A stretch of 64,000 bases of DNA, taken from a virus. Its lineage: Duplodnaviria; Caudoviricetes. The stretch is taken from positions 1,121-65,120 of the IMG/VR virus record IMGVR_UViG_3300028048_003120. One strand, 5' to 3'. Under the pieces are notes generated by a model, which was given only the letters and a program-made list of their open reading frames with translations, was not told the DNA's origin and did no database searches. This document shows, one piece after another, positions 1 to 64,000 of this stretch; the stretch's first letter is position 1; the number at the start of each line of letters is the position of its first letter. The translations under genes were made by a program, and so were the position numbers.

Positions 1-89
1 CGACATTCCGCAAGTACATCAAGTTCGAGAAGGAGCGCAACGCCGAGCTACTGCGCGACCACCCGTATTTCAAGAAAAGGGAACAATAA
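1..89 (+). CDS. Partial CDS (3' end only), probable tyrosine integrase C-terminus
   Basis: Frame 3 reads ...TFRKYIKFEKERNAELLRDHPYFKKREQ*, resembling the F-x-x-Y-I-K...N-A-x-x-L-x-x-H-P-x-F C-terminus I recall for Bacteroidetes phage/ICE tyrosine integrases. Only 28 codons are visible. Confidence 0.5.
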   Translation, partial: TFRKYIKFEKERNAELLRDHPYFKKREQ

Positions 90-112
90 AAGGGCCTATT
101 TATTGGCCCTTT
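89..112. terminator. Bidirectional terminator-like hairpin between convergent genes
   Basis: AAAGGGCC-N8-GGCCCTTT perfect inverted repeat between the integrase-like stop (89) and the stop of 96..479. Confidence 0.6.
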
Positions 113-479
113 CATTCTCTGCGCGGTCCCGCAAAATCAGCAGTTTCGTCGCGAAGGAATCCTCCTCCTTCACGCCGATGTCGATGTCTATGACGGACTG
201 TGCTGGCATGAGAATCTTCATCGCATCGAGGTACATCTGCGCCTTCTTCTGCGGGTCCTTGATTTGCTCCCAGCATTTGACGAACCCCTCGAAGTTATCC
301 ACGGTAAACCCACGGAGCCGGCAGCGCAGCATGCGCACTGCCTCCTTGTAGTCCATCTTCTCGTCGGGCTTCGCAACGGCGACCTCGGGCTTCTTCTTCG
401 GTCGTCTCATCTTACCCTTCTCAACGGTCGTGTCCTCCGGGTTTACGATCAGGACCTCCGGCTGCTTCCTCTTTCCCAT
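96..479 (-). CDS. Hypothetical protein, possibly terminase small subunit-like
   Basis: 127 aa with a basic N-terminus and a helical core (WEQIKDPQKKAQMYLDAMKILMPAQSVIDIDI) loosely like Bacteroidetes phage TerS candidates. Last gene of the late operon. Confidence 0.35.
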   Translation of the reverse strand: MGKRKQPEVLIVNPEDTTVEKGKMRRPKKKPEVAVAKPDEKMDYKEAVRMLRCRLRGFTVDNFEGFVKCWEQIKDPQKKAQMYLDAMKILMPAQSVIDIDIGVKEEDSFATKLLILRDRAENERANK

Positions 480-480
480 A

Positions 481-972
481 TCAGAACGGTTGTATCGGCC
501 TCTTTATGGCTCCCTGCCGCGTGTTCAGCGCAGTCTCGATACTCTCCTTCAGCGTGTCCGCATCCGGCTTGTATGTCTCGGCGATGTCCGGCATCTTGTC
601 CTTGAGGTAGTCGTAGAGGATGCCCTTGACAAGATAGTTGTGGATGTACGTAGTGAGCGGCCGCAGCATGGTGCTGGGCCATGCGTCCGGCATGTCCAGC
701 GAATACACGAAGTTGGCGTCACTGTCGTGCAGGTCGTCTATCTCCTCCGTCGAGAAGTTCGAGAGATGCTTCTGCAGGATGGTGTTCACATCCGCGTCCC
801 TCAACTCCAGGCAGCGGTGGAGCAGCTCCTTGTCAATCCGATTGTCTTGGTCGGGGTTGACATGGTAGCCCGCCTGCGTCCCGGTCTGCCCGCGCACATC
901 GAGGACCTTCTGAATGTCGGCCATCGCGTGATAGAGGACATTGCTCTTTCTTATCGTGATGAGATACGCCAT
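481..972 (-). CDS. Putative neck/tail ring protein (paralog 3)
   Basis: 163 aa; shares the C-terminal pattern HNYLVKGILYDYL with the two upstream genes. Confidence 0.5.
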   Translation of the reverse strand: MAYLITIRKSNVLYHAMADIQKVLDVRGQTGTQAGYHVNPDQDNRIDKELLHRCLELRDADVNTILQKHLSNFSTEEIDDLHDSDANFVYSLDMPDAWPSTMLRPLTTYIHNYLVKGILYDYLKDKMPDIAETYKPDADTLKESIETALNTRQGAIKRPIQPF

Positions 973-978
973 ATCCTA

Positions 979-1470
979 TCAGTGTACGGGAGCCGTCGGG
1001 GGCAGCTTGAAGAACGAGGACTGAATGTTGTTCGATGCCTCCTGCATCAGAGCGTTGTAATCAGCGGCGAGTTCCTTCCGCGTAGCGAGGAACCAGTCGC
1101 GCAGCATGCGGTTCACGATGTAGTTGTGGCAATGCAGCGTCAAAGGCTCGACGAAGGCCGTGTTGAAGCGGTCCGAGACTGTCAGCGAGAGCGTGATCGC
1201 GTCATTGTCGTTGGACATCGTGAGCAGGGCGTTGTTCGCGGTGCTGGCCGAAGTGGTCTGTATGAAGTTGGAGATGATGTTCTTGACCTCCTGAGCGCCG
1301 GACTGCATCGAGCGCATCATCTTTTTCACATCCGCATCGTTGTCAACCTGGACCCCGAAGGATGCCTTCGCCTTCACATCGTTGTTGAAAAGCCCCTGCG
1401 CGATGATGTGCGTGTCATTCTTGACCGCAAACATCATGTCGGACTTATAAAGCGTGAGAGTGATGTTCAT
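979..1470 (-). CDS. Putative neck/tail ring protein (paralog 2)
   Basis: 163 aa; HNYIVNRMLRDWF motif and Pro-rich C-terminal tail. Confidence 0.5.
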   Translation of the reverse strand: MNITLTLYKSDMMFAVKNDTHIIAQGLFNNDVKAKASFGVQVDNDADVKKMMRSMQSGAQEVKNIISNFIQTTSASTANNALLTMSNDNDAITLSLTVSDRFNTAFVEPLTLHCHNYIVNRMLRDWFLATRKELAADYNALMQEASNNIQSSFFKLPPTAPVH

Positions 1471-1487
1471 TTCTTATCTTGATTTTA

Positions 1488-1970
1488 TTAGTTTCCTGAT
1501 GGTGCCGTGAGTGTGATGAAGCCGCCGAGGGCAGCGCCGTTGGGAACCGTCGGGGCCTTCCGGGAATAGAGCAGGTCATTCAGCATCTGAATGTTCAGCG
1601 CGCCCTTCCGCTGGCATTCCTCGGCCTTGTCTGCGGCCCTCAACTCGAACCAGCAGCGGCAGATGTAGTTTACGATGAAGTCCACAACCTGCTCCTGCAC
1701 ACTCGTCACGAGGTTGGAGAGGTGTTCTTCCGGGACCGAGAACACGATGTTCCCGGAGCTGACGCTGGAGATGTCCGAATACGTGGCAAGGATATTCTCC
1801 TTCGCCTCGCCGAGAAACTTTTCCAGCATGGGCGTGTCCTGCGTCGTGACGCGCACGTTTTCGTAGAGGCGCTTACCCTCATCGTCGCGGGCGCTCCCGA
1901 CAAAGGAGGCGATCATGGTGACCTTCGCCAAAATCGACACATTCGTTATAGTGACAGTTATCGTAGCCAT
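1488..1970 (-). CDS. Putative neck/tail ring protein (paralog 1)
   Basis: 160 aa; VDFIVNYICRCWF motif and KAPTVP tail. Confidence 0.5.
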   Translation of the reverse strand: MATITVTITNVSILAKVTMIASFVGSARDDEGKRLYENVRVTTQDTPMLEKFLGEAKENILATYSDISSVSSGNIVFSVPEEHLSNLVTSVQEQVVDFIVNYICRCWFELRAADKAEECQRKGALNIQMLNDLLYSRKAPTVPNGAALGGFITLTAPSGN

Positions 1971-1971
1971 G

Positions 1972-2508
1972 TTACCAACTTGTTATAATCCATGAAATGC
2001 CGCCGCCGACGAAGGGAGAGAGGACAACCTTGCCGTCCGCAAGAGCAATGCCATATCCCGCCGTGAAGGTCAGGCCCCAGCGCTTCCGTCTTGGCGTGTA
2101 TGTCTCCGTAATAGTGGTTTCGACGCGGTCCAGCTCCCAGCGGTCGAGCTGCGGGTCAAACCCGCTTACCCATAGCCGGAGCCGCCCTTCGTCCTCCTCG
2201 TAATACTTCTGCTCGCGAGGTAGCCAGACGGTATCCGTTTCGTGCAGAACCGTGGCTATTTCGCGCGTTATCGTGTCGGAGAAGAATCTATATGACGGAA
2301 TCGGAACGAAGCCAGCAGAGGCCGTTTTTACGGGGTCCGGGAAGTCCTTGTACATCGGCACCTTCTTGATGATGGTATCTCTCGCCGTCTCTCCCTCGCC
2401 GGGCATGGCGGTAGAGCGCCCCCAGTGGAACGTAACCACCGGGAGTGCCAGTAGGAGGATAGCCAGCACCCATTCAACGGTCCTCAGTATCTTCGCCTTT
2501 TCGGTCAT
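1972..2508 (-). CDS. Spanin-like lysis protein (DUF6808-like)
   Basis: N-terminal TM helix, LPREQKYY...LWVSGFDPQLD core and a C-terminal beta-hairpin (RWGLTFTAGYG...PFVGGGISW); directly follows the amidase. Confidence 0.6.
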   Translation of the reverse strand: MTEKAKILRTVEWVLAILLLALPVVTFHWGRSTAMPGEGETARDTIIKKVPMYKDFPDPVKTASAGFVPIPSYRFFSDTITREIATVLHETDTVWLPREQKYYEEDEGRLRLWVSGFDPQLDRWELDRVETTITETYTPRRKRWGLTFTAGYGIALADGKVVLSPFVGGGISWIITSW

Positions 2509-2975
2509 CTTTTCGCAGTACAGTATGCCATAGGGAACTCGGCCTGCACATCAAAGCACGGGCAAGCCTTGATCCATTCGTTCGGGGTAATCTTCCCGTC
2601 GCCGTTGAGGTCCGGGGAAGTGTCGCGATGTCCTATCACGCGCACGATGGTGGGATACACTTCCATAAGGTTCTGGACTGTCTCGGCGAGCGCCTTCTTC
2701 TGCGCAAGGGTCCGCGTGTCCTTCGGCTTTCCGTTTTCGTCCAAGCCGCCGACATAGCAGATGCCGATGGAGCGGTCGTTCCAGCCTTTGCAGTGCGCCC
2801 CGGTCATCGAGAGCGGCCGGCCAACCTCAACAGTACCGTCCAGGTCAACGACGAAGTTGTACCCTATCATAGCGAATCCCTGCTCCCGGTGCCAGCGTTC
2901 GATGTCTGCGGCACGGAAGTCCTTGCCTTCCCTCGTAGCGGAACAGTGGATGATTATGGTATCAATCGTTTTCAT
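2505..2975 (-). CDS. N-acetylmuramoyl-L-alanine amidase endolysin (Amidase_2, T7-lysozyme-like)
   Basis: IIIHCSAT, IGYNFVV, GAHCKGWN, SIGICYVGG, GHRD and KACPCFDV motifs. Start set at MKTIDT (ATG 2975). Confidence 0.93.
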   Translation of the reverse strand: MKTIDTIIIHCSATREGKDFRAADIERWHREQGFAMIGYNFVVDLDGTVEVGRPLSMTGAHCKGWNDRSIGICYVGGLDENGKPKDTRTLAQKKALAETVQNLMEVYPTIVRVIGHRDTSPDLNGDGKITPNEWIKACPCFDVQAEFPMAYCTAKR

Positions 2976-3094
2976 CGTTTCTCGGTGTACATCGGGCAAT
3001 ACTCGCCCACTTTGTAGCTGCATACGCCCTTACCGCGGTATGCGCATACCTCGCTGGCGCAAGTATCTTCCAGTTTTTCTTGCTTCTCAATCAT
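2972..3094 (-). CDS. Small Cys4 protein, 40 aa (below the ORF-track cutoff)
   Basis: MIEKQEKLEDTCASEVCAYRGKGVCSYKVGEYCPMYTEKR*. Its start overlaps the end of 3087..3437 and its TGA overlaps the amidase ATG (ATGA). Confidence 0.65.
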   Translation of the reverse strand: MIEKQEKLEDTCASEVCAYRGKGVCSYKVGEYCPMYTEKR

Positions 3095-3437
3095 TTTCGT
3101 TATCCATGTTCAACGGGTTATAGCCGCAGCGGTCGCAGCGGTTTTTCAGTCTTTCATCATTGGCCTGATCGACGGGGCACACGATGTCCGGGTCTTTGTA
3201 GCGGTGCTTGCAGAAGTGGCTCTGCATGATAACCGAGGATTTCTCCGCAGAGTCCAGCTTTTCGCGCTCGTACTCCGCATTGCGCTCCTGGTAGAAGCGC
3301 TTTTGCTCGGCCATCATTTCAACCAGCATGTCGTAAGGCGTTTTCTTTTTGTCGATAATCGTCTTTACGACTGCCCAGACACCGCCCAATCCTGCGATGA
3401 TGGCCAAAATGATTTTCGTCCAGTCCAGTTCCATCAT
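3087..3437 (-). CDS. Putative holin/antiholin (single N-terminal TM plus coiled coil)
   Basis: KIILAIIAGLGGVWAVV TM segment, charged coiled coil and Cys-rich C-terminus; lies upstream of the endolysin. Confidence 0.55.
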   Translation of the reverse strand: MMELDWTKIILAIIAGLGGVWAVVKTIIDKKKTPYDMLVEMMAEQKRFYQERNAEYEREKLDSAEKSSVIMQSHFCKHRYKDPDIVCPVDQANDERLKNRCDRCGYNPLNMDNEND

Positions 3438-3925
3438 TATGCTTGTTTAATGAGTTTTGCGATAGGGTCGAAGGTGCGGATATTGAAGTCCACGCCCTGC
3501 TTTACATAGTGTGCCACCAACTCGTCCATCGTGAACGGCTCCAGCTCCGGCGAGAACTTGAACCTCTCCTCCAGCGCCTTGATTCCGTTATCGATGGCTT
3601 CATTGTAAGGCCGCACATCCTTGTATGCTTCGCTGAAAGCGCTTACCGCGCCTGCATCGACAACGCCGCTATTGTCCTTCCGCGTGGCAATCATATCCTG
3701 ATACGCCTTCGCGAAGGCCGCGCACTTCTCTTTCGCCTCGTCACTGTCGATGAAGCGGCTGCGGACGATGTCGTCCTCCTCCTGAATCTTCTTTGCGACG
3801 GGACGCACGGCCATCAACGCCACGATCACCTTGCCGGAGAAAGCGGAGTTGGCCCCTTTGAGGTTGATATTGCCGAGAAAGTTGCAGGCGGCAACGGTTT
3901 CCTTGCGTGTGAGCTTTATCCTCAT
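3437..3925 (-). CDS. Hypothetical protein (162 aa)
   Basis: Start reassigned to MRIKLTRKETV (ATG 3925), which overlaps the stop of the upstream gene. Confidence 0.7.
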   Translation of the reverse strand: MRIKLTRKETVAACNFLGNINLKGANSAFSGKVIVALMAVRPVAKKIQEEDDIVRSRFIDSDEAKEKCAAFAKAYQDMIATRKDNSGVVDAGAVSAFSEAYKDVRPYNEAIDNGIKALEERFKFSPELEPFTMDELVAHYVKQGVDFNIRTFDPIAKLIKQA

Positions 3926-4482
3926 GACAAACCTCCCATGAAAACCGCTGCATATACTGCGGCGAACATTGCCATTTCCAGCCAAAAGACATACGACTTG
4001 CGGACGGTCTTCGTGCAGACGGCAGCAGCCGCAGCCACAGCGAAGGACGCAATCGGTAGCCACCACCTGTTATCCAGTGTGAGGATGAGCCATAGCAGGG
4101 CCGTCACCGCGCAGATGGCGGTTCCGACATAGTGCGTGATACGCTGGTTCCTGCTGATGCGCTTGTCGGCCTCATCGTCGTCCTCGCGACCCTCATAGCG
4201 GGGCGTGAAGGCCACGACCGCCAGATAGACGGGGGCCATGAATCCCAGGAATTGCAGGTTACTTCCGCTCCCGGCCTCGATGGTGCCGAAGCAGAGCAGT
4301 ATGGCCGCTACGATGGTAACGGCGCTCCAAAGGTTGACATTGTGGATGTGTACGGCCTCGTCCCAGCATTTCGCATACTTGGAATAACTGAGCCGCCAGC
4401 CGAAGCGCTTAACGGAAAGCACTATGAAAGCGGCAAGGATCAGCAGCGAGACAATGGCCGATACGATTGAAAAAGCAGTCAT
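3922..4482 (-). CDS. Multi-pass membrane protein
   Basis: 186 aa with about five hydrophobic helices. Confidence 0.75.
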   Translation of the reverse strand: MTAFSIVSAIVSLLILAAFIVLSVKRFGWRLSYSKYAKCWDEAVHIHNVNLWSAVTIVAAILLCFGTIEAGSGSNLQFLGFMAPVYLAVVAFTPRYEGREDDDEADKRISRNQRITHYVGTAICAVTALLWLILTLDNRWWLPIASFAVAAAAAVCTKTVRKSYVFWLEMAMFAAVYAAVFMGGLS

Positions 4483-4496
4483 GGTTTTACGGGGTA

Positions 4497-5003
4497 TTAG
4501 AATTCAAGTTTCTCAGGGTATCCGACAGTAATGTCGTAGCGATTGACATCGGCGATGGAGCAAAGTTCCTCGATGGCGGCAGCGTGGTCGGCGGTCTTCT
4601 CGGCGCACTTCGCAGCGTACACCTCAATCATCGCAAGCATGGCTTTCGCGGAGGAGACGGGAATCGTCACGCCCTTGAACTTGACGGTTTCCTCGGCGAC
4701 ATCTTCCAGCGCTTCGATGGCGTTGCGCAGGTTGGCCCGGTCATACTTGTTAATCCAGAGCGTCTGACCTCCGATGGTAAAGCCGTTTACCTCGTCCGAG
4801 GAATCACGGACGAGCAGTTCGAGTTTCTTGTTGAGGACGGCGAGGCGCAGGGGGATTTCCGGCACGTTGCCTTCCTCGTCCTCCGGCGCTTCGCGGGCCT
4901 CGGCCAGCAGGTTTACGTACTCGATCTCCTCCGCAGGCTCAAGCAGCCCTTTGTGCCGGGAGAGGAGTAAATCCATAGCGGTAATAAGAGAGTCCTTTTC
5001 CAT
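4497..5003 (-). CDS. DUF4376-like tail-fibre-associated protein
   Basis: Start reassigned to MEKDSL (ATG 5003). DSSDEVNGFTIGGQTLWINKYDRANL...YDITVGYPEKLEF resembles DUF4376-type proteins. Overlaps the RT 3' end by 65 bp. Confidence 0.65.
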   Translation of the reverse strand: MEKDSLITAMDLLLSRHKGLLEPAEEIEYVNLLAEAREAPEDEEGNVPEIPLRLAVLNKKLELLVRDSSDEVNGFTIGGQTLWINKYDRANLRNAIEALEDVAEETVKFKGVTIPVSSAKAMLAMIEVYAAKCAEKTADHAAAIEELCSIADVNRYDITVGYPEKLEF

Positions 5004-6189
5004 GTTTCTTGTATTTGAAGTTGTATTTCCGAATGAGTATGGCGTTGTGCGTGTATTCCAGGTTAGCCTGCAAGCACTTGCGACTATCGTTGAAGAAGCA
5101 CATTCTCCACCAGCGCGGGGAGATTTCTTCCAGCAGGTCACGAATGATGGCATAGCCGTTCACGCGCTTCATCCGACCGAAGTACGAGTTCACGCTGGAG
5201 AGGAAAGAATCTACGTTCCTCGCGCTGACCCGCGTGTTCCAATAGCGAATCTTCACTCTTGCGCGGTTGATGATGCTATTGTTCACATATACCCTGTCGA
5301 GCTTGAAGGGCGTGCTGATGAACGTGCCGCCCTTCGTGTAGTGCTGGCAATACCGTTTGTCGGGATGCAGATGATAGCCGAAGGATTCGATGTCCTTCTC
5401 TACCTGCTTCATGTGCATCTTGCCCTGCTCCTTGTCGGCGAATACCCACCACATATCATCCACGAAACGACCATAGTGCAGGCCATAGTGTTCAATCTGC
5501 AGGTGGTCGAAGTCGTTGAGCGCATAGTTCTGCGCGACCTGCCAATGCTGGTTTCCCAGCGCCGCCCCGTGGTCGAGGTCCGTGGCAAATACCACGGACT
5601 TGTAGCGGGGGATATAGGCGGGCCACATCCAGATCGGAGATTTGAGATGCGCGTTGCTCGAAGGATAACTCCACGTGGTGCGGAGCAGGATATAGAGGAG
5701 GTCGTCACGCTCCACCCCTTCCGGGATGTTCCGCTCGATGAGCGAGCGGTACTGTTCGTAGGAACGGTTGAGGTCTGCGGACGGGAAATAAGCCTTGATG
5801 TCGCGGAAGAATATCCAGCAGTCCTTCGTGAAGCCCTCGCTTACATCATAGATGTCGGAGAGCAGGCAGTTGATAGCCTCGTCGGGGCCGTAACCGATAC
5901 GGTTGTTGAAGGTCCTGTCGGTAAGTTCCGCTTCCACGAGCGGCCTTACCCTCTTGTCGAAGTGCTGCTGGATAGTCTTAATCTGCATCAAGCAGGCGTT
6001 GACCTCCCTCCACCGTGGTTTCGGCGTGAGGAAGGAGTATAGGAGGGGAACAAGGTTGCGGTTCTCGAAGTCCTCATGCAGACGCACCAGATCGCGCTCG
6101 CGGTGCAGCTCGAAGTGCATGAGGTCGAGCGTGCGCACCTTGTTGGAGCGGCAATCGAAGAAGTCTTGTATGAGAGTTTCTCGTTCCAT
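4939..6189 (-). CDS. DGR reverse transcriptase
   Basis: 416 aa with RT motifs: PKPRWREVNACLMQIKTIQQ, FFRDIKAYFPS, LGNQHWQ, YGRFVDDM. Lies immediately downstream of TR and avd. Confidence 0.95.
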   Translation of the reverse strand: MERETLIQDFFDCRSNKVRTLDLMHFELHRERDLVRLHEDFENRNLVPLLYSFLTPKPRWREVNACLMQIKTIQQHFDKRVRPLVEAELTDRTFNNRIGYGPDEAINCLLSDIYDVSEGFTKDCWIFFRDIKAYFPSADLNRSYEQYRSLIERNIPEGVERDDLLYILLRTTWSYPSSNAHLKSPIWMWPAYIPRYKSVVFATDLDHGAALGNQHWQVAQNYALNDFDHLQIEHYGLHYGRFVDDMWWVFADKEQGKMHMKQVEKDIESFGYHLHPDKRYCQHYTKGGTFISTPFKLDRVYVNNSIINRARVKIRYWNTRVSARNVDSFLSSVNSYFGRMKRVNGYAIIRDLLEEISPRWWRMCFFNDSRKCLQANLEYTHNAILIRKYNFKYKKHGKGLSYYRYGFTPLPAQRAA

Positions 6190-6208
6190 AGTTCCTTTTT
6201 GAATAATT

Positions 6209-6330
6209 CACGACGGGCAGGGCGCGGTAACTGTTGTTCACGTTGTTGTTGTTGGCGTAGCCGTTGTTGCCGTTAAAGTACCAGGCGTTGTTGGCGTTGT
6301 TGCGAGAGCAAGACCAAGTGTTGGTGCCGT
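6209..6330 (-). repeat. DGR template repeat (TR), 122 bp
   Basis: AAC-rich sequence (14 in-frame AAC codons, 35 adenines) that differs from two variable repeats only at adenines. Confidence 0.97.
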
Positions 6331-6346
6331 CCCGAGGCTCGCTTCC

Positions 6347-6862
6347 TTACTCGTAGCCGCTGCTGCCGGCGGCGGCGGAGCCTCCTTTATTCATTGGGTG
6401 ACTGCCGCCTCCCTCCTTGGATGCGGTCGTGCCCTTGTTCCCTTTATCTTTTTTCGGTAAGCTATTTCTCCACTTCGTCGCGCCCTCATCGAGTTTTGCG
6501 ATACGGTTGAAGATTTCCAGCCGCATGGACTCCGGCGAAAGCGGCTCATGCTTCAATGGAATCTCAATCACGTTCCGGCGGGCGATGATGCGGGCGACAT
6601 GGACGAACTTCGTGACGGCGCTGCACATCTCCTTCAGATGATGCAGACGGTCATCGGGGAAGTCGTAAGCGTTTTGGAAAGCGGCCAGCACATCAAGAAC
6701 AAGATTGATGGCCCGGTCACAGTACCTACGGCGGTTCGTGGCATTCATCATCGGCTCCGCCCGGAGCAAAAGGTCGAGCAGGGCATCCGCGTCAACTGGG
6801 ATGCTCGGCTGCTCCTTCTCCCCGGTAAGCAGTTTCGGTTCAAAATACTCACTCTTTGCCAT
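6347..6862 (-). CDS. avd: DGR accessory variability determinant (Avd-like four-helix bundle)
   Basis: 171 aa helical protein between the target gene and TR. Ends in IAKLDEGATKWRNS (cf. the Avd G-W-x-x-S motif) plus a low-complexity tail that probably overlaps the 5' part of the TR RNA. Confidence 0.8.
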   Translation of the reverse strand: MAKSEYFEPKLLTGEKEQPSIPVDADALLDLLLRAEPMMNATNRRRYCDRAINLVLDVLAAFQNAYDFPDDRLHHLKEMCSAVTKFVHVARIIARRNVIEIPLKHEPLSPESMRLEIFNRIAKLDEGATKWRNSLPKKDKGNKGTTASKEGGGSHPMNKGGSAAAGSSGYE

Positions 6863-6873
6863 AGCATATCAAA

Positions 6874-6905
6874 GGTGGGGCTTGCCCGGAGGGACGCGCC
6901 CCACC
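6874..6905 (-). promoter_or_regulatory. DGR target-recognition hairpin downstream of VR1/IMH
   Basis: GGTGGGGC-GCGTCCCTCCGGGCAA-GCCCCACC: 8-bp stem, 16-nt loop, 41 nt after the end of TR homology. Confidence 0.85.
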
Positions 6906-6916
6906 AAGATTAAGTT

Positions 6917-8356
6917 CTAAACGTTCACTTCGTTCACATCCAAAAGCACGACGGGCAGGGCGCGGAAACTGCCGCCCACGCCGTAGTTGAAGGCGTAGCC
7001 GAAGTTGCCGCTAAAGTACCAGGCGCTGGTGGCGCCGTAGCGAGAGCAAGACCAAGTGAGGGCGCCGTTACTGATGGCCGTGCCACCGATGGCGTAGAGC
7101 GCACGGTTGATAGGATCGGCGTTGCGGTTGTTCGTTGTGTTGTACTTGATGGTCTTGAGGATGCTGCAAAGCGTCTCGATGTCGGGCAGACACCACTGGC
7201 CCTTGCGGAGCAGGTCGTGGTTGTACGACACATCCGCGCAATACTGGGCAGCGGGGAAAGCGGCGACGACCGAGCCGTCCTGCGCCGTGAAGGTCTTTCC
7301 GGCCATCTTGTAGGTATTGGTCCGGGTATCGCCGAAGTTCTTGCCGAACTGCCCCTGCTTCGTGGGATAGACGGGCAGGAAGGACTCCATGAATTTGAGC
7401 CAGCCAGCCTCGCCCTCGCCGTAGATGGCACGAAGGGCCGCGCAGCGGTCGGAGCCGCCAGAGTAGGAACTCGTACCGAGGTATCCAGGCTTGCAGATAG
7501 GATAACCGCGCACCGGGCTGGTCACATCAGAGGTCGGGTTGTAAGTGGCATTGTTCAAGTCCGCGGAGAAATACGCGATGGCGCGGTCCCAGTTGAGGAT
7601 GCAGCCTTCGCCCGTCCGCTGGCCGTTCTTGCGAATCATGGCCGTCGATGCGGTAATCTCCGGCAGGAGGTTCGCAGTGAGCGTGAAGCCCGTCTTGCCA
7701 GAGTTGGAGAACTGTTTCGAGTTGGTCAGATGGAACACGAGGTCGATTGCATCGACAACATCGTCGTTGTCGGTATCGACACCGATTGCCACCCAGTCCT
7801 GCACCTTGAACGGGTTGTCCTTCGCCGTCTCGGAGCCAACTGGCGTGTACTGCGTGTCGGCAGAGAAGAAGGTGTTGAGCTGCTCGACGAGAGAAGCGAC
7901 GGTCTCGGCATTGTACTCGATGAGATAGTCGTTGTACGTGGACCATGCGGAAGCGTCGCACATGGAAATCTTGCCGCTGCGGTCCGTACCGTCGCAGGTA
8001 AAGCCCGTAAGACGGAAGGAGTAGATATACGACCATGCCTTGTCCGCGCTGGTCTTGTTGCCAATGACGACAGTTCCGCGGAAGTCTGGATGATCCACGC
8101 CAAGCAGAACGGGACCTACGATGGTAAAGTTCGAGAAGAACGAGTTGCTGGAGAACGTATCGACGCTGATGAAGTGCATCGCAGAGTTACCGTCGAGGAC
8201 GCAGACGGAGCCGGTCTTCGCGAATTTGAGGCCCACGACGACATTCACACCGTCGAAGTGGATTCCATTATCTGCTCCGACGAGCGAAATGCCGCTCTCG
8301 AAGGCGCTCTTGCTGGCGGCTGCGTATTCCGCCTCGGTGTTGAAATACTGTATCAT
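6917..8356 (-). CDS. DGR target 1: tail-tip adhesin with C-terminal C-type-lectin-fold variable region
   Basis: 479 aa. The C-terminus (QWCLPDIETL...TWSCSRYGATSAWYFSGNFGYAFNYGVGGSFRALPV) carries VR1; the gene follows the tail fibre genes. Confidence 0.9.
   Translation of the reverse strand: MIQYFNTEAEYAAASKSAFESGISLVGADNGIHFDGVNVVVGLKFAKTGSVCVLDGNSAMHFISVDTFSSNSFFSNFTIVGPVLLGVDHPDFRGTVVIGNKTSADKAWSYIYSFRLTGFTCDGTDRSGKISMCDASAWSTYNDYLIEYNAETVASLVEQLNTFFSADTQYTPVGSETAKDNPFKVQDWVAIGVDTDNDDVVDAIDLVFHLTNSKQFSNSGKTGFTLTANLLPEITASTAMIRKNGQRTGEGCILNWDRAIAYFSADLNNATYNPTSDVTSPVRGYPICKPGYLGTSSYSGGSDRCAALRAIYGEGEAGWLKFMESFLPVYPTKQGQFGKNFGDTRTNTYKMAGKTFTAQDGSVVAAFPAAQYCADVSYNHDLLRKGQWCLPDIETLCSILKTIKYNTTNNRNADPINRALYAIGGTAISNGALTWSCSRYGATSAWYFSGNFGYAFNYGVGGSFRALPVVLLDVNEVNV
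6947..7068 (-). repeat. DGR variable repeat 1 (VR1)
   Basis: 122-bp ungapped alignment to TR with 21 mismatches, all at TR adenines (11 A>G, 8 A>T, 2 A>C). Confidence 0.97.
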
Positions 8357-8375
8357 GTCGCAAAATGTTTACTGA

Positions 8376-9899
8376 TTAGGAGGGGTTGAGGCAAATCCAG
8401 TCAGCGATGGCGCTGATGCCGACGGCGATGTAAATCTTCTTGTTGGTCTTGTCGATGTACACCTGACCGATGTAAATCGGGATGCCGTCCCACGGCAGGT
8501 CTGCCGGGCAGTTCTCCGGGCGCAGGTTGTTTGCCGGAGCGCCCGTCGCGATGAGGATGTCAGGGTATTTGTAGCGCAGCACCTCAACGACATCGAGAGT
8601 TCCGACCTTGATGTTGCCGGGCTGGGAGATGCGGGCCTTGAGAGCCTCCAGTTCCGTTGCGAGCAACACGACGGCCTCAGTCATGGTGCGGTGCTCGTAG
8701 ATGCCGAAAATCTGCGAGGTGAGGTTGGCCAGCGCGCCGTGCTTGACGACGATGATGTCCATGTCCGTCACGCCGGGCTTGTACGACACGACGACCTTGC
8801 AGGACTGCGGGATGTTCGCGATATAGTAGCCGGAATCCGGGATATTCACGAAGCGGTCCTCGTTGTTCGGCAGGTAGCGCTCCTCCGTAAAGGTCTCGGT
8901 GGTGTACACGGGGAAGTCCGTCACCTCCGTCGTGGTGGTGCTGGTCGGGTTGCCGTCCTCGTCCACCTCGTAGTAGAGAGGATTATTGCTGCCGTCCTTC
9001 GCCTGCACGGTACGGGTGCGCTCAATCTGCTCATAGATGGAGATGATGGAGATGTCGAGGGTCTTGTGCGTGTTGTCGGACGGGTTGAAGCCCGTCTTGA
9101 TAAGCAGCTCGGAGCAAGCCTCAACATCGAAGGGCTGCGAGATGGCGAAGTTCGCGTTGGCGGTCGCCTGACGAGTAGAGCATTTCACGTACTTGCCGCT
9201 CGTTCCCTGCGTGAGCGTGACCTTCGTTTCGTTCGCACTGTAACCCAGGTCGCGGTGCAGGCGCTCCATGTCCTCGAAGAACACACCGCCGATGCGGACG
9301 ACGGCCTCCGGCTCATAGGTCGTGGTCGTGCCGCTGACGGTCTTCGAGATATTGATGCAAAGGAATTTCGCTCCGGCAGGGGCCTGCACAAGCACAGTCT
9401 CATTCTGCCCGGTCTCGACGAGCGTCGTTCCCGAGACGAACGGAACGGCCCCGGTCGTGGACTCGGAGGTCAGCCAGCCATACTGAATGGTCTTGCTGGA
9501 TGCGGCGTTGAGGCGGTAGCGTGTGCCAGGGGTTACGGGGATGAGCCAGTGAACACCGTCAGCGCCCCAGTTCGAGTCGGTCATGTAACCCGTGAGACTG
9601 TCCTGCGCGACCTGATCGAGCGTTGCATTGAAATCTTCCGGGTAGAACTGTGCATCCACGAGGTTTCCCTGATCGTCAAAGGCAGGGATGGAGCCAGCGG
9701 CAGGGGTTCCGACGATGGTAATTCCACCGCTCGCCTCGCCGGTAAAGAGCGGCAGGCTATTCCACGGGGTCGCGCCGTCGCCGAACTTGAAAGTGTTGTT
9801 GTCGGAGACATACCCGATAACGCCGAGGGGCAGCACGGGGTTCTTCTCGTACCACTGCTGGTACGTGGCCGTGAGCTGCCGGAGGAAACAAGTCTTCAT
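8376..9899 (-). CDS. Tail fibre protein with Mtd N-terminal-like motif
   Basis: N-terminus WYEKNPVLPLGVIGYVSDNNTFKFGDGATPWNSLP matches the Mtd_N/hyaluronidase-type fibre N-terminal motif. Confidence 0.7.
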   Translation of the reverse strand: MKTCFLRQLTATYQQWYEKNPVLPLGVIGYVSDNNTFKFGDGATPWNSLPLFTGEASGGITIVGTPAAGSIPAFDDQGNLVDAQFYPEDFNATLDQVAQDSLTGYMTDSNWGADGVHWLIPVTPGTRYRLNAASSKTIQYGWLTSESTTGAVPFVSGTTLVETGQNETVLVQAPAGAKFLCINISKTVSGTTTTYEPEAVVRIGGVFFEDMERLHRDLGYSANETKVTLTQGTSGKYVKCSTRQATANANFAISQPFDVEACSELLIKTGFNPSDNTHKTLDISIISIYEQIERTRTVQAKDGSNNPLYYEVDEDGNPTSTTTTEVTDFPVYTTETFTEERYLPNNEDRFVNIPDSGYYIANIPQSCKVVVSYKPGVTDMDIIVVKHGALANLTSQIFGIYEHRTMTEAVVLLATELEALKARISQPGNIKVGTLDVVEVLRYKYPDILIATGAPANNLRPENCPADLPWDGIPIYIGQVYIDKTNKKIYIAVGISAIADWICLNPS

Positions 9900-9931
9900 A
9901 TTCTTAACGGTTTTCGATTTTTCTTATGCAC

Positions 9932-9976
9932 CAAAGGTATTTTCTATCAACCTCTCGCTTTGTCTATCCGTTCCCC
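9932..9976 (-). promoter_or_regulatory. Putative late promoter (motif copy 1)
   Basis: GGGGAACGGATAGACAAA-N19-TACCTTTG (perfect TAnnTTTG -7 box), upstream of 8376..9899. Confidence 0.7.
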
Positions 9977-9984
9977 GAAGGAGA

Positions 9985-11136
9985 TTACGATTCCTCCGGC
10001 TCCTCGTTGTCGTCGTCGATGAATTGCTCAACCCAATAGACCTGACCGCCGACGGCATACTCGCACACGATGTCGTAGTCGCTCGGATAGTCGTCGCCGT
10101 CGATGGCGAACTGTATCATCTGGGTGTAGTTTGCAGTCGAAACATTGCCGACGCTGACACATTGTACGGTAGCGGGCGTTCCTCCGGGACCGGGGGCCGT
10201 CTCGCCGGAGATGATATATGCGCCGTCGCTTCCCTTGCTCCAGTCGGTATTCTGCGCGCTCTTGGCGAGGCACCAGACGCGGATTGTCGAAACGGTCTGC
10301 ACCTCCCCGTTCTGCTGGACATGGAAAGCGAAGGAGAAACTGTTGTTGCCGCCATAGTTCCGCACGATACCGTCGCCGTAGATGTAGATACCCGTGGCCG
10401 TGTTGAACGTGAACGTAAAGTACGAATACGGAAGCATATAGAACTTTCCGGCGCTCAAATCGCCGTCCAGCGTTATATCCACGGTGGAGAAGAACAGGCA
10501 AGCCTCATACGTGCCGTTTCCGCTGGGGACGAGCCGCGATGCGAGGATGTCATAGACGCTCGGATCGTTGCCGAAATCCGTGGAGTTGCCCGTGAACGTG
10601 CAGCGAAGGACCGGCTGCGTAGTCGTGTCGTTCTCCACCTTCCGCACGGCCACGCCAATCTTGCAGCCGTAGATGGAATCCTGCTGCGGGAAGTCGGATT
10701 GCTCCAGCGCGCCCTCCACTTCCTCGCCGGGATAGAAGCGGAGTTTCCCGCCACGGTAAATCGTCTTCCCACTCCCGGCGAACTCCCACGGGAAGGGAGC
10801 TTCGGCGAAGTGGTCGTAGCCGATGAAATCGTGCATGCGATAGTGTGGAGACTGCGCACTGGGCTTCGTGCTGGTCCAGCACGGTTTACCAACTCCGATA
10901 GCCCTTGCCGCCGTGAGCATGGCGCGCAGGTCGGTGTATTCCGTGATTACATATCCCCAGTTCAAACTCTGCCTGACCAAATCGGTCAGGTCCTCGTCGG
11001 TGTTTGCCGCGATGGGGCGCTTCTTCGACCAGATGTTTACCTTGACGGACGCGCAGAGCGAACCGATGTCAACAGTCGCATGTCCAATATAGCGGGCGAT
11101 GCGATAGACATCCATATCTTGTAGAGTGAGTGCCAT
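9985..11136 (-). CDS. Tail-associated structural protein
   Basis: 383 aa within the tail module; N-terminal IGSLCASVKVNIWSKKRPI and YRMHDFIGYDH motifs I associate with Bacteroidetes phage tail proteins. Confidence 0.55.
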   Translation of the reverse strand: MALTLQDMDVYRIARYIGHATVDIGSLCASVKVNIWSKKRPIAANTDEDLTDLVRQSLNWGYVITEYTDLRAMLTAARAIGVGKPCWTSTKPSAQSPHYRMHDFIGYDHFAEAPFPWEFAGSGKTIYRGGKLRFYPGEEVEGALEQSDFPQQDSIYGCKIGVAVRKVENDTTTQPVLRCTFTGNSTDFGNDPSVYDILASRLVPSGNGTYEACLFFSTVDITLDGDLSAGKFYMLPYSYFTFTFNTATGIYIYGDGIVRNYGGNNSFSFAFHVQQNGEVQTVSTIRVWCLAKSAQNTDWSKGSDGAYIISGETAPGPGGTPATVQCVSVGNVSTANYTQMIQFAIDGDDYPSDYDIVCEYAVGGQVYWVEQFIDDDNEEPEES

Positions 11137-11148
11137 ATCTTGTGTTTT

Positions 11149-14100
11149 TTATTCATTTTCTTCAAACTGCTGCCAACTCGAGGTCACGCCCGTACCCGTC
11201 AGTTTCGCCCAGTACGTGTAGTTGGCGTTGCGGGATGCGGTCCTCGTTCCCGAACCGTCCACGCTGCCGGGTACATTCCCGTTGGCGGGAGGAACCGTCT
11301 TACTGCCGATGCTGATTGTCGCGACGGATTCACCCACCGTATCGGGGTTGTCGTTTGCGGAACTCGTCCGGCAGATATACATCGTGAGGGAGATTGTCTT
11401 CTGCGTGTTACCCGTGTTGGTAAGGGTCCAGATGTAGGAGATTGAGTAATTGGAGGCCCACGATGCTCCGGCGAAGCCCGTCACGGAGCCGGCAATCATT
11501 CCATCCTGAACAACATCTATCTCGACCGGGCTTGCCGCGTTGTCGCCCGGCGTGACGGTAATCACACCCATAAGGGTTGAAGCGGCCGTATTTGGCTTCA
11601 CGGTCACGGTGATGGTCTTCGTGCCGCTGGACGAGCTGCCGCCGCCGCTGCTGGACGAAAGACTGTACACCGGGTCAGTACCGCCGGGAACCGTTGTGAC
11701 ATGCGAGATGGAGAACGAGGTGTTCTTGTACGTGACGACGAACGTTGCCGTTCCACCGTTGGCCACGAATTCGAGGCTGGAGAGATCGACGGACAGCTCG
11801 ACGCACTTCTTCTGATAGAATGTCACAGTCCTCGTGATGTTGCTGCCGCCGTCCAGCCGCGTGACCTTCGCGGTAATCACGCAGCTACGGGCAGACCCTT
11901 CGTTCTTCGCGACGGTCACATTTCCGCCGGATACCGTGAGCCACGACTGCGCCGGAGTGATGGTCGGAGTATCCGACACGTTACCCCAGGAGCCTTCGTC
12001 CGTTCCCGTCTCGGTTGTGTTGGTCGTAGTCACATCCGTCTCGCCGGAATCCCACGTGTAGGTCGTGACAATGGTATGCGGCTGCGACCACGGCGACATC
12101 GTGCGCTCCTTGTGCCCACCAGCGGAGCAGGAAAGGATATTGTTGTAGGTCGCAGCGCCGAAGGGAGCCGCCGCAGAGGATGAACTGTACTGCGAGAGGG
12201 AAATCGAGAGGGAATAGTTCGAGTAGTCGTACTCCTGATACGATGTCCCGTAGGTCTTTTGGCCGGGCGTATCGACGGAGCTGCCGCTGCCTTTCGCGTT
12301 CTTCAACTCGGTAATCGTGATGTCCTTGTTGCCAGCGCCGGAATGGGAGGCGCGCACGGTGGTCGTGCCCTGCGACCTCGTATTCTTAAGCAGCGAGCCG
12401 AAGGTAATCACGTTCCCGGACCTTGTGTAATCACGATAGCCGTTGTTGCATGGCGTTCCCTGCAGGGCGAAGGAGAAGTCGGATGTCGAGAGGCCGGGGT
12501 CATTATAGCCGCTCGTCCACGTGATAGGGCAGGAAGCCGTAAAGGTCACCGCATCCTCGTAGGCCGCAACAGTAGCGGACGAATGAGACTCCGACGAGGC
12601 AGACAAGGTAATCGTGCCGTAGGTCTTGGAGTTTGTCGCGGAGTATTCGCCGGTGGATGCGGTCTTGGTGTTGTCGTCGGGGTGCGCGATCGTGACCGTC
12701 ACTTTGTCCGTGCCCTCCTTGTTAGTCATGCTCGTATGCGTGAGCGTCGTGCCGCTGCGCGAGAAGCGGTCCGCATGCCCGGTCGGGCCGGAGGTGGAGA
12801 GGCTGATTGTGGCCCGACTCGTGTCGTTGACCGCGGTTCCGTCCGTGCGGGACCTTTCAACGTTGTCGGAGTTCCACTTTGTTATGGTGGTATCATAGTG
12901 CGAAGCCGCATAGGAGAGCGTGAGCGAGCCGCCAGCCGCCGTAATGGAGCCGTTCGTGACGGAGATGGAGACGGTTCGTGTCGTGGTGGTCGTGGTCGTG
13001 TAGGAATCCGCGATTTGCTTGATGCTCGAACTCGCCTCCTTGTCGAGATATGTAGCCTCAACGGTCCAAGTCTTCTCGCTGAGCGTATGCTTGTTCGTTA
13101 CCGTGAAGGTCGATGTCGTGGTTCCGTCCGCACCCGTGACCTCCAGCGCAGAATCGGCAGTAACGGTTACGTTGCTATGCAGCGTCCCCTGCGTAATGGC
13201 GCTGGTATCGCCGTCGTCATAGGCAGTATATCTCGTCCCGGCCTCCCTCCACGTGGCTTTCAGTACGATTGTCACGGTGGACTGCTTGCAGTCGTTGATT
13301 TTCGTGACGGTCGTATTCCCGATCTTGAACGAGTCAATCGCAAGGCTGGAGCAGGTTGCGGCGATGGTCGAGGAAGAATTGGCCTTCTGATAGAGCGTGG
13401 CCGTCGCATAGCCGGATACCTCGGGATAATACGACGGGTTGAGCTGCCCCTTGATAGTCGCGGTCCGCTGATTTCCCGTGGTCTTCCCCCTGGAACTGAC
13501 AGTGATTGTCCTTCCGCTGATGGAAATCCACGACGAGGTGCTGGTAAACGTGAACATCGACCGTCCGATGGTCTGATAGTAGTATGCGTGTGCATTGCTC
13601 GACCATAAGATATAGTTTCCGCAACGGCAGGATGCAGACGAGACATACGTTTCCGCAGCGCACGCAGGGGCCTGATGGTCGCTATCGTAGTAGTTGTTCA
13701 GCTCTATCGAGAACTGGTCGTATGTGTTGTAGGCCGTGACATAGGATGCGGTGTTCGCCGCCTGCGTGATGGAGACCTGCTCCGCTGCAGCATTCACTTC
13801 GACGCTCTGCCCGTTGATTGTCACGGTGCCGGAATACGACACGTTGAGGGTGCAGGAGCGGGCCGGAGCGTTCCATTGGGCAGCAGAGGGACCGCTGGTG
13901 TTGGAGGAATAGCCGTTGGTCCCGCGGTCGTTGGCCTTCCACTGACCCGTGCTTCGGTTGTAGGAGAAGTTCGTGGAATCGCCGATGCTGCTGGTAGTAG
14001 GCGTTACGTTCGCTCGGTACACCTCCGTCCCGTTCTGCGTCCCGACCAGCGTCCATGTGGCATATAAGCTGCCGCCGGAAGCGGGTATCTCCGGGAGCGA

Positions 14101-14244
14101 GGAAATGGTACTCCCGTTGTAGGTCCACGTGGGGATCAGCGTGAAGACGTAGTTTCGCGGCCACACCTGCGCGCCCCGGAACATGAACTTTGCCATTCCG
14201 AGGTTTTTCAGTTTGAAGGCCGCGAAATCGTCGAACTTAGGCAT
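11149..14244 (-). CDS. Ser/Thr-rich tail fibre/spike with Ig-like (BACON-type) repeats
   Basis: 1031 aa, beta-rich, with recurring repeat ends ITQAAN, LYQKAN, VTFYQKK, IDVVQDG and SWISISGRTITV/SWLTVSGGNVTV. Confidence 0.7.
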   Translation of the reverse strand: MPKFDDFAAFKLKNLGMAKFMFRGAQVWPRNYVFTLIPTWTYNGSTISSLPEIPASGGSLYATWTLVGTQNGTEVYRANVTPTTSSIGDSTNFSYNRSTGQWKANDRGTNGYSSNTSGPSAAQWNAPARSCTLNVSYSGTVTINGQSVEVNAAAEQVSITQAANTASYVTAYNTYDQFSIELNNYYDSDHQAPACAAETYVSSASCRCGNYILWSSNAHAYYYQTIGRSMFTFTSTSSWISISGRTITVSSRGKTTGNQRTATIKGQLNPSYYPEVSGYATATLYQKANSSSTIAATCSSLAIDSFKIGNTTVTKINDCKQSTVTIVLKATWREAGTRYTAYDDGDTSAITQGTLHSNVTVTADSALEVTGADGTTTSTFTVTNKHTLSEKTWTVEATYLDKEASSSIKQIADSYTTTTTTTRTVSISVTNGSITAAGGSLTLSYAASHYDTTITKWNSDNVERSRTDGTAVNDTSRATISLSTSGPTGHADRFSRSGTTLTHTSMTNKEGTDKVTVTIAHPDDNTKTASTGEYSATNSKTYGTITLSASSESHSSATVAAYEDAVTFTASCPITWTSGYNDPGLSTSDFSFALQGTPCNNGYRDYTRSGNVITFGSLLKNTRSQGTTTVRASHSGAGNKDITITELKNAKGSGSSVDTPGQKTYGTSYQEYDYSNYSLSISLSQYSSSSAAAPFGAATYNNILSCSAGGHKERTMSPWSQPHTIVTTYTWDSGETDVTTTNTTETGTDEGSWGNVSDTPTITPAQSWLTVSGGNVTVAKNEGSARSCVITAKVTRLDGGSNITRTVTFYQKKCVELSVDLSSLEFVANGGTATFVVTYKNTSFSISHVTTVPGGTDPVYSLSSSSGGGSSSSGTKTITVTVKPNTAASTLMGVITVTPGDNAASPVEIDVVQDGMIAGSVTGFAGASWASNYSISYIWTLTNTGNTQKTISLTMYICRTSSANDNPDTVGESVATISIGSKTVPPANGNVPGSVDGSGTRTASRNANYTYWAKLTGTGVTSSWQQFEENE

Positions 14245-16777
14245 AGATGGCGTACAAGGTGTTGTTGTCGGGCGTTATGCTATTGTAGTAGGATTGAGTG
14301 CAGAAAACGATTGTAAGGCCCCCGGAGAGCGTCGTAGTGACGAACGTTCCACCGCTGATATTGCCGACGGCGGTTTCAAGTGTCGATACCCTGCTCATCA
14401 GCGCGCTTACCAGCGCCGCCGACGGCACATAATCCCCGTAGGAGGCATCGCTATATCCAACCCAAGTGTCGAGACGATAGAGGACATTTCCGAGGGACCC
14501 TCCCGTGGCCGCACCTGCGGTTATATAACTTGCCGCCGTGATATGGCCGGACGCGGCCACGTTCACGCCTGAGAGATTGCCCGTGGCAGACACGTTACCG
14601 CCAGCGGAGATATTTCCCGTAGCGGAGAGAGCGCCCGTAACCGAGAACGGATAGAGCGCAGTTATGAGGGTAATCGCGTCATTCGCCCCGGTCGTGACCG
14701 AGAATAGGTTATTGAAGGTCTGCGCAAGGAGGTAGTTCGAGTGCGAGTGCGACGAAAGGGATATGGACTTCGTCACGTCCTCGACGGTCAGCGTCACATA
14801 TTCGTTGGCGAGGCCGGTGCCCCATTCCACATCAGAGCCTCCGCTGATGTTCTGGATAGCCGCCTCGATTGCCGAAAGCCTGCTGGCCACGATGGGAGCC
14901 GCAGGGACCCACTCTGCGTGCGTAGTGGAGTCGTAGCCCGTCCAGGAATCCAGCCGATAAAGCACGTTGCCAAGAGAGCCACCCGTGGCCGCACCTGCGG
15001 TTATATAACTTGCCGCCGTGATATGGCCGGACGCGGCCACGTTCACGCCGGAGAGATTGCCCGTGGCATCTACATTCCCTCCCGCCGATATGTTCCCGGT
15101 TGCAGACAACGCCCCGTTCACGGCGAAGGGATAAAGGGCCGTAATCAGCGTCACGACATCGTTGTTGTCCTTCGTAACGCTGAAAAGGTTATTGAAAACC
15201 GATGCGAGAAGGTATCCCGAATGGGTATGCGAGGCGAGCGAGAGGTTGTACGAGTTATTCCCGGTCGTGAGAACACCGTATTCCGTGTTCCCGCTGGCCA
15301 CGACAAAGTCAACATCCGAGCTGCCCCCTCCACCGTCAATGATGGCACTTACCGCCGTCTCCAGCGTGGAGATTCGGGAGCGCAGGGCATAGGCCAGCCC
15401 AGCGGAGAACGCCCATTCCTCCCAGCCGGTGTTCAGGGTCTGATCCCAACTGTCGAAGATATAGAGGACATCGCCGGACGGGGTTTGCGAAGAAGGATTG
15501 AGCGCGCCGGCGGTAATGTACGACGACGAGGTTATTCCACGGTCGAAGGCTATGGGAGCGTTGGCCGTGTTCGCGAGGGAAATGTGCCGGAGGATGGCCG
15601 ACACGTTCTTCAATACCTCTGCGGTCGCCGGGTTCGTGGTACTGTCTGCCGCCGTCTGAATGATGTACAAATCGAGCAGGGCCTTTATTCCCTGCTGGCC
15701 CTGCGCAAGACCACCCTCCGGGTACTCGATTTTTTGGAACATCTCCAGCAGGGCGCGCAGCGCGGAATCGTCCCCGTAGGGTTTCAGAAACTTCGTCACG
15801 CCGTTGACGGTAAGGGTGTAGTAGTCCTCGCCGTCCTCGCCCCATTCTGCCGTCGTGATGTCGAGGTTCTCCAGCACCGTGATGCGGTTCTCCAACTCCA
15901 CGCCCAGCCGGGCCGACATAAGCCATTCGTCCTGATCGCTATCCGATACGTATTCCTCCCAGCGGTCGAGGCGGTAGAAAAGCGTCTCGTCAATCTCGCC
16001 ACGGGCGAGCGGCCCGTCACCTATGAGGCCGACGGCGGAATACATCGGGAGGTCGCGTCGCAGCATCCACACGGGTTCCGCAGCCGTGCCCATGTTCTCG
16101 ATGAACAAGTGTTGCAGCAGCTCCGTGATGTTGCGCCTCGTGGTCCGGGTTTCGACGGGGGCCACCTCCTCGTCTTCTTCTTCCTCCTCATTATCCGAAT
16201 CTGAATCTGAATCTGAATCCGTTTCCTCAACGACGGACTGCAAGGTCGGGATGGCCTCGACCTGATCAATGTACATATCGCCTATCATCAGCGTACCGAT
16301 GCGGTCGTCGCCGATGCCAAGCAGCGTGCCGACCGCAGAGATAGCCTTGTACGGGGTTCCGTCGATAGAGCGGTAGAGGTCGCCCGTAAGGGGATGCGCG
16401 ATACCGGCAGACTTCGGGAGCCACAACGACGCGCCGACGGTACTCAAAGCGTCCGCGAGTTCCAGCAGACGCGCATCCAGGAGCGTGAGCGTCACAAGGT
16501 CGTTGATGGTATGCGTCCCGGTAAGGCCCTCGATGATGATGTTCACGGCCCCGTTCTCGTTCACTACGTAGGATATGGACGGGAAGAACCCCATCTCCGC
16601 AGATATGACATGCCGTCCGTCGCGCTGGGCGATGCGGAAGTCAATATCCATCGTCTGCGAGATGAGGTCCAGCACGGCGCTGCTGCTGCTCTCGCGGAGC
16701 CGCACATCGCTCTGCGTGACCTCAACGCCGAAGTCCAGCAGGATATTCCTCTCGGTAGCTGTGAACTCGAATTTCAT
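14237..16777 (-). CDS. Tail fibre protein with internal repeats of about 160 aa
   Basis: 846 aa; repeated YRLDxW...EW...RIxxLE units and GALSATGNISAGGNV-type beta repeats. Confidence 0.7.
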   Translation of the reverse strand: MKFEFTATERNILLDFGVEVTQSDVRLRESSSSAVLDLISQTMDIDFRIAQRDGRHVISAEMGFFPSISYVVNENGAVNIIIEGLTGTHTINDLVTLTLLDARLLELADALSTVGASLWLPKSAGIAHPLTGDLYRSIDGTPYKAISAVGTLLGIGDDRIGTLMIGDMYIDQVEAIPTLQSVVEETDSDSDSDSDNEEEEEDEEVAPVETRTTRRNITELLQHLFIENMGTAAEPVWMLRRDLPMYSAVGLIGDGPLARGEIDETLFYRLDRWEEYVSDSDQDEWLMSARLGVELENRITVLENLDITTAEWGEDGEDYYTLTVNGVTKFLKPYGDDSALRALLEMFQKIEYPEGGLAQGQQGIKALLDLYIIQTAADSTTNPATAEVLKNVSAILRHISLANTANAPIAFDRGITSSSYITAGALNPSSQTPSGDVLYIFDSWDQTLNTGWEEWAFSAGLAYALRSRISTLETAVSAIIDGGGGSSDVDFVVASGNTEYGVLTTGNNSYNLSLASHTHSGYLLASVFNNLFSVTKDNNDVVTLITALYPFAVNGALSATGNISAGGNVDATGNLSGVNVAASGHITAASYITAGAATGGSLGNVLYRLDSWTGYDSTTHAEWVPAAPIVASRLSAIEAAIQNISGGSDVEWGTGLANEYVTLTVEDVTKSISLSSHSHSNYLLAQTFNNLFSVTTGANDAITLITALYPFSVTGALSATGNISAGGNVSATGNLSGVNVAASGHITAASYITAGAATGGSLGNVLYRLDTWVGYSDASYGDYVPSAALVSALMSRVSTLETAVGNISGGTFVTTTLSGGLTIVFCTQSYYNSITPDNNTLYAIYA
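14502..15068. repeat. 87-bp near-perfect direct repeat, 480-bp period
   Basis: 14502..14588 versus 14982..15068 differ at one position (14570 T / 15050 G). Confidence 0.9.
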
Positions 16778-16783
16778 GGCGCG

Positions 16784-17143
16784 TTACAGGCTTGCGTTGC
16801 TGCCCACCACGGAGCGGGCCACTTTCAAATCGTCCTTCGACACGCCGATGACTACCTCGTGCGTGGAAAGATTCGTCACCTTTGCCTCAAATACATACGC
16901 TCCGAGCATGTTCTGCGTGACACTTGCGGGGAGCGTAAAACTCACAAGGCCCCCGCTGCCGATAGTGATGGCAAGCGCCCCGGTCACGGAGTTGTCGGTA
17001 CTCCATATCGCGACGGCGGTGTCGGAGTTGTTCCGGCAGAGCGCCGCAGAAATCTTGTAGCCGGACAAATTCGTGACGACATTGCCGGAATCGTCCTTCA
17101 GATGGCCGCTAAACGTGGCTTGTTCTCCCTGATAGATAAGCAT
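16784..17143 (-). CDS. Small beta-rich structural protein (BppU-N-like)
   Basis: 119 aa at the head of the tail-fibre operon; FTLPASVTQNMLGAYVFEAKVT pattern. Confidence 0.45.
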   Translation of the reverse strand: MLIYQGEQATFSGHLKDDSGNVVTNLSGYKISAALCRNNSDTAVAIWSTDNSVTGALAITIGSGGLVSFTLPASVTQNMLGAYVFEAKVTNLSTHEVVIGVSKDDLKVARSVVGSNASL

Positions 17144-17162
17144 GGCCGTAGTGGTGTTTCTG

Positions 17163-17206
17163 CAAGTTTAGCGCTGATACATGGTTCTTTTTGTCTATCC
17201 GCACCC
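17163..17206 (-). promoter_or_regulatory. Putative late promoter (motif copy 2)
   Basis: GGGTGCGGATAGACAAA-N19-TAAACTTG, upstream of 16784..17143. Confidence 0.65.
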
Positions 17207-17211
17207 GAAGG

Positions 17212-17252
17212 AAAAAAGAAGGGGATGCCGCAACCATGACGAACGGCATCCC
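17212..17252 (-). terminator. Rho-independent terminator
   Basis: GGGATGCCG-N13-CGGCATCCC stem followed on the minus strand by CTTCTTTTTT; downstream of 17285..17944. Confidence 0.75.
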
Positions 17253-17284
17253 CATAACAGGGCAGGTACAACCTAACAAACTCC

Positions 17285-17944
17285 CTACCCGGTTATTCCC
17301 ATCTGCAAGCGCGCCTGACTGAAGAACTCATCAGCAACCTTGTCCTTGAAAATGGTAAGCACAAGGCCCGTCAGCATGGAAATGACGGCATCTTTCAGCA
17401 GGGTGCATACCTGCACGGCATTGCTGGAGATTGCGGGGTACGTGAGGTACGAAATCCTTTCGAGACGGGCAGAAGCCTGCTCGTTTTGACCCAGCTCCGT
17501 CGCCAGCGAGTAGTACCAAATCTGGTTTACGGTATTCCCGCGATGCAGGACGGCCTCCGGGCGCTCATACGTGCCGCAGGCGTATTGGTCGGTCTGCCGA
17601 ATCGCATCCGCGCTGCCGTCCTCGATCAGCTCCGTCACGAGATACGGGGAATCCGTGGCCTTGATGGAGAGGAAGCGCAGCATGTTCTGCGGAACCTCAA
17701 CCTTCAACACCTTCCCCGTGGCGGTCACGACGGGACTGACTATCGCCGGAGCGTCTGCGATACGCGAGCGCGGGGCGAGGCTATGCACCATCGCCACGGC
17801 CTCGACCATCTTCGACTTGATAATCGTGTCGAGGTCCACGTTGTCGGAGTCCACGACCCCGGCCATGTACGATTCGTTAGGTTGCAGTTCGTCCAGGGCC
17901 TTGCGCACGGCGGCGACGGCATCGGTTTCGGTAAGGCTGACCAT
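17285..17944 (-). CDS. Putative head-tail adaptor / first ring protein
   Basis: 219 aa, two genes downstream of the MCP; helical N- and C-termini around a beta insert. Confidence 0.5.
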   Translation of the reverse strand: MVSLTETDAVAAVRKALDELQPNESYMAGVVDSDNVDLDTIIKSKMVEAVAMVHSLAPRSRIADAPAIVSPVVTATGKVLKVEVPQNMLRFLSIKATDSPYLVTELIEDGSADAIRQTDQYACGTYERPEAVLHRGNTVNQIWYYSLATELGQNEQASARLERISYLTYPAISSNAVQVCTLLKDAVISMLTGLVLTIFKDKVADEFFSQARLQMGITG

Positions 17945-17949
17945 AGTCC

Positions 17950-18429
17950 TTATTCGAGATTGAAGTTCGGGAACGTAACGTTGTATTCGAGCATGACCTT
18001 CTTAATGGCCTCCTTGCTCATCAGGGCCTTACCGGACACGCCGTAGGTATCTTTCAGATACTTGCGGGCAGAGTTGATGTCCGTGACGGAATCGACGCTC
18101 GTAGGCTCAGTTTCCGGCTCCGGCTCCGGCTCGGGACGGGGACTGTCCGGCTGGCGCTCGCCTTCCTCGTCGTAGTAATAAACCGCCGAGATGAGGATGC
18201 GCTTGCCAAAACTCGGATCACTCTCGATGGCCGCTTGGCAGGCCGGGTCCGTGGTCGTGAATGAGGCGGGCACGTTGTTGAAAGTGCTGCCGCCGGAGAA
18301 CTCAACATGGAACTTGGCGTTGCTGCCGTTGAGGTAGAAGATGAGCTTCGCAGAGTTCAGCCCTGGGATGACGTAGGTCTTTTGTGCAATCATGATGGGT
18401 TGTGTTTTGGTTTTTCGATAGGTTGTCAT
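17950..18429 (-). CDS. Hypothetical virion-associated protein
   Basis: 159 aa directly after the MCP; PE-rich linker and small C-terminal helical domain. Confidence 0.6.
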   Translation of the reverse strand: MTTYRKTKTQPIMIAQKTYVIPGLNSAKLIFYLNGSNAKFHVEFSGGSTFNNVPASFTTTDPACQAAIESDPSFGKRILISAVYYYDEEGERQPDSPRPEPEPEPETEPTSVDSVTDINSARKYLKDTYGVSGKALMSKEAIKKVMLEYNVTFPNFNLE

Positions 18430-18435
18430 AATAGC

Positions 18436-18467
18436 CGAAAAGGGGGAAGCACGAGGCGACCCCCTTT
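18436..18467 (-). terminator. Terminator-like hairpin after the major capsid gene
   Basis: AAAGGGGG-N13-CCCCCTTT inverted repeat. Confidence 0.55.
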
Positions 18468-18487
18468 AAGGCGAGTGTTACCAACGG

Positions 18488-20026
18488 TTACTGGAACGAT
18501 ACTTCACCGCTGTAGAGAGTCCACGAGGTCGTGGCAAGATTGTAGGTCACGAGGCTACCCTTCTTGAAGCCGCTCGCATCGGCGGTCAGGTACACGACCA
18601 TACCGTCCACGAGGTCACTTGCGGGCAGGGAGCTTGCGGAGGTAGCGAAGCCGGAGGCTACGCTGCGGCCAGCGCCGCCGAGAATCTTGCTGGACGGGCC
18701 GACGAGGATGGAGTTGTAACCCTTGAGGGCAATCGCGTCGATCTGGGTGTAGATGTCGCGAGCCGCCTCACGGTTCTCGCCAGCGCCCTTCTTCATGTCC
18801 ACGTGCTGCTGCTTGTCATCGACCATTACATAACGCACTGCGTTCTTGATGTCGGCGATGAGGCAGAAGTCGGAGAAGCCCGTATCATCGAGGGTCGGGT
18901 CCCACTTGAAGTTCAGCGTACCGAAGGTAGTCTTGAACGCCTTGATGTCAACGCCCATGACAAGGTTGCTGGTGAAGGACACGTCCTTGTGCTTCGTGAA
19001 GTCGATGTTCAGGAGTTTCTCCATGAAGTTCTTTCCGCAGTATGCCTCGGCCTCGTTGTTCATCGAGTAGTCGGTGAACTGCATCTTCGTCAGAGCGATG
19101 AGGTCGGCGAAGGTCAGTTCATTGCCGATGCCGTACATGGACTGGAACTGACGCAGGACGCCGGAGGAGTAGTACACGTATTCCTCGCCCATGTTCGTGC
19201 CAGCGTCAACCTTGTCGCGATACTGGAAGCCAACCCAAGCGGTGCGGGCAGCTTTGCGGCGGTGGTTGTAGAGGGCGTTGTCCTTGACATCCTCCAGGAC
19301 GAACGGGACCTTCTTCGCAATCTCCTTCCAATGGTCGGTGATGACGATGTTGGTAATCTTCTTCTGGAGGTACACCTTCGACGGACGGGGCTGGTAGTTC
19401 TCGGGCTTAACCTGCATCTGCGACTCCGTGCAGGCGTTGGCGCACACGAGGAGCGTACTGCCGGACGGGATGGCCGGAATCTTCGCGGTGTTGGTCTCAA
19501 CGATAGGGTTGAGGGCCGAGACAGTCACGGTAGTGCCGTTGACGGCATCGACGCGCAGCATGAGCTGGCCATCGCCGCCCTGCACATCCGGGACGAGGAT
19601 GGTGGACCACTGAGGGAACATCTTCGCGTTGGTCGAGGAAACGGGCAGGGTCGCGGTGTTGGACGCGGTCTTGCTCAGGCCGGCATTCGTCGAGCAGGAA
19701 AGCAGCGACGCGCCGCTGGCATAGTGATCGATCTCGTAGCCCTTGACCGGGACCTGCTTGGCCATCTTGCGGATGTCGGTCTCCAGCGGGAACAGGAACG
19801 GACGGAACTTGGCGATATACTCGTCAATCTCGTCCTGCGCAAGTTCACCCTCGCGGATTTGGGTCGCAGAAGCGACAGTTCCCGTGAGGTCGGAGGTGAT
19901 GCCCTTCTCGTCAGCCGTCGCGCCGGTGGTATCAGCCATCGCCAACGAAGCGTCTGCACCGAACAACATCGCCAGGGAGCAGAGGATGATGCTAAGGAAG
20001 CTCATCTGTTTGAAGATACTTTTCAT
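18488..20026 (-). CDS. Major capsid protein
   Basis: 512 aa following the scaffold; ENYQPRPSKVYLQKKITNIVITDHW, YYSSGVLRQF and FGTLNFKWDPTLD patterns consistent with an HK97-fold capsid protein. Confidence 0.8.
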   Translation of the reverse strand: MKSIFKQMSFLSIILCSLAMLFGADASLAMADTTGATADEKGITSDLTGTVASATQIREGELAQDEIDEYIAKFRPFLFPLETDIRKMAKQVPVKGYEIDHYASGASLLSCSTNAGLSKTASNTATLPVSSTNAKMFPQWSTILVPDVQGGDGQLMLRVDAVNGTTVTVSALNPIVETNTAKIPAIPSGSTLLVCANACTESQMQVKPENYQPRPSKVYLQKKITNIVITDHWKEIAKKVPFVLEDVKDNALYNHRRKAARTAWVGFQYRDKVDAGTNMGEEYVYYSSGVLRQFQSMYGIGNELTFADLIALTKMQFTDYSMNNEAEAYCGKNFMEKLLNIDFTKHKDVSFTSNLVMGVDIKAFKTTFGTLNFKWDPTLDDTGFSDFCLIADIKNAVRYVMVDDKQQHVDMKKGAGENREAARDIYTQIDAIALKGYNSILVGPSSKILGGAGRSVASGFATSASSLPASDLVDGMVVYLTADASGFKKGSLVTYNLATTSWTLYSGEVSFQ

Positions 20027-20055
20027 TTTGTGTGATGTGTTTTTGGTTGTTTGTT

Positions 20056-20823
20056 CTAATCGTAGTCTTCGGGATTTACCGCGAAGGGGTTGTATTTCTT
20101 TTTCTTCGTCTCGGGTTCGCGAGCGGCAGCGCCGGAGTTCAGCGTCGGAGGAACACCTTCCGGCATTTCCTTCTTACGCAGTTTCTCCTCAATCTTCGCG
20201 TTGCGGCCACGGATTTCTCCCTCATGGGCCGCTGCATCGACATCCGCGTCGTAGTTCATGGCCTTCAAGCCGAACTCGTAGATTTCGCGGGTAATCTTGT
20301 TCTGCGCGAGGTCGAGGGTCATCTGATGGATGGTGTCAAAGAGCTGGTTGGCCTGCTCGTCGGAAAGGCCCTTCTCCTGCTGAATCTGGTCGAGCAGGGC
20401 GATTGATTCGTCGAGGTTGCGTCCGGCTTCCTCCTTCAACTCCTTCTCCTTTGCGACTTTCTCCAGCCATTTCTTGTACTTCTCGCCGTACTTCTGCTTG
20501 CCTTCCTCGCTTTCGAGAGCGGCCCGGAAGTCGTCGCCGAAGTTCTCGATGAGGAACTCAACCGGGTCCTGCCCGTCCTTGCAAGCGTTGAAGAAGGAGG
20601 CCACACGGGGGTCGCCGTGGTAGAACATATCCACCATCTTCGAGGAGTTCTCCTCGTAGCCTTTCATCTTCTCGGCGGCAGCGTCCGCATCTGAATAGTC
20701 ATTGTCGATGGCATCGAAAATGCCCTCATCGTCCACGAACTCGCGGTCCGGGTGACGGGTTTTGAGACGCTCCAAAACTGCATCCCTGCGCGTTGTACCT
20801 TTCTTGTTTTCAGGCGTTTCCAT
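20056..20823 (-). CDS. Capsid scaffolding protein
   Basis: 255 aa, acidic and helical/coiled-coil, immediately upstream of the MCP. Confidence 0.65.
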   Translation of the reverse strand: METPENKKGTTRRDAVLERLKTRHPDREFVDDEGIFDAIDNDYSDADAAAEKMKGYEENSSKMVDMFYHGDPRVASFFNACKDGQDPVEFLIENFGDDFRAALESEEGKQKYGEKYKKWLEKVAKEKELKEEAGRNLDESIALLDQIQQEKGLSDEQANQLFDTIHQMTLDLAQNKITREIYEFGLKAMNYDADVDAAAHEGEIRGRNAKIEEKLRKKEMPEGVPPTLNSGAAAREPETKKKKYNPFAVNPEDYD

Positions 20824-20858
20824 TATAAAGAAGTGTCTTTCGATTTTATTACGGTAAG

Positions 20859-20916
20859 CAAATATAATCCCCCAAAATGGCGTTTTTTGTCTATCCGTTC
20901 CCGCAGGGTAACTTTG
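20859..20916. promoter_or_regulatory. Overlapping divergent promoters (late motif copy 3 leftward; canonical Bacteroidetes promoter rightward)
   Basis: Minus strand: GGGAACGGATAGACAAA-N19-TATATTTG. Plus strand: TTTG(20886)-N19-TAACTTTG(20909..20916), reusing the same TTTG bases. Confidence 0.75.
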
Positions 20917-20946
20917 TGTATAACCATAGCCGCGTTACCATGAAGG

Positions 20947-21375
20947 ATGCGTCGGGCGAATACGGAGCTTACCGCTATGCGAAACGACGACCTGCTCCGG
21001 GCCGTCAACGAGGTTGTCAAGTTTTTTGATGTCGAAACGCCGGAGGAAGCCGTGGCGCTGGCCATCAAGCGGCCATCGAAACGCTTCTGGTGTTCATCGC
21101 AGTCTGCGGAGCGTGCCATTTGGCGCATCCGCAAGGGCGAGACGCTGGACGAAATGCTTCCCACGCTGCGCGAGCAGTATTTCACGCTATACGATTTATA
21201 CCTCGAACTGCGCGAGACGGACGAGTTCCGTGGCAAGAGCGTGCATTACATCTGCGCGATACTCGTTGAGCAGCCAGCGCCCAAGTTCTACCTCACGGTC
21301 AACTCGGCTTTGAAGATTTACAAGAACTGGCGGCTGAAACGGCTATGCGAGAGGACTGCACGACTTATGCGCTGA
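20947..21375 (+). CDS. Conserved phage protein, candidate transcriptional regulator
   Basis: 142 aa, basic and helical (RPSKRFWCS...ILVEQPAPKFYLTVNSALKIY). Confidence 0.45.
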   Translation: MRRANTELTAMRNDDLLRAVNEVVKFFDVETPEEAVALAIKRPSKRFWCSSQSAERAIWRIRKGETLDEMLPTLREQYFTLYDLYLELRETDEFRGKSVHYICAILVEQPAPKFYLTVNSALKIYKNWRLKRLCERTARLMR

Positions 21376-21821
21376 CGGTGCTTGTGCTGGGATACGCCCT
21401 GCAAATAGCGCTGGACCTTGCCGTGGGCTATACCGACCGCTCCCTGCTTCCGCATCTCGCGTTCTGCATCTTCCACGCGAATGTCTTCCACCTTGCCGCC
21501 AACGCCCTGACGCTATGCCTGCTGCGCCCTGCCGGGCGCGACATCATTTCCGGCTACATCATATCCCTTCTCGCCTCGTTCGTCGCGGTCACCGCAGCAC
21601 CCACCGTGGGTTTCTCCGGGGTGCTATATGCCATGATAGGGATGCGCACGACGCTTTTCCGCGGGCGCTTCACATTCCCGAAGGCATGGTTTGCAGGGTT
21701 CCTCCTCGCCGGGCTTTTCCTCCCTCACGTGAACGGCCTCCTGCACGTGCTATGCTTCGTTGCCGGAGCCGTCGTCCAGCTATACCGCCGCACCGCCGAT
21801 GATTACGCAAGAGCAAATTGA
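21345..21821 (+). CDS. Rhomboid-family intramembrane serine protease
   Basis: HANVFHLAAN, GFSG (catalytic Ser) and NGLLHVLCFVAG (catalytic His) motifs in a multi-TM protein. Confidence 0.85.
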   Translation: MREDCTTYALTVLVLGYALQIALDLAVGYTDRSLLPHLAFCIFHANVFHLAANALTLCLLRPAGRDIISGYIISLLASFVAVTAAPTVGFSGVLYAMIGMRTTLFRGRFTFPKAWFAGFLLAGLFLPHVNGLLHVLCFVAGAVVQLYRRTADDYARAN

Positions 21822-23883
21822 GAAACTCGTCCAGGAGAACCGACGACGGTTCCGCGAGTTGCGCTGCGAATACAACGCGGTCACGGGCGAGGGCGCGCCT
21901 CTCGTCCGTGAGCGGCTGGTGATTGAGGACCATCCCATACCCGTGCAGTGGGTTCCGCTGGGAATGATGCAGAACGACTTGGTAAAGGCCCTGCGGAAAT
22001 ACAAGACCATCCAGGCGTTCATCGAGAAGGGATTGAAGGAGGAATATACCGAGAAGCGGCGCATCCGCGTCATAGAGGAGCTGGCCGTGGTGCGAAACCG
22101 CTACGACTTCATCTACTGGGCGTATGTCTTCGTGAAGATCAAGCCGAAGGAAGGCGGCGAGATGATTCCCTTCAAGCTGAACTATGCGCAGGTGCGGTTC
22201 TTCCTCATCTTGGAAGACTTCCGGGCGAAGGGGGTCCCGATACGCATCATCCTGCTGAAAGCCCGTCAGTGGGGAGGCTCCACGCTCACGCAGATATACT
22301 TCGCATGGATTCAGCTATGCCACAAGAAAGGATGGTACTCCACCATCGTCGGGCAGACGAAGAACACCTCCGGGCGAATCTTGGAGATGTACAACAAGCT
22401 CGTCGAGAACTACCCGCCGTGGCTGCTGGGCCTTACCGACGACAACCGGCTGAAACTGTCGCAGTACGGCAAGGCCACCAGCAACGACTTCGAGATTCGG
22501 GACCGCAGCGGCAGGCGTGTCGGCGACACGGTAATCCAGATCGGTACTGTCGTGGAGCCGGACAACATCCGCTCCGGCGATGTGGCGATGGTCCATTACT
22601 CCGAGGTTGGCGTATGGAAGGACACGCCGGGCCGCAGGCCGGAAGACTTGATCCGAAGCATTTCATCCGGCCTACTGTACCGTCCGTACACCATCGAGGT
22701 GCTGGAATCCACCGCGAAGGGCACGGGCAACTATTTCCACCGGGAGTGGGTGCGTGCCGAGGAGGGCAAGAGCAGCCGCACCCCGGTATTCATCCCGTGG
22801 TTCTACATCCTCAACGACACGGTTCCCGTGGAGGACGAATACGAGTTCGCACGCTGGCTCCTGGAGTGCAAGGACATGGAGAACCCGCCGACGGACTATC
22901 TCGACGAGGGGAAATACTATTGGCACTTGTGGGAGCTGGGCGCCACCTTCGAGGGTATCAACTGGTATCGCATCACTCGCAAGGGCGTGGACTCGCACAG
23001 TGACATGGCATCCGAGGCCCCGTCCACGGCGGTCGAGGCTTTCGAGAGTACGGGCCGCAAGGTATTCGACCTCTACGAAGTGAACGAGATGCGCAAGTCC
23101 TGCTGCAAGCCTTCTGCCATAGGCGAGGTGTACGCCAAGACGGACCGCGGCCCGGACTGTTTGAAGGGCGTTAAGTTCGCCTCGTCGCAGTCCGGCCTGC
23201 TGAAAGTGTGGGAGAAGCCCGAGAAGGACGACGACATGAAGAACCGCTACCTCGTCATCGTGGATATAGGCGGCAGATGGAAGGGCGCGGACTGGTCCGT
23301 GATTACCGTTATGGACCGCCTGATGATGACGATGGGAGGCAGGCCGGAAATCGTGGCGGAGTGGCGCGGCCATATAGACCACGACCTCTTGGCGTGGAAG
23401 GCCGCTCAGATCGCGACTTGGTACAACAATGCCCTGCTGGTATTCGAGAGCAACACCCTTGAATCACGGGACAAGGAGCGCGACACCGACGGGAACGACA
23501 TAGAATACATCCTCGACCTCGTGGCTGGCGTATATCCGAACATGTATGCCCGGAACCACTCCAGCGAGGACATCAATCAAGGAGCGCCTCTGAAGTGGGG
23601 CTTCCACACCAACACGCACACCAAGCCTGCAATCGTCCACCACCTCATCGCCTGCGTGCGCGATGCGTCGTGGGTGGAAAGGGAGGACCTCGCCTGCAAC
23701 GAGCTGGCGTTCTACGAGAAGAAGGACGACGGCTCCTTCGGTGCCGTATCTGGCCAGCACGACGACCTGCTCATGACGCGGGCCATCGGACTGTGGATAT
23801 GCTTCCGCGACATGGATATGCCGGAGGAAGTGGTCCGCAACGAAGTTAAGGAAGAAAGGCCCCGGACGGAGGCCACGATATAA
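21799..23883 (+). CDS. terL: Terminase large subunit
   Basis: Walker A LKARQWGGSTL, Walker B VHYSEV, coupling motif LESTAKG, nuclease DIGG...DWS and HDDLLM. Start set at MITQEQ. Confidence 0.93.
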   Translation: MITQEQIEKLVQENRRRFRELRCEYNAVTGEGAPLVRERLVIEDHPIPVQWVPLGMMQNDLVKALRKYKTIQAFIEKGLKEEYTEKRRIRVIEELAVVRNRYDFIYWAYVFVKIKPKEGGEMIPFKLNYAQVRFFLILEDFRAKGVPIRIILLKARQWGGSTLTQIYFAWIQLCHKKGWYSTIVGQTKNTSGRILEMYNKLVENYPPWLLGLTDDNRLKLSQYGKATSNDFEIRDRSGRRVGDTVIQIGTVVEPDNIRSGDVAMVHYSEVGVWKDTPGRRPEDLIRSISSGLLYRPYTIEVLESTAKGTGNYFHREWVRAEEGKSSRTPVFIPWFYILNDTVPVEDEYEFARWLLECKDMENPPTDYLDEGKYYWHLWELGATFEGINWYRITRKGVDSHSDMASEAPSTAVEAFESTGRKVFDLYEVNEMRKSCCKPSAIGEVYAKTDRGPDCLKGVKFASSQSGLLKVWEKPEKDDDMKNRYLVIVDIGGRWKGADWSVITVMDRLMMTMGGRPEIVAEWRGHIDHDLLAWKAAQIATWYNNALLVFESNTLESRDKERDTDGNDIEYILDLVAGVYPNMYARNHSSEDINQGAPLKWGFHTNTHTKPAIVHHLIACVRDASWVEREDLACNELAFYEKKDDGSFGAVSGQHDDLLMTRAIGLWICFRDMDMPEEVVRNEVKEERPRTEATI

Positions 23884-23910
23884 TGTTCAACCCCAAAAAC
23901 CAAACACAAC

Positions 23911-24132
23911 ATGACTGACAAAGCAAAAGTCCTCAAACCCGACCCTCGCGCCTTCGCAAACGACTACGGAACGTACCGCATCAAGGGCGACGAGAAACGC
24001 ACGAAGTACATCCTCATCGACAGTTGGCGCGATGCACTCATCCACAAGACCATCTGGAGGATGATGGATGCCGCCGGGAACGTAGTGCGCGTCCCAAACA
24101 CCGATGTCGTACCCTACAATAGCAAGGACTGA
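23911..24132 (+). CDS. Hypothetical protein (73 aa)
   Basis: ORF with an A-rich upstream region; coupled to the next gene. Confidence 0.6.
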   Translation: MTDKAKVLKPDPRAFANDYGTYRIKGDEKRTKYILIDSWRDALIHKTIWRMMDAAGNVVRVPNTDVVPYNSKD

Positions 24133-24494
24133 TGAAGAAATTCTTCCGAAAGGTCGCGTCGTTCTTCGTCGTGGCCTACGCCAACCACCTTTACCGCGAC
24201 CGCGTGAGGCTGGCCGACAAGTACCACAAGGAGTTGAAGTGGAGGATGTATGTCTGCATCCCCTTCGACGGCAAGACGCTGATCGTGATGGACCGCAAGG
24301 GCTTCCGCAAGGCGAAGGAGTTCCGGCGCATCTACGACCCCACGATGTCCACGACGAAACTCGGCGAGGGCAGTTTCTATTACACCGCAGACCGAGGCGA
24401 AAACGGCGCGCTCTCTCCGAAGGAGAAGGAGCTGCGCCGCCTTGCCTTTGTGCGATATATGCTCCAGCGGGCTAAGCTGCCATCCGAAGCATAG
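24132..24494 (+). CDS. Hypothetical protein (120 aa)
   Basis: Basic protein; its 3' end overlaps the portal 3' end by 23 bp (convergent). Confidence 0.65.
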   Translation: MKKFFRKVASFFVVAYANHLYRDRVRLADKYHKELKWRMYVCIPFDGKTLIVMDRKGFRKAKEFRRIYDPTMSTTKLGEGSFYYTADRGENGALSPKEKELRRLAFVRYMLQRAKLPSEA

Positions 24495-26442
24495 TGTTTG
24501 CGCGTCCGATGGCCTCCATGTCGGCACGGTCGTTGACGCTCTGCTGCACGTTCTGCGGGATTGCACCGATGTTCGTCGGCTGGCCCGTCTGCTCAGCCTG
24601 CTCCTTCGCAGCGCCGATGCTCTGCAGGAGGGAATCAGCAAAGTCGAAGTCGCCGTTCTGCAGGAGCTGCTCGATGGAGATTGCGCCGTTCCGCCAGAAC
24701 TCCAGCAGCAGGTCGTTGCCTGCCATGCGACGCTCCGGCGTGGCCGCACCCTCGCGGATGGAAAGGTCGAACTCGATGTCGCGGGCCTTCTCCGGGTCGT
24801 ATTCCTTCACGCCCGCGTAGTTCCGGCCCGCGATGTTGATGATGCGCTTCTCGTCGTAATACTGCTGGATCATCTTGGTCTTCTTCACGGCAATCTGCTC
24901 CGTGAACACCTGGAACCGTAGCAGCAGCGACGAGAGCGAGGCCGTGGCGTTAGCCGTCTGCTGGGAATAGAGCGCTGCCGAAGTGCCGGCATACGGCTGC
25001 TTGCCCTGCAGGGCGTTGTTCGTCTGCGCGATGTTCTCCATCATGTCCATCATCAGCTTGACCATCTCCACCGTGCCGAGGTTCGCCGCGCTGGAGTATA
25101 TCTGCTGGGGCATGGGAACGCCCGGCTTCGGCTTGTAGAACACGATGCCGTCGTAACTCGACATCTCCTCCGCAAATTCCTCCTTCGTCAGACCTCCCAT
25201 TACATCTTCCGGCACCATGATGACACCCTTCGCGCCCGTTCGCCGCACGAAGTCGTCGAGGATGATAAGGCGGTTGATGTAACGCTGCTGGTCGAGGAAG
25301 TCCCCGGCATACGGGTGAATCTCGCCGTTGACGAAGGGATAGAAACTCACGGTGTACGGATGGCTCTCGTGGTCGAAAGGATTCTCGCCTTCGAGCAGGA
25401 TAGTGCCGTCCGGGGCGAGGAACTGGAAGAACCAATAGTAGTCCTCCACGTATTCGGCCTCGATAAGCGCGATGTCCTCCTTCGCCATGCCCATCGCGAG
25501 ACCTTCCTGGATGCGGCTCTCGTTCTCCAGCTCCACGAGTTCGTGGTAGTCCTCCGATTCGACGCGGTAGAGTTTGCCTTCCAGCGGGTCCCAGCAGCGG
25601 TAGCGCTCCTTCAACTCCTTCGTCCAAATCTCATAAACGCGGCAGAGAGACGGGTCGTTGGGAGTCCAGAAGTTCATGCCGTCCTCACGGTTCCGCTTTC
25701 GGATGTCCTCGCTGACGGGATATGCAGTACCGCCGACGCGGTAGATACTGCGCAGCAGTTCGTGGTCTTGATGACTGTGCGAGAAGCGGTGGTAAACCTC
25801 GTAGAGCGGCATGTCGTGGATTTCGCCGATGATGTAGATGTTCTGCATCAACGGATCGTCCATAGGGCCGTCGAGGAACATGTGCGAAGGAAGCGGGAAC
25901 CGTGACTTGATGTCCCGCTGACCGTCCATGAAGTCCAGGCCCTCGCGCTCGAACACCATACCGCCAATCATGTAGTCCTCGAAGGCGTTGGTAAGCAGCA
26001 GGCGCATGGAGTTCTTCTGCCAGTTGCATTGCAGGGCAATCGACATCATCTCGCCCACCTTCTGCTCGTCGCGGTCACGCGCCGTGGCCACCGGCTCCGT
26101 ATCAGTCTTGGAGTACAAGCCCGTGACGGTGTTCACGTGGCTGCGCATGACATTGTTCACGAGGGGAACGTTGCCCTTGCGCCGGATGTACTCGGCCTCC
26201 GTCGTGGTCACGGTCCTGCCGTTGTGCTTGTACGTGATGCTATCGGACCATTGGTCGCCGTACACGTACCTGCCGATACGCTCGCGCTCCCGCCGTGCAG
26301 GGGCGAAGTTCTCCCAGATGATGGAACTTTTCGTCAGCAGCGGCAGGTTGTTGTTCCGGGTGCCGGTGCGACGGCGGTGTTCCACCGAATCAATCCTCTC
26401 GCGGGGCATGAGCCGCGACTTTGGTATCATTATCCTCGGCAT
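24472..26442 (-). CDS. Portal protein (P22/T7-like podovirus type)
   Basis: 656 aa; YVYGDQW, PLVNNVMRSHVNTVTGLY, LDQQRYINRLII and GKQPYAGTSA patterns typical of podoviral portals. Confidence 0.88.
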   Translation of the reverse strand: MPRIMIPKSRLMPRERIDSVEHRRRTGTRNNNLPLLTKSSIIWENFAPARRERERIGRYVYGDQWSDSITYKHNGRTVTTTEAEYIRRKGNVPLVNNVMRSHVNTVTGLYSKTDTEPVATARDRDEQKVGEMMSIALQCNWQKNSMRLLLTNAFEDYMIGGMVFEREGLDFMDGQRDIKSRFPLPSHMFLDGPMDDPLMQNIYIIGEIHDMPLYEVYHRFSHSHQDHELLRSIYRVGGTAYPVSEDIRKRNREDGMNFWTPNDPSLCRVYEIWTKELKERYRCWDPLEGKLYRVESEDYHELVELENESRIQEGLAMGMAKEDIALIEAEYVEDYYWFFQFLAPDGTILLEGENPFDHESHPYTVSFYPFVNGEIHPYAGDFLDQQRYINRLIILDDFVRRTGAKGVIMVPEDVMGGLTKEEFAEEMSSYDGIVFYKPKPGVPMPQQIYSSAANLGTVEMVKLMMDMMENIAQTNNALQGKQPYAGTSAALYSQQTANATASLSSLLLRFQVFTEQIAVKKTKMIQQYYDEKRIINIAGRNYAGVKEYDPEKARDIEFDLSIREGAATPERRMAGNDLLLEFWRNGAISIEQLLQNGDFDFADSLLQSIGAAKEQAEQTGQPTNIGAIPQNVQQSVNDRADMEAIGRANTMLRMAA

Positions 26443-26459
26443 ATCCTATTTCGTTTTCG

Positions 26460-26502
26460 CAATGATAATCAACTCAAATTCCTTTTATTGTCTATCTGCT
26501 CC
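26460..26502 (-). promoter_or_regulatory. Putative late promoter (motif copy 4, degenerate)
   Basis: GGAGCAGATAGACAAT-N19-TATCATTG, upstream of the portal. Confidence 0.5.
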
Positions 26503-29500
26503 TAATCCATGTCGGTCAGACGCTCGACCATAGCGCGCTTCTCGTCAGCAATCCGCTCACGGAGGAAGTTCTGACGGTCCTTGTCGTCGGTATCCTTCAA
26601 CTCGTCCTGCAGCTTCTTCACCCGCTTGTCGGCCTCCTTGAAGAACCGGGCACGCTGGTATGCGTCGGAGGAAGCAATCCTCGCCGCCTTCTCGATGTCG
26701 CCATCGCTGCGGTAGCCACGAGCGCGCTTCTCGGTCACGTCGGCCTCCTGCTTGTAGTGCCAATACATGTCGTTCACGTAGCTGGAGGCGGTACGCTCGT
26801 CGTTCTTTTGGAACAACACGTTCGCCAGCGGTACGTTGCGGAGCTGCCTCATGTCGGAATCCCAAGTCATTTCTACGCTCTTGGCGGTTTCCTCGGCGAA
26901 GGTCAGCAGACCACCGAAGTAACCCTCCAGCAAATGCTCCACAATGGCGGGGTTGATATTCACGGCTCCAGGGCCGTACTGATCGCCTCCCGTCACGTTG
27001 TTGAGGAATTCCGCGGACTTGACAAGAACCTTGCTCGTCCCGGCGTATGCTTTCGTGTAGGCCGGCGCACTCTCATTCCACGGCTGCTTCTTATAGATGG
27101 GCTTGCCCGTGAAGTCGGTGTTGAGCGCGGCCTGCGCCACGGGAGCCACCATATCCGGCACGAGTGAGAGCAGCAGGCCCTCTCCGGGATTCTTGCCCTT
27201 GTTCGTCACGACACCCTCGACGGGGTTCAGCGGCATGATGTCGGCCACCTGCCCGAACACATCCAGCCCGACCTGCCACGGCTTGTGATCCTTCATGCGC
27301 CCGGCCATCGTCATGTAGGCGATGTCGCCGATACCGTAGAAGGCCCGGAGTTCAATGGAGAGCGGGATTGTCAGGTAGAAGCCGCCGCCACCGAGGACGA
27401 GGTTGTTGCGACGCACCCAGTCCGGCAGGTCGGCATACTCATCGTCGTCGCCACCGACGGCGGCGGAGATGATGCCGTTGAGGAACGGAATCATGGCGCC
27501 CAGTATAAGTGTTGATGCTACATTGACATCGAATTTCCTCAAGTTGCCTATTTTTGTGCGTCTGCTCTTTCCCCGGAGGCCGACGAAGTTTTGCAGGCCC
27601 TGCACGCCAGCGTTGTAGAACAAGTATGCAGCGCGGGCGAAGCTGGAGCCGTAGCCCTCGCCGGAACCCTTCTTATTGAAGTTCACGGAGATGTCCTTCG
27701 CGTTCGCCACGGAGGTCTGAATGTCGCGGCCCATCTGACGGGATGTCATGTAGGCCGACAGTCGGCAGATGTCCTCAACGCAGCGGTTCGCGAATCCCAC
27801 GAAGTCCTCAACGGCCCGGCCAGCGTTCTTCACGGTATGCAGTTTCTCGCCCGTCTGGTCGCCGATGATGCGGTTCACCATCTTCTTGTACTCGTCCACA
27901 CGTTTGAGCTGCGTGTACCCGGTCTCGCCGCCGTTCATCATGAACTCCTTGAAAAGACGCTCGGTCTCGGGAAGGTCGTTGTCGTCCACCTCGTCGAACT
28001 CCCCGGCCTTGAACCTCCGCATGAGGTTCCAAATCCGGCCATAGTTGCGCATGAGGTTGCCGCGGAATGCCCGGTTGTAGTCGGAATCCTCCTTGACATC
28101 TATCGAGAACAAGGAATACGTGGTATCGCGGATGAGGTTTCGCAGGACGAACTTCGGGCTGCGCGTCGTGAAGTTCGCGGCCATCCAGCGGTTCGCCTTC
28201 GCCATCTTCGCGAGGAAGTCCTGGCGGTCGGGGTTCGTGAGGCCGTTTATGGCCTGCGCCGCGCGGGGGTTGCCGTTGATGACCAGCACCCAATCCTTGC
28301 CGCCGCTCTTGACGACGACCATGTGTTCCTGATCCTGCTTGTTCAGCAGGCGGTACGGAATGTTCACGCGGCCACGGTTCGGCTTCTTCTTCGAGGCGAG
28401 GCCCTGCTGCTCCAGCGCCTCCATCCTCTGCTGGAAACTGTCGAACGCCTCCTGAATGTCCTCGCGGCTCATGTCGTTGGTAATCTGAGGGACGGCCTGC
28501 GTCCACTCGTCGGCCACGGGGTCGTAGGTGTACCACATGGGCTTGACCGTCACGAGGTCGTTCGGACGGTTGAGGACCATGTTGAGGAACTTCTGCTTGA
28601 CAAGGTTGTTGTTGCCCTGCTGCACGGTACTCTCCCACATGTTGCCGATGGTCGCGAACGGGTCGTCGGCAATCGAGGTACGGCCCTTCGCCGTGCGCAT
28701 GGCGGGCGAGAACGGGCTGCTCTTGTGGTCGAGGTATTCGTAGTGCTGCTCGGCGGTCTCCTCGTCGAAGCCACGCAGCGGCACGTAGAAGTTGAACATG
28801 TCGCGCACGTTCTCATACTCGCTGCGCGTCAGTATGCCGGACTGCCAGCTCTTGTAAAGGGCCTTCTTCGTCGCGTCCTTTACCTTCTGCCACATGGAAG
28901 CGCACTCGGCAGCGGCCCGGCCCTCAATGTCGTCCACGTAGATGCGGGCGCGCTCCTCCGCTTCGTCGAGGTCGATTGCATCTTCCCCGTCCAGAAGCAT
29001 AAGCGAAGTGAGGCCGGAATAGTCGCGGCGCTCGATGGTCTCTCCAGCGGCCTGCTCGTCGCGGTCGTGGAAGACCTCGTTGCGTTCGAGGCCGTGCTTG
29101 GCAATGGCATACTTGATTGCGCCCTCGTAGTCGATGCCAGCCGCAACCATCATGTCGCGGACGGCCTTGATCATCGGGTCGAAGTAGTTCCGGGTGTAGA
29201 ACTCCTTCTCGGCGCTATTGACGCTGGAAAGCTGGTTCTCGGCGGTGTACGCATCCTCGAAGGACTCCAGCGGCTTGCCGGAGGCCCGGACGAGTTCTTC
29301 CTGCAGCACCTTCAAGGCCAGCATACTGTCCTGATGCGATTCGCGGACCTTGTTCCTCCAATTATTGATTCGGAACTCATAAAGACCTTTGAGGTCGCCA
29401 GGTGCGGGCGGGGTAGCCTTGCGGGAAAAGACGGTTACTCCTTCGCCTTCTCCTGCGCTTCCTGCATCTTCCGCGTCTCCTCGAAGTACCCGCACTTCCT

Positions 29501-32500
29501 CTTGCGGAACGGGGACTTTTTCCAGCCCTCGATGATTCCCTCGATAGCCTGCTGCTGCTCTTTCTCCTTCTTCTCGTTCTGTGTCATATCCAATTGCGTT
29601 ATAGTAGTTGGTTATAAGTTCCCTTGTTCGGTCGGGGAGGTCGGGCAGGACGAATCTTGAAAAGCCCTCGCTCATCATGGATTCGGTCAACTGGACGAAC
29701 AGTTCTTCCTTCCTTTCCTTTTCCTCATAGTCCTTCGCGATTTCCCGCTCCATCTCGGCGATATGGTCGGGAGCCTTGCCGCGCATGAACTCGATGAAAC
29801 CATCCAGCGCTTCCGAATCTTTCCAAATCTTGTTCTTGTACAAGTAAGCGTGCAGGTTCTCATGGAAGAACGTGCCCTCATACTCGTCGTAACTTGTATT
29901 CGGATGTGCGAAGATACGAATAATATCGTGTACAAAGTTATATGCGCCGGCCCTTCCAGTCGTATCGCCGTCATCGCTGATGTCAACATACTTCGCCAGG
30001 TGCTGGTAGCGGTCCGTCAAATCCATAGCCACGCGACGGAGGTAGTCCTTGTCGTCCTCTCCTTCCTTCTGCGGGAATCCGCGGCTGAACATCGTATGAC
30101 TCTCGATGTTGATATCCTTGTCGTCGAAGATCACAACGCACTCCCCGTCAAGGCCACCGACATATTTGAGACCGACAAACCCGGCATCGTGCAGGAACTC
30201 GCTCGCCGCTTTCTTCGAGCGGAAGCCGTGGGCAAGTTCCGCATAGGCCCGGTCGCCGCCGATAGGTCCTTTCTCCATCTTGGCGATGAAGTCGTCCAGC
30301 GTGAGGTCGTGGAAAAGCAGTTTGTCGTCCTCCGTGGTCTTCCACGCACCTTCGGGCAGTTTGCGCAGTGCCTCGACGATCTTCGTCCGCATGGGCTTCG
30401 TGACATTCCTATCCTCGTCGAGATAGTTGTCCCCGGTATCGTCCGGGATTTCCACCTCGTAGAAGTTGTGGTCTATGTCGCGGACCTCAAAGTCGTCTTT
30501 GGCAAGGCCCTCGATGAATTCAATCTCCTTGTCGTAATGCTGGTTCATCCAGTAGGTATCCTTCATCTCCTTCCTGCGCTCCTCGGCCTTTTTCAGCATG
30601 TTGAGCATCCGGGCCTTGGCCTCCTCGAAGGGAACATCGTGGTCCCTCATCTCCTGCTTGATGAATTCCACAATCTCATTCGCGTAGTAGGTAGGGCCGC
30701 GCCTTCCCTTGTAGATAACCTTGTCGCGGTCTCCCAGCAGGGAATAGCGCCTTGCGGTCCCTTCCTCGAAAGTGATGTAGGTTCCATAGCCGTGCGCCTG
30801 ATGGCCTTCCCCCTCGCCGATATGGGCGTGGTCGAACTTGTCGAAGCGGGCCGGACTGCCATGATAGGCCCTGCTGAAACGGGTATCGCCCTCGCGCTGC
30901 TGCGGCTCGCGGCCCGCGGCGCGGACCAGGTCGTCCACCTCGTCGTTGGTAAGCACCTTCTTCACGCGCATGGAGCCGGTGATGATCCACGGGTCGGTAT
31001 CGGGATTCGGGTTCGTGCGATAGCGGTAGAAGCCATCTTCGGGGACACGCTTCAAGCCTGCGTAGGAGTGACGGAACCTGCCGCCCTCGGTCATGCCTTC
31101 CGCATCGGCCTCCTGCTGGTAGTCGTTGTCAGCAGCGTATTCCACCTCTGCCCATACGAAATCCTTCGGGAAAAGGTCTCTCTCCCCGGTCGCGGGGTTG
31201 AGGCGGTTGAACTGCTTCGCGTAGGGAATCTCGCCAAGGTGCCAGCCGGGACGGTATGCCAGCGTTCCGCTGCCGCCCTGAGTGCCCTTGCCACCCTGCT
31301 TGACCTGCGGACGGCCCGTCTTGCTCTCGCCGACGATGGGAGCCGCATCCGCATCAAGCCATACACCGACGGGCGTATCCTCGCCGCCGGGGTTCGCGAC
31401 CATAGGCGGGTAGAGTTTGCCGTCCTTCTGGAAGAACACCTTGTAGCCGATGCCCTTCTTTACCGGCTCCGGCTTCGTCCTGCGGCTGAAATGCGTATCT
31501 TCGGTAAGGAAGTCCACGGCCCGGCGGTCGTAGAGTTCCTCCAGCGCTTCGTCCTCGGTCTGCCCGGTCACGGAGGCAGCGGCCCGCGCGCGCTCGATGT
31601 CGCCACGGCTGAAATGGGTGTCGCCGCCTTCCTCGACTTCGACATCATCTTCTTCCGCGTCCTCCAATTCGATGTCGGCCTCCCCGGTCTCAACGCCGGA
31701 ATACTTGGCCTCCTTCTCCGCGAGTTCCTTAATCATCGCCTCGGTGTACTCGGCGACACGCTTCTGCGCCTCGACGAGTTTGTCCTGATCGGCGAAGGGC
31801 TTGCCCTTGCGGGCCTGCATCTTCCCGTTGTCGTCCTTCATGCGGTCGATACGGTTCTGCAGGTCCTCGATGCGCTCCTTCGCGTGCTTCCCGGTCGCGT
31901 ATTCCTCCTTGAACATCGGAACGATGTCGCGCAGACCGTTGATGCCGCCCGGCACGGAAGGAACATCCACGCCCAGTTCGGGGCAGGAGAACGAGATGGT
32001 CGTACTCATCGTCGAGACGAACATGCCGCCCTTGAAGTCCGATTTCTTCGTGACATTGGCTACGACATCGACCTTCACGCCGTCGAAGGAGAACACGTAA
32101 GCCTCGCGGCCATTCTCAAACTGATAGGAATCGCGCCAGCGGTCGATTTTCTCGCGCAGGGGCTTCGATACCTTCTCAGCTATGACCTTGCCTATTTCCT
32201 CGTCAGTGGTCGCGGAAACGCCCTCTATGACGACCTTCTTGACCTTGCCGCCGGGGAACAGTCGCTCCGCGGCCTCGGCGCTTTTCTTGAAGCGCTCGAT
32301 ATGGCCCTCGAACGAGGTAATCTTGCGCTCGTTCTCCTGCAACTGATTGGCGATGTATATCTGGTCGGCCCTGTGCATCTCCTGCTTGTTGCGGAGCTTG
32401 CGCAATTCCCGCTCGGCCTGCGATTTCAGCAGGGCGAACTGACTGCCGGAGAGGACGGCGACGGGATTGTCGAACAATCCTTCTTCCTCCTCCTCCAGCG

Positions 32501-35500
32501 TGCGGTTCTCCATGCCGTTCTTGATGAGCGGCTTGCCGTCCATCACACTGTCGATGAACGCGGCCTTCGTCTTCAGTCGCTGGTATGCGGTCACATCCAG
32601 CGAATCCTCAACGCCGAAGCGCACCACGCGGACGGTCTTGTCCCAGTCCTTATGCACATTCCCTTGCCGCAGGATACGGCCATTGCGCTGCGTGTAGTCC
32701 ATAGGACGGTCCGGCGCATCCATGTGTACGGCCATGTGCAGGCGCTCCTGGATATTCACGCCGGTGCCGAGCAGCTGCGTGGACCCCATGACGACGCGGA
32801 TGTCACCCGAATTGACCTTCGCAAAGACACGCTCCTTCTGATCTGCGCGCATCTCGCTGCGGATAATGGCAATCTTGTCAGCCGGGACACCACGGGCGAC
32901 GAGTTTCTTCTTGATGTCGTCAAAGACATTGAAGCCCTCGCTGCCGTCCGCATCTCTCCTGCGGAAGCGGTCGCAGAATATGACGACCGTGCCGTTGTAG
33001 TCCTTCGTTGCTTCGAGGTCCTCAACGACAATATCGACGGCCTTGTTGGTCTTGCTATTCGGCTCGTCCGGGGCGTTCTGCATGACGAGGCGCGGGTCAA
33101 TGGCGGCGCGCTTGGCAATGCCATACGCCGTGAGCGGGATATGGCTATTGCGGCGCTTCTCCTTGCCCGTCATCTTCTCGAACTTGTCGAGAATCTCGCG
33201 CACCTTGCGCATGATGGCGACGAGGGAAGGAGACTGCTCGAGGTAGATGTCCTGCGCCTTGCCACCCTCCATGTCGGGAATCTTCTCGGAGAGTTTCTTG
33301 CCCTTCGCGGCCTCCGCATCCTTCGCCAGCACCGTATCGGCCACGGATGCCCAGATACGCACCAACTCCGGCAGGTTCACGTAGGCAGAGAAACGGGTGT
33401 TCTCGCGGAACTTGCCGTTGGTGGCGAACTCGAGGCTCTTGGCGATGTTGCCGAAGTTGCGCACGAAGTCGTCGAAGTAGTAGATATGGTTCGCCAGCAT
33501 GACATCATCCGGCATGAGGTAGCGCATGAAGGTCCAGATTTCCGCTGCGGTATTCGAGATGGGCGTGCCCGTCGCGAACACAACGTTCTTCCATCCTGCC
33601 CGGTCGAACACGCTGCGCGTCTTGAGGAACACGCTCGCCGCCTTTTGGCTGACGGAAGGGTCCACACCTTTGATACCCTGCTGGAGCGCCGTGGCGAAGC
33701 CCAGGTGCTTGTATTCGTGCGCCTCGTCGATGAGCAGCGCGTCAATCTCCATCTGGTCGAAGTCCTCGACGGCATCCACCTTTCGGTCGAGCTGCCGCTT
33801 CGCCTTCGCCGCAGCGTTGGCCTTGACCTTCGCGTCGGTCTTCGCGTTGCGCCGTTTCTTGCCGCCGCCGGCGATGTTGCCTTCTTCGAGGTCGCCTTCG
33901 AGGTCTTTCAGTTCCTTCTCCATCCGCTTGATGGCCTGCGAATCCGCGCCAGCGTCCTTCGCCTGCTGGAGAACGTACATCTTCTCGTCAATCCTCGCCT
34001 GAATGAAGGCGCGCTTGCGCTCCTCGCTATCGGGAATCATGTTGAACACCGACTGCGGCACGACAATCATGTCCCAGTCGTTATACTTGATCTTCGCATA
34101 GAAGGCAGCACGGCCCTCCTGCGTCCTGTCTCCCTCGGAGACGGTCAGAATCTTTGCGCGAGGGTAGAGTTTCTTCGCCTCTCCGACGAACTGCCCGACG
34201 GTGGAGTTCTGCACAACGACCATAGGCTTCTTCGCCGTGCCAAGCCTGCGCATCTCCATCGCCGAGGTGATGAGCGTGAAGGTCTTGCCAGAGCCTACCT
34301 CGTGGGCCATCATCAGCGGCTCAGTCGTGGCCCGGATTACGGCCTTCGCCTGGTGCGGGTAGAGCTTTATCTCCATGTTCGCGCCCTCGAAGTGTTCCGG
34401 GATGAACCGCTCGTCAATCTCCTTCGGCACGATGGCGTTGAAAAGGTCGTTGTAGGTGCGGGTGACACGCTTCGCGAGGTCCTCGTCCTTGCTCATCTTA
34501 CCCTTCGCCCATTCGCGGAACTCGTCCTTGATTTCGTCGATGCGCGTCTGCGCGGCCTGCTCTGCCTCTTTATCGACCGTCGTGGTGGTCTCGCCCGTGA
34601 AGCGGTCCTTGTGGGATTCCTTGAACTCGGGGCGAGTATTGTTCATGGCGTGCAGCATCAGTTCGTGGCCCAAGACCTGCTTGTCCACAATCTTGCCCTT
34701 CACGCCGGCAGAACGGTTGGAATCGTTGTACTCGTTGAGTTTCCAGCCTCTCCTGATGAACTGCCACGTGCCGCCGATGGGCTTGAACTCGAAATCATCG
34801 GAAAGCCCGTATTTCTCCTTCGCGAAGTCGGAATAGATTCCCGGCTCCAGCCAGTCGGAACCCAGCGAGAACTCGATTAGGTGCGCAGGAATGTCGAGAG
34901 GGATTACCTTCTCCAGCGCCTTGATGTTGTTGTCGTACCGCCCGTCCTCGTTGTGGCTGCGGGCATACGCCAGCTTCTCGCGGACATTGCCGGAGAGATA
35001 TTCGTAACTCACTTCGAGGCTCCCGGACATCGGGTCTTCGAAAGCGAGGCCGGAATCAAGAATCTCGCCGCGCACGACATCTTCGCCCTGCCCGACGGCC
35101 TTCGCGATATACGGAAGGTCGATACGACCGAACTGGTTCATGCTGACGATCACGCCGTCCTTCGCATCCTTCGGCTTCGGAGTGGCCTTGAAGCCTACCA
35201 TACGCTTCGAGAACACATCCGTCTTCTTCGTGGTGACGATGCGCTTCCCGTGCTGGTCCAGCGATTCCGTGTAGTCCTCAACGGCAGCGACGGAAGGGAA
35301 GTCCACATCGTTGCGCAGGAAGGAAAGCGAGGTATTCTTGTTCAGCGGGCCATACTTGCCGACAAAGCCGTCGTAAGCCTCGTTCAGAGCCTCCAGGAGC
35401 GGAGCCAGGCCCTCGTCGGATTCATTGTTGGTTTGATACTCCAGCACCGCGTCAATGGCAGATTTGAGGGCGTTGTAGTCCTTCAAGACCTGCTCTTTCG

Positions 35501-38500
35501 TCTGCCCCTTGACCTTGTTGTTGTTCACGCCGAGAGGAACGGCCTTACCAAGACTGTTGATGCAGACCTCGCCCTTACTGTTGACGACGAGCTGCCCTTC
35601 CTTGACCTTGTCGGCCACGGCTTCGGGTTCCGCTGCTGCTGCGGTCTCGTCGGCGGCTTGCGGCGCGGCCTCCAGCGATTCGCGGAGGTCGGACAGTTTC
35701 TTGACCCAGCGGCCCAGCATCTTCTTCTGATCCTTCCCGTCCACGGGGAAAAGCCCGACGGAGGTAGGCCGGAAGGTCTCGCCGCGGTCGAAGTTGAACA
35801 ACATCTCGCCAGCCATGTTCTCCGGGTGTTCGACGAAGTAGGTGTCGTACTCGATCGAGACGGGCGTTTCGGTCTGCTCGTACTGACCGGTCCTACGGTT
35901 GAACTTCCCTTCCTCCTTGTACACATCGCGCCGCGTGACGGTGGTCCCTATCATGTCGGCAGCGCCGGGCATGGCCTTGCCGCCGACGCGCTTGCGGACG
36001 ATGATGATGTCGGAAGTGACGGGCGTGCCGCCGAAGGTCTGGTTGTTGAGGCGGAAAGCGCCGACGAAGTCCGCGCCGCCCTCCGTGGTCACCCACTGAC
36101 GGAGAGCGCGGCTCTTGTCAAGCGTGCCGTTGGAAGTGATGAAGATACCGATGCCGCCCTCGCGGAGCTTGCGGACATTCTTCGCGATGCAGAAGTCATG
36201 AATATTCCCGAACTTGCGGGACAAATCCTTCTCCACCTCATCGACGACATGCAGACCCGTGACGAACGGAACGTTGGTAATGGCGAGATCGACACTGTTG
36301 TTGGGTATCTTCACATCCTCGAAGCCCCTGATCTGCACATCTGCATCCGGGTATAGCAGTTTGAGGATGTTGCCCGTGACGGAATCAATCTCCACCGCCG
36401 TGATGTCGCTGGCCTCGCTGACGGCCTTCGGCATGTTCGCAAGGATATTGCCCACGCCGGCAGACCCTTCGAGGATTCTGCCACCCGTGAAGCCGAGATT
36501 CTTCGCAGCGTCCCAAAGGGAGTCGATGATTTCGACCGGGGTGTAGTAGCTGGAGTTGATGGAGAGTTCCGCAGATGCGATTTCCTCGTCGGTCATCGCG
36601 TCATGCAGCATGCGCTGGACGCTGGAATGCGGTGCTTCGTTGAAGTAGGAGCCGAGGCCACCCCAGCCGGAGAACTGTCGCAGTACCTCCATGTCCGCCT
36701 TCGACGCTTTCTTGCCGGAATCGACAAGCTCGCGCATCTTCTTTATTGCGGCGATGTTGGCCTTGAACCGTTCAATAGGGGTCGTGGGAGCGTAGGATAC
36801 GCCACGCTCGCCACGGTTGTTGTTGAGGTTCTTCCTTACGGAATATCGAGGTCGAGCGGGCAGAGTCCGACCATCCTCAACGCCCTTTCCTTCTCCTCCT
36901 CGGTCAGTTCCTCCACGTTCTTGCCCAGCTGCTTCGCCAGTTTCTCCCGACCCTCCTGGATTATCTTGCTCGGGTCGATTGTCGTGAATGCCATCGTCTT
37001 GTGTATTTGATGAGTTGTTTTCTTCTATTTCTGCGAACAAGCCGCCGAGCGGTGCAGAACTTTCCTGCGAAGGTACTGCTTTTTCAACATCTTTCCTAAC
37101 CCTCTTGATTCTTTCCTTCGCCTTGTCAGCCTCCTTCTCGACCTGCGCTTCCTCAACTGCCGCCTGCGCAGCCTCCGCAATGTCGGGGGCCGCTTCTCCG
37201 AGGGTGTTCACGTCGATTCCGCGCACATCGTCGTAGGAATCCATCTCGCCCTCGTACTGCTCCATGCCGGGCAGGTCGCGGGCACCGTTGTAGAACGCCT
37301 TGAGGTATGGCTTGATCGCATCCCCAAGGTCGGCAATCATGGCCTTCGCATACGCAACGAACTTGCGAGCGCCCTTCTCGATATGGTACACGGCCATCTG
37401 CGCGCCGATGGAGAAGATTTCCGGGTCGATACCCATGTTCATCTGGCCTTTCAGCTTCTCCTTCATGCGGCGCACGAGGTCAGCATATTGCTCGTCGGTC
37501 ACGAGTTTGTTGCCGGAAGGATTCACGGGGCGCTCCTCCTTCGGCTGCTCGACCGCCGCGGCAGCGGCTTCACGGGCAGCAGCGGACGGACCCTCGAACT
37601 TGTCGATGCTGGACCACTCCACGACCTCGTAGATGACGGGAGCAAGGCCGGTATCAAGTACGGGCCTATGGTCGCCCCAATCCTCGAAGTCGTGAATCTT
37701 GGCCAGCACGGTCTTTCCGCTATAGGAAGTGTACATGACCTTCTCGCCGAGGCGATAGCCGTTCACGCCCTCGCCGGCCTTCTGCTTGTCGAAGTTGTAG
37801 AGATGAATCTTGCGGTCCAGCTCGCTCTTGTCGGAGTCGGAAAGGAGTTCATACAGTCCGTTGTTCTCCAAAATGCCCTTCAGGTCCTCCGGGGTGTCTG
37901 CGGTAACCTCATAGTTGCCGTCGTAGATTTCCTGCCCGTTGGCGAGAACCTGATAGCGTTCCAGGCGAGAATGTCCGCTGCGGTGGGCCGTGAGTTCATA
38001 CCTCCACTTCGGCTCCTCCTCCTTCGTCTCCGGCTGCATCTCGATCACCGAGACTTCGCCGGAGGTCTGGAGGTCTTCAACGGACAACGGTCGTGCATCC
38101 TGCACGCTCTGCTTGCTTTCAAGCGCGTCGGCAAGGCGCTGGGCGCTTTCCATGTCACGCATCATGAACCCACCGTCCTCACGAGAATACCAGCCGCGGC
38201 TCTCCTTCGCAATGCCGCTGGCCGTGGCCTTCTCGTCCTTCGAGAGTTCACGGCCCGGCCTCACGAGGAACATGTCGAGCGAGCGGCCCTTTTTCGTGGT
38301 ATATTTGGCCGGGGTAATGGTCGCCTTCGTCGCGGGGGCCTCGGTCTCTGTTTCCGCAGCCGGTGCCTGCTCCTGCTCTGCCATGCGCTGCATGGCGAGA
38401 CGCTTGTACGATTCGCGGAGGATAACCGAGATGTCCTTGTCGGTCATCTCCGGCTGGTAGCCGCGCTTCTCGAAGATGGAGCGGAAGAATTCTGCTATCT

Positions 38501-41500
38501 TGTGCCAGATACCCTCGCCGCTCTTGTAATCGACGGTCTCGGCGAGTTCCGCGATATACTCATCGGCGGCTGCTCTCTGCCGTTTCTCCTCCGCAAGATG
38601 CTGCACCTTGCCGAGAAGCTCCGACCGTCTCTTTTCGGGGATGATCTCCCACACGCGGTCGCACAGTTCGTCGAAGCCTTCCTGCCCGAGCAGGTCGCGC
38701 ACGCCCTTGTGCCCGACAAGCTCGTGGAACACCTTGCGTTCCGCTTCCGAGAGGGAACCGATGTTCGGGGCGTAGATATGGACCTCGCCCGTCTTGCCGT
38801 CATACCAGCCCGTGATGGTGTCTCCATCCAGCAGGGCGCGGTAGGCGGCTGCGTCGTTCACATCGTTGGGGCTTTCGTGGACGATGATAGGCGTATGCAG
38901 GGCCTGCGACATGGAATCAATCTTCTTACGAAGCTGGCCATAGCGAGGCAGGCGCTCCGGCTTCTGTTCGTTTTCGGCGGGTTTTTGTTCGATTTCGGCA
39001 GGGTTTTCTTCCAGCAGGCCATATTGCCCGGCGAGCTGCTGGTAGTATTCCACCAGCGGAAGCCCGGCCTTCTCCGCGGCCTCCGTCGCATCCTTGATGG
39101 CCTTCTTTGCCGGGGCGCTGACCTTCTTATTCGGCGAGACCGAAGCCTTCTGATTGTTGCGGTACACCTCGTCGGCGCGTTCGCTCTCGGCCTGCCAAGC
39201 GTCGTACAGTTCGGAGAAGCGCTGCATCTCCTCGTCGGTGATGTGGTCTGCGAGTTCGGGGTTGCCGTCGGACTGCTCGATGATGCCGCGCACCTTGTCA
39301 CGCAGGGACGGCTCGCCCTGTGCGGCATCTTCTGGAACACCCTCCTTCCGTACATCGCCCTCGGTCTTGACGGTCTTGTACTCGGAGAAGGGTTTCGTCT
39401 TGCGGTGCGAGGATTCCACCCATTTCTTGAACTCGTCGCGGCTGACCTCGGCGATGGCCCCCAGCCCGGTCCAGCCTTCCTCGTAGTTGGAGAGGTAGGC
39501 GGCACGGGCCGCTTCCATGTCGGGGAAGCCGTACATGACCTTATGCTCGTCGAAGGAGCCGTCCGGCTTGACCTGATCCACGACGAACACGTTGCCCTCC
39601 TCCGGGTTGTCGGAGAGGAACACGTCGATATGGTCGCCGTCCACGCCTTCGGTGCCACGGATATAGCCGTAGGTATTGTTCATAACCTGCGACCACTCGT
39701 GGCCCTGAGCGTCAGTACCGCTGCGGACGCTGCCCTTCGGCTGCTCTATGGTAATGTCGTATCCGTCGAGCTTGATATGTCCTTTCTTGTAGTTGCCCGC
39801 TTCCTTCTGCGCCTCGGTCGGTTCGGTATCCACTTCGGCCTCGGCAGCGGCAATTTCTTGCTGCTTTTCGGAAAGTTCTGCGGGTGTTTCGGAAATTTCA
39901 TGGGCATTTTGGGCAATTTGAGCGGCCTCGATTGCTTCCTGCTCCCGACGGGCCAGCTCCTCCGCCATAGCAGCGCGGTTGTTTTTGATAAAGTTCTTTA
40001 CATCGCCCCACGACTTGACCTGCGAAAGCACGTTGAGGATGGAATCGCGGATGTCCATGTCGTCGAGTTGGGCCGTGAGGCCGGTATCGTCGCTCTCCTT
40101 GACAATCTCGGCGAGGCGCGACACCGACAGTCCCCCGTCCTTGACGAAGCCTCCGACAAACCCCTGCAGGTCGGAATCGGAATAGCCCGTCTCGCGAAGG
40201 AAATCCTCCTTGTCAAGCTGGCCCTTGTAGGCGTTGAGGTACTGCGAAACGAGTTCATCGACGGACTGCGGCTCCATTTCCCTGGACTCGCGCAGCCTCT
40301 GACGAGCCTCAACGCTTTCAGCGGCCTTGTTGATGGATTCGATGCGCTTCTGGACGGTCTTGATCTGGTCGCTGAGTTCATCGCGCTTGTCGAAGTCCGG
40401 CTCCGCATCGTATTTCTTCTGCAGGGCATCGAGTTGTCTCTGCTGGCGGGCAATCTCGCCCTTCAGATATCCCTGCGCGCTCTTGCCGCCGTCATCGCGG
40501 CGCTTGGTCTCCCACTCAGCCCAGGATTCGGGGTCGCCCTCAAAGAGTTTCGACTGGTCAACCCTTCCGTCCTCCTTCATCGGCATGGGACGGCCTCGGA
40601 AATCGTACTCCGTAGCTTGTTGCGCGGCTTGTGGCCGCGTTTCTACCTCCGGCTGGACTTCCTGCTGCCCGGCTGCCTGCGGCTGCTCTACGGGCGTTTC
40701 CTGCCCTTCCTGCGGCTGCGGCTCGACGGCCTGCGCAGGCTGGACGGTTCCGGCGCGTAGGCTGACGAAATCGGCGATGGGAATCTGATGCACGCGACCG
40801 ATGGAGTCGCCCAGTTGCACATCGTCGTCGAAGCGGACGACCACGTTGCCGTCGGCGGTCACGTGGGTTGCGGTCCCCATAACGGTTGCGCCTCCGATGT
40901 TGAACGGCTCCTCCTCGCCCGTGAGCGAATCGGCGATCTCCTGCTTCGTCGGGGTCTCGATTTCGCGGGCGAGCTGCCGCTGGTATGCGTCCTCGATCTG
41001 ACGCTTGGCAGTATTGAACAGTTCTCCGGCAGGCGCAGAAGTGAAGGACTGAACCTCGCGAGGGGAAATCATCCTTACCTTGCCGTCCGGCATGGTGACA
41101 TAGAGTTTGTCGCTGGAGTTGCGGCGGTCCACGGAGCCGTCCTCGGTCTTGGCGAGCCGTCCGGCCTTCATCCCGACCTTCGTGCCGTCCTTCAGCGTGA
41201 TGTCGTAGTAGATGCCGTCTGCGGTCTTGCTGCGGATGTCCTGCTCGGCCCGGTCGATGTCGGCCTGCATCTCCTCGTTGATACTGTCGTTCACGCCGAC
41301 GATGGCGGCACGCGCCTGCGTATAGCGGTCGAGTATGGGCTTCAACTCCGGCTGCATCGCCTCAATCATTCCGGCATAAGCGGAATCCTCGTCGATGGCA
41401 TGAATCTCGTCATCGGAGATACCGGCACGGGCAATCTCGGCCAGCGCCGTGTCATATTCGACCTTCGCGGCACGCTTGGCCTCCGGGTCCGTCAGGGATA

Positions 41501-43388
41501 CGGAAACCTCGTAGATGTCGTCCAGGTTCGCCTGCTCTGGCTCGTCGGCCTCCTTCTTTGCGCGGGCCTTGTCTGCGCCCAGCCGTTCCTCACGGGCAAA
41601 TGCGTAGGCAAGGATTGCCTCCTCCTGCTCGGGAGTGTAGTAGCCGCTGGAGTTGAACTTGCCGAGGAAGTCACGCAGCTCGTCCTCGTCGCAGTGGTCA
41701 ACCATAGAAGTGACCTCTGCCCAGTCCTCCTGATCGTCGAAGGTCTCGGAGCCTTTCTTGAACACGCGCTTACGCTTGTCCTCCATCTGCTGCTTGGGGG
41801 TTCGGTAGCCCACGGTCTTGATAGCGGACACGAAGCCGCCGAAGGCTCCCACGCCGAGGAAGGTATCAATGAGGTTATCCTTGCTGAACACCTCGCCGAG
41901 AGACTGGTCGCCCACGGTAAGGGCGTTCATGACACCGCCGACGAGTTCTTCCCCGAACTCACCTACAACGCCGTTCCAATGCGTCTTGTTGAGGAAGTGG
42001 TTCACGGTCTCCATCCATTCAGCCGTGCCGATGTTGTCGATGAAGTCGTTTACCCGTTGCAGGCCCATCCGTTCAAGCCGCTTGCTCGTCCAGCCGCCTA
42101 CGGCGCTGCCGATAGGCTTGAAATACTCCCCGAACATCTCGGAGAAGTTCTCGATGGTCCTGGCTCCGTATGCCTGCGCGAAAGCGCCGAAGAAAGTGTC
42201 AGTACCGCCGTCCACGCCGTCGAACTTGATTCCGTCCTCCGTCTCGCTGAACTTGATGTCGCCGACCCTACGCTGCATGGCATCCGCAGTCGTGGAGAGT
42301 GCGCCCGTCGTGCCGGTCATGGCAGCGGCAGATGCGACGTCGCCAGCGACACGTCCGACGACCGATGCGGCCTTCTTCGCCACACCTTCCTTCGCAATCT
42401 TCTCGCCGAGTTTCTTCGCGAGGGCCTTGCCGATGATGCTGCCGCCGCCCTCGGCGCTGCCGGAGACGGGGTTCATCATGAACTCCAGCATGAAGGGGAG
42501 GGACTGTCCCGTAGTGAGACCGGCCTTGTAGCCGCGACCGAGGAAATCCCCGTAGTACATGTCGCTGGCCATCTTGTGGGCTGCTGCATCCAGCAGGATA
42601 TTCTCGGCCTCCGTCAGTTCCTGACCCTCGTCGAGTTTCTTCGCGGCGGTCATCAGGGCCGCGTTCTTTTGAAAGTCGGAAATACCGAAGTCCCAATTGG
42701 CCTCCGTGAAGGAGTCCGCGAGGCCCTTTCCGAATCCGCGGCCACCTTCCGCAGCCTTGCGCGTCTTCTCTGCCTCAACGTACATGCGCTTGGCCTGCTT
42801 CAACACCACAGCGTCATAGTCCACATCTTCCGGCATGTCGTAGGTCGGAATGCCGTAGGGGTCGGCGAGGTTCTGATGGGAACGGAGCTGCCCGGCATCC
42901 TTCAACTCCTTCTCACGGGCACCGTACAGTTCTTCTATCCTCGCCACCGCGTCGCTCTCGTCCTGCTGGAAGTATTCGCCGCGCTCTGCGTCCGGCGCTT
43001 CCTTCGCAGCGTTCCTCTCCGCGGCCCTGCGCACCATGTTGGGTGCATGGACCTGCGGAATCTTGTGCCCGTCGATACTGTCCGGGGCAGACGGCGGCGC
43101 GGCTTGAGCCTGCGGCTGCTGCTCCGCTCCACCTTGCTGCGGAACGGGAGAGGCCGGCTGCTGGGGCTGGCCCTGCTGCGGCTCCGCAGGCTGCTGCGGC
43201 ACGCCAAAAAGATTGTTGAAGGAATCGTAGTCACCAACATTAAGGCCCATGCCCTGGGCCTTGGAGTGGTACCATCTGCGGTCTTCCTCGTTATTCAGAG
43301 AGTTCTCGAAGTCCTCGTAGGAACCGATGTTAAGGCCCTGCTTGGAGAACTTGTCGTAGAGCCACTTTTTATCGTCGTTATTCGTCAT
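26502..43388 (-). CDS. Giant polyvalent / DarB-like virion ejection protein (5,628 aa)
   Basis: N to C, approximate positions: InPase-like domain (about 39400-39830; GTEGVDGDHIDVF, DEHKVMYGF); metallopeptidase (HELVGH, about 38715); N6-adenine methylase (FSGWGG, ILEGSAGVGN, NVPF; about 35900-36800); SNF2/DEAH helicase (AHEVGSGKT, IDEAH, QRNGRILRQG; about 32500-34400); YRPGWH domain; ART-PolyVal-like (YHGS...GYGTY); second metallopeptidase (HENLH, about 29855); LPD38-like C-terminus. Confidence 0.9.
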   Translation of the reverse strand: MTNNDDKKWLYDKFSKQGLNIGSYEDFENSLNNEEDRRWYHSKAQGMGLNVGDYDSFNNLFGVPQQPAEPQQGQPQQPASPVPQQGGAEQQPQAQAAPPSAPDSIDGHKIPQVHAPNMVRRAAERNAAKEAPDAERGEYFQQDESDAVARIEELYGAREKELKDAGQLRSHQNLADPYGIPTYDMPEDVDYDAVVLKQAKRMYVEAEKTRKAAEGGRGFGKGLADSFTEANWDFGISDFQKNAALMTAAKKLDEGQELTEAENILLDAAAHKMASDMYYGDFLGRGYKAGLTTGQSLPFMLEFMMNPVSGSAEGGGSIIGKALAKKLGEKIAKEGVAKKAASVVGRVAGDVASAAAMTGTTGALSTTADAMQRRVGDIKFSETEDGIKFDGVDGGTDTFFGAFAQAYGARTIENFSEMFGEYFKPIGSAVGGWTSKRLERMGLQRVNDFIDNIGTAEWMETVNHFLNKTHWNGVVGEFGEELVGGVMNALTVGDQSLGEVFSKDNLIDTFLGVGAFGGFVSAIKTVGYRTPKQQMEDKRKRVFKKGSETFDDQEDWAEVTSMVDHCDEDELRDFLGKFNSSGYYTPEQEEAILAYAFAREERLGADKARAKKEADEPEQANLDDIYEVSVSLTDPEAKRAAKVEYDTALAEIARAGISDDEIHAIDEDSAYAGMIEAMQPELKPILDRYTQARAAIVGVNDSINEEMQADIDRAEQDIRSKTADGIYYDITLKDGTKVGMKAGRLAKTEDGSVDRRNSSDKLYVTMPDGKVRMISPREVQSFTSAPAGELFNTAKRQIEDAYQRQLAREIETPTKQEIADSLTGEEEPFNIGGATVMGTATHVTADGNVVVRFDDDVQLGDSIGRVHQIPIADFVSLRAGTVQPAQAVEPQPQEGQETPVEQPQAAGQQEVQPEVETRPQAAQQATEYDFRGRPMPMKEDGRVDQSKLFEGDPESWAEWETKRRDDGGKSAQGYLKGEIARQQRQLDALQKKYDAEPDFDKRDELSDQIKTVQKRIESINKAAESVEARQRLRESREMEPQSVDELVSQYLNAYKGQLDKEDFLRETGYSDSDLQGFVGGFVKDGGLSVSRLAEIVKESDDTGLTAQLDDMDIRDSILNVLSQVKSWGDVKNFIKNNRAAMAEELARREQEAIEAAQIAQNAHEISETPAELSEKQQEIAAAEAEVDTEPTEAQKEAGNYKKGHIKLDGYDITIEQPKGSVRSGTDAQGHEWSQVMNNTYGYIRGTEGVDGDHIDVFLSDNPEEGNVFVVDQVKPDGSFDEHKVMYGFPDMEAARAAYLSNYEEGWTGLGAIAEVSRDEFKKWVESSHRKTKPFSEYKTVKTEGDVRKEGVPEDAAQGEPSLRDKVRGIIEQSDGNPELADHITDEEMQRFSELYDAWQAESERADEVYRNNQKASVSPNKKVSAPAKKAIKDATEAAEKAGLPLVEYYQQLAGQYGLLEENPAEIEQKPAENEQKPERLPRYGQLRKKIDSMSQALHTPIIVHESPNDVNDAAAYRALLDGDTITGWYDGKTGEVHIYAPNIGSLSEAERKVFHELVGHKGVRDLLGQEGFDELCDRVWEIIPEKRRSELLGKVQHLAEEKRQRAAADEYIAELAETVDYKSGEGIWHKIAEFFRSIFEKRGYQPEMTDKDISVILRESYKRLAMQRMAEQEQAPAAETETEAPATKATITPAKYTTKKGRSLDMFLVRPGRELSKDEKATASGIAKESRGWYSREDGGFMMRDMESAQRLADALESKQSVQDARPLSVEDLQTSGEVSVIEMQPETKEEEPKWRYELTAHRSGHSRLERYQVLANGQEIYDGNYEVTADTPEDLKGILENNGLYELLSDSDKSELDRKIHLYNFDKQKAGEGVNGYRLGEKVMYTSYSGKTVLAKIHDFEDWGDHRPVLDTGLAPVIYEVVEWSSIDKFEGPSAAAREAAAAAVEQPKEERPVNPSGNKLVTDEQYADLVRRMKEKLKGQMNMGIDPEIFSIGAQMAVYHIEKGARKFVAYAKAMIADLGDAIKPYLKAFYNGARDLPGMEQYEGEMDSYDDVRGIDVNTLGEAAPDIAEAAQAAVEEAQVEKEADKAKERIKRVRKDVEKAVPSQESSAPLGGLFAEIEENNSSNTQDDGIHDNRPEQDNPGGSGETGEAAGQERGGTDRGGEGKGVEDGRTLPARPRYSVRKNLNNNRGERGVSYAPTTPIERFKANIAAIKKMRELVDSGKKASKADMEVLRQFSGWGGLGSYFNEAPHSSVQRMLHDAMTDEEIASAELSINSSYYTPVEIIDSLWDAAKNLGFTGGRILEGSAGVGNILANMPKAVSEASDITAVEIDSVTGNILKLLYPDADVQIRGFEDVKIPNNSVDLAITNVPFVTGLHVVDEVEKDLSRKFGNIHDFCIAKNVRKLREGGIGIFITSNGTLDKSRALRQWVTTEGGADFVGAFRLNNQTFGGTPVTSDIIIVRKRVGGKAMPGAADMIGTTVTRRDVYKEEGKFNRRTGQYEQTETPVSIEYDTYFVEHPENMAGEMLFNFDRGETFRPTSVGLFPVDGKDQKKMLGRWVKKLSDLRESLEAAPQAADETAAAAEPEAVADKVKEGQLVVNSKGEVCINSLGKAVPLGVNNNKVKGQTKEQVLKDYNALKSAIDAVLEYQTNNESDEGLAPLLEALNEAYDGFVGKYGPLNKNTSLSFLRNDVDFPSVAAVEDYTESLDQHGKRIVTTKKTDVFSKRMVGFKATPKPKDAKDGVIVSMNQFGRIDLPYIAKAVGQGEDVVRGEILDSGLAFEDPMSGSLEVSYEYLSGNVREKLAYARSHNEDGRYDNNIKALEKVIPLDIPAHLIEFSLGSDWLEPGIYSDFAKEKYGLSDDFEFKPIGGTWQFIRRGWKLNEYNDSNRSAGVKGKIVDKQVLGHELMLHAMNNTRPEFKESHKDRFTGETTTTVDKEAEQAAQTRIDEIKDEFREWAKGKMSKDEDLAKRVTRTYNDLFNAIVPKEIDERFIPEHFEGANMEIKLYPHQAKAVIRATTEPLMMAHEVGSGKTFTLITSAMEMRRLGTAKKPMVVVQNSTVGQFVGEAKKLYPRAKILTVSEGDRTQEGRAAFYAKIKYNDWDMIVVPQSVFNMIPDSEERKRAFIQARIDEKMYVLQQAKDAGADSQAIKRMEKELKDLEGDLEEGNIAGGGKKRRNAKTDAKVKANAAAKAKRQLDRKVDAVEDFDQMEIDALLIDEAHEYKHLGFATALQQGIKGVDPSVSQKAASVFLKTRSVFDRAGWKNVVFATGTPISNTAAEIWTFMRYLMPDDVMLANHIYYFDDFVRNFGNIAKSLEFATNGKFRENTRFSAYVNLPELVRIWASVADTVLAKDAEAAKGKKLSEKIPDMEGGKAQDIYLEQSPSLVAIMRKVREILDKFEKMTGKEKRRNSHIPLTAYGIAKRAAIDPRLVMQNAPDEPNSKTNKAVDIVVEDLEATKDYNGTVVIFCDRFRRRDADGSEGFNVFDDIKKKLVARGVPADKIAIIRSEMRADQKERVFAKVNSGDIRVVMGSTQLLGTGVNIQERLHMAVHMDAPDRPMDYTQRNGRILRQGNVHKDWDKTVRVVRFGVEDSLDVTAYQRLKTKAAFIDSVMDGKPLIKNGMENRTLEEEEEGLFDNPVAVLSGSQFALLKSQAERELRKLRNKQEMHRADQIYIANQLQENERKITSFEGHIERFKKSAEAAERLFPGGKVKKVVIEGVSATTDEEIGKVIAEKVSKPLREKIDRWRDSYQFENGREAYVFSFDGVKVDVVANVTKKSDFKGGMFVSTMSTTISFSCPELGVDVPSVPGGINGLRDIVPMFKEEYATGKHAKERIEDLQNRIDRMKDDNGKMQARKGKPFADQDKLVEAQKRVAEYTEAMIKELAEKEAKYSGVETGEADIELEDAEEDDVEVEEGGDTHFSRGDIERARAAASVTGQTEDEALEELYDRRAVDFLTEDTHFSRRTKPEPVKKGIGYKVFFQKDGKLYPPMVANPGGEDTPVGVWLDADAAPIVGESKTGRPQVKQGGKGTQGGSGTLAYRPGWHLGEIPYAKQFNRLNPATGERDLFPKDFVWAEVEYAADNDYQQEADAEGMTEGGRFRHSYAGLKRVPEDGFYRYRTNPNPDTDPWIITGSMRVKKVLTNDEVDDLVRAAGREPQQREGDTRFSRAYHGSPARFDKFDHAHIGEGEGHQAHGYGTYITFEEGTARRYSLLGDRDKVIYKGRRGPTYYANEIVEFIKQEMRDHDVPFEEAKARMLNMLKKAEERRKEMKDTYWMNQHYDKEIEFIEGLAKDDFEVRDIDHNFYEVEIPDDTGDNYLDEDRNVTKPMRTKIVEALRKLPEGAWKTTEDDKLLFHDLTLDDFIAKMEKGPIGGDRAYAELAHGFRSKKAASEFLHDAGFVGLKYVGGLDGECVVIFDDKDINIESHTMFSRGFPQKEGEDDKDYLRRVAMDLTDRYQHLAKYVDISDDGDTTGRAGAYNFVHDIIRIFAHPNTSYDEYEGTFFHENLHAYLYKNKIWKDSEALDGFIEFMRGKAPDHIAEMEREIAKDYEEKERKEELFVQLTESMMSEGFSRFVLPDLPDRTRELITNYYNAIGYDTEREEGERAAAGYRGNHRGLEKVPVPQEEVRVLRGDAEDAGSAGEGEGVTVFSRKATPPAPGDLKGLYEFRINNWRNKVRESHQDSMLALKVLQEELVRASGKPLESFEDAYTAENQLSSVNSAEKEFYTRNYFDPMIKAVRDMMVAAGIDYEGAIKYAIAKHGLERNEVFHDRDEQAAGETIERRDYSGLTSLMLLDGEDAIDLDEAEERARIYVDDIEGRAAAECASMWQKVKDATKKALYKSWQSGILTRSEYENVRDMFNFYVPLRGFDEETAEQHYEYLDHKSSPFSPAMRTAKGRTSIADDPFATIGNMWESTVQQGNNNLVKQKFLNMVLNRPNDLVTVKPMWYTYDPVADEWTQAVPQITNDMSREDIQEAFDSFQQRMEALEQQGLASKKKPNRGRVNIPYRLLNKQDQEHMVVVKSGGKDWVLVINGNPRAAQAINGLTNPDRQDFLAKMAKANRWMAANFTTRSPKFVLRNLIRDTTYSLFSIDVKEDSDYNRAFRGNLMRNYGRIWNLMRRFKAGEFDEVDDNDLPETERLFKEFMMNGGETGYTQLKRVDEYKKMVNRIIGDQTGEKLHTVKNAGRAVEDFVGFANRCVEDICRLSAYMTSRQMGRDIQTSVANAKDISVNFNKKGSGEGYGSSFARAAYLFYNAGVQGLQNFVGLRGKSRRTKIGNLRKFDVNVASTLILGAMIPFLNGIISAAVGGDDDEYADLPDWVRRNNLVLGGGGFYLTIPLSIELRAFYGIGDIAYMTMAGRMKDHKPWQVGLDVFGQVADIMPLNPVEGVVTNKGKNPGEGLLLSLVPDMVAPVAQAALNTDFTGKPIYKKQPWNESAPAYTKAYAGTSKVLVKSAEFLNNVTGGDQYGPGAVNINPAIVEHLLEGYFGGLLTFAEETAKSVEMTWDSDMRQLRNVPLANVLFQKNDERTASSYVNDMYWHYKQEADVTEKRARGYRSDGDIEKAARIASSDAYQRARFFKEADKRVKKLQDELKDTDDKDRQNFLRERIADEKRAMVERLTDMD
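29435..29587 (-). CDS. Nested +1-frame ORF inside the giant gene (50 aa)
   Basis: MTQNEKKEKEQQQAIEGIIEGWKKSPFRKRKCGYFEETRKMQEAQEKAKE*; A-rich leader; G/C-ending codon bias lies in this frame rather than the host frame. Confidence 0.6.
   Translation of the reverse strand: MTQNEKKEKEQQQAIEGIIEGWKKSPFRKRKCGYFEETRKMQEAQEKAKE
36836..36994 (-). CDS. Nested +1-frame ORF inside the giant gene (52 aa)
   Basis: MAFTTIDPSKIIQEGREKLAKQLGKNVEELTEEEKERALRMVGLCPLDLDIP*; A at -3, -6, -12 and -13; G/C-ending codon bias in this frame; upstream TTAG-N20-TACCTTCG. Confidence 0.65.
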   Translation of the reverse strand: MAFTTIDPSKIIQEGREKLAKQLGKNVEELTEEEKERALRMVGLCPLDLDIP

Positions 43389-43391
43389 GGA

Positions 43392-44876
43392 TTATTTGCG
43401 CATTGAAGGAGGGGTATTGTCATCGTCTTTGTCCTGCTTGCCCTTACGCTTCGACGGCGGGGTGTTCTCGTCGTCCTGATCTTCGTCGGCAGCATCTGCG
43501 ATACCATAAGCCGCGTTGCGCTCCCTCTCGTAGTTATGCGACATACGCTTGAGGGATTCCTTCGCAGCCGTGGAGTAGTTGAGGTAGGTCGAGGCGAAGA
43601 CCTCGCGGTTGTTGGCGTTCTTCGCGTTCTCCCATTCCGTATATAGGCCGTTGAGACGGGTCTGGAGCTGCGAGCGCTCCTCGGCAAGCATTGCGGCCTC
43701 CTCCTGCGACACGCCAGCACCCTTCTCCGGCTTGCCTTTCTTGTTGACAAGTTTGTTGATCTCGTCGATGCGGGACTGCATCCCGGCCTTCGCGTCGCGG
43801 TACACCGTCTCGGAGATGGAGACGAACTGCTTCTGCAGGGGCTTGTAGCCAAAGTTGAACAGTTGGCCGTCGATGTCGAGGGACACATCCTCCCCGTTGC
43901 GACTGGTGAAGGCGCGAATCTTTGATTCCTCCTTCCGCTGGTTGAGCGCATCCTGACGGTAGGCGTATTGCAGGCCCATCTGCTGCATGCGCAGCTGGCG
44001 GTCCTCCGCATCCTTCTGCTTGCGGTACTCGAAATCGCGCTGGTCCTTTGCGAGCGCGTCCTGCCGGGCCTGCTCCTTGTCGGCGCGACCCTGCTCGTAG
44101 CGGGCCTGCTCCTGCTGGACCTGCTGGTTCTTCGTGATGTCCTGCTGCTTGGCGAGGGCTGCATTGGCTTTCGCCTGACCGAGTGCCGCGTCTCCCTTCG
44201 CCTCCGCTACCGCCTTCTGCTGGCGGAGCTGCGCGAGGCTCAACTGCCCCTGCTGGAGCCGCTGGTTGAGCTGCATCTGCAACCCTTCGCGGCGCTGGCG
44301 GGCCTTCTCGTAGATTTCGCGGTACTTGTCGAGGCCGGAATAGAGCTGGATGTTCGGAGCGCCCTTCGTGGTGTAGTAGAGATTGGCGAGCGATGCCACG
44401 CCGTCGGCGATGCCGGAGATGAGCATGGAGACGCGAGCGTCCTTCTCCGCCGCCTTCTGCTGGGCTGCGAGTTCGTCGCGTTCCTTCTGCCAGCCCTGCA
44501 CCATCGCGTTGTACTGGTCGATGCCGGATTGCAGAGCCGTCTGCTCCTTGGCGTTTGCGGCCTCCTGATTGGCGATTGCCTCCTGCCGGGCAGCATCGTT
44601 CGCCTCTACGTCTATCTGCGGAATACGGGCTTGTGTTTGCGGCTCACGGGCATTTTCAGAGGGCTGAGGCGAAACTGCGGCTGCGGGCTGCTGCGCAGGC
44701 CGCTGGGCCGGGGTATTTGCGGAAGACGGACTTGCAGCAGGCTGTCCCTGCCGCTGGATGCTCATCGGATCGCTGATGGCCTGCTGAAGAACCTGCTCGG
44801 ACTTCTTCTGAAGTTCGGCGGCTGCGTCCTGCACCTCATACCGGCCCGTTACGGGGTTGAACTTGACTCGTGCCAT
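43392..44876 (-). CDS. DNA ejection / internal virion protein
   Basis: 494 aa, Q/A-rich coiled coil with a hydrophobic MLISGIADGVASLANLY segment; precedes the giant ejection gene. Confidence 0.65.
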   Translation of the reverse strand: MARVKFNPVTGRYEVQDAAAELQKKSEQVLQQAISDPMSIQRQGQPAASPSSANTPAQRPAQQPAAAVSPQPSENAREPQTQARIPQIDVEANDAARQEAIANQEAANAKEQTALQSGIDQYNAMVQGWQKERDELAAQQKAAEKDARVSMLISGIADGVASLANLYYTTKGAPNIQLYSGLDKYREIYEKARQRREGLQMQLNQRLQQGQLSLAQLRQQKAVAEAKGDAALGQAKANAALAKQQDITKNQQVQQEQARYEQGRADKEQARQDALAKDQRDFEYRKQKDAEDRQLRMQQMGLQYAYRQDALNQRKEESKIRAFTSRNGEDVSLDIDGQLFNFGYKPLQKQFVSISETVYRDAKAGMQSRIDEINKLVNKKGKPEKGAGVSQEEAAMLAEERSQLQTRLNGLYTEWENAKNANNREVFASTYLNYSTAAKESLKRMSHNYERERNAAYGIADAADEDQDDENTPPSKRKGKQDKDDDNTPPSMRK

Positions 44877-44879
44877 GAC

Positions 44880-45494
44880 TTAGATGATTTTCTTGCCGTT
44901 TTCGTCCACGTTCTCGCCGTTGGGTTCCTTCGCCTCGATTGAGGGTTTCTCCTCAACGGCGGGAGTTTCGCTCTTGGCTTCGCTCGAAGAAGGGAAGCCA
45001 GCGCCGGCACCTGCGAGGTTCGCCCCGGCCTTGCTGACCTGAGAGGCTGCGCCAGCGATGGCGTTGGCCTTGGCAATCTCGGTCTGCCGCTGCTGCTCCG
45101 CAAGAGTGGCCTCGCGGTTGAGGTATCCTTCCTCGACCTGATCCTTACGGGCCGCGCCTTGTGCGGCGATTGTGCCCATCGTATCCCCGATGACCTTGTT
45201 CGCATCTTCCTTCTGACGGGCCACAGCCTCGTCGGAAGCGCCGGACACCGCAGCCGTAGCAGCGGCATTGCGGTTGCGCTCCATGAAGATTTCACGCGCT
45301 TTCTTGATGGATTCGAGCGCGTCGGCACGCTGGGTGTACGGCAGGTTCATGTTGTACTCGTACCAGGCACGGTTGGCCGCACGCTGCTGGGCTGTGATGT
45401 TCGCGGCCTTCTTCGCCGCGTTGGAACTGGCCATGCCGCCAGCGACCGCGCCGCCGACACTCAAGATGCCTCCAATAACTGCTGCTGATAACAT
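44880..45494 (-). CDS. DNA pilot/ejection protein (P22 gp7-like)
   Basis: Start set at MLSAAVIGGILSVGGAVAGG; the Gly/Ala-rich N-terminus followed by coiled coil is typical of pilot proteins. Confidence 0.7.
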   Translation of the reverse strand: MLSAAVIGGILSVGGAVAGGMASSNAAKKAANITAQQRAANRAWYEYNMNLPYTQRADALESIKKAREIFMERNRNAAATAAVSGASDEAVARQKEDANKVIGDTMGTIAAQGAARKDQVEEGYLNREATLAEQQRQTEIAKANAIAGAASQVSKAGANLAGAGAGFPSSSEAKSETPAVEEKPSIEAKEPNGENVDENGKKII

Positions 45495-45512
45495 TTGAAT
45501 CGCGATTTTGCA

Positions 45513-45556
45513 GCAAGGTAGCAAGCCACGACCGCGCGCTTTGTCTATCCGTTCCC
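45513..45556 (-). promoter_or_regulatory. Putative late promoter (motif copy 5)
   Basis: GGGAACGGATAGACAAA-N19-TACCTTGC, upstream of the ejection operon. Confidence 0.6.
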
Positions 45557-45684
45557 ATGAAGCCCGAACCAGCGCGCCCCATAGTGTTCTCTATACACTA
45601 TTATACCTATTCTTACCGCGCGCTCACGCGAGGCAAAGCGCTTAAAATCAGCCTATTCGACTGAAAGGCAGACACAAAGACAAA

Positions 45685-45717
45685 GGCCGCATGATGCACT
45701 CACGCACCGATGCGACC
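45685..45717 (-). terminator. Terminator-like hairpin ending the repressor transcript
   Basis: Minus strand GGTCGCAT...ATGCGGCC stem with inner GTGC/GCAT pairing, followed by TTTGTCTTTG. Confidence 0.55.
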
Positions 45718-45781
45718 CTTTAACCAATACCCGCAAACTGCGGGCCAAATGTCACGAAGTCAAGTTGAGGTCAAGTTCAAG

Positions 45782-46174
45782 TCAAGGAGTTTTTATTGAC
45801 CTTCCATCGTGTTTTGCTTTCACGGACTCATACATTTTATCGAAAGCCTTTCTTTCATCATCAGCCCCAGTATAGATAAACCAATAGGGAATTGGCATTC
45901 TCGAAGAAATCTCTCTCTTGTATAGTTCAGGGTCTTTCAATTCAAGAATACTATCTGTAATCTTAGAATCGAAAATAAGAATTTTCATGCTTCCTTTTAT
46001 ACCAGGACCACTCGGTTTCCATACTCCGCTTTTCTCCATATACTCAAAGAAGTCATGCATGCAATCTGGTGATGAGGATACAAGCTTCTGCAATTTGGAG
46101 AAATTACTTGATGTTCCACTATAAGCAAACACAATAATCAAGACAATTACTGCAATAATAATAACCCAAGTCAT
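45782..46174 (-). CDS. AT-rich membrane-anchored accessory protein, co-oriented with the repressor
   Basis: 130 aa with N-terminal TM (WVIIIAVIVLIIVFAY); visibly much more AT-rich than its flanks. Confidence 0.75.
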   Translation of the reverse strand: MTWVIIIAVIVLIIVFAYSGTSSNFSKLQKLVSSSPDCMHDFFEYMEKSGVWKPSGPGIKGSMKILIFDSKITDSILELKDPELYKREISSRMPIPYWFIYTGADDERKAFDKMYESVKAKHDGRSIKTP

Positions 46175-46207
46175 AATACTATCGTTTATAAATTATAAAA
46201 TTCGGCT

Positions 46208-46543
46208 TCATGCAATACGAGCAGCGGCCTCCCCTTTTTCAGCCGTGAGCCGATCCACGACGGTACTCAGTCGCTCAATAGTCCGTTGCTGGCTTTCAAT
46301 CAAAGCGTCTCTCGTTTCTGCCACTTGAATCTTCGACAACTCGACGGTTTTGACATCATCATCGAAGAAACAGTCGATACGCAAATTTAAGAGCCGGGCT
46401 ATCTGCTCCAGGTCCCCGGCTTGAATCCTGTTGTTGTTGATGCAGCGATGCAGGTTCGCCTCGCTCATGCCAATATCCGTTGCGAGTTTCTTCAAACCGC
46501 CCGGCCTTGAATCGCTCATTTTGCGAATAATTCCCAAGTCCAT
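46208..46543 (-). CDS. XRE-family HTH repressor (CI-like)
   Basis: LKKLATDIGMSEANLHRCINNNRIQAGDLEQIARLL HTH plus C-terminal coiled coil; divergent from the early operon. Confidence 0.85.
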   Translation of the reverse strand: MDLGIIRKMSDSRPGGLKKLATDIGMSEANLHRCINNNRIQAGDLEQIARLLNLRIDCFFDDDVKTVELSKIQVAETRDALIESQQRTIERLSTVVDRLTAEKGEAAARIA

Positions 46544-46661
46544 GATTACTAACTTGTTAAAATGTATGACTAAAAAATATCAAAGTTTTCTGCTAAAAAA
46601 TTTGCAAGTGGCTTAAAAAAAGTATAGCTTTGCAGTTGAAAGTTAGTAATAAGTTTTGAAA
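46544..46661. promoter_or_regulatory. Lysis-lysogeny switch region with rightward promoter
   Basis: TTTG(46601)-N20-TAGCTTTG(46625..46632); CTAAAAAAT direct repeats; 11-bp inverted repeat ATTACTAACTT/AAGTTAGTAAT at the two ends. Confidence 0.8.
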
Positions 46662-46850
46662 ATGGCAAAGGGGAAATCAATTCGTGAGGAGCTTTGGGAG
46701 TTGGAGATTGGCATCTGCGCCGTGCTTCCGCTCGATCGGCTCACTTCAATCAAATCCGCCTGCTCAACCTACGGACTGATGTGGGGACGGCGATTCAGAA
46801 CCGCCACGGATAGGGACACGAGGACTGTAACGGTAACAAGGACCGCATAA
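46662..46850 (+). CDS. Cro-like small DNA-binding protein
   Basis: First early gene opposite the repressor; 62 aa, basic. Confidence 0.6.
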   Translation: MAKGKSIREELWELEIGICAVLPLDRLTSIKSACSTYGLMWGRRFRTATDRDTRTVTVTRTA

Positions 46851-46853
46851 CGC

Positions 46854-46923
46854 AACCGGGAGGGGCGAGGAAACTCTTTTCATCATCAAATTTTGCCTAC
46901 GACCGAACCTCTCCCGGTTTTTT
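46854..46923 (+). terminator. Long-loop terminator after the cro-like gene
   Basis: AACCGGGAGGGG-N42-CCTCTCCCGGTT stem (one G.U pair) followed by TTTT. Confidence 0.6.
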
Positions 46924-46936
46924 AATACTCAAAACC

Positions 46937-47335
46937 ATGAGACCAATCATTTTCAGAGCCATCACAATTTCCGAGGGGAAGTGGGTTTATGGCTACTTTA
47001 CCCTCGAAGACAACATGGAGGGCGATGTAAATGCGTTCATCACTACGCTTGAACACGAAATCCACTCCGTCCTGCCCGATTCGGTGGGCCAATTCACGGG
47101 ACTGACCGACAAGAACGGCAACGACATCTACGAAGGAGACATCCTCCACTTCTGCGGCCAGCGCCCCGACAACCGGGGACGGCACTACTACCGCGAGGTA
47201 ATCTACGAGAACGGCGGCTTCCGCTTCCAGCTGGAGGACGGAACGCCCGGCGCTCCGCTGCGCGACATCGTGGCGGGCAACTGGGACATCGCCGGAAACG
47301 CTTGGGACAATCAAGAACTTCTCGAACAACGCTGA
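46937..47335 (+). CDS. YopX-family protein
   Basis: MRPIIFRA...GKWVYGY...SVGQFTGLTDKNGNDIYEGDIL...IAGNAWDNQELL. Confidence 0.9.
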   Translation: MRPIIFRAITISEGKWVYGYFTLEDNMEGDVNAFITTLEHEIHSVLPDSVGQFTGLTDKNGNDIYEGDILHFCGQRPDNRGRHYYREVIYENGGFRFQLEDGTPGAPLRDIVAGNWDIAGNAWDNQELLEQR

Positions 47336-47336
47336 C

Positions 47337-47633
47337 ATGGAAGAACTACTGCTGAAACTGTCGGGCCAGCTCTCACGCGCCCTCGAAGAAATCGACAAAC
47401 TGAAAGAGCGCGTCCGCGACCTTGAAGGCCGCGTCCCGAAGCGCGAAACCTACACGCAGACCGAGGTCGCGGAACTGACGGGCTGGTCCACATCGGCAGT
47501 CAACAACTGGGTCAAGGACCGAACCATCGTCACAATCTCCGGCACGGGCCGCAACCTGATGATTCCGGCCAGCGAGGTGGACCGCATCTTCGCGCTGAAA
47601 GGGAAGGGACCCAGGTACAAGCAGGCATCTTAA
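47337..47633 (+). CDS. Excisionase-like HTH protein
   Basis: N-terminal coiled coil plus YTQTEVAELTGWSTSAVNNWV...GRNLMIPASEVDRI (MerR/Xis-type wHTH). Confidence 0.75.
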   Translation: MEELLLKLSGQLSRALEEIDKLKERVRDLEGRVPKRETYTQTEVAELTGWSTSAVNNWVKDRTIVTISGTGRNLMIPASEVDRIFALKGKGPRYKQAS

Positions 47634-47654
47634 CCTATCACAACATTTACCATC

Positions 47655-48164
47655 ATGGACTTTACACCCGAACAAATCGAGCAACTTGCCCCGACCCGCT
47701 CCGCCTGGATCGTCATAACCAAGACGGGACACACGGCGGTATGGGAGTACGGCGGCAGCAAGGGGCAGACCGGGCATTGTCAGGTCGTGGCCGGGAAAGA
47801 CGGACGCGACATGACCCCCATCTTCGTCACGAAGAACTGCCTGCCCAACGCGCAGCAGGCACTGTTCCCGCTGCGCAAGGGCTACTACCTGATCCGCTCC
47901 TTCCGTCGGCATAACGGCGAGAAGGAACATGTCAAGACCTACATCTACCGCGTCGTGGAAATCCACGCCGAGAAGGAAAGACCCGATGCCGACATCAAGC
48001 AGGCCGGATTCTGCATGGACGGCCAATGGGACGAGGCCGGCGAAAAGCTGATCCGTCAGTTCCCACGGCTGAACGAGGCCGTGAACGTAGCGCAGAACAA
48101 GGTCCGGGAATACCAATGCACCCGGCCCATGTACGCCAAACCCGTCAAGGAGGACAAGCGATGA
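47655..48164 (+). CDS. Hypothetical protein (169 aa)
   Basis: ORF with phage-like codon usage in the early operon. Confidence 0.7.
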   Translation: MDFTPEQIEQLAPTRSAWIVITKTGHTAVWEYGGSKGQTGHCQVVAGKDGRDMTPIFVTKNCLPNAQQALFPLRKGYYLIRSFRRHNGEKEHVKTYIYRVVEIHAEKERPDADIKQAGFCMDGQWDEAGEKLIRQFPRLNEAVNVAQNKVREYQCTRPMYAKPVKEDKR

Positions 48165-48352
48165 AGATATTTGGCTGCATCGCCGCCTTCTTCGCGGCAT
48201 TCTGCGTAGGAGCCGCAATAGCTGGAGCCACGCACCAACTGTTCCTCGCGGGTATCTACGCGATTCTCTCCTCAATCTGCTTCTGGGCAGACCGCAACGA
48301 CAAGAAATACGACAACGACCAGCGCCGGAGGAGGGCCATGCACTATGAATAA
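48161..48352 (+). CDS. Small membrane protein (63 aa)
   Basis: Start MKIFGCIAAFF (ATGA overlap with the upstream stop); two TM helices. Confidence 0.65.
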   Translation: MKIFGCIAAFFAAFCVGAAIAGATHQLFLAGIYAILSSICFWADRNDKKYDNDQRRRRAMHYE

Positions 48353-49319
48353 GCCCGACAAACTCCCCTTCGTCTCCTTCGACATGCCGAACAACGACTA
48401 CCACCGTGGCGAATGGCAGAAGGAGTTCATCAGTTCAACGCAGCTCAAGCGCTACCTCGTCAGCCCGAAATACTTCCAGTATGTCCGGGAGAATCCCGAT
48501 GCGGACAGCGTATCACTGGAAGCCTCCATGCAGGGCAGCGTCTATCATTCCATGCTGGCCAGCCTTGTCAACAAGGGAAACCTCGACGAGGAATTCCTGA
48601 AAGAGTATTTCGTATTTGAACCGCCGGTGAATCCCAAGACCGGCAAGCCCTACGGCATCGACACCAACGCCTACCGCGAGGTGTACCAGCAGGCCCTGCT
48701 CGACAACCCGGGCAAGGAGGCAACCTCGCAGGCCGAGGTCGAGACCGCACGGAAGATGATCAATTGCCTGCTCAACGCCTGCGGTCGCACATCTGATGCC
48801 GTGAAGCAGCTTATCGAGTGGGGCCAGGCCGAGACCTCGTTCTTCTGCGAGTACAAGGGCTGGAAGTTCAAGGTCCGCACCGACCTGCAGACGCAGAACA
48901 AGATCGTGGACTGGAAGACCATCTCCGCGCCGGACCTGCACCAAAGCACCGTCGTGCGGCAGATAAACAAGCTCCACTACGGCATCAGCGCCGCTTTCTA
49001 TCAGTTCTTCCTGCACGAGATCACCGGGCAGTGGAAGGAGTTCTACTGGGTGTTCCAGCAGAAGGAAGCGCCCTACGATGCCGTGCTGGTCAGCGCCAGC
49101 GATGTCGCATATTCCTACAACGAAGAACAGGAGTACCTGCGTAGAGGCCCGGCTGCATGTCAGTTCGAGGCGCTGCTGCGCCAGCATCTCCGCTGCCACG
49201 ACACGGGATACTTCCCCGGAGCCGAGGTATTCCTGCTCCCGTCATTCTCCGGCCAGCGCATCATGTACGCCCACCCGGACAAGTACGCCGAACTTGATAC
49301 AACCTTCTTCGATGATTAA
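48345..49319 (+). CDS. RecE/exonuclease VIII-like PD-(D/E)XK nuclease
   Basis: NNDYH...ISSTQLK, GSVYH, KVRTDL...IVDWKT and YGISAAFYQ motifs; upstream of recT. Confidence 0.85.
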   Translation: MNKPDKLPFVSFDMPNNDYHRGEWQKEFISSTQLKRYLVSPKYFQYVRENPDADSVSLEASMQGSVYHSMLASLVNKGNLDEEFLKEYFVFEPPVNPKTGKPYGIDTNAYREVYQQALLDNPGKEATSQAEVETARKMINCLLNACGRTSDAVKQLIEWGQAETSFFCEYKGWKFKVRTDLQTQNKIVDWKTISAPDLHQSTVVRQINKLHYGISAAFYQFFLHEITGQWKEFYWVFQQKEAPYDAVLVSASDVAYSYNEEQEYLRRGPAACQFEALLRQHLRCHDTGYFPGAEVFLLPSFSGQRIMYAHPDKYAELDTTFFDD

Positions 49320-49342
49320 CAACCCAACAATTTTTCTTTACC

Positions 49343-50278
49343 ATGAGTAACAATCAGCCGCAGGAAAAGCCGCAAGAGCAGCAGGCCCCTGCACAACAAA
49401 CCGACAACGCCCCCGATGGAAAACTCCAGCCGGCAGAACAGCCCGCGAAGAACGCGACCGCCAAGACCGGGAAGACGAACCTCCCCGCGAAACTTATCCC
49501 TCTCAAGGAAGCTCTCCTCGCTCCGAAGAAAGCCTTCATTGCCGCAGGAGGAACCGAAGTGGAGTTCAACCGTGAGCTTAACTTCGCTGCACAGATATTG
49601 GAGAGTAACGACTATCTCCGCAGCGTGGCCATGCAGAACCCCGAATCCCTGATCACGGCCATCAAGAATGTCGGCCTCACGAAACTGTCCCTCAACCCCG
49701 AACTGAAACTCGGATACCTCGTGCCCCGAAAGAACAAGGGCGTGAACGCCGTGTACTTCACATCGTCGTACATGGGCAAGCGCGAGATTCTGATGCGCTC
49801 CGGCTGCGTCCGCTGGATTGAAGCCAACCTCGTGTATGCAGGCGACGAGTTCGAGGTCATGAAGGGCACGACGACCTACATCAACCACAAGCCGGACCCG
49901 TGGGGAGACCGCTCGCAGGAGAACATCAAGGGAGGCTATTGGATGGCCATCCTCAACAACGGTGAGAAGGTGTTCGACACCATGCCGATGCAGCGCATCC
50001 TCGAAGTGAAGGCCCGCTCCGAATCCGTCAAGGCCGGAAAGGGAAGCCCGTGGGACACGGACTTCGTGGAAATGGCCCGCAAGACCATCCTCAATGCAGC
50101 GTACAGCCAGCTGCCGAAGACGGACATCTCCGATGCCGTGCTGCGCGTCATGGAGGTCGAGAGTACCTACGACGACGAGGAGTTCGACGACTGGAAGAAG
50201 CAGCAGGAGGAATCGAAGGACCGCTTCCAGCAGGACGGAAAACCCACGTTCACGGATTACGAGGAGGTCAAGCAATGA
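49343..50278 (+). CDS. recT: RecT-family single-strand annealing protein
   Basis: SLITAIKNVGLTKLSLNPELKLGYLVP, SYMGKREIL and SPWDTDFVEMARKTIL motifs. Confidence 0.88.
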   Translation: MSNNQPQEKPQEQQAPAQQTDNAPDGKLQPAEQPAKNATAKTGKTNLPAKLIPLKEALLAPKKAFIAAGGTEVEFNRELNFAAQILESNDYLRSVAMQNPESLITAIKNVGLTKLSLNPELKLGYLVPRKNKGVNAVYFTSSYMGKREILMRSGCVRWIEANLVYAGDEFEVMKGTTTYINHKPDPWGDRSQENIKGGYWMAILNNGEKVFDTMPMQRILEVKARSESVKAGKGSPWDTDFVEMARKTILNAAYSQLPKTDISDAVLRVMEVESTYDDEEFDDWKKQQEESKDRFQQDGKPTFTDYEEVKQ

Positions 50279-50282
50279 GGCG

Positions 50283-50444
50283 ATGCACTCGATTGACCTG
50301 TCGGATTCCGATTACGACACTTTCATGAAATGGATAGGCCAGCGCTGCTCCGTTCCTCGTCCAAGCAGTAGAAAGGCGCAAGAGCTGGAGCGGCGGGCCT
50401 ATCTCGTATTGAAGAAAATCAACAAGCGATATGGCACTAAATAA
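50283..50444 (+). CDS. Hypothetical protein (53 aa)
   Basis: MHSIDLSDSDYDTFMKW...; fills the gap between recT and ssb. Confidence 0.55.
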   Translation: MHSIDLSDSDYDTFMKWIGQRCSVPRPSSRKAQELERRAYLVLKKINKRYGTK

Positions 50445-50961
50445 GGCAATGCTAATCGGGAATGTCGGCCAGGACCCCGACATCCGACACCTTGAAAACG
50501 GCACGACCCTCGCCCAGTTCTCCCTCGCCACCAGCGAGAGGTTCAAGGACCGGGACGGAAACGCCCACGAGCAGACCGAGTGGCACAACATCGTCGCGTG
50601 GCGCAACCTCGCCGACATCGTCGGGAACTACGTGAAGAAGGGAACCCCGCTCTATGTCGAGGGGAAGATCAGGACGCGCTCCTACGATACGCAGGACGGG
50701 CAGAAACGCTATGTAACGGAGATTGTGGCAGAGACTATCCAACTCCTCGGAAAACGCGAAGGAGGCGGCGAAAGGCCCCTTCCTCCCGAACCGCCGGAGC
50801 CGGAGCGCCCGGCCCAGCAGCCGCGACAGTCAATCACGGAAGCGGCGGCGCACGTCGCCGCCATGCAGCAGAAAGGACGCGGCCAGCAGCCTGCACCCAC
50901 GACACCACTCATCCAGCCGCAGGACATCGCCGACGACGGAGCCGACGACCTGCCGTTCTAA
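50431..50961 (+). CDS. ssb: Single-stranded DNA-binding protein
   Basis: LNKAMLIGNVGQDP...TEWHNIVAW...VEGKIRTRSY and the acidic DDLPF tail. Confidence 0.97.
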   Translation: MALNKAMLIGNVGQDPDIRHLENGTTLAQFSLATSERFKDRDGNAHEQTEWHNIVAWRNLADIVGNYVKKGTPLYVEGKIRTRSYDTQDGQKRYVTEIVAETIQLLGKREGGGERPLPPEPPEPERPAQQPRQSITEAAAHVAAMQQKGRGQQPAPTTPLIQPQDIADDGADDLPF

Positions 50962-50973
50962 CACCAGCGATAG

Positions 50974-51384
50974 ATGAAATTCCCCATAGCCATCGAGGAC
51001 GGGGCTTGCGACCTGACCGCGTTTCTCGCCCATATCAAAAGCCTGCACGGGAACTATACGATTTCCGTTGAACGGGACGGTACGACGCGCACAAACCAGC
51101 AGAATCGCTGGTTATGGGGGTGCATCTATCCGCTGATGCTGAAAGGTCTGATTGACCTCGGCTGGGAGTTTACCAACACGCAGATGGTGCATGACTTCTG
51201 CGCCAGGTTCCGAGACGACGAGGTCTTGAACCACAATACGGGCGAGGTGCTGCACCTTCCGGCCTCAACACGCGACATGGACACCGTGGAGATGGCCGCG
51301 TACTGCGAGACGCTGCGCGACTTCGCCCGTGAATACATCAACATCGAAATCCCGGACCCGGACCCCGAATACTATGGCAAGTAA
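50974..51384 (+). CDS. NinB-like protein
   Basis: RTNQQNRWLWG...STRDMDTVEMAAYCETL...IEIPDP pattern. Confidence 0.65.
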   Translation: MKFPIAIEDGACDLTAFLAHIKSLHGNYTISVERDGTTRTNQQNRWLWGCIYPLMLKGLIDLGWEFTNTQMVHDFCARFRDDEVLNHNTGEVLHLPASTRDMDTVEMAAYCETLRDFAREYINIEIPDPDPEYYGK

Positions 51385-52117
51385 AGGCAAGCGCTGGATA
51401 AAACTGTACCCGGAACTTCTTTCGTGGGAGTGGGCCGACAAGCCCGGAATGTTGGAGTTGTGGGTCCGTCTCCTGCTGATGGCAGACCGCGACGGCGTGG
51501 TCATTACGACGGAAAGTGAACTCGCCCGCCAATGCCGCGTGAGCCGCCAGCAGATGCGTACAATGCTCATCAACCAAGAATCAACCAAGAACATAACCAA
51601 GACTTCAACCAGGGGAGCAACCAAGAACGCAACCAAGATAACTATTTGTAATTGGGCGCTTTACCAGCAATCGCCAACAAGAGAGCAACCAAGAGAGCAA
51701 CCAACTGAACAACCAAGAGAGCAACCAATAATCAACCAAGAGGTCGCTTCTATACCTATTTCCTCTCCTTCGGAGAGTAAACATAATATAGAGAATATAG
51801 AGAAAGAAACTCCCTCTATCGAGGGAGTAAAGAAAGACGGCGATGAATCGCCGCTTTCCAAACGCCAAAAGAAATTTTATGACGAATTGGTTCCGTTTCT
51901 CGACACCCACGGAGGCCCGTACCCGAAGGAGATGATCCGGGCGTTCTACAACTATTGGAGTGAGCCGAACAGAAGCAAGACCAAGATGCGCTGCGAGCTG
52001 CAGCAGACATGGGAACTTCCCCGAAGGCTTGAAACCTGGGCCTCGAAGGAACCGATGAAAAAGAACAATCAACAATCACAATCAGTCAACGAAGAATGGG
52101 ACGAACAAAAGATATAG
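51374..52117 (+). CDS. Replication initiator protein
   Basis: Start MASKGKRWIKLY; N-terminal wHTH (WVRLLLMAD...TTESELARQC), internal iterons and C-terminal FYNYWSE...WELPRRLETW. Confidence 0.82.
   Translation: MASKGKRWIKLYPELLSWEWADKPGMLELWVRLLLMADRDGVVITTESELARQCRVSRQQMRTMLINQESTKNITKTSTRGATKNATKITICNWALYQQSPTREQPREQPTEQPREQPIINQEVASIPISSPSESKHNIENIEKETPSIEGVKKDGDESPLSKRQKKFYDELVPFLDTHGGPYPKEMIRAFYNYWSEPNRSKTKMRCELQQTWELPRRLETWASKEPMKKNNQQSQSVNEEWDEQKI
51571..51741 (+). repeat. Iteron array / probable replication origin
   Basis: About ten (C/T)AACCAA(G) copies at roughly 12-bp spacing in two clusters separated by an AT-rich spacer, inside the initiator gene. Confidence 0.75.
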
Positions 52118-52812
52118 AGGGCTGCATCAAGCAGTGGGGCGTTCAGAAGGCCGGAATCACCCGCATTCCCGTGACGAATGAGGAGGTCGAGGACTGCATG
52201 GCCCTTATCGCCGAGATTGGCCGCAGGTATTGCGAGAACTTCATAATCGACGACAACAACCGTTTCGTGTTCGAGCAGATTATCCGCTGGATGCTCGCCG
52301 ACCCGAATGCGCAAGCCCACGACACCGAGGGTAACATCATCCCGGCAGGACTGTCGAAGGGCCTCTACATCGCAGGGCGCACTGGCACCGGCAAGACGCT
52401 CCTGCTGGCCGTGTTCTCGGTCTTTGCCAAACTGCTGGGTATCGAGTATTGGTCCTACGGAAAGAAACTCCCGCTCGACTTCAACTTCTACCGCGCCGAC
52501 CTGATCTGCGACGATTACGCGAAGGAGGGCGACCTGCAAAAGTTCAAGCAGATGCCGATTCTCTGCATCGAGGACCTCGGATGCGAGGAGCCGGAGACAC
52601 TGTTCATGGGCAACCGCAAGAACGTGCTGCGGTCCATCCTCGAAGCCAGGGGCGACAAGCGGAGCCTTCTCACTTTCGCCACCAGCAACATCCGCATCGA
52701 CCGTCTCGGGAAGAACAAGGAAGGCCGGGAACTGTACGGCGACCGCGTCCAGTCGCGGGCCTTTGAAATGTGGAACTACTACATCCTTGGCGGCAAGGAT
52801 CGGAGGAAATGA
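52096..52812 (+). CDS. DnaC/IstB-like P-loop ATPase (helicase loader)
   Basis: GLYIAGRTGTGKT, LCIEDLG, TFATSN and YGDRVQSR motifs. Confidence 0.85.
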   Translation: MGRTKDIEGCIKQWGVQKAGITRIPVTNEEVEDCMALIAEIGRRYCENFIIDDNNRFVFEQIIRWMLADPNAQAHDTEGNIIPAGLSKGLYIAGRTGTGKTLLLAVFSVFAKLLGIEYWSYGKKLPLDFNFYRADLICDDYAKEGDLQKFKQMPILCIEDLGCEEPETLFMGNRKNVLRSILEARGDKRSLLTFATSNIRIDRLGKNKEGRELYGDRVQSRAFEMWNYYILGGKDRRK

Positions 52813-53024
52813 CTATGGCGAAGGTAACGAGACTTCCGGCTGGTGCGAAGGAGATGGGAGGAAAGGTGTACGACACCGTTTCCCCGTGCAGCAAGTGCGG
52901 GCACTTCAAGCCGAACCATCCCGACTGCCTCGGCCATTGCGCTTACCGCATGGAGGGATTCGACCCGGAGCAGGTTATCATCTGCGGGGATAAATGGACC
53001 AACATTCAAAAACGGAGGAATTAA
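52809..53024 (+). CDS. Small Cys-rich protein (71 aa)
   Basis: CSKC...C...C...C; start overlaps the upstream stop. Confidence 0.6.
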   Translation: MTMAKVTRLPAGAKEMGGKVYDTVSPCSKCGHFKPNHPDCLGHCAYRMEGFDPEQVIICGDKWTNIQKRRN

Positions 53025-53026
53025 TC

Positions 53027-53230
53027 ATGCTGAACCGCAACCAGCGTATTATCGTCGAGGCCATAAAGAAGGCTCCGGCAATCGAAATCAGACTTATTGA
53101 CAGGGGGGGGTCCGACCACTATATCCGCGTCAGCCGCGAGAAAGGATTCTCCCACGACATCGCTATGGCGGTGCAGAAATACTTCAACGAAAACGCGCAT
53201 GAGAGGGAGGCCAAGCCTTCATTCGTCTAA
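53027..53230 (+). CDS. Hypothetical protein (67 aa) containing an in-frame G8 tract
   Basis: MLNRNQRIIVEAIKK...; G8 at 53103..53110. Confidence 0.6.
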   Translation: MLNRNQRIIVEAIKKAPAIEIRLIDRGGSDHYIRVSREKGFSHDIAMAVQKYFNENAHEREAKPSFV

Positions 53231-53288
53231 CTCTCAAAACAAAAATGGTTAATGAATTTTATAGTAAATCTCAAGGACAGCCTTCCCC

Positions 53289-54543
53289 ATGCGCGATATT
53301 TTGACACATGCAAGCCTTTTTTCCGGCATCGGAGGCCCGGAGGTAGCAGCAGCCATGCTGGGCTTCCGAAATGCCTTCCACTGCGAGATAAACCCCTTTG
53401 GCCGGGCCGTCCTCGACTATTGGTTTCCCGAATCGAAAAGCTATGAAGACATCACGAAAACCGACTTCCGCCCGTGGCGCGGACAAATCGACATCCTTAC
53501 GGCAGGATTCCCCTGCCAGCCTTTTTCCTATGCAGGTAAGAGGGGGGGGGGCAGCCGACGAGCGTTACCTCTGGCCGGAGGCTTTTAGGGCTATTAACGA
53601 AATCAGGCCCACTTGGTTCGTTGGTGAGAACGTTGCTGGAGTCGCCACTATGGTCGAAGGAGGGGTACTCACTGACATGGGTTGGGAGGGGACTCTTTTC
53701 GGAGAGGTGGAGGGAGTTCACCGATACGGACTGCGACAATCCTTTACCATCGAACGCATCTGCCGTGATCTCGAGAACATCGGATATTCCGTCCAGCCGA
53801 TGCTTATTCCAGCTGCGGCTGTCGGAGCTCCCCATAGACGAGACCGAATCTTCTTCCTTGCCCATCTTGATGACACCGACGACAATAGAACTATGCGAAT
53901 CCCCGGAGAGAATGAGGGAGCGCGCGCGCAGGAAGGGCTATCGCAACGGAACGAAGTACAATTCCCTCAGCTCGCAACTGATGCACGACCCAAGATGCAA
54001 GGAGCTGCTCCCGACACCCACGGCGATCGAGGGGGAGAAATACACGAACACGTTCAACCCGGATTCTCAGATGGGTCAGAGCCTTTCGGCGATGGCCGGA
54101 AGCGGCCTGCTTCCCACGCCGACCGCCAGGGACGAGAAGAACCCCAGCAGCCCAGACGGGGAGAGGATAGCCCGGAAGAAGAAGCAGGGTTGGACGATAG
54201 AACTGTCAGACCTCGCCGCGATGAAAGTTTTGCCGACACCTACGCATCGAGACTATCAGCCGCCGGTAAATCCAGAGTTTATGACGAGGAAGAACGGCAT
54301 GACGCGAGACGACCAGCTGGCTTGCCTTCCTACGATGCTTGGGCTGAAGGATCGTGGTGGGATAACTTTCCGACTGTCTCCCCTGTTCACGCAGGAAATG
54401 ATGGGCTTTCCTTTAGGATGGACCGAGCTGCCCTTCCTTTTGGGAAATGGAGAACAGAAGCACTCAAAGCCTACGGAAACGCGATAGTCCCGCAGGTCAT
54501 GTATAGAATCTTTCAAGCAATACTCAAAAACCAAACATTATGA
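53289..54543 (+). pseudogene. C5 cytosine DNA methyltransferase (alpha chain), frameshifted at a G10 tract
   Basis: Motifs I (LFSGIGG) and IV (GFPCQ) are in one frame; VI (GENV), VIII (HRRDRIF) and X (YGNAIVP) are in another. Removing one G from 53542..53551 gives an intact 417-aa ORF. Confidence 0.88.
53621..54487 (+). CDS. Nested alternative-frame methyltransferase beta chain with LPTP repeats and motif IX
   Basis: Four L(P/M)TPT repeats and LSPLFTQEMMGFPLGWT (motif IX-like). Start codon uncertain. Confidence 0.75.
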   Translation: MVRTLLESPLWSKEGYSLTWVGRGLFSERWREFTDTDCDNPLPSNASAVISRTSDIPSSRCLFQLRLSELPIDETESSSLPILMTPTTIELCESPERMRERARRKGYRNGTKYNSLSSQLMHDPRCKELLPTPTAIEGEKYTNTFNPDSQMGQSLSAMAGSGLLPTPTARDEKNPSSPDGERIARKKKQGWTIELSDLAAMKVLPTPTHRDYQPPVNPEFMTRKNGMTRDDQLACLPTMLGLKDRGGITFRLSPLFTQEMMGFPLGWTELPFLLGNGEQKHSKPTETR

Positions 54544-54762
54544 ACATCGGACAAAGAATCAGTGTAAAACGTGCGGGGGGGGGGGCAATCCTATGGAACC
54601 ATTACGGGAACCGCAAAATCCCTCTTTGACGACGGCAGAATCTTCCTCATCGCAATAGACGGTCTCGAAGGGGAATATGCCGCCCACCAAGAATCCTTGA
54701 CGGAAGTCAGAACGAGAAGCAAATCCACCAAGAAGCCAAAGAAAAGCAACAAAGAATCATGA
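54540..54762 (+). pseudogene. Small SH3-like protein gene frameshifted at a G11 tract
   Basis: With G10 at 54575..54585 it reads MNIGQRISVKRAGGGQSYGTITG...KES* (73 aa), with ATGA overlaps at both ends. Confidence 0.72.
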
Positions 54763-54947
54763 TCTGGCTAAGAATCATTATCGTGCTATTTGTGGCCCTC
54801 ATGCTGATTTATTATTCCATGCTGATTCTGCATATCGCAGGAATAATCAAGTTTACCAGCAGGAGAATAACATTCTCCAGGGCCATACGCCCTTTTTATT
54901 ACTGGGTAATGCCATCAACGGAAACCAAACAACCCCAAAAACAATAA
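54759..54947 (+). CDS. Small membrane protein
   Basis: 62 aa with a long hydrophobic N-terminal helix. Confidence 0.65.
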   Translation: MIWLRIIIVLFVALMLIYYSMLILHIAGIIKFTSRRITFSRAIRPFYYWVMPSTETKQPQKQ

Positions 54948-54951
54948 AACC

Positions 54952-56184
54952 ATGTTACAATTTGAACAACCTATCAAAATCACGAAGAAGCACATCATCG
55001 GAATCGTGTGCATCGCAGTAGTAATCCTGTTCTCAATCCTCTCCTTGTCTCTATTTGAGGATGCCAACAAGACGAAGAACTATGTCTGCCAAATGCCTAT
55101 TACCGGCGCATACCATGTGTGGACGGACGGCGGCTTACAGTGGCAAGGATTCGGCAATGTTGAGAGTTATCACAAGACATCCCAAGTTGAGTTCTCCGAT
55201 TTGCAGAAAGACGAGAATGGATATGTGGCAGTCGGCAAGAATCCAGCCGCAGCACTCACGTTCAACGACAAGGGTCGCGGAATGATTGTTGGCTCCTTCC
55301 GCGTAGTGCTGCCCAACGACAACCAGAATATGCAGAAGATTCAGCGCGACTTTGGCAGCGAGGAAGCTCTCATAAACAATCTTGTCCGACCTACACTCTA
55401 CAAGGTCGTCACGGCTTGCGGCCCGCTGATGTCAAGCCTTGAATCAGTCTCAGAAACGCGAACCGACCTTATATTCTACATTACCGACCAGTTGAACAAT
55501 GGTGTTTATAAGACACGTTCCGTCCGCGAAGAAGCCGTCAATGAGTTAACCGGCGACAAGGAAATCCGCGTCCGTTCCGAAATTGTAACGGACGGTGCTG
55601 GCGCAGGCGGCTATCTCCGGCAGGAGGTTTCCCCTTTCTCAATGTACGGAATCAGTTGTGGACTTGTCTCTATTTCCGACATCAAGTACGACCGAGCAAC
55701 GCAGGATCAGATTGACGCGCAGAAGGCCGCGAATCTCGCGGTAATTACCGCAAAGACAAAATCCCTCGAAGCTATCCAGCGCACCGTCCAGATTACCGAG
55801 GAAGGAAAGGCTTCTGCTGAAAAGGCAAAGTGGGAGCAGGAGAGGGAGAAGGCCGTAGCCGTCACCCGTGCAGAGCAGGAGAGGGAGGTTGCAAAGCTCG
55901 CCGCCGAGAAAGCAAACTTCGAGAAGCAGCGGATCATTGCAGAGGGTGAGGCGCAGGCAGCGGCAAACCGCGCAAAGGTTGCCGCAGGTTTGACTCCGCA
56001 GGAGCGCGCCGAATGGGATTATAAGACTGCGGTTGGAATTGCCGAGGCGCTTGCGAACTCGAAAGTGCGCTGGGTCCCGGAGGTAATTATGGGAGGCAAC
56101 AACTCCGGCACTTCCGCTATGGATGCAGTCGGCCTCAACATGATGATGGAAATAGTGAAGAAAATGAACAATAAGCAGCAGTAG
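54952..56184 (+). CDS. SPFH/band-7 domain membrane protein
   Basis: N-terminal TM, SPFH-like core and long EA-rich coiled coil (EKAKWEQEREKAVAVTRAEQEREVA). Confidence 0.82.
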   Translation: MLQFEQPIKITKKHIIGIVCIAVVILFSILSLSLFEDANKTKNYVCQMPITGAYHVWTDGGLQWQGFGNVESYHKTSQVEFSDLQKDENGYVAVGKNPAAALTFNDKGRGMIVGSFRVVLPNDNQNMQKIQRDFGSEEALINNLVRPTLYKVVTACGPLMSSLESVSETRTDLIFYITDQLNNGVYKTRSVREEAVNELTGDKEIRVRSEIVTDGAGAGGYLRQEVSPFSMYGISCGLVSISDIKYDRATQDQIDAQKAANLAVITAKTKSLEAIQRTVQITEEGKASAEKAKWEQEREKAVAVTRAEQEREVAKLAAEKANFEKQRIIAEGEAQAAANRAKVAAGLTPQERAEWDYKTAVGIAEALANSKVRWVPEVIMGGNNSGTSAMDAVGLNMMMEIVKKMNNKQQ

Positions 56185-56186
56185 TC

Positions 56187-56387
56187 ATGGGAAAGACACA
56201 AACCGCGTCCGGCGGAATCGGATTCACCGGGCTTTTGACAATCGTATTCATCGTGCTTAAACTCTGCCACGTGATTGATTGGTCGTGGTGGTGGGTACTC
56301 TCTCCTATCTGGGGCGTTTTCGTGTTGGCGATAGCTATAACGATTATCTACATTCTTTACGAGCTCATTAAGGCGCTGCTGAAATGA
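56187..56387 (+). CDS. Small two-TM membrane protein
   Basis: GIGFTGLLTIVFIVLKL...IDWSWWWVLSPIW, a common phage membrane protein pattern. Confidence 0.75.
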   Translation: MGKTQTASGGIGFTGLLTIVFIVLKLCHVIDWSWWWVLSPIWGVFVLAIAITIIYILYELIKALLK

Positions 56388-57310
56388 CATCAGACAGTCA
56401 AAACACCTGCGGCCACTGCGCACAGTTCCGTCAGAGTGACGGATACTGCAGGAAGAAGGGCTACGTGAACGCCATTGCGCCGGCACCGGCCAAGTGCTTT
56501 GTGTCGCGCGATGGCGGGACGGAGCCGCTGGCTCCAGCAGAAAGACTACGGAAGCCTCGCGCAAGGAAGGAGCGCAAGGTGGTCATTACGAAGCGTTGCC
56601 CTAAGTGCGGACTTGAAAAGCCTGCCGAGGACTTCGACCGTCGCGAGAAAAGCCCGGACGGGCTGCAAACCTACTGCCGGGAGTGCCACCGCAAGATGCA
56701 GGGTAAGAAACCTACCCTGATCAGCAAGGAGGACCGCGAGCAGGCAGCAGCCGCCACCCTCGCAGCCGGGCAGAAGACCTGCCGCTGCTGCGGCCAGACA
56801 AAGCCACTGTCGGAGTTCCCGACGAACCTTTCCTCCATCGACGGACTGTCACACATCTGCCGCGACTGCAAGGCCGAGAAGGTATCGCAGGGAATGCGGA
56901 AAAGAAGGATGGAGCGCGAGAAGATTTCGGCCCTCGTTGAACAATCCCGCAACGAGGTTCCGTTTACCCCGAAAGAGGCCATTCCAGCACCGCCAAAGAA
57001 CAAACCAACAAAACCCGAAATACCCATGAAGCCAACCAAAGTTTACTACGAGAGGTGCATCAACCTCGGCAACTATGAGAATGAGAAGATAGGCATCGAG
57101 ATCGAGCTGGAGGACGGCGACACAGTGAACGCAGCCGTTGATACGGCCCGCAAGCGCCTTGCCATTCTCACGCGGCAGGAAGAACCCGAAAGGGAGCGTT
57201 ACCAGCACATCGTGGACAATCCCGAAGGATACATGTATGCCCAGGTCGCTGCGGCCAAGAAATGGCTCGAAGAACACCCGGAGCCGACCGAGAACGACCT
57301 TCAATTCTAA
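56384..57310 (+). CDS. Multi-zinc-finger protein
   Basis: CGHC...C plus two KxCxxCG..KP..F......DGL...CRxC units, then a separate C-terminal domain (INLGNYENEKIGIEIEL). Confidence 0.72.
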   Translation: MTSDSQNTCGHCAQFRQSDGYCRKKGYVNAIAPAPAKCFVSRDGGTEPLAPAERLRKPRARKERKVVITKRCPKCGLEKPAEDFDRREKSPDGLQTYCRECHRKMQGKKPTLISKEDREQAAAATLAAGQKTCRCCGQTKPLSEFPTNLSSIDGLSHICRDCKAEKVSQGMRKRRMEREKISALVEQSRNEVPFTPKEAIPAPPKNKPTKPEIPMKPTKVYYERCINLGNYENEKIGIEIELEDGDTVNAAVDTARKRLAILTRQEEPERERYQHIVDNPEGYMYAQVAAAKKWLEEHPEPTENDLQF

Positions 57311-57340
57311 TCAGAGAGTCAAACCTAACAATTCTAAACC

Positions 57341-57880
57341 ATGATCCAACCCGTTATCAACAACTATGAGGCGCTGAAAGACTGCCTCTATGTTCTCAAT
57401 CCGGCAGACAACAAGTTTGTCAAGGCCGAGGAGTGGATTAAGACGGACAATCCCTCCATCGCCCAGCTCGTGGCCGTAAAGACCCCGTATTACCTGATCG
57501 TGTTCAGCAAGAATTTCGTGCATGACAAAGAAGGGAATCCCGTCAACCTCAACTTTGAGGATGTTCAGAAAGCCTGCGCAGAGTTCAGCGTCCCCGGCAG
57601 CTCCCTTACGTTCCGCGCTCCGCGCCGTAATGAATCCAACTACATCTACGACGCTTGGTGGGCTGGCGGTCTGAAAGAACTCATCGAAAAAATCGACGGA
57701 GACGACTTCGGGGTGCGCTGGTGGACCTGCGAGAAAGATTCTTGGTCTTGCTCTCGCAGCTACGCCAGCGGCGCCTGGTACTTTAGCGGCAGCGTCGGCT
57801 GCGCCGGCAACGTCAGCGTGGGCAACAGTTTCCGCGCCCTGCCCGTCGTGCTTTTAGATGTGAACGAAGTGAACAATTAA
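57341..57880 (+). CDS. DGR target 2: stand-alone C-type-lectin-fold (DUF1566-like) protein
   Basis: 179 aa; NFEDVQKAC...FRAPRRNE...WWTC core; the C-terminus carries VR2; no signal peptide or TM evident. Confidence 0.9.
   Translation: MIQPVINNYEALKDCLYVLNPADNKFVKAEEWIKTDNPSIAQLVAVKTPYYLIVFSKNFVHDKEGNPVNLNFEDVQKACAEFSVPGSSLTFRAPRRNESNYIYDAWWAGGLKELIEKIDGDDFGVRWWTCEKDSWSCSRSYASGAWYFSGSVGCAGNVSVGNSFRALPVVLLDVNEVNN
57741..57850 (+). repeat. DGR variable repeat 2 (VR2), remote
   Basis: 110-bp ungapped alignment to TR with 18 mismatches, all at TR adenines (14 A>G, 4 A>T). Confidence 0.97.
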
Positions 57881-57890
57881 TCTTACCCCT

Positions 57891-57924
57891 TGGCGCTCCG
57901 CGTCCCTCCGGGCAAGGAGCGCCA
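57891..57924 (+). promoter_or_regulatory. DGR target-recognition hairpin downstream of VR2/IMH
   Basis: TGGCGCTCC-GCGTCCCTCCGGGCAA-GGAGCGCCA: 9-bp stem, same 16-nt loop as at VR1, 40 nt after the end of TR homology. Confidence 0.85.
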
Positions 57925-57946
57925 GTCAATTATTTTGCGAAAAACT

Positions 57947-58138
57947 ATGACAACAACGAAAGCCGGAATCCGCGTTGAGGCCGTAAAGAACGGTTTCATC
58001 CTGCACGGTGCGCACGGGAGCCTCGTTGCGACCACCGCCGCCGATGCAATGAGAATTATCTGCGAAGAACTCTGCTCGAGATTTGTGGAACCCATGCACG
58101 CCGGGGACGAACGGACAATCAACTTTGAAATCGAGTAA
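57947..58138 (+). CDS. Hypothetical protein (63 aa)
   Basis: Start MTTTKAGIRVEAVKNGFIL, after an A-rich leader. Confidence 0.65.
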   Translation: MTTTKAGIRVEAVKNGFILHGAHGSLVATTAADAMRIICEELCSRFVEPMHAGDERTINFEIE

Positions 58139-58140
58139 CA

Positions 58141-58548
58141 ATGCACTTCAAGTATTCAACTGCGCTGCAGCAATTCATTGACACAGCTGAATTGGCTCGC
58201 GAGAAATCTGATGTCAATGAGGCCGCGAAACAGTTTCGCGAAACCATCATCCCCATGTGTAACACATGTTCGGAAGGGCCGGAACAACAGTCGCTCTCAT
58301 TGTACAACGAGGAGCAGATGCTGCTAATGTTCAGGGCAGGTGCCGAGTGGAAGCAAGAGCAATTATTCCCTTCCAGCCTCCGCAAACCAAAGTTCAAGGC
58401 TGGAGATACTGTCCGATATAAGATGAACCCGAAGGACGAAATTACCATCCTTTCCGTTGTCGGGGAATCTTACCTCGTCGATGATCCAGGCAGCGGCGAG
58501 CCTCAACACTATTCATTTGACTATGTAGAAAACAATTTTGAATTATGA
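58141..58548 (+). CDS. Hypothetical protein with C-terminal SH3/KOW-like segment
   Basis: PKFKAGDTVRYK...ITILSV...YLV pattern. Confidence 0.65.
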   Translation: MHFKYSTALQQFIDTAELAREKSDVNEAAKQFRETIIPMCNTCSEGPEQQSLSLYNEEQMLLMFRAGAEWKQEQLFPSSLRKPKFKAGDTVRYKMNPKDEITILSVVGESYLVDDPGSGEPQHYSFDYVENNFEL

Positions 58549-59057
58549 GTACAAGAGCGTATATCAGAATCAGGAAGGCCGGAAAAGATTCCGTACACTT
58601 CCACCATCATTGCGACGGATACCCAAGCGGTGTCGGCGAAGACCTGGTTAGATTGCTGAAACAATACTCCGGCGAATGGACTCCAAATTTGCTCGGAGGA
58701 TTCATCAACGAACAAGACGATGATTTTCGCTTCATCGAAAAAGGTCCTTCATGGGATCATGAGTATTGCTATATCATCGACTGCGACAAAAAGACATTAA
58801 GCGGATACTATAAGGGAATAACAAGCAGTAGCGTTGAGGAGGAGATTGATTACTACCTCGGAGACGAGTTGTTAATTCGTGGGAATATCTTCGATGGGGA
58901 GCCACGCGGTAATGACCAATCCTCAGACTGGTCCTCCTTCCGCAGAGAGGCGGCGAAGGATATATTGTGCGCAGTAATAAATGGACGCATATCGGAAGAT
59001 GTTTCTTTTGCCATACGATATGCTGACGAACTAATCAAGCAACTAAAAGAGGGATAG
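58545..59057 (+). CDS. Conserved phage hypothetical protein
   Basis: MSTRAYI...HHHCDGYPSGVGEDL, a motif I recognise from many phage proteins; AT-richer codons. Confidence 0.7.
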   Translation: MSTRAYIRIRKAGKDSVHFHHHCDGYPSGVGEDLVRLLKQYSGEWTPNLLGGFINEQDDDFRFIEKGPSWDHEYCYIIDCDKKTLSGYYKGITSSSVEEEIDYYLGDELLIRGNIFDGEPRGNDQSSDWSSFRREAAKDILCAVINGRISEDVSFAIRYADELIKQLKEG

Positions 59058-59059
59058 AT

Positions 59060-59161
59060 ATGTGTACAAAGAAAGTTTGCAGTCCGTGGTGCATGATTGT
59101 AAGCTGCCAAGACTGTCCGTATTACAAACCAGATAAGATTGAAGTCAGCAATGGATTATAA
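59060..59161 (+). CDS. Small Cys-rich ORF (33 aa)
   Basis: MCTKKVCSPWCMIVSCQDCPYYKPDKIEVSNGL*; fills the gap between neighbouring genes. Confidence 0.45.
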   Translation: MCTKKVCSPWCMIVSCQDCPYYKPDKIEVSNGL

Positions 59162-59315
59162 AGAATTTCGCGACCTCGTGCGCAGGATGCGCGAGAAGCA
59201 AAAGACCTACTTCAATCCCAAAACAAGAAGTACACTCGCGCTCCAGCAGAGCCGGGAACTTGAACACCTTGTTGACCTCGAATTAGAGAACGACACTGAA
59301 CCAAAATTGTTTTAA
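59151..59315 (+). CDS. Small hypothetical protein (54 aa)
   Basis: MDYKEFRDLVRRMREKQKTYF...SRELEHLVD; translated by hand, below the ORF-track cutoff. Confidence 0.65.
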   Translation: MDYKEFRDLVRRMREKQKTYFNPKTRSTLALQQSRELEHLVDLELENDTEPKLF

Positions 59316-59320
59316 CGGCT

Positions 59321-59620
59321 ATGGATGAATTTGGAACATTAAGATTGGATGTGACCATTCCCGCGCAGAAGGTCTCGTCATGCGCCATGCTGCTTGTTGA
59401 TGAATACAAGCCCATCGTTGAGGAAGCGTTGCGCGAGGCAAGGGAGGAGCTTTTGAACGACGAGAGTTGCAAGAATGCCATCAAGCAAGCCATCAAGAGA
59501 CGCATTTGCGAAAGGATACAAAACGCACTCACTGAAACCGCCGCCTTTGCCGCCGAACGCGCCATACGGGAAATCAATATGTACGATACGGCGAAGGAAA
59601 TTTTGAAAACCTATTGCTAA
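59321..59620 (+). CDS. Hypothetical protein (99 aa)
   Basis: Helical ORF in the early operon. Confidence 0.6.
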   Translation: MDEFGTLRLDVTIPAQKVSSCAMLLVDEYKPIVEEALREAREELLNDESCKNAIKQAIKRRICERIQNALTETAAFAAERAIREINMYDTAKEILKTYC

Positions 59621-59624
59621 AGCT

Positions 59625-59801
59625 ATGGAAAATACTTTGAAACGCCGTAACGACGAATCCCTCCACCAATGGATAAGCAGAATCGCCCCTCGCTGCAAGG
59701 CGATGGAAGCAGATGAAATCCACGAGGTGCTTACCGAAGTATCGAAGGTCAGCTATGCCGAAGGGGTCCATGTGACGATGAAGCCGTACTATGGAAACTG
59801 A
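59625..59801 (+). CDS. Small hypothetical protein (58 aa)
   Basis: MENTLKRRNDESLHQWISRIA...; fills the gap between neighbouring genes. Confidence 0.55.
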   Translation: MENTLKRRNDESLHQWISRIAPRCKAMEADEIHEVLTEVSKVSYAEGVHVTMKPYYGN

Positions 59802-60189
59802 CAAATACATACCTCATTTCAAAAAGGAGTGGATAGAATTATTCACGAGACCGGGGCTCAGAGAAAAGATCATTGTGCCGGGGACTGTCGAATGTTTTAT
59901 TGATGAGATATGCAGGAAAGAGGAACTATACACCGCTTTCATCTACCTCATGGTTTCAGTCGAATACGACATTACTTTACGGCAGGCCATCAATCGCTTC
60001 GAGGTGGAGCGTAAAATCCATCCGAATGTTGAAAAAGAGCCAAATGTGTTCTACCACGAAGAAACACTGTCAGCCCGAGAGCGGCGGAAGCCCATTCGAT
60101 TAAGCGAGGATAATTGGCTTTCCTGCAAAGGGAGCGTACTGAGATCATTAGGAAAAATCAAAGAGTGCCTTAAAAAAGTTACCCCATGA
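59791..60189 (+). CDS. Hypothetical protein (132 aa)
   Basis: AT-richer ORF overlapping both neighbours. Confidence 0.55.
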   Translation: METDKYIPHFKKEWIELFTRPGLREKIIVPGTVECFIDEICRKEELYTAFIYLMVSVEYDITLRQAINRFEVERKIHPNVEKEPNVFYHEETLSARERRKPIRLSEDNWLSCKGSVLRSLGKIKECLKKVTP

Positions 60190-60752
60190 GAAAGTGCAAG
60201 TATGATTACATCGTCGGAATTGACCCCGATGTCGAGAAAAGCGGCGTGGCATTCCTCGCCGTGGGCAGCAAGACGCTACAGTTGCGGAGCCTCACGTTGC
60301 CGGAGCTGCTGAAAAGCGTCAGCGCCTATGTGGATCAATTTGACACGGAAGTGCCTCCGCTCTCGTTTGAGACGCAGCCCAAAGCCGTCGTGGTCGTGGA
60401 GATAGACCGCGACCATTGCCATAACTGGCACCTGCTGCCGGAGGACACGAAGAACTCCGCTGCCAGCAAGGGCTTCGATCAGGGCCGATGCTTCCATGTC
60501 GCAGAAGCCATTTGCGAGATTCTGCGCTCCGAGGGTATCGAGGTCATCGAGAAGGCCCCGCTGCTCAAGATATGGAGCGGACCCGACCGCAAGATTAGCC
60601 ACGCCGAACTGACAAGCCTCAAGGGGCTGAACATTATCCGGGAGGGCAAGCGGAGCAGGAGCAGCCAGGAGCAAAGGGACGCGGCCCTGCTCGCGCTGGA
60701 CATCTCCGAAATCCCACTCATCCTTCCCCCTGATTGGAAGAAGAACAGATAG
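60186..60752 (+). CDS. RuvC-like (RNase H fold) Holliday junction resolvase
   Basis: IVGIDPDVEKSGVAFL, VVVE and QEQRDAALLA catalytic-type motifs. Confidence 0.75.
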   Translation: MRKCKYDYIVGIDPDVEKSGVAFLAVGSKTLQLRSLTLPELLKSVSAYVDQFDTEVPPLSFETQPKAVVVVEIDRDHCHNWHLLPEDTKNSAASKGFDQGRCFHVAEAICEILRSEGIEVIEKAPLLKIWSGPDRKISHAELTSLKGLNIIREGKRSRSSQEQRDAALLALDISEIPLILPPDWKKNR

Positions 60753-60783
60753 ACAAACCACCCGAAACCAAACACGAACTTTG
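60743..60783 (+). promoter_or_regulatory. Putative late promoter (motif copy 6, plus strand)
   Basis: GAACAGATAGACAAA-N18-GAACTTTG, overlapping the resolvase stop and upstream of 60787..64000. Confidence 0.55.
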
Positions 60784-60786
60784 CGT

Positions 60787-61188
60787 ATGATGTTGATACC
60801 GCCACCGATAACAAGCCCGATTACGCCAATGATGCCCACGCATACACCCACAATGCGCGTCACGGGCAAGGGAATCATGTTCAGCCGCGAGGCCGCTACC
60901 CTGCTGGGAGCCGTGCCAGGCACGCGAATATCCATCGAGCGGGAACCCGATCCGTCGCATCTCTACCTTTACGTGAAAGTCGTACCCACTTCCGGCTTCG
61001 TTCTCTTTCCGCAGAACCGCCGTCTCGTCGCTTGGTCCAGGTCGCTGGCCCGGCGAATACTCACACTTACGGAATGCAGCCGCCGGCAGGCGCTCTACCG
61101 CCTCGGCGAGCCTACATACGACCGTATAGGCCATAGAATCGTACCCATCATAACCAGCATAGACTATGCAGAAAGAAATCAAGTATAG
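60787..61188 (+). CDS. Hypothetical protein (133 aa)
   Basis: Start set at ATG 60787; overlaps the next gene. Confidence 0.55.
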   Translation: MMLIPPPITSPITPMMPTHTPTMRVTGKGIMFSREAATLLGAVPGTRISIEREPDPSHLYLYVKVVPTSGFVLFPQNRRLVAWSRSLARRILTLTECSRRQALYRLGEPTYDRIGHRIVPIITSIDYAERNQV

Positions 61189-64000
61189 GGGAATCTCCCG
61201 CGCCATGTCCGACATGGGCGTGGCCGACGGAGGGCTGGCGGAGTGCGCGAATATGTTCCTCGATCGCGGGGAGCTTGCGCCCATCGTGCCGCCGAAGGTC
61301 ATAACCGACCTCCCTACGAACATATCCTACGACCTGCTATATATCCACAAGTCGCCCGGATTCACCGGGGCGCACTACATCGCCCTGTACTCCGGCAGCA
61401 TCTACTACGTAGGCGACGACTTCGCCGTGAACATGCTCGGCACCGGCGGCGCGCTCGACAACGGGGAGACGATAAACGACATAAAGGGCGTAGGGAATAC
61501 GCTCATCGTGGCCACCTCAACGAGGATGCGGTATTTCCTTTGGACCACAAACACCGTCAGCTCTGGGGCGTACAAGTATCTCGGAAGCAAAATTCCCAGC
61601 ATTGACATCAAAGCCTCAACGGAGTATATCGACCCCGTTCCACGCAGGCCGGAGGCAAATCCGACCGTGACGGCCAACATCGTCGAGATTGTGGCCGGGT
61701 CGCTGGGCGTGACCAATGACAAGGCGAAGGTTATCCTTGCAACCTGCTTCGAGGAGGCCAACCACCAGCGTATCACGTACCCGGACGAGGAGGATTATTC
61801 CAAAATCAAAGCCTGCTACATTTCTGAAAACGTGATCCATATCGGTAACGACGATGACGACCCCGAGGAGATATACTACGTGGACGAGATAATGAGCATC
61901 ATTTCGCGCTCCATCTGGGCCTCCATCGCCTCGTCAATCGGCAGCGCGCACAGTGGGTCCATGCTGGAGCAGCCCGTCCTCCTTCGCTGCGCAATCCGTC
62001 TCTACGACGGAAGCTATATCAACCATACTGTCCCTATCCTGCTTGGGGCCGATACGTACACATCGTTCATCCTTTCCGGCAATGCTAATTACCGAAAGAG
62101 GCCCATCAGTTCTGACTGGATGAGCTGGATTCACAACAACGTGCTTCCTTTCATCGGCGATTCCACCGATGTCTTGTACCCGGAATCGGTCAGCGCAGAA
62201 ATGTGCAAGCGGTACAAGATATATCTGCAGCTCATGAATCCAGCCGCCATCATGGAATGGAGCGATATTGTCAAGGGTATCGACATCTTCCTTTCGGAGC
62301 CTATCTACTTGACGAAATACGGTGCCCGCATCCGTCAGATTGACAAGACCGAAACCACCAGCACCAGCGGTTCCAATGTCACGATTACAACTGTAACGTG
62401 CAACATTACCTACGAGACTACGACGGGCGACGAGAAAAACGATTCCCTGATTGCCAAGAGCAACTTCTACCGCGTAAGGCAGCTCGATGTCTCCGAACTC
62501 ACGGACTCGCAGTTCCAATTGGACGAACTCTCGAACAAACTCGGCGACAAACTTGTAACGCAGGTATCGCTGCCGGACGACTACCGCAGCAACCACGAGA
62601 TTTGGCCGGAGAAGATGTATGAGATGAACAACCGCCTCAACATTCTCAATATCCATACGCGCTACTTCCTGGGTCCCGCTTATCCGGCCTCCACGCTGCC
62701 GACACCCGTCAGCGGGAAGACCGTCGCGGTCCGCTATTATATAAGAGGTGAAGGGGGACGGCAGATTGTCACGTATCGGAACTATGGCAACAACCATCCC
62801 GGCGCATGGCTGGTCTATCCTGATTCGCGCTGCTATCAAGCCGATGTCTATATCACGACGACCAGCGACAGTTCGGTCACGAAGATTACGATTCCCATGA
62901 AAGAACACCCTCTGCTGAACTGCGCGTATTCCTTCCTCGGATTCGGAATCGACGACCTTTCCGGCTATGCTGGCGTTTCCGTGGATGCAGTCGTGACGAC
63001 GACGCAGCTGCTCGACCATGCGTACAACAAGATATTCCAGTCGGAGGTTGACAATCCGTTCTTCTTCCCGCTGGCTGGACGGCACACGGTTGCTGGCGGC
63101 AGAATCCTTGGCGTGGCCTCAACGACAAAGGCGCTCTCGCAGGGACAGTTCGGACAGTTCCCGCTCTACGTGTTCTGCTCGGAGGGAATCTGGGTTATGG
63201 AGACCGACGCAGCCGGGGAGTTCATGAGCATAAAGCCCGTTGACCGCGTGGTCTGCAACAACCCCAATTCGATTACGGGCATTGACGGAGCCATCGTGTT
63301 TACCTCCGAGCGCGGCCTCATGATTATCGCCGGAAGCGATGTCCGCTGCCTCTCGGAAGACATGATTGGGAAGCACTTCCGTGCAGACAGTCTCGCGGCG
63401 ATTGAGGAAATCGCGGCCACGCATTTCGGCAGCACCCTGCCGGGCGATGTCTCGGACGACCTCTCCTTCGTGGACTACGCAGCCGGCTGCTTCATCGGTT
63501 ACGACTTCGCCAATTCCCGTCTGATCCTCGTGAATCCGTCCTGCCCGTATCAGTACGTGTACGCAATCAAGGACGGAACCTGGCACAAGATGTGTTTCGG
63601 CCTCACGTTCAAGAAAGCCCTCAACTCCTACCCGGAACTGTATATGCAGTGCGAGAGCAACGACGGTGATGCGGTGTACGACTTCTCCATCATGGATGAT
63701 GTGAACGACTTCACGACGCGCACCTTCGGGGTTGTCATAACGCGGGCGCTGGACTTCGACCAGCCGTATATCTTGAAAACGATTCTCGCAATGAAGCATC
63801 GGGGCGACTTCGACAAGGAATACGTTGGTATGCTGCTCTACGGCTCCAGGGACGGAATAAACTACATACCCGTCCACTCGCTGAAGGGCAAGTCGTTCAA
63901 GTTCTACCGAGTCGCGCTGCTGGCGAAACTCCTGCCCACGGAGCGCATCGACCGCACGACGGTCGAAGTTGTGGATAAGTTCACGAACAAGTTGCGGTAG
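61166..64000 (+). CDS. Tail tubular / muzzle-like (P22 gp10-type) structural protein
   Basis: 944 aa, beta-propeller-like; QSEVDNPFFFP...ALSQGQFGQFPLYVFCSEGIW...VCNNPNSIT patterns typical of Bacteroidetes podophage tail stabilisation proteins. Confidence 0.72.
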   Translation: MQKEIKYRGISRAMSDMGVADGGLAECANMFLDRGELAPIVPPKVITDLPTNISYDLLYIHKSPGFTGAHYIALYSGSIYYVGDDFAVNMLGTGGALDNGETINDIKGVGNTLIVATSTRMRYFLWTTNTVSSGAYKYLGSKIPSIDIKASTEYIDPVPRRPEANPTVTANIVEIVAGSLGVTNDKAKVILATCFEEANHQRITYPDEEDYSKIKACYISENVIHIGNDDDDPEEIYYVDEIMSIISRSIWASIASSIGSAHSGSMLEQPVLLRCAIRLYDGSYINHTVPILLGADTYTSFILSGNANYRKRPISSDWMSWIHNNVLPFIGDSTDVLYPESVSAEMCKRYKIYLQLMNPAAIMEWSDIVKGIDIFLSEPIYLTKYGARIRQIDKTETTSTSGSNVTITTVTCNITYETTTGDEKNDSLIAKSNFYRVRQLDVSELTDSQFQLDELSNKLGDKLVTQVSLPDDYRSNHEIWPEKMYEMNNRLNILNIHTRYFLGPAYPASTLPTPVSGKTVAVRYYIRGEGGRQIVTYRNYGNNHPGAWLVYPDSRCYQADVYITTTSDSSVTKITIPMKEHPLLNCAYSFLGFGIDDLSGYAGVSVDAVVTTTQLLDHAYNKIFQSEVDNPFFFPLAGRHTVAGGRILGVASTTKALSQGQFGQFPLYVFCSEGIWVMETDAAGEFMSIKPVDRVVCNNPNSITGIDGAIVFTSERGLMIIAGSDVRCLSEDMIGKHFRADSLAAIEEIAATHFGSTLPGDVSDDLSFVDYAAGCFIGYDFANSRLILVNPSCPYQYVYAIKDGTWHKMCFGLTFKKALNSYPELYMQCESNDGDAVYDFSIMDDVNDFTTRTFGVVITRALDFDQPYILKTILAMKHRGDFDKEYVGMLLYGSRDGINYIPVHSLKGKSFKFYRVALLAKLLPTERIDRTTVEVVDKFTNKLR

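Follow-up and report, generated by a model that had tools for sequence, protein, structure and literature searches.

To our knowledge, the rules that make a sequence a target of a DGR have been tested in BPP-1 and Legionella only. BPP-1 and related phages carry a GC-rich inverted repeat just 3' of the VR, which is absent after the template repeat (TR), and the resulting hairpin accompanies every active target of the cassette. Its stem of 8-10 bp varies in sequence and keeps its pairing, and its 4-nt apical loop, with the consensus 5'-GRNA on the sense strand, is better conserved than the stem. Mutational work on BPP-1 has revealed that it is the structure of the stem that counts, not its sequence, and that both size and sequence of the loop count (PMC3240598); the IMH and the hairpin can be transplanted together to a heterologous kanamycin-resistance gene (Guo et al. 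2011, PMC3240598). The stem-loop boosts efficiency, is not absolutely required, and has been modelled on single-stranded target DNA, where it perhaps keeps the target strand open for cDNA pairing; how the cDNA finds and enters its target is still an open question (PMC12875486).

The MyDGR server searches for hairpins with a GRNA loop and a 7-10-bp stem lying 4-34 bp from the VR (PMC6602519). By criteria of their own, Wu et al. (2018) found GC-rich inverted repeats in 34% of DGRs, and the accessible sections of their article contain no analysis of loop sequences or of target repeats within a genome (PMC5758913). A layout in which a single RT and TR serve a tail-module target and a remote small target with a lectin fold, on opposite strands, has been described for Quimbyvirus (Benler et al. 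2021, PMC8008677) and by Wu et al. for non-adjacent targets within prophages (PMC5758913); the Quimbyvirus paper makes no mention of hairpins, IMH or inverted repeats. The portable marker and the two-target layout are already published (PMC3240598, PMC8008677, PMC5758913). The locus analyzed here shares this layout, which recurs in at least 10 related IMG/VR genomes, and adds to it a hairpin of a different form.

The DGR cassette and its two targets

The window, that is, the whole stretch of 64,000 nucleotides under analysis, belongs to a provirus record of 65,120 bp that is rated complete and whose lectin-tail sites are two targets and the TR only. Its minus strand harbors a complete DGR in the gene order of BPP-1 (target gene 1 with VR1, a GC-rich hairpin called hp2 here, accessory gene, TR and RT), and the second target is encoded far away on the other strand:

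4939..6189, minus strand: DGR reverse transcriptase (RT), 416 aa; Pfam RVT_1, PHROG reverse transcriptase (E 2.6e-26)
6209..6330, minus strand: TR, a direct repeat with VR1 and an inverted repeat with VR2
6347..6862, minus strand: Avd-like accessory gene, 171 aa, a four-helix bundle in the AF2 model
6917..8356, minus strand: target gene 1, 479 aa, with a putative C-terminal lectin-like fold; weak Lcl_C match, C-terminus alignable with other DGR targets
6947..7068, minus strand: VR1, at the 3' end of target gene 1, a repeat with the TR
57341..57880, plus strand: target gene 2, 179 aa, about 51 kb from the cassette, with orthologues in relatives
57741..57850, plus strand: VR2, differing from the TR at TR adenines only

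VR1 and VR2 are the only cognate VRs of this DGR, and within the repeat all their differences from the TR fall on TR adenines. Their tails are paralogous, being 86% complementary over 139 nt. The Lcl_C match of the target is weak (E 0.007); the C-terminal domains of the targets can be aligned to one another, and 34/34 related records have them again as DGR targets. The RT has 187 homologues at E<=1e-30, and the named matches are Bacteroidales MAGs, many of them from rumen or gut. A blastn search of GenBank phages with the DGR cassette gave no match. DGR RTs are usually described with an [LIV]GxxxSQ motif and a YxDD box; the consensus of this RT clade (alignment A2) reads LGNQxWQ and RFVDDM, with the final Q kept and W where S is expected. 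Sequence-family searches gave no match for the 171-aa accessory protein. Its AF2 model (pLDDT 81) is a four-helix bundle, and the best fold matches are the S23-family structures 2gsc and 2rld and the Avd of BPP-1 (4dwl, 8ub7), with probabilities of 0.99-1.0 and weak E-values; as modelled, the protein would be an Avd-type four-helix bundle.

The TR is followed by AATTATT and, about 19 nt on, by the start of the RT, with no inverted repeat there. This gap (6190-6208, minus strand) measures about 17-20 nt across the clade, and that of BPP-1 roughly 140 nt. With so short a gap, any RNA structure of the spacer that recruits the RT would have to sit inside the RT coding region.

Two hairpins with a common inner module

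Behind each VR lies a two-tier GC hairpin:

6874..6905, minus strand: hp2 at VR1; 8-bp outer stem, GC/AA internal loop, 4-bp inner stem with a U.G pair, CTCC apical loop
57891..57924, plus strand: hp2 at VR2; 9-bp outer stem (10 bp with a terminal T.G), and a 16-nt inner module identical to that at VR1

The first-pass annotation, made from the sequence alone, had read both hairpins as a common 16-mer flanked by perfectly paired arms. This reading holds, the 16-mer occupying 6882-6897 (minus strand) and 57900-57915 (plus strand), in the sense orientation of each target gene. Its distances of 41 and 40 nt from the end of TR homology are also correct, and both become +42 when counted to the first GG of the stem. 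The stems, described as swapped, do pair perfectly at both sites, but the exchange is partial: compared from the loop side, 4/8 pairs are the same and the other four are compensatory swaps, exchanged on both sides. Searched for with up to 2 mismatches, the 16-mer turns up exactly twice in the window, and with up to 1 mismatch it turns up twice in the whole 65,120-bp record; shuffled windows give a mean of 0.04, with two or more matches in 0/100 shuffles. Pairing alone is not significant, since perfect 7-bp GC-rich inverted repeats with loops of up to 20 nt are equally common in the window (36) and in shuffles (about 35). The significance of hp2 therefore comes from the shared 16-mer, from its place behind both VRs and from its conservation in relatives. 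Found at an equal distance from both VRs and missing after the TR, hp2 is a GC-rich inverted repeat with a stem of 7-10 bp downstream of the VR and not of the TR. The inverted-repeat scan yielded one other repeat with a 9-bp stem, a perfect GC-rich one with a 15-nt loop at 17221-17253, in a short minus-strand gap between ORFs.

Identity between the VR1 and VR2 ends is a mosaic: 24/25 in the coding tail, a diverged spacer, 50% in the stems, 16/16 in the 16-mer, and again a diverged 3' flank. A single contiguous gene-conversion tract cannot make this pattern, and by a rough estimate the 16/16 identity would have a probability of about 1.5e-5 if the core drifted at the rate of the stem. Mosaic and core together thus suggest purifying selection on the inner module at both sites. 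The VR2 hairpin is identical in the orthologous loci L080-L082 (77-92% protein identity) and L135, and both hairpins are unchanged in the second assembly of a close relative (L135/L137), which was also the one further relative, with hairpins identical to those of the window, found in a metagenome scan with a 20-mer from the VR end.

The 16-mer had been taken for a long loop of 16 nt, but it folds into a conserved inner stem-loop of its own. At both sites the predicted RNA fold comprises the outer stem, a 2x2 internal loop (GC 5', AA 3'), a 4-bp GTCC/GGGC inner stem with a U.G pair, and a CTCC tetraloop, with an energy of -25 kcal/mol and z-scores of -4.0 and -5.3; with DNA folding parameters the inner stem is weaker. 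The annotation had itself proposed the GTCC/GGGC stem around CTCC, and both the minimum free energy fold and the covariation in relatives agree with it. Once this covariation-supported stem is counted, the loop has 4 nt and not the 16 nt of a naive reading, and hp2 fits the short-loop rule of the DGR hairpins that have been studied. Rfam searches at both hp2 sites returned nothing relevant.

In this form hp2 is like the hairpins of BPP-1 and related phages in its GC-rich repeat just 3' of the VR and not after the TR, in a stem whose sequence varies while its pairing is kept, in an apical loop of 4 nt that is better conserved than the stem, and in its presence at every active target of the cassette. 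It differs from them in its loop, which is CTCC or TCCN(-GT) and not GRNA, and in a stem interrupted by the 2x2 internal loop and the inner stem with its U.G pair, in place of which more distant relatives have a bulged A. The TR-VR homology of the window ends abruptly, without the imperfect IMH/IMH* tail of the BPP-1 type, and between VR and hp2 the window has a mini-hairpin and a repeated spacer motif that BPP-1-type sites lack. The published distance of 4-34 bp from the VR and the 40-41 nt between TR-homology end and hp2 are not comparable measures, because the published figure is counted from the end of an IMH, which here lacks a counterpart in the TR. By its stated criteria, MyDGR would miss hp2 (PMC6602519).

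The mini-hairpin (hp1) and the spacer lie as follows:

6923..6937, minus strand: hp1 at VR1, a 15-nt mini-hairpin in the coding tail; four Watson-Crick pairs around tandem G.A/A.G, GAA loop
57860..57874, plus strand: hp1 at VR2, the same 15-mer
6906..6916, minus strand: spacer at VR1, a motif of TAAnCTT type ending in CTT at the stem, present in nearly all the related VR1 and VR2 tails listed
57877..57890, plus strand: spacer at VR2, the motif TTAATCTT plus 6 nt, ending in CTT at the stem

hp1 starts about 9 nt past the TR homology, in the last codons of the target. As a class it has a G..A loop (GAA, GAAA, GGA, GTA, GTAA and others) on a stem of six pairs, which are all Watson-Crick or G.U unless a tandem G.A/A.G takes the center. 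Under a strict definition, allowing no mismatches except G.A and demanding the G..A loop, it occurs in 29/55 unique tails against 0.75 +/- 0.8 in shuffles (maximum 3), whereas lenient hairpin scoring gives no excess over shuffles; several more tails have versions of 4-5 bp. The 22 distinct stem-loop sequences indicate that the encoded residues vary while the pairing stays. DNA mini-hairpins of the d(GCGAAGC) type, with a GNA loop, are extra-stable, and tandem G.A pairs are a stable motif; the hp1 of many relatives holds this heptamer or a C-GNA-G or C-GNNA-G core, a resemblance of sequence only. The spacer consists of one or two TAAnCTT-like units, often including the stop codon, whose CTT abuts the GC hairpin, and it is kept across RTs of 36-97% identity. 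The conserved sequence is AATTAT 3' of the TR and CTTT(T) 3' of the VR. Being nearer and smaller, and having a GRNA-like loop, hp1 could be the true functional counterpart of the BPP-1 hairpin, with hp2 doing something else.

hp2 in related Bacteroidales-phage DGRs

Relatives were sampled by searching IMG/VR and GTDB genomes with the RT alignment A2 and by direct look-ups, and the TR/VR pair was located at each locus. Nearly all related VRs are followed by a GC hairpin of 8-15 pairs, which starts mostly 40-45 nt past the TR homology (55 unique tails). The apical loops of the 49 unique hairpins fall into these classes:

Loops containing TCC: 30/49 (CTCCGT 9, CTCC 6, TCCC 6, TCCT 2, TCCG 2, others)
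GNRA-like loops: about 8/49 (GTAA or GCAA, in most cases closed by a C-G pair and accompanied by a bulged T)
Other classes: the remainder of the 49

The TCC core has a fixed orientation. On an RT tree of 41 sequences the pyrimidine loop class is clustered, with 6 changes against a shuffled mean of 10.7 and 1/500 shuffles as low, while the GNRA class is unclustered (152/500 shuffles as low). Starred branches force at least four origins of GNRA-type loops within TCC-type RT clades, among them L075, in the six-member clade of the window, and L066, in the TCCC clade. The pattern makes the loop class a strong habit of a clade that is nevertheless not locked to the RT lineage. Read on the opposite strand, the U.G pair would become a C.A mismatch; this and the fixed orientation of the loop give a hint that it is the sense strand that folds. 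It stays a hint because the predicted stabilities of sense and antisense hp2 show no significant bias across the clade. A kissing interaction between the hp2 loop and the TR-RT spacer was considered and discarded, as a GGA occurs in the spacer, or does not, irrespective of loop class.

Close relatives have hairpins of the two-tier form with an altered inner module:

L015 (RT 81% identical): inner stem shorter by one C and one G, one base per arm; CTCC loop retained
L077-L079 (RT 68%): two differences from the window's 16-mer; first inner pair changed from G-C to A-T
L076 (RT 74%): A-T as first inner pair; C-rich apical loop of 5 nt
L008 (RT 68%): A-T as first inner pair; C-rich apical loop of 6 nt
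L083/L086 (target 2 orthologue, 51%): inner stem of 3 bp, CTCCC loop, different outer stem
L075 (RT 66%): GC/AA loop and the G-C, T.G base retained; GTAA as cap
L059 (VR2 orthologue of an L008-type phage): G-C, T.G base retained; GCAA as cap; internal loop TC/GT and not GC/AA

Across 10 related two-tier hairpins 96.6% of cells are in standard pairs, against 36-50% in slid-partner controls. Half of the pairs (6/12) change on both sides, the first inner pair covaries between G-C and A-U, and the U.G pair of the inner stem is invariant (10/10). The exact 16-mer has a different fate. The annotation had called the loop invariant and had named its loss in homologous DGRs as what would refute the idea; relatives with RTs of 66-81% identity do carry altered versions of 13 to 18 nt, with compensatory substitutions, one base lost per arm, or another apical loop. 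A search of IMG/VR for the exact 16-mer with inverted-repeat flanks gave five matches to the 16-mer and none so flanked; lacking inverted repeats, these matches are ascribed to chance, and the 16-mer is not a widespread label. As far as the aligned sequences tell, what is conserved in homologous DGRs is the architecture of the inner module and not the exact 16-mer, and the part of the earlier claim that stands is that the inner part is more strongly constrained than the outer stem.

Within-genome pairs were collected with a lectin-tail profile (A5), which finds in related IMG/VR records the main target and the TR and, in about a dozen of them, a third, remote small target; the remote matches were compared with the cognate TR and VR1. 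Ten remote VRs, from 10 other phage genomes, have A-biased mismatches (from 11/14 to 22/22 at TR adenines), and all ten have the hairpin. Together with the window, the VR1/VR2 pairs behave as follows:

Hairpins identical or nearly so: G003, G023, G024
Same stem, different loop: G005 (TCCG/TCCT), G007 (TCCT/AACC)
Stems different, apical part the same or nearly so: G019, G020, G025, G027 and the window
Stem and loop both different: G014

The third class, that of the window, amounts to 5/11 pairs. In G007, a single TR serves a TCCT and an AACC loop, with 13/13 VR2 mismatches at TR adenines. Inner modules of VR1 and VR2 differ also in the L008/L059 and L076/L083 lineages. There, VR1 and VR2 lie on different contigs or in different samples, and the only link between them is a tail of 50 identical nt or a TR that is nearly cognate, with two non-A mismatches.

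Two decayed pseudo-VRs have no hairpin: that of G008 (L120, G008:14350-15250) has 12/32 mismatches at A, and that of G026 (L128, G026:1-650) has lost its VR 3' end. hp2 goes with the VR and not with avd, for it is present at the remote VR2, where there is no avd, and absent from the TR and from the decayed pseudo-VRs. L120 and L128 are TR-like lectin-tail paralogues without hp1, spacer motif or hp2, and look like former targets. An identical 171-aa protein of the target-2 type is found both in a remote context (L083:3001-3822, L086) and upstream of an L076-type hairpin with avd and RT (L084:2086-3147); either the two contexts have recombined across the VR tail that they share, or an assembly is chimeric. 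The VR2-bearing protein P0126 (L083-L086) has one exact sequence on five contigs, the four shown representing four samples. Such sameness is unexpected for an active VR; diversification of the remote target may have ceased for now in that lineage, or a single variant may prevail.

Function of hp2

The best explanation, with a probability of roughly 0.65, is that the two hp2 are cis-acting target-site hairpins of one DGR, an element of the BPP-1 class in a form specific to the Bacteroidales-phage DGR clade. An active VR would then carry a composite 3' signal made up of the GC-rich end of the TR homology, CTTT(T), hp1, the stop codon, the TAAnCTT-type spacer and, about 41 nt on, hp2. By analogy with BPP-1, hp2 would fold immediately 3' of the VR in single-stranded or supercoiled DNA and would make the integration of TR-derived cDNA at the VR end more efficient; on the same analogy, one avd-TR-RT cassette should be able to diversify in trans any VR bearing the hp2 3' module. 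Purifying selection on the inner module, on both its shape and its loop, would explain why the 16-mer inherited at the two VRs is still the same. Stems would be free to change by compensation, other loops would work in relatives, and the 16-mer would not be a unique sequence password.

Judged by its sequences, the clade contributes a natural covariation series and a composite target grammar, and the established picture of the hairpin is unchanged. The roughly 50 distinct hairpins of the clade and the 11 VR1/VR2 pairs within genomes can be read as a series of natural mutants, in which position, orientation, GC stem and compact apical loop are held, in one subclade together with the internal loop and the U.G pair, and in which the stem sequence and even the loop class drift. 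Clade-specific hairpin forms may add to low inverted-repeat counts such as the 34% of Wu et al. (PMC5758913). Remote targets in gut phages could become easier to predict with the composite signal, which could also guide the design of portable target modules for DGR diversification in Bacteroides.

It could be argued that the Avd-RT-RNA particle, or a host factor, recognizes the sequence of the inner module and docks there, as if reading a 'zip code', and that the cassette finds both genes because the module is identical at the two. The 16/16 identity between stems differing at 4/8 pairs fits this proposal, as do the GC/AA internal loop and U.G pair, invariant or nearly so in 10 relatives, the fixed-orientation TCC core in 30/49 unique hairpins, and the sequence-dependent action of the BPP-1 loop (PMC3240598). 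It is nevertheless unlikely. The exact 16-mer is lost in DGRs with 66-81% RT identity, the single TR of G007 serves a TCCT and an AACC loop with all 13 VR2 mismatches at adenines, the inner modules of L008/L059 and L076/L083 differ (with the linkage noted above), GNRA-type loops have at least four origins within RT clades of the TCC type, and no complementary sequence covaries in the TR-RT spacer. The sequence-specific recognition site, or strict 'address label', put forward by the first-pass annotation is accordingly not supported, given that one TR and RT serve different loops in relatives; as an idea, the portable label is not new either, both transplantability and the sequence-dependent loop being in Guo et al. 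2011 (PMC3240598). The constraint looks, from these comparisons, like a preference for a compact structure in fixed orientation and not like a unique address, because relatives diversify VRs with other loops and the loop class flips within RT clades. A more elaborate version is equally doubtful: a three-part target grammar of Bacteroidales-phage DGRs (GNA-loop mini-hairpin, TAAnCTT repeat, TCC-loop GC hairpin), in which the inner module of hp2 docks the DGR particle or a host factor, and TCC and GNRA loops are alternative target codes.

Against the target-site reading stand two departures from the published hairpin, namely the CTCC or TCCN apical loop in place of GRNA and a distance of about 41 nt that nominally exceeds 4-34 bp, although the two distances are counted differently. 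Transcription terminators, too, typically have GC hairpins with UNCG- or GNRA-like loops, which also counts against it. hp2 might thus be a terminator or a 3' stabilizing stem-loop of the target mRNAs, its link to the DGR being indirect; like an intrinsic terminator, it has a GC-rich stem and a compact loop a short gap after the stop codon of both targets, its predicted RNA folding is strong (-25 kcal/mol), and a T-run follows the hairpin in a few relatives (L021/L022, L029, L117). This is quite improbable, however. Intrinsic terminators have a T-tract, whereas hp2 has no conserved one and accompanies active VRs, not just any gene end: five or more T within 8 nt past the stem occur in only 4/55 unique tails, A is commoner than T there, and terminator scans find none at either hp2 site. 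At VR1, moreover, a terminator would stop transcription just before avd-TR-RT in a tight same-strand operon, and pseudo-VR genes lack hp2. Wu et al. 2018 are equally negative for DGR inverted repeats in general (PMC5758913). That the 16-mer has no function of its own, being a leftover of target duplication or of gene conversion between VR tails, is very improbable: the tails are indeed paralogous, and the (nearly) identical whole hairpins at VR1 and VR2 of G003, G023 and G024 suggest recent copying, but a conserved 16-mer inside half-diverged, fully compensated stems and diverged flanks is hard to explain so, orthologues of VR1 (L015) and of VR2 (L083) have each kept the module over long distances, and the covariation statistics argue otherwise.

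Two further repeats were observed in the window. An ORF of 846 aa (14237..16777) contains, at 14462-15241, an internal duplication of 300 nt with 73% identity between copies 480 nt apart, and 51571-51731 is occupied by a short tandem repeat, degenerate, in which units resembling CAACCAAGA are frequent.

Follow-up and report, generated by a model that had tools for sequence, protein, structure and literature searches.

Some of the largest and most common effectors of phages and conjugative elements are polyvalent proteins. Small genes can be nested in larger phage genes, as in Rz/Rz1 of phage lambda, where a small +1-frame gene lies wholly inside a larger one, the two products bind each other, and Rz1 is a secreted lipoprotein that acts in lysis. 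Matrix metalloproteinases have an in-frame N-terminal prodomain as prosegment, in which the PRCGxPD motif acts as a cysteine switch. Within polyvalent proteins, a zincin-like MPTase related to anthrax lethal factor has been proposed to carry out autoproteolytic processing of the polyprotein (Iyer et al. 2017, PMC5512222). Overprinted genes have been described from small phages and viruses, e.g. phiX174 E in D (PMC8227390, PMC3494269).

The locus described here lies in a 64,000-nt stretch of DNA, referred to as the window, from a phage of ruminant gut origin, and it recalls each of these systems in part. As in Rz/Rz1, a putative small gene occupies the +1 frame within a larger phage gene, with binding being a prediction here. 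The host gene, however, encodes a virion-associated polyvalent protein of 5,628 aa, the small product has neither a signal peptide nor a membrane segment, and its predicted partner is the catalytic domain just upstream rather than the overlapped stretch. The likeness to the MPTase consists of an HExxH helix and a downstream Glu inside a phage polyvalent protein, with lethal factor as the best, albeit weak, structural match; in contrast, Iyer et al. 2017 (PMC5512222) describes no alternative-frame ORF. A short Cys-Gly segment predicted to lie on the HExxH helix makes a latency role similar to that of the cysteine switch plausible, but the segment belongs to a separate polypeptide in another frame and only 8 of 14 lineages have its Cys. 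With overprinted genes the locus shares an alternative-frame ORF, a biased composition in one frame, and constrained synonymous sites in the host frame, whereas the atypical codon usage and the disordered-looking product belong here to the enveloping frame, the overlap is limited to an inter-domain linker, and the nested gene travels with a domain cassette between giant proteins. The tight linkage between the enzyme and its small predicted binder is also reminiscent of toxin-antitoxin and effector-immunity pairs, but there is no separate regulated operon, and no defence or toxin-antitoxin family was matched in Pfam or PHROGs.

Layout of the locus

The following features, numbered from the first letter of the window, were delineated:

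26502..43388, minus strand: enveloping gene, 5,628-aa phage polyvalent protein (ORF list and Pfam)
29583..29948, minus strand: HExxH zincin-like domain, aa 4481-4602 (alignment and AF2 model)
29588..29617, minus strand: AT-rich leader of the nested ORF
29435..29587, minus strand: nested +1 ORF, 50 aa plus TAA, overprinting the linker after the HExxH domain
29421..29435, minus strand: main-frame T-V-F-S-R junction motif, beginning where the nested ORF stops
36836..36994, minus strand: second nested +1 ORF, 52 aa, within a different linker and in the other stretch of low GC3

The enveloping gene lies directly upstream of a portal gene (24472..26442), on whose homologs P22_portal was matched, and its product carries the Pfam domains LPD14, InPase, SNF2-type helicase, and LPD38. 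In the zincin-like domain, the FFHENLH motif occupies 29850..29864 and Glu82 (aa 4562) occupies 29703..29705, and the domain terminates in a conserved I-G-Y-D. Alignment of nine lineages showed H29, E30, H33, and E82 to be invariant, and the AF2 model (pLDDT 90.9) placed a HExxH helix at residues 20-38 and an E82 helix at residues 76-94. The best VIA-align match to this model was a weak one to the catalytic domain of anthrax lethal factor (Z 5.2, rmsd 4.0, 97 aligned), and the further weak matches to ArdC, PPEP-2/3, PprI, and Spartan (Z 3.4-4.5) are low for a helical model. Foldseek returned no match for the domain model, with the boundaries used for the structure searches probably clipping an N-terminal strand and helix. 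No current Pfam model matches this clade, and a search for a stand-alone HExxH peptidase with a separate small gene gave only two fragments, on contigs below 1 kb.

Both the coordinates given in the preliminary description and the 50-aa peptide in frame +1 of 26502..43388 were reproduced exactly. The ATG (29587) is formed by TAT-GAC, the main-frame Tyr-Asp codons, and the TAA is located at 29437-29435 on the minus strand. This stop overlaps the main-frame GTA-ACC, which places T-V-F-S-R at 29435..29421, and the TAA was thus correctly said to abut this motif, one of five x-T-x-F-S-R motifs in the giant protein. Cys32 of the nested peptide (TGC, 29492..29494) lies within a K-C-G-Y-F motif. GC at codon positions 1/2/3 of the nested frame is 0.50/0.30/0.88, which agrees with the G/C-ending codons noted earlier. 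The leader had been described as A-rich, and the 30 nt before the ATG indeed have a GC of 0.30, where the gene averages 0.60, and rank in the lowest 0.2% of the gene's windows; five of the leader's six final main-frame codons end in A or T. Leaders in five other lineages are likewise AT-rich (GC 0.23-0.27), and for six genes the 30 nt before the ATG fall in the most AT-rich 0.06-0.7% of each gene's windows.

Codon signal and conservation of the nested frame

The length of the nested ORF is by itself uninformative, because the enveloping gene contains 19 +1-frame ATG-ORFs of at least 50 aa, of which the ORF at 29435..29587 is the shortest. Other giant genes are also rich in +1 ORFs. Given the main-frame protein and the codon usage of the gene, the +1 frame is open with a probability of 0.86 for the window. 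Synonymous resampling across lineages gave probabilities of 0.17-0.92 for an open frame, owing to the T-poor linker, and of 0.30-0.89 for the ATG, which arises automatically when the Tyr of the conserved Tyr-Asp/Glu is encoded as TAT. An ATG together with an open frame is expected with a probability of 0.13-0.45 per lineage, given main-frame protein and codon usage, corresponding to a joint probability of ~1e-8 for 13 lineages if independence is assumed. What rises above chance is not the ORF length but the anomaly in codon positions, the conservation among lineages, and the constrained synonymous sites of the main frame.

The linker over the nested ORF has a main-frame GC3 of 0.30 and an A3 of ~0.5, compared with 0.79 ± 0.10 and 0.09 for the gene. 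Main-frame GC3 periodicity is lost over just two extended stretches in the 16.9 kb of the gene, namely the two nested ORFs; these also hold the lowest-GC3 windows, with the GC3 phase shifted to +1. Other windows rich in Glu, Gly, Arg, Ala, and Asp keep a normal GC3 (0.74-0.84). Frame-specific codon bias had been proposed earlier as a check on the nested ORF, and it lies far outside the rest of the gene. Third positions of the linker in the main frame are AT-rich (GC 0.15-0.44) and A-rich in every lineage, and position 3 of the linker shows a further excess of A even where the lineage is AT-rich (gene GC3 0.28-0.40). The bias is therefore not a rare-codon cluster, as it is also found where A-ending codons are common.

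Homologous giant-gene loci were reached as DNA beside the neighbouring portal gene. A +1 ORF of 41-89 codons starts from the same ATG in 14/14 lineages with this HExxH domain, so the objection anticipated in the preliminary description, namely homologs that keep the domain and lack the ORF, did not materialize. The ATG sits inside the main-frame G-Y-[DE] (D-Y-G in L032), and the ORF ends at or near the next domain boundary. Domain identity among the lineages goes down to ~26-30% and locus GC ranges over 0.38-0.60. The domain and the ORF occur together in at least five downstream contexts, in proteins of 3201-5628 aa and at positions between aa 1921 and aa 4600. In GC3-rich genes the ATG is retained despite TAC being the commoner codon for Tyr (TAT fraction 0.30-0.49).

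Main-frame position-3 differences were fewer in the linker than in the domain for two pairs of lineages (14/51 vs 68/109 for L009 and L004; 17/44 vs 75/108 for the window and L005); the constraint was weaker and non-significant in more diverged pairs, whose alignment is uncertain. Of three changes in the ORF among close strains, none fell at main-frame position 3, and two were synonymous only in the +1 frame. Very close relatives share 93-98% DNA identity and are mosaic. The zero ORF differences between the window and L002 are uninformative because of long identical stretches in these mosaics.

Similarity of the +1 peptides was compared with codon-permuted linkers in which the main-frame protein and the linker codon composition were fixed, giving a Z of 5.1 against all permutations and 3.1 (Fisher p 0.004) against the open ones only. 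Position-specific similarity was modest (Z about 3) and significant only in about five lineages with the C-G motif, whose single Cys is found in 8 of the 14 peptides; it was not found in L008, L010, L011, L023, L032, and L034. By pairwise z-scores, the +1 frame did better than the main frame for no more than 19 of 36 pairs, and a helical hydrophobic-moment test against codon-permuted nulls gave a weak Z of 2.0, with a negative value for the window.

Pfam, PHROGs, and the ESM Atlas yielded no match to the nested peptide. When the +1 peptide was compared by BLAST with the main frames of 120 giant homologs, only low-complexity noise resulted, and a profile of nine +1 peptides searched against 1.84 billion proteins retrieved called copies of the same ORFs and one spurious repeat protein. 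The called copies in public protein sets sit on ~1-kb contig fragments and add nothing. From the BLAST and profile results, no in-frame or stand-alone version of the peptide is known, and a compensated frameshift or in-frame ancestry of the ORF was rejected. Scans of IMG/VR and GTDB with the window's own sequence gave little or nothing, while 401 genomes of one order gave two matches and a phage GenBank collection none. Sequencing runs sharing more than 0.1 of the stretch's sampled words were of DNA or unrecorded type and consisted of assembled contigs; RNA runs shared at most 0.10.

A predicted complex and competing explanations

A complex model of the peptide with the HExxH domain scored 0.76, compared with 0.02 for the best of the controls, which did not include the main-frame linker. 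Of 80 solved complexes, 58 reached this score, as did 2 of 110 mismatched pairs. The model runs agreed in at least 88% of contacts, with a partner pLDDT of at least 79. The modelled interface includes domain residues 29, 30, 33, and 82, and places peptide residues 31-35 alongside domain residues 25-37 (no metal in the model). A similar solved structure that the complex model could have memorised was not found with Foldseek or VIA-align. On the basis of the modelling, the nested peptide, if translated, would be likely to bind the peptidase domain.

We predict with good confidence that 29435..29587 is a real translated gene. Somewhat less firmly, we favour the fuller reading, in which it is overprinted, separately initiated after the HExxH domain, and codes for a helical product that binds the peptidase. 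The main frame would read the linker as a Gly/Glu/Arg/Ala spacer tolerant of the demands of the +1 frame, and ribosomes would start at the ATG derived from TAT GAC after an AT-rich, Bacteroidota-style leader. The product would be a 50-aa helix-loop-helix peptide, in which an amphipathic helix (residues 10-22) is modelled as packing against the helical portion of the peptidase domain, with the K-C-G-Y-F segment (31-35) running along the HExxH helix. Whether such a peptide acts as an inhibitory latch on the peptidase is more doubtful, and we consider it possible, if rather short of an even chance. Speculatively, the peptide could be a prosegment in trans that keeps the peptidase latent in the producing cell, with Cys32 as a possible zinc ligand in the style of a cysteine switch. 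Packaging or ejection of the polyvalent protein might then lift this latency, and the enzyme would go on to cut the x-T-x-F-S-R junctions.

The ORF could instead be an untranslated by-product of a purine-rich, T-poor, low-complexity spacer selected in the main frame alone. Such tracts are open in all frames, and the ATG would be a side effect of the conserved Tyr-Asp. The resampling probabilities for an open frame and an ATG are in line with this, as are the 19 comparable +1 ORFs, a +2 frame that is likewise open across much of the linker at some loci, and a +1 peptide similarity that is weak in half the lineages. It leaves unexplained, however, why third positions remain A-rich in a gene with a GC3 of 0.79 although its other acidic and Gly-rich linkers are normal, why the phase is the same in 14/14 lineages, why synonymous sites of the main frame vary less here than in the folded domain, and why the complex score is specific with near-zero controls. 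We therefore regard a by-product as improbable.

A frameshift isoform appears less probable again. Some ribosomes would slip +1 at G-Y-D, yielding a truncated protein in which the +1 peptide is a covalent C-terminal extension of the peptidase, ending at the TAA before T-V-F-S-R. The peptide is indeed modelled like an integral piece of the domain's helical bundle, and the +1 frame opens at the domain end and closes at the next junction. But in most lineages +1 stops occur 1-9 codons upstream of the ATG, so the shift would need to fall within GGA-TAT-GA, where the lineages share neither a slippery run nor a rare or stop codon nor any other stimulator. A conserved shift-prone context with an open upstream +1 frame was likewise looked for and not found. 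The ATG is moreover kept in 14/14 lineages, even in the GC3-rich genes, and the AT-rich leader is what is expected of a start site. Least probable, and in our view hardly to be entertained, is an RNA-level or translation-speed element, in which A-ending codons form a pause or an unstructured tract and a single protein is made. Linker codons are rare in GC-rich lineages, as this would require, but the linker A3 excess persists in AT-rich lineages, where A-ending codons are common, and the ORF, the ATG, and the conserved C-G motif would be left unexplained. A rare-codon pause was rejected on account of this same A3 bias in AT-rich lineages.

The second nested frame and polyvalent-protein linkers

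As stated in the preliminary description, the nested ORF at 36836..36994 has the same +1 offset and a similar size (52 aa vs 50 aa), and it is conserved in a distant homolog. The two cases had been taken to reflect design rather than chance. Both stretches have the lowest GC3 of the gene and both are conserved. The notion of a cassette of an enzyme and its nested partner gained computational support from the presence in 14/14 lineages, the codon bias, the varied downstream contexts, and the complex model; its toxin/immunity part was unsupported. More tentatively, and with the balance leaning against it at present, the linkers of polyvalent proteins could be systematically dual-coding, with domain cassettes carrying +1 trans-acting micro-proteins that are shuffled together with the domain. 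These may include a cysteine-switch-like peptidase latch here and an unrelated second one before the methylase-helicase module.

A conserved, unannotated micro-gene after the peptidase would be a specific candidate, open to testing, for a regulator of the peptidase domains of polyvalent proteins. With it would come a gene class overlooked by gene callers in thousands of gut phage genomes, and overprinting would be tied to a mobile domain cassette instead of a whole gene. If dual coding of the linkers holds true, it would mean a hidden gene layer regulating virion-delivered effector polyproteins.

The giant gene and its nested reading frames

The window is part of a 65-kb IMG/VR provirus record, and close, near-identical variants of positions 29100-30100 were found in 17 metagenome studies (2017-2025) of the bovine and goat gut. 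A giant ORF lies directly upstream of an adjoining P22-type portal gene; by the definition of Iyer et al. 2017 (PMC5512222), its product counts as a phage polyvalent protein. The relevant features are:

26502..43388 (-): giant ORF, 5,628 codons, with LPD14, InPase, SNF2-type helicase and LPD38 domains
29435..29587 (-): nested ORF, 50 aa, +1 frame, ATG at 29587 and TAA at 29437-29435
36836..36994 (-): second nested ORF, 52 aa, +1 frame, with a homologue at L011:1806-2003 (L011 being a related locus)

The first nested ORF was found as the preliminary description gave it, and its stop overlaps the main-frame G-V-T-V-F-S-R. By itself its length is unremarkable, since 19 ATG-initiated +1-frame ORFs of at least 50 aa occur in the giant gene. 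The earlier remark on G/C-ending codons in the nested frame proved to be the key. When GC by codon position was scanned with a sliding window over the 16.9-kb gene, the main-frame GC3 signal was lost in only two extended stretches, which coincide with the two nested ORFs. These have the lowest GC3 of the whole gene (0.30 vs 0.79 ± 0.10), and A occupies about half of their main-frame third positions, against 0.09 gene-wide. Amino-acid composition does not explain this anomaly, because other windows equally rich in Glu, Gly, Arg, Ala and Asp keep a GC3 of 0.74-0.84. The 30 nt preceding the ATG were within the most AT-rich 0.06-0.7% of windows (six genes); such a leader fits a Bacteroidota-type start region and is partly forced by conserved Asn, Tyr and Ile there.

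A junction motif, x-T-[HRMV]-F-S-R, recurs between modules at main-frame aa 3926, 3967, 4171, 4434 and 4654 (DTHFSR twice, DTRFSR, HTMFSR and VTVFSR), providing candidate autoprocessing sites for peptidase domains. Right after the VTVFSR copy of the motif, 29355-29415 (-) shows dense differences and small indels relative to all close relatives (ATPPAPGDLKGLYEFRINNWRNK in the window vs APLPDDLKGRYEARVTDVANK), which looks like a strain-specific local replacement. The very long antisense ORFs opposite the giant gene (+; 27591-29660, 29763-34880, 34881-36356 and 37383-40760; 689, 1705, 491 and 1125 aa) are probably incidental to its codon bias.

Conservation and selection across lineages

Many giant proteins contain a copy of the peptidase domain that precedes the nested ORF (aa 4481-4602, FFHENLH); every copy ends in [IL]-G-Y-[DE], and a Gly/Glu/Arg-rich linker comes next. 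DNA of 14 lineages was obtained via the neighbouring portal gene, giant proteins of at most 5,000 aa, and IMG/VR and genome scans. Across these, domain identity falls to about 26-30%, locus GC spans 0.38 to 0.60, and the domain varies in position and is followed by five or more different neighbours. In line with the proposal that enzyme and nested partner travel together, a +1 ORF (41-89 codons) was present in all 14. In every case its ATG comes from a TAT codon for Tyr plus the G that follows, and the ORF spans the linker, with its stop close to or exactly where the next conserved segment begins. As a conservative null, each main-frame protein was fixed and synonymous codons were resampled from the gene's own usage; the probability of an ATG followed by a frame open to the observed length was 0.13-0.45 per lineage; the joint probability over 13 lineages is about 1e-8, as a product that assumes independent lineages.

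Some lineages (L011:8677-8800, L021, L028 and L032) carry a tandem second I-G-Y-[DE] unit directly after the first nested stop, with a further +1 ATG and ORF (e.g. MTDEQKKPQESPKPKRTLWQIWEEF...); the copy in L021 is truncated. In L028:72-197, on a metagenome contig (1.7 kb) that belongs to the L011 lineage, one TTA-to-TAA change creates a main-frame stop inside the linker and leaves the nested ORF intact (Tyr to Asn). This may reflect an error in sequencing, a pseudogene or a form that is split in nature.

Between lineages, domain differences concentrate at main-frame position 3, as expected (e.g. 35/27/68 by codon position), and those in the linker lack this excess (20/17/14). In the two best-aligned pairs, position-3 differences were 14/51 in the linker vs 68/109 in the domain, and 17/44 vs 75/108. 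Linker position 3 thus appears constrained, because a neutral spacer would diverge there at least as much as the domain. Among near-identical strains, only three changes fell within the nested ORF; none was at main-frame position 3, and two were synonymous in the +1 frame only. Synonymous codons were also permuted within the linker, with the main-frame protein and linker codon composition fixed. Real +1 peptides resembled those of other lineages more than permuted ones did (Z 5.1 for all permutations; Z 3.1, Fisher p 0.004 for open permutations only, shared start removed). This signal came mainly from lineages whose peptide has just one Cys, placed in a C-G-[WYFTG] motif, as is the case in 8/14. 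Six lineages lacked the signal, which makes conservation of the peptides uneven, and a helical-moment test on them was weak.

It is unlikely that the ORF is only a side effect of the T-poor linker and goes untranslated. A +1 frameshift isoform is more doubtful still: in most lineages +1 stops lie 1-9 codons upstream of the ATG, which is itself invariant. Least probable, and by some way improbable, is an RNA or translation-speed element. Linker main-frame third positions are AT-rich in every lineage (GC 0.15-0.44), and a rare-codon pause was ruled out because this holds also for AT-rich genomes, in which codons ending in A are common.

Predicted binding to the peptidase domain

The nested peptide was modelled as a helix-loop-helix (pLDDT 73) and the domain with pLDDT 90.9. 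Foldseek returned no solved relative of the domain model. With an exhaustive aligner the top match was the catalytic domain of anthrax lethal factor (Z 5.2), ahead of ArdC, PPEP-2/3, PprI and Spartan (Z 3.4-4.5); all are weak matches, but they are consistent with the zincin class given in PMC5512222.

A complex model of peptide and domain scored 0.76 vs 0.02 for the best control; 58/80 solved complexes and 2/110 mismatched pairs attained this mark. Runs agreed in at least 88% of contacts, with a partner pLDDT of at least 79. Peptide residues 10-22 pack in the model against helices of the domain near residues 55-66 and 85-100, and residues 25-28 and 31-35 share the modelled interface with domain residues 25-37 (including H29, E30 and H33) and E82. 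The modelling supports binding of the nested peptide to the adjacent peptidase domain.

The second nested ORF and the proposed role

The suggestion that two cases point to a principle gained some support, because the second nested ORF is kept in the distant homologue L011, where main-frame GC3 likewise falls locally to 0.30. Its ATG lies there at the homologous main-frame position (flanks 40% identical), and both +1 peptides share A-K-x-L-G-K-x-V-[DE]-E-L-T-E-E-E. This ORF precedes a methylase-helicase module and no peptidase stands before it. In three AT-rich giant genes (L012, L013 and L010), long +1 ATG-ORFs exceed the stop-density expectation, with eight of at least 56 codons in L012; other linkers of such genes may hold further nested ORFs.

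None of the papers retrieved in searches for nested genes, whether in phages or in polyvalent proteins, describes such an ORF. The closest precedent is the Rz/Rz1 pair, in which Rz1 lies within Rz in the +1 frame and the two products interact. On the best reading, the nested ORF is probably a genuine gene, and its predicted product would bind the adjacent peptidase. Speculatively, we favour a latch-like prosegment that would act in trans on the peptidase.

What the first reader, a model, noticed from the sequence alone, without database searches (positions are those of the whole stretch)
36836..37099. Overprinted 52-aa gene nested in the giant ejection protein, just before its methylase-helicase module
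Seen: in the +1 frame of the 5,628-aa gene an ATG at 36994 opens MAFTTIDPSKIIQEGREKLAKQLGKNVEELTEEEKERALRMVGLCPLDLDIP*. Its codons are G/C-ending like the rest of the phage, while the host frame here is an atypical Gly/Glu/Arg linker with many A/T-ending codons. The leader has A at -3, -6, -12 and -13 (Bacteroidetes initiation signature). A near-consensus promoter, TTAG-N20-TACCTTCG (37068..37099), lies about 75 nt upstream inside an AT-rich patch. The stop falls at the RYSVR junction that opens the methylase domain. Inference: a separately expressed small inhibitor, chaperone or antitoxin for the adjacent enzymatic cargo, hidden inside the structural gene and missed by standard annotation.
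Basis: partly seen in the sequence, partly recalled or inferred. Interest (0 to 1): 0.8.

Follow-up and report, generated by a model that had tools for sequence, protein, structure and literature searches.

The report
Real small gene hidden inside giant gene
A 52-residue protein gene lies in a second reading frame inside the linker of a 5,628-residue phage protein gene; related phages keep it under protein-level selection, so one stretch of DNA encodes two products that annotation reports as one.

Summary
ORF "X" (36836..36994, minus strand) lies in the +1 frame of the 5,628-aa polyvalent DarB-like gene. By length it is ordinary: 18 ATG ORFs of 52 aa or more share that frame. By content it is not. 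Only two places in the giant gene have +1-frame codon usage that beats the main frame, X and a second ORF at 29435..29587.

X belongs to an unnamed family of about 90 protein clusters, 47-71 aa, ending LTExE..AL..IGLCxLDxxIP.
- In 72 IMG/VR phage contigs it sits at the same linker, with the host frame open across it in all 72.
- Across 16 independent nested pairs, pN/pS is 0.25 in the X frame (p = 3e-21) and 1.22 in the host frame. This reverses 600 nt downstream.
- The host frame has no stop in any of 39 distinct nested copies. Free-standing homologues have 2-3 stops in that frame.
- X's ATG is the only one of 267 in the gene with A at -3, -6, -12 and -13.

The proposed promoter is not supported. 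The role as inhibitor or chaperone of the methylase is untested. First readers of this scan noted the same pattern on other genomes. Best reading: a genuine overlapping gene, closest in logic to the HBV polymerase spacer/preS overlap.

The parts
36836..36994 (-). X: nested +1-frame gene, 52 codons plus TAA. The product is a small acidic protein (net charge -3, pI 4.8) predicted as three helices.
   Evidence: ORF and peptide. Coding signal. Family and homologues. Selection. Predicted structure. Charge.
36995..37034 (-). A-rich leader without a Shine-Dalgarno sequence, upstream of X's ATG. It holds the last +1-frame stop (37025-37027) and A at -3, -6, -12 and -13.
   Evidence: A fraction is 0.55, top 0.04% of the giant gene. 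The four-A signature is unique among 267 ATGs. These positions are positive determinants of initiation in Bacteroidetes (PMC6847099).
36836..37027 (-). Dual-coding stretch. The main frame reads it as a Gly/Glu/Arg/Asp-rich linker (about residues 2121-2185) between the N-terminal modules and the methylase module.
   Evidence: Host GC3 is 0.32. Host-frame pN/pS is 1.2-1.4 in relatives, yet the frame is never interrupted in 39 distinct copies.
26502..43388 (-). Host gene: 5,628-aa polyvalent DarB-like protein with LPD14, InPase, methylase, SNF2/ResIII helicase, Helicase_C and LPD38 modules.
34419..36835 (-). Conserved start of the methylase module in the main frame (RKNLNNNRGERGVSYAP...), beginning right after X's stop.
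   Evidence: About 50% identity to 15 relatives, with many invariant columns. Anchor alignments.
37068..37099 (-). Present but not supported as a promoter.
29435..29587 (-). Y: second nested +1-frame ORF (50 aa), the only other place in the giant gene with a +1 coding signal. Not homologous to X.
   Evidence: Only its own cluster came back: one 100%-identical protein and no relative in viral contigs.

Best explanation
X is a genuine protein-coding gene that overlaps, on the same strand and in the +1 frame, the interdomain linker of a giant polyvalent (DarB-like) phage gene.

Shown:
- The same 159 nt are read two ways. The nested frame is under amino-acid selection and makes a 52-aa acidic helical protein of a widespread, unnamed family.
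- The main frame is under no amino-acid constraint there, but is kept free of stops. It serves as a disordered Gly/Glu/Arg spacer joining the N-terminal modules to the methylase-helicase module.

Inferred:
- X is translated by internal initiation on the giant gene's mRNA, or on an unmapped internal transcript. Initiation would use the A-rich, Shine-Dalgarno-less start region typical of Bacteroidota.
- Origin: a small free-standing accessory gene lay between two large genes. These fused by reading through it in its -1 frame, so the spacer is the newer reading.

Function (inferred, about 0.3 sub-confidence): an autonomous accessory factor of mobile elements in phage-host conflict, such as an anti-defence or regulatory protein. 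It would be co-inherited with, but not strictly dependent on, the DarB-like module.
For: 1. Coding signal. A codon-usage log-odds scan of all 5,628 codons finds only two places where +1 beats frame 0. X peaks at +32, against a gene mean of -57 with SD 17. The codon-position GC pattern is shifted by one base there.

2. Family. phmmer against 1.84 billion representatives gives 12 hits, all of 51-93 aa. Ten of the 12 align to within 2 residues of their C-terminus; the best has 76% identity, E = 2.8e-17. A profile search gives 90 clusters.

3. Conserved nesting. 72 IMG/VR contigs carry X at the same junction. The host frame spans X in all 72 and stays open over the whole 6.1-kb locus in 70. There are 33 distinct peptides; 24 of them are exactly 65 aa and the C-terminal end is conserved.

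4. Selection.
- Pooled pN/pS is 0.26 in the X frame and 1.39 in the host frame.
- A control 600 nt downstream gives the reverse, 2.78 and 0.05.
- In 16 independent pairs the values are 0.25 (binomial p = 3e-21) and 1.22, and 15 of 16 pairs agree.
- The window's X against free-standing P0001 has 68% nucleotide and 76% amino-acid identity, pN/pS 0.17.

5. Host frame kept open. None of 39 distinct nested copies has a stop in the host frame. Free-standing homologues have 2 and 3 stops in that frame. Synonymous resampling leaves it open only about 25% of the time.

6. Start site. A at -3, -6, -12 and -13 is unique among 267 ATGs. In relatives the A frequencies at those positions are 1.0, 0.48, 0.85 and 0.81. 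These are experimentally shown determinants in Bacteroidetes (PMC6847099).

7. Free-standing members are ordinary genes. P0001 lies in an island with HsdR, McrBC and an integrase, and has an exact TAAATTTG -7 box upstream. P0002 lies in a tandem array of small genes.

8. One relative, L035, has the three-gene form A / X / DarB-like, produced by a single-base change.

9. Generality. The same signature marks other nested families in relatives (X', X'', W, Z), always in the +1 frame.
Against: - There is no direct evidence of translation. The only RNA evidence is one 459-nt metatranscriptome contig over 36664-37125. It cannot show a start, a strand or a level, and may derive from DNA.
- Within the window's own lineage very few substitutions are available. 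Three differences from L114 split 2 non-synonymous to 1 synonymous. The selection evidence therefore comes mainly from the 65-aa relatives.
- No conserved promoter was found.
- No family, fold or defence-database match gives a function.
- Pairs of related sequences are not fully independent, so the p-values are approximate.
Confidence: 0.8

Rival explanations
1. Fossil of a swallowed gene. X was an independent gene captured when two large genes fused. Only the giant frame is translated now, and the +1 coding signal is a residue that has not yet decayed.
For: The free-standing homologue at 76% identity and the cassette-like replacement of X by unrelated ORFs at the same site suggest recent capture events. 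The few changes seen in the window's own lineage do not themselves show constraint.
Against: Nested copies diverged to about 45-55% amino-acid identity still keep the ATG, the length, the stop and the motif. pN/pS among nested copies alone is 0.25, against 1.22 in the host frame. The start-site signature is conserved.
Confidence: 0.07
2. Programmed +1 frameshift product. Ribosomes on the giant gene slip into the X frame in the A-rich stretch and terminate at X's stop. This would yield a truncated N-terminal protein with an X tail alongside the full-length protein.
For: The X frame is open for 10 codons upstream of the ATG, within an unusually A-rich stretch. X's stop lies exactly at a module boundary. 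Two-product genes of this kind are known in phages (PMC5009743 was listed but not read in detail).
Against: A +1-frame stop lies only 4-19 codons before the conserved ATG in all copies, leaving a very short and unconserved window for slippage. Free-standing homologues have about the same length and N-terminus as the nested ones. No slippery motif was identified.
Confidence: 0.06
3. Three separate genes. The N-terminal part, X and the DarB-like part are distinct genes, and the open main frame across X is incidental or an assembly artefact. On this reading there is no real dual coding.
For: L035 has a stop in the main frame six codons after X's ATG, and gene callers there report three genes. A GC3-rich gene has few stops in its -1 frame, so openness is partly compositional: 0.22-0.51 for this X.
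Against: No main-frame stop exists anywhere between 43388 and 26502. None of 39 distinct nested copies has one, nor do about 28 loci carrying unrelated nested ORFs. The two flanking parts are always in the same frame. The L035 stop is a single T-to-G change. Independent assemblies agree.
Confidence: 0.05
4. Chance ORF in a GC-rich gene.
For: 18 ATG ORFs of 52 aa or more occur in the same frame of the same gene, the longest 165 aa.
Against: All of the comparative, codon-usage and selection evidence above.
Confidence: 0.01

Closest known systems
Hepatitis B virus polymerase spacer / preS-S overlap (modular-evolution model reviewed in PMC8227390)
   Same: A short gene lies between two large coding modules. 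The modules are joined by reading through the short gene in another frame. The joining reading is a disordered, fast-evolving spacer, while the short gene keeps genome-like codon usage and constraint (for the model; for this case).
   Different: This is a DNA phage of Bacteroidota, not a hepadnavirus. The nested gene is entirely internal and only 52-65 codons long. It belongs to a family with free-standing members in bacterial islands. The slot is filled by different small genes in different lineages.
Embedded same-strand phage genes such as lambda Rz1 inside Rz and phiX174 E inside D and B inside A (from general knowledge, not tested here)
   Same: A small gene lies wholly inside a larger one, in another frame on the same strand, with its own start codon.
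   Different: In those textbook cases the embedded gene is usually taken to be the newer reading. Here codon usage and phylogenetic spread indicate that the embedded gene is the older one and the host linker the newer. There is no sequence or functional relationship to Rz1, E or B.
Polyvalent proteins of phages and conjugative elements, including P1 DarB (Iyer, Burroughs and Aravind 2017, PMC5512222)
   Same: The host gene has the defining multi-domain architecture (LPD14, InPase, methylase, SNF2 helicase, LPD38) and matches DarB-like genes.
   Different: A term search of that paper found no mention of overlapping genes or frameshifts; its only 'nested' hits refer to a hairpin fold. X is not a domain of the polyvalent protein; it is a separate product from another frame.
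Small accessory (anti-defence, moron-type) genes of phages and mobile elements
   Same: X is small and acidic, lacks annotation and is swappable at a fixed genomic slot. It is found beside defence or mobility genes when free-standing.
   Different: No anti-defence activity has been shown. There is no match in PADLOC, Pfam or PHROGs. The location inside a coding linker rather than between genes is unusual.

Membership tests
Same-strand overlapping (nested) protein-coding gene | An ORF with its own start and stop lies wholly inside another ORF in a different frame | tested here: met
   36836..36994 lies inside 26502..43388, offset +1.
Same-strand overlapping (nested) protein-coding gene | Purifying selection on the amino-acid sequence of the nested frame | tested here: met
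   pN/pS is 0.25-0.26 in the X frame and 1.2-1.4 in the host frame, and the pattern reverses in a flanking control.
Same-strand overlapping (nested) protein-coding gene | The enclosing frame is also maintained as coding across the overlap | tested here: met
   None of 39 distinct copies has a stop. Free-standing homologues have 2-3 stops, and resampling leaves the frame open about 25% of the time.
Same-strand overlapping (nested) protein-coding gene | Both products are actually made | not testable with these tools
   Only an RNA-library contig covers the site. No Ribo-seq or proteomics data are available.
Polyvalent / DarB-like protein (host gene) | Many conflict-related domains in one polypeptide, including LPD domains, a methylase and an SNF2 helicase | tested here: met
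   LPD14, InPase, ResIII/SNF2, Helicase_C and LPD38. DNA similarity to DarB-like genes.
Any curated protein family (Pfam, PHROGs, PADLOC) for X | Profile match above threshold | tested here: not met
   Best Pfam match E = 0.007-0.1, all far below cut-offs. Best PHROG match E = 0.002, a family of unknown function. PADLOC gave none.
Antitoxin, inhibitor or chaperone of the adjacent methylase-helicase | Physical binding to the DarB-like module | tested here: inconclusive
   A co-fold of X with residues 2185-2990 gave no verdict. Synteny supports linkage, but free-standing homologues lack any DarB-like neighbour.
Programmed ribosomal frameshift site | A conserved slippery sequence, with the shifted frame open from the shift site | tested here: inconclusive
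   Only 4-19 codons are open upstream of the ATG. No slippery motif was recognised, and no dedicated search was run.
Bacteroidetes sigma-A promoter (TTTG ... TAnnTTTG) upstream of X | A match to both boxes that is conserved in relatives | tested here: not met
   One mismatch in each box. Matches this loose occur 0.75 times per kb. TAnnTTTG lies within 150 nt in only 2 of 46 relatives.

The most novel reading that the evidence does not exclude
The giant polyvalent genes of this Bacteroidota phage group are built by threading one reading frame through arrays of small accessory genes. On this reading, junctions between modules hide still-functional small genes, always in the +1 frame (X, X', X'', W, Z, Y). 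Different lineages swap these like cassettes. Together they would form an unannotated second layer of phage-host conflict genes expressed from inside a virion-protein gene.
Probability: 0.45. Interest if true: 0.85.

Novelty: new variant of a known kind. Interest (0 to 1): 0.72.

Why it matters
- **Annotation.** Gene callers forbid fully nested same-strand genes. This whole family, about 90 clusters and 72 or more phage contigs, is reported only on broken or short contigs. The cultured relative BS-TP4, which lacks X itself, is annotated with one giant CDS and no nested ORF.
- **Evolution of giant proteins.** The case gives a concrete, testable mechanism for how giant polyvalent proteins grow: adjacent genes fuse by reading through an intervening small gene. 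It also explains their Gly/Glu/Arg-rich spacers as the -1-frame shadow of a GC3-rich gene.
- **Overlapping genes.** It is a clean bacterial-virus counterpart of the HBV spacer/preS model, and here the nested gene is the older partner.
- **Phage biology.** Small acidic proteins tied to an anti-restriction module are candidates for new anti-defence or regulatory functions. Silent-in-one-frame mutations make the two products separable by genetics.

Tried and rejected
- **tblastn of X against related giant-gene loci and the window.** No paralogue and no in-frame copy were found. This rules out a duplicated segment or a compensated double frameshift of an in-frame domain.
- **tblastn against cultured phages and plasmids.** X and P0009 against cultured phages, and P0001 against plasmids, gave no match.
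- **Pattern scans of GTDB representative genomes.** Nothing was found. One earlier attempt failed for lack of a conserved stretch.
- **ESM Atlas.** No usable hit.
- **Fold searches.** Foldseek against PDB gave nothing at E <= 0.001. VIA-align wide gave a best Z of 4.1 to TetR-type three-helix heads and histone folds, within the range of common helical arrangements, so no fold is claimed.
- **Co-fold of X with the methylase module (residues 2185-2990).** No verdict, with scores of 0.00 in both runs.
- **HMM test of X', X'' and the BS-TP4 ORF against the X profile.** Not significant, so these are treated as different families in the same slot.
- **Blastp of neighbours of free-standing X (L030, L031) against the giant protein.** No shared partner domain was found. 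Pfam found only AIPR, LRR_5 and BT4734-like_N nearby.
- **Y homologues.** No relative was found: only one 100%-identical protein and nothing in viral contigs.
- **RNA runs.** Shares were small and contigs only. Parts without cover mean nothing.
- **Reinitiation idea.** I considered that X's stop is coupled to a restart of the DarB-like part. The window has no ATG, GTG or TTG in the main frame near X's stop, as read, so I dropped it.
Full report
**1. What is there**

The window is a 65-kb provirus record. On its minus strand runs a single ORF of 5,628 codons, 26502..43388. It carries LPD14, InPase, SNF2/ResIII, Helicase_C and LPD38 domains. Its DNA resembles genes annotated as DarB-like anti-restriction proteins. 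It is therefore a polyvalent protein in the sense of PMC5512222.

The reported ORF is exactly as described. ATG is at 36994, TAA at 36836-36838, it has 52 codons, and it lies in the +1 frame of the giant gene.

**2. Is it more than chance?**

By length it is not. The same frame of the same gene holds 18 ATG ORFs of 52 aa or more, up to 165 aa. By content it is.
- GC at the three codon positions is 0.58/0.32/0.79 in the nested frame. This matches the gene-wide coding pattern of 0.62/0.39/0.79.
- The main frame there reads 0.81/0.58/0.32. A GC3 that low occurs in 0.5% of windows.
- A codon-usage log-odds scan with 50-codon windows finds only two places in 5,628 codons where +1 outscores frame 0. 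These are this ORF (+32) and a second one at 29435..29587 (+37). The mean is -57 with SD 17. The +2 frame never wins.

**3. The decisive comparison**

My first hypothesis was a compensated double frameshift of an in-frame domain. It failed: related giant genes have no in-frame copy of the peptide.

Instead, every related locus has its own +1-frame ORF of 88-115 aa ending 2-17 nt before the conserved methylase start. Each shows the same shifted GC pattern.

A full HMMER search of X against 1.84 billion representatives returned 12 hits. All are small proteins of 51-93 aa, and ten of the 12 match to within 2 residues of their C-terminus. A profile search found 90 clusters, none with an informative name (two carry only 'hypothetical protein'). 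The family motif is LAK.L.K.VE.LTE.E...AL..IGLC.LD..IP-end.

The genomic contexts fall into three kinds:
- **Free-standing genes in bacterial islands.** P0001 (76% identical) lies beside HsdR, McrBC, a BT4734-like_N gene and an integrase, with an exact TAAATTTG -7 box upstream. P0002 lies in a tandem array of five small genes next to an AIPR gene.
- **One relative, L035, with three called genes, A / X / DarB-like.** The split is due to a single T-to-G change that creates TAG in the main frame.
- **Nested in an uninterrupted giant frame, which is the rule.** In 72 IMG/VR contigs the main frame spans X in all 72 and is open over the entire 6.1-kb locus in 70. Apparent stand-alone calls on short or truncated contigs (L036, L109-L112, L114, L116-L118) are also nested when the frames are read.

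**4. Selection**

| Comparison | X frame pN/pS | Host frame pN/pS |
|---|---|---|
| Pooled pairs of 35 distinct nested 195-nt sequences | 0.26 | 1.39 |
| Control, 600 nt downstream in the methylase module | 2.78 | 0.05 |
| 16 phylogenetically non-overlapping pairs | 0.25 (binomial p = 3e-21) | 1.22 |

In the 16-pair set, 15 pairs have the lower ratio in the X frame.

The window's X against free-standing P0001 has 68% nucleotide and 76% amino-acid identity, with pN/pS 0.17.

The unrelated nested ORF X' in the L002 group behaves the same way: dN/dS is 0.12-0.21 nested against 1.3-2.7 in the host frame.

So the amino-acid sequence under selection in this stretch is X's, not the linker's.

**5. 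Is the main frame really coding there too?**

Yes, in the sense of being kept open.
- None of 39 distinct nested copies has a main-frame stop.
- The two free-standing homologues have 2 and 3 stops in the equivalent frame.
- Synonymous resampling of X leaves the frame open only about 25% of the time on average, and 0.22-0.51 for this window's X.
- The two flanking parts are always in the same frame.

The main-frame product here is a Gly/Glu/Arg/Asp-rich stretch. This composition follows automatically from reading a GC3-rich gene one base earlier, because the first codon position becomes G-rich.

**6. How X is probably expressed**

The 40 nt before the ATG are 55% A, in the top 0.04% of the gene. 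X's ATG is the only one of 267 ATG trinucleotides in the gene with A at -3, -6, -12 and -13. In 27 distinct relatives the A frequencies at those positions are 1.0, 0.48, 0.85 and 0.81, against a background of 0.31. These positions were shown experimentally to promote initiation in a Bacteroidetes species (PMC6847099).

The proposed promoter is not supported. It has one mismatch in each box, and such matches occur 0.75 times per kb on this strand. The -7 box is present upstream in only 2 of 46 relatives.

A 459-nt contig from a bovine gut metatranscriptome covers 36664-37125. This is compatible with transcription but proves nothing about a start, a strand or translation.

I infer internal initiation on the giant gene's mRNA or on an unmapped transcript. 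This step is not shown.

**7. What X may do**

X is acidic: net charge -3 and pI 4.8, with a family median charge of -4. It is predicted as three helices with pLDDT 75. It has no significant family, fold or defence-database match.

It is tightly syntenic with the DarB-like module in phages. Close homologues nevertheless live without any such neighbour in islands rich in restriction and mobility genes. In other phage lineages the same slot is filled by unrelated small ORFs.

This pattern fits a swappable, autonomous accessory gene of mobile elements (anti-defence or regulatory) better than a dedicated antitoxin or chaperone of the methylase. This is inference, at roughly 0.3 confidence.

**8. 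Generality**

Scans of relatives show only +1-frame peaks, and each corresponds to an ATG ORF of 50-115 aa. Besides X, X' and X'', two further nested families appeared:
- **Family W.** L116 and L009 share 39% identity, E = 5e-10, in the nested frame, while the host frames there do not align.
- **Family Z.** It is identical in L035 and the cultured Bacteroides phage BS-TP4. Their single nucleotide difference is silent in Z and changes the host residue.

BS-TP4's record annotates one giant CDS and nothing inside it.

**9. Comparison with what is known**

A term search of the polyvalent-protein paper found no mention of overlapping genes or frameshifts, and two literature searches found no description of this arrangement.

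The closest analogue is the model for the HBV polymerase spacer overlapping preS/S. There a short gene between two modules was read through in another frame to make a disordered spacer (PMC8227390). Embedded phage genes such as Rz1 are similar in layout only.

First readers of this scan noted the same 65-aa nested ORF before the methylase module on other genomes. Those notes were unchecked, and the present tests support them.

**10. Verdict**

This is a new variant of a known kind, a conserved dual-coding junction inside a giant phage gene in which the small nested gene is the older partner.

Noticed in passing
window 29435-29587 (-): A second nested +1-frame ORF, Y (50 aa), is the only other place in the giant gene where +1 codon usage beats the main frame (peak +37). 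The main frame there is again Gly/Glu/Arg/Ala-rich. Y is not homologous to X, and no relatives were found beyond its own cluster.
   Followed up: partly
L031:8168-8464 (+) compared with window 29438-29587 (-): The 98-aa gene immediately downstream of free-standing X (P0001) shares a short motif with Y, PF..KCG[WY]FE. The match is 11 of 22 residues, E = 0.002 for a single comparison. It may mean that X-like and Y-like genes travel together, but the evidence is weak.
   Followed up: partly
L035:1681-1851; L115 (BS-TP4 record 6498-6668): Nested +1 ORF family Z (54 aa, MDNNEAMYW...) lies inside the N-terminal part of the giant gene. It is identical in a metagenome contig and in the cultured Bacteroides phage BS-TP4. 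The single nucleotide difference is silent in Z and changes Arg to Gly (L035 to BS-TP4) in the host frame.
   Followed up: partly
L116:99-284; L009:4316-4513: Nested +1 ORF family W (61-65 aa, MN.L..K.KSYEEGL...) sits just upstream of X or X''. It is conserved at 39% identity (E = 5e-10) in the nested frame, while the host frames there are unalignable. A linker can therefore hold two nested genes in tandem.
   Followed up: partly
L035:4029-4031: In one relative a single T-to-G change (X Met7 to Arg) creates TAG in the main frame. It splits the giant gene into an N-terminal gene, X and a DarB-like gene. This is either a natural split form or a sequencing error.
   Followed up: partly
window 37008-37012: Close relatives in public runs carry a 3-nt deletion in the A-rich leader, between the last +1-frame stop and X's ATG. 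It is in frame for both readings. Position 36845 A>G in one run is silent in X and changes Tyr to His in the host.
   Followed up: no
L030:709-1793: A free-standing X homologue lies in a tandem array of five small genes (three 65-aa paralogues, X, and a 78-aa gene). The array sits between an AIPR (abortive-infection type) gene and an LRR_5 gene whose product continues into a GPPGCGKT nucleotide-binding motif (read by eye). GC is 38%.
   Followed up: partly
L109:3139-11658: A shorter DarB-like gene opens only 127 codons upstream of X and lacks the large N-terminal part. X is still nested after a conserved G-D-L-F motif of the main frame. Contigs L110-L112, of about 27.6 kb, all end about 300 nt upstream of X.
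   Followed up: no
L113:1-18213: In a bacterial MAG contig, X (70 aa) is called alone on the plus strand amid many short minus-strand calls with gaps. This looks like a giant gene that gene calling broke up, through frameshifts or another cause. I did not examine it.
   Followed up: no
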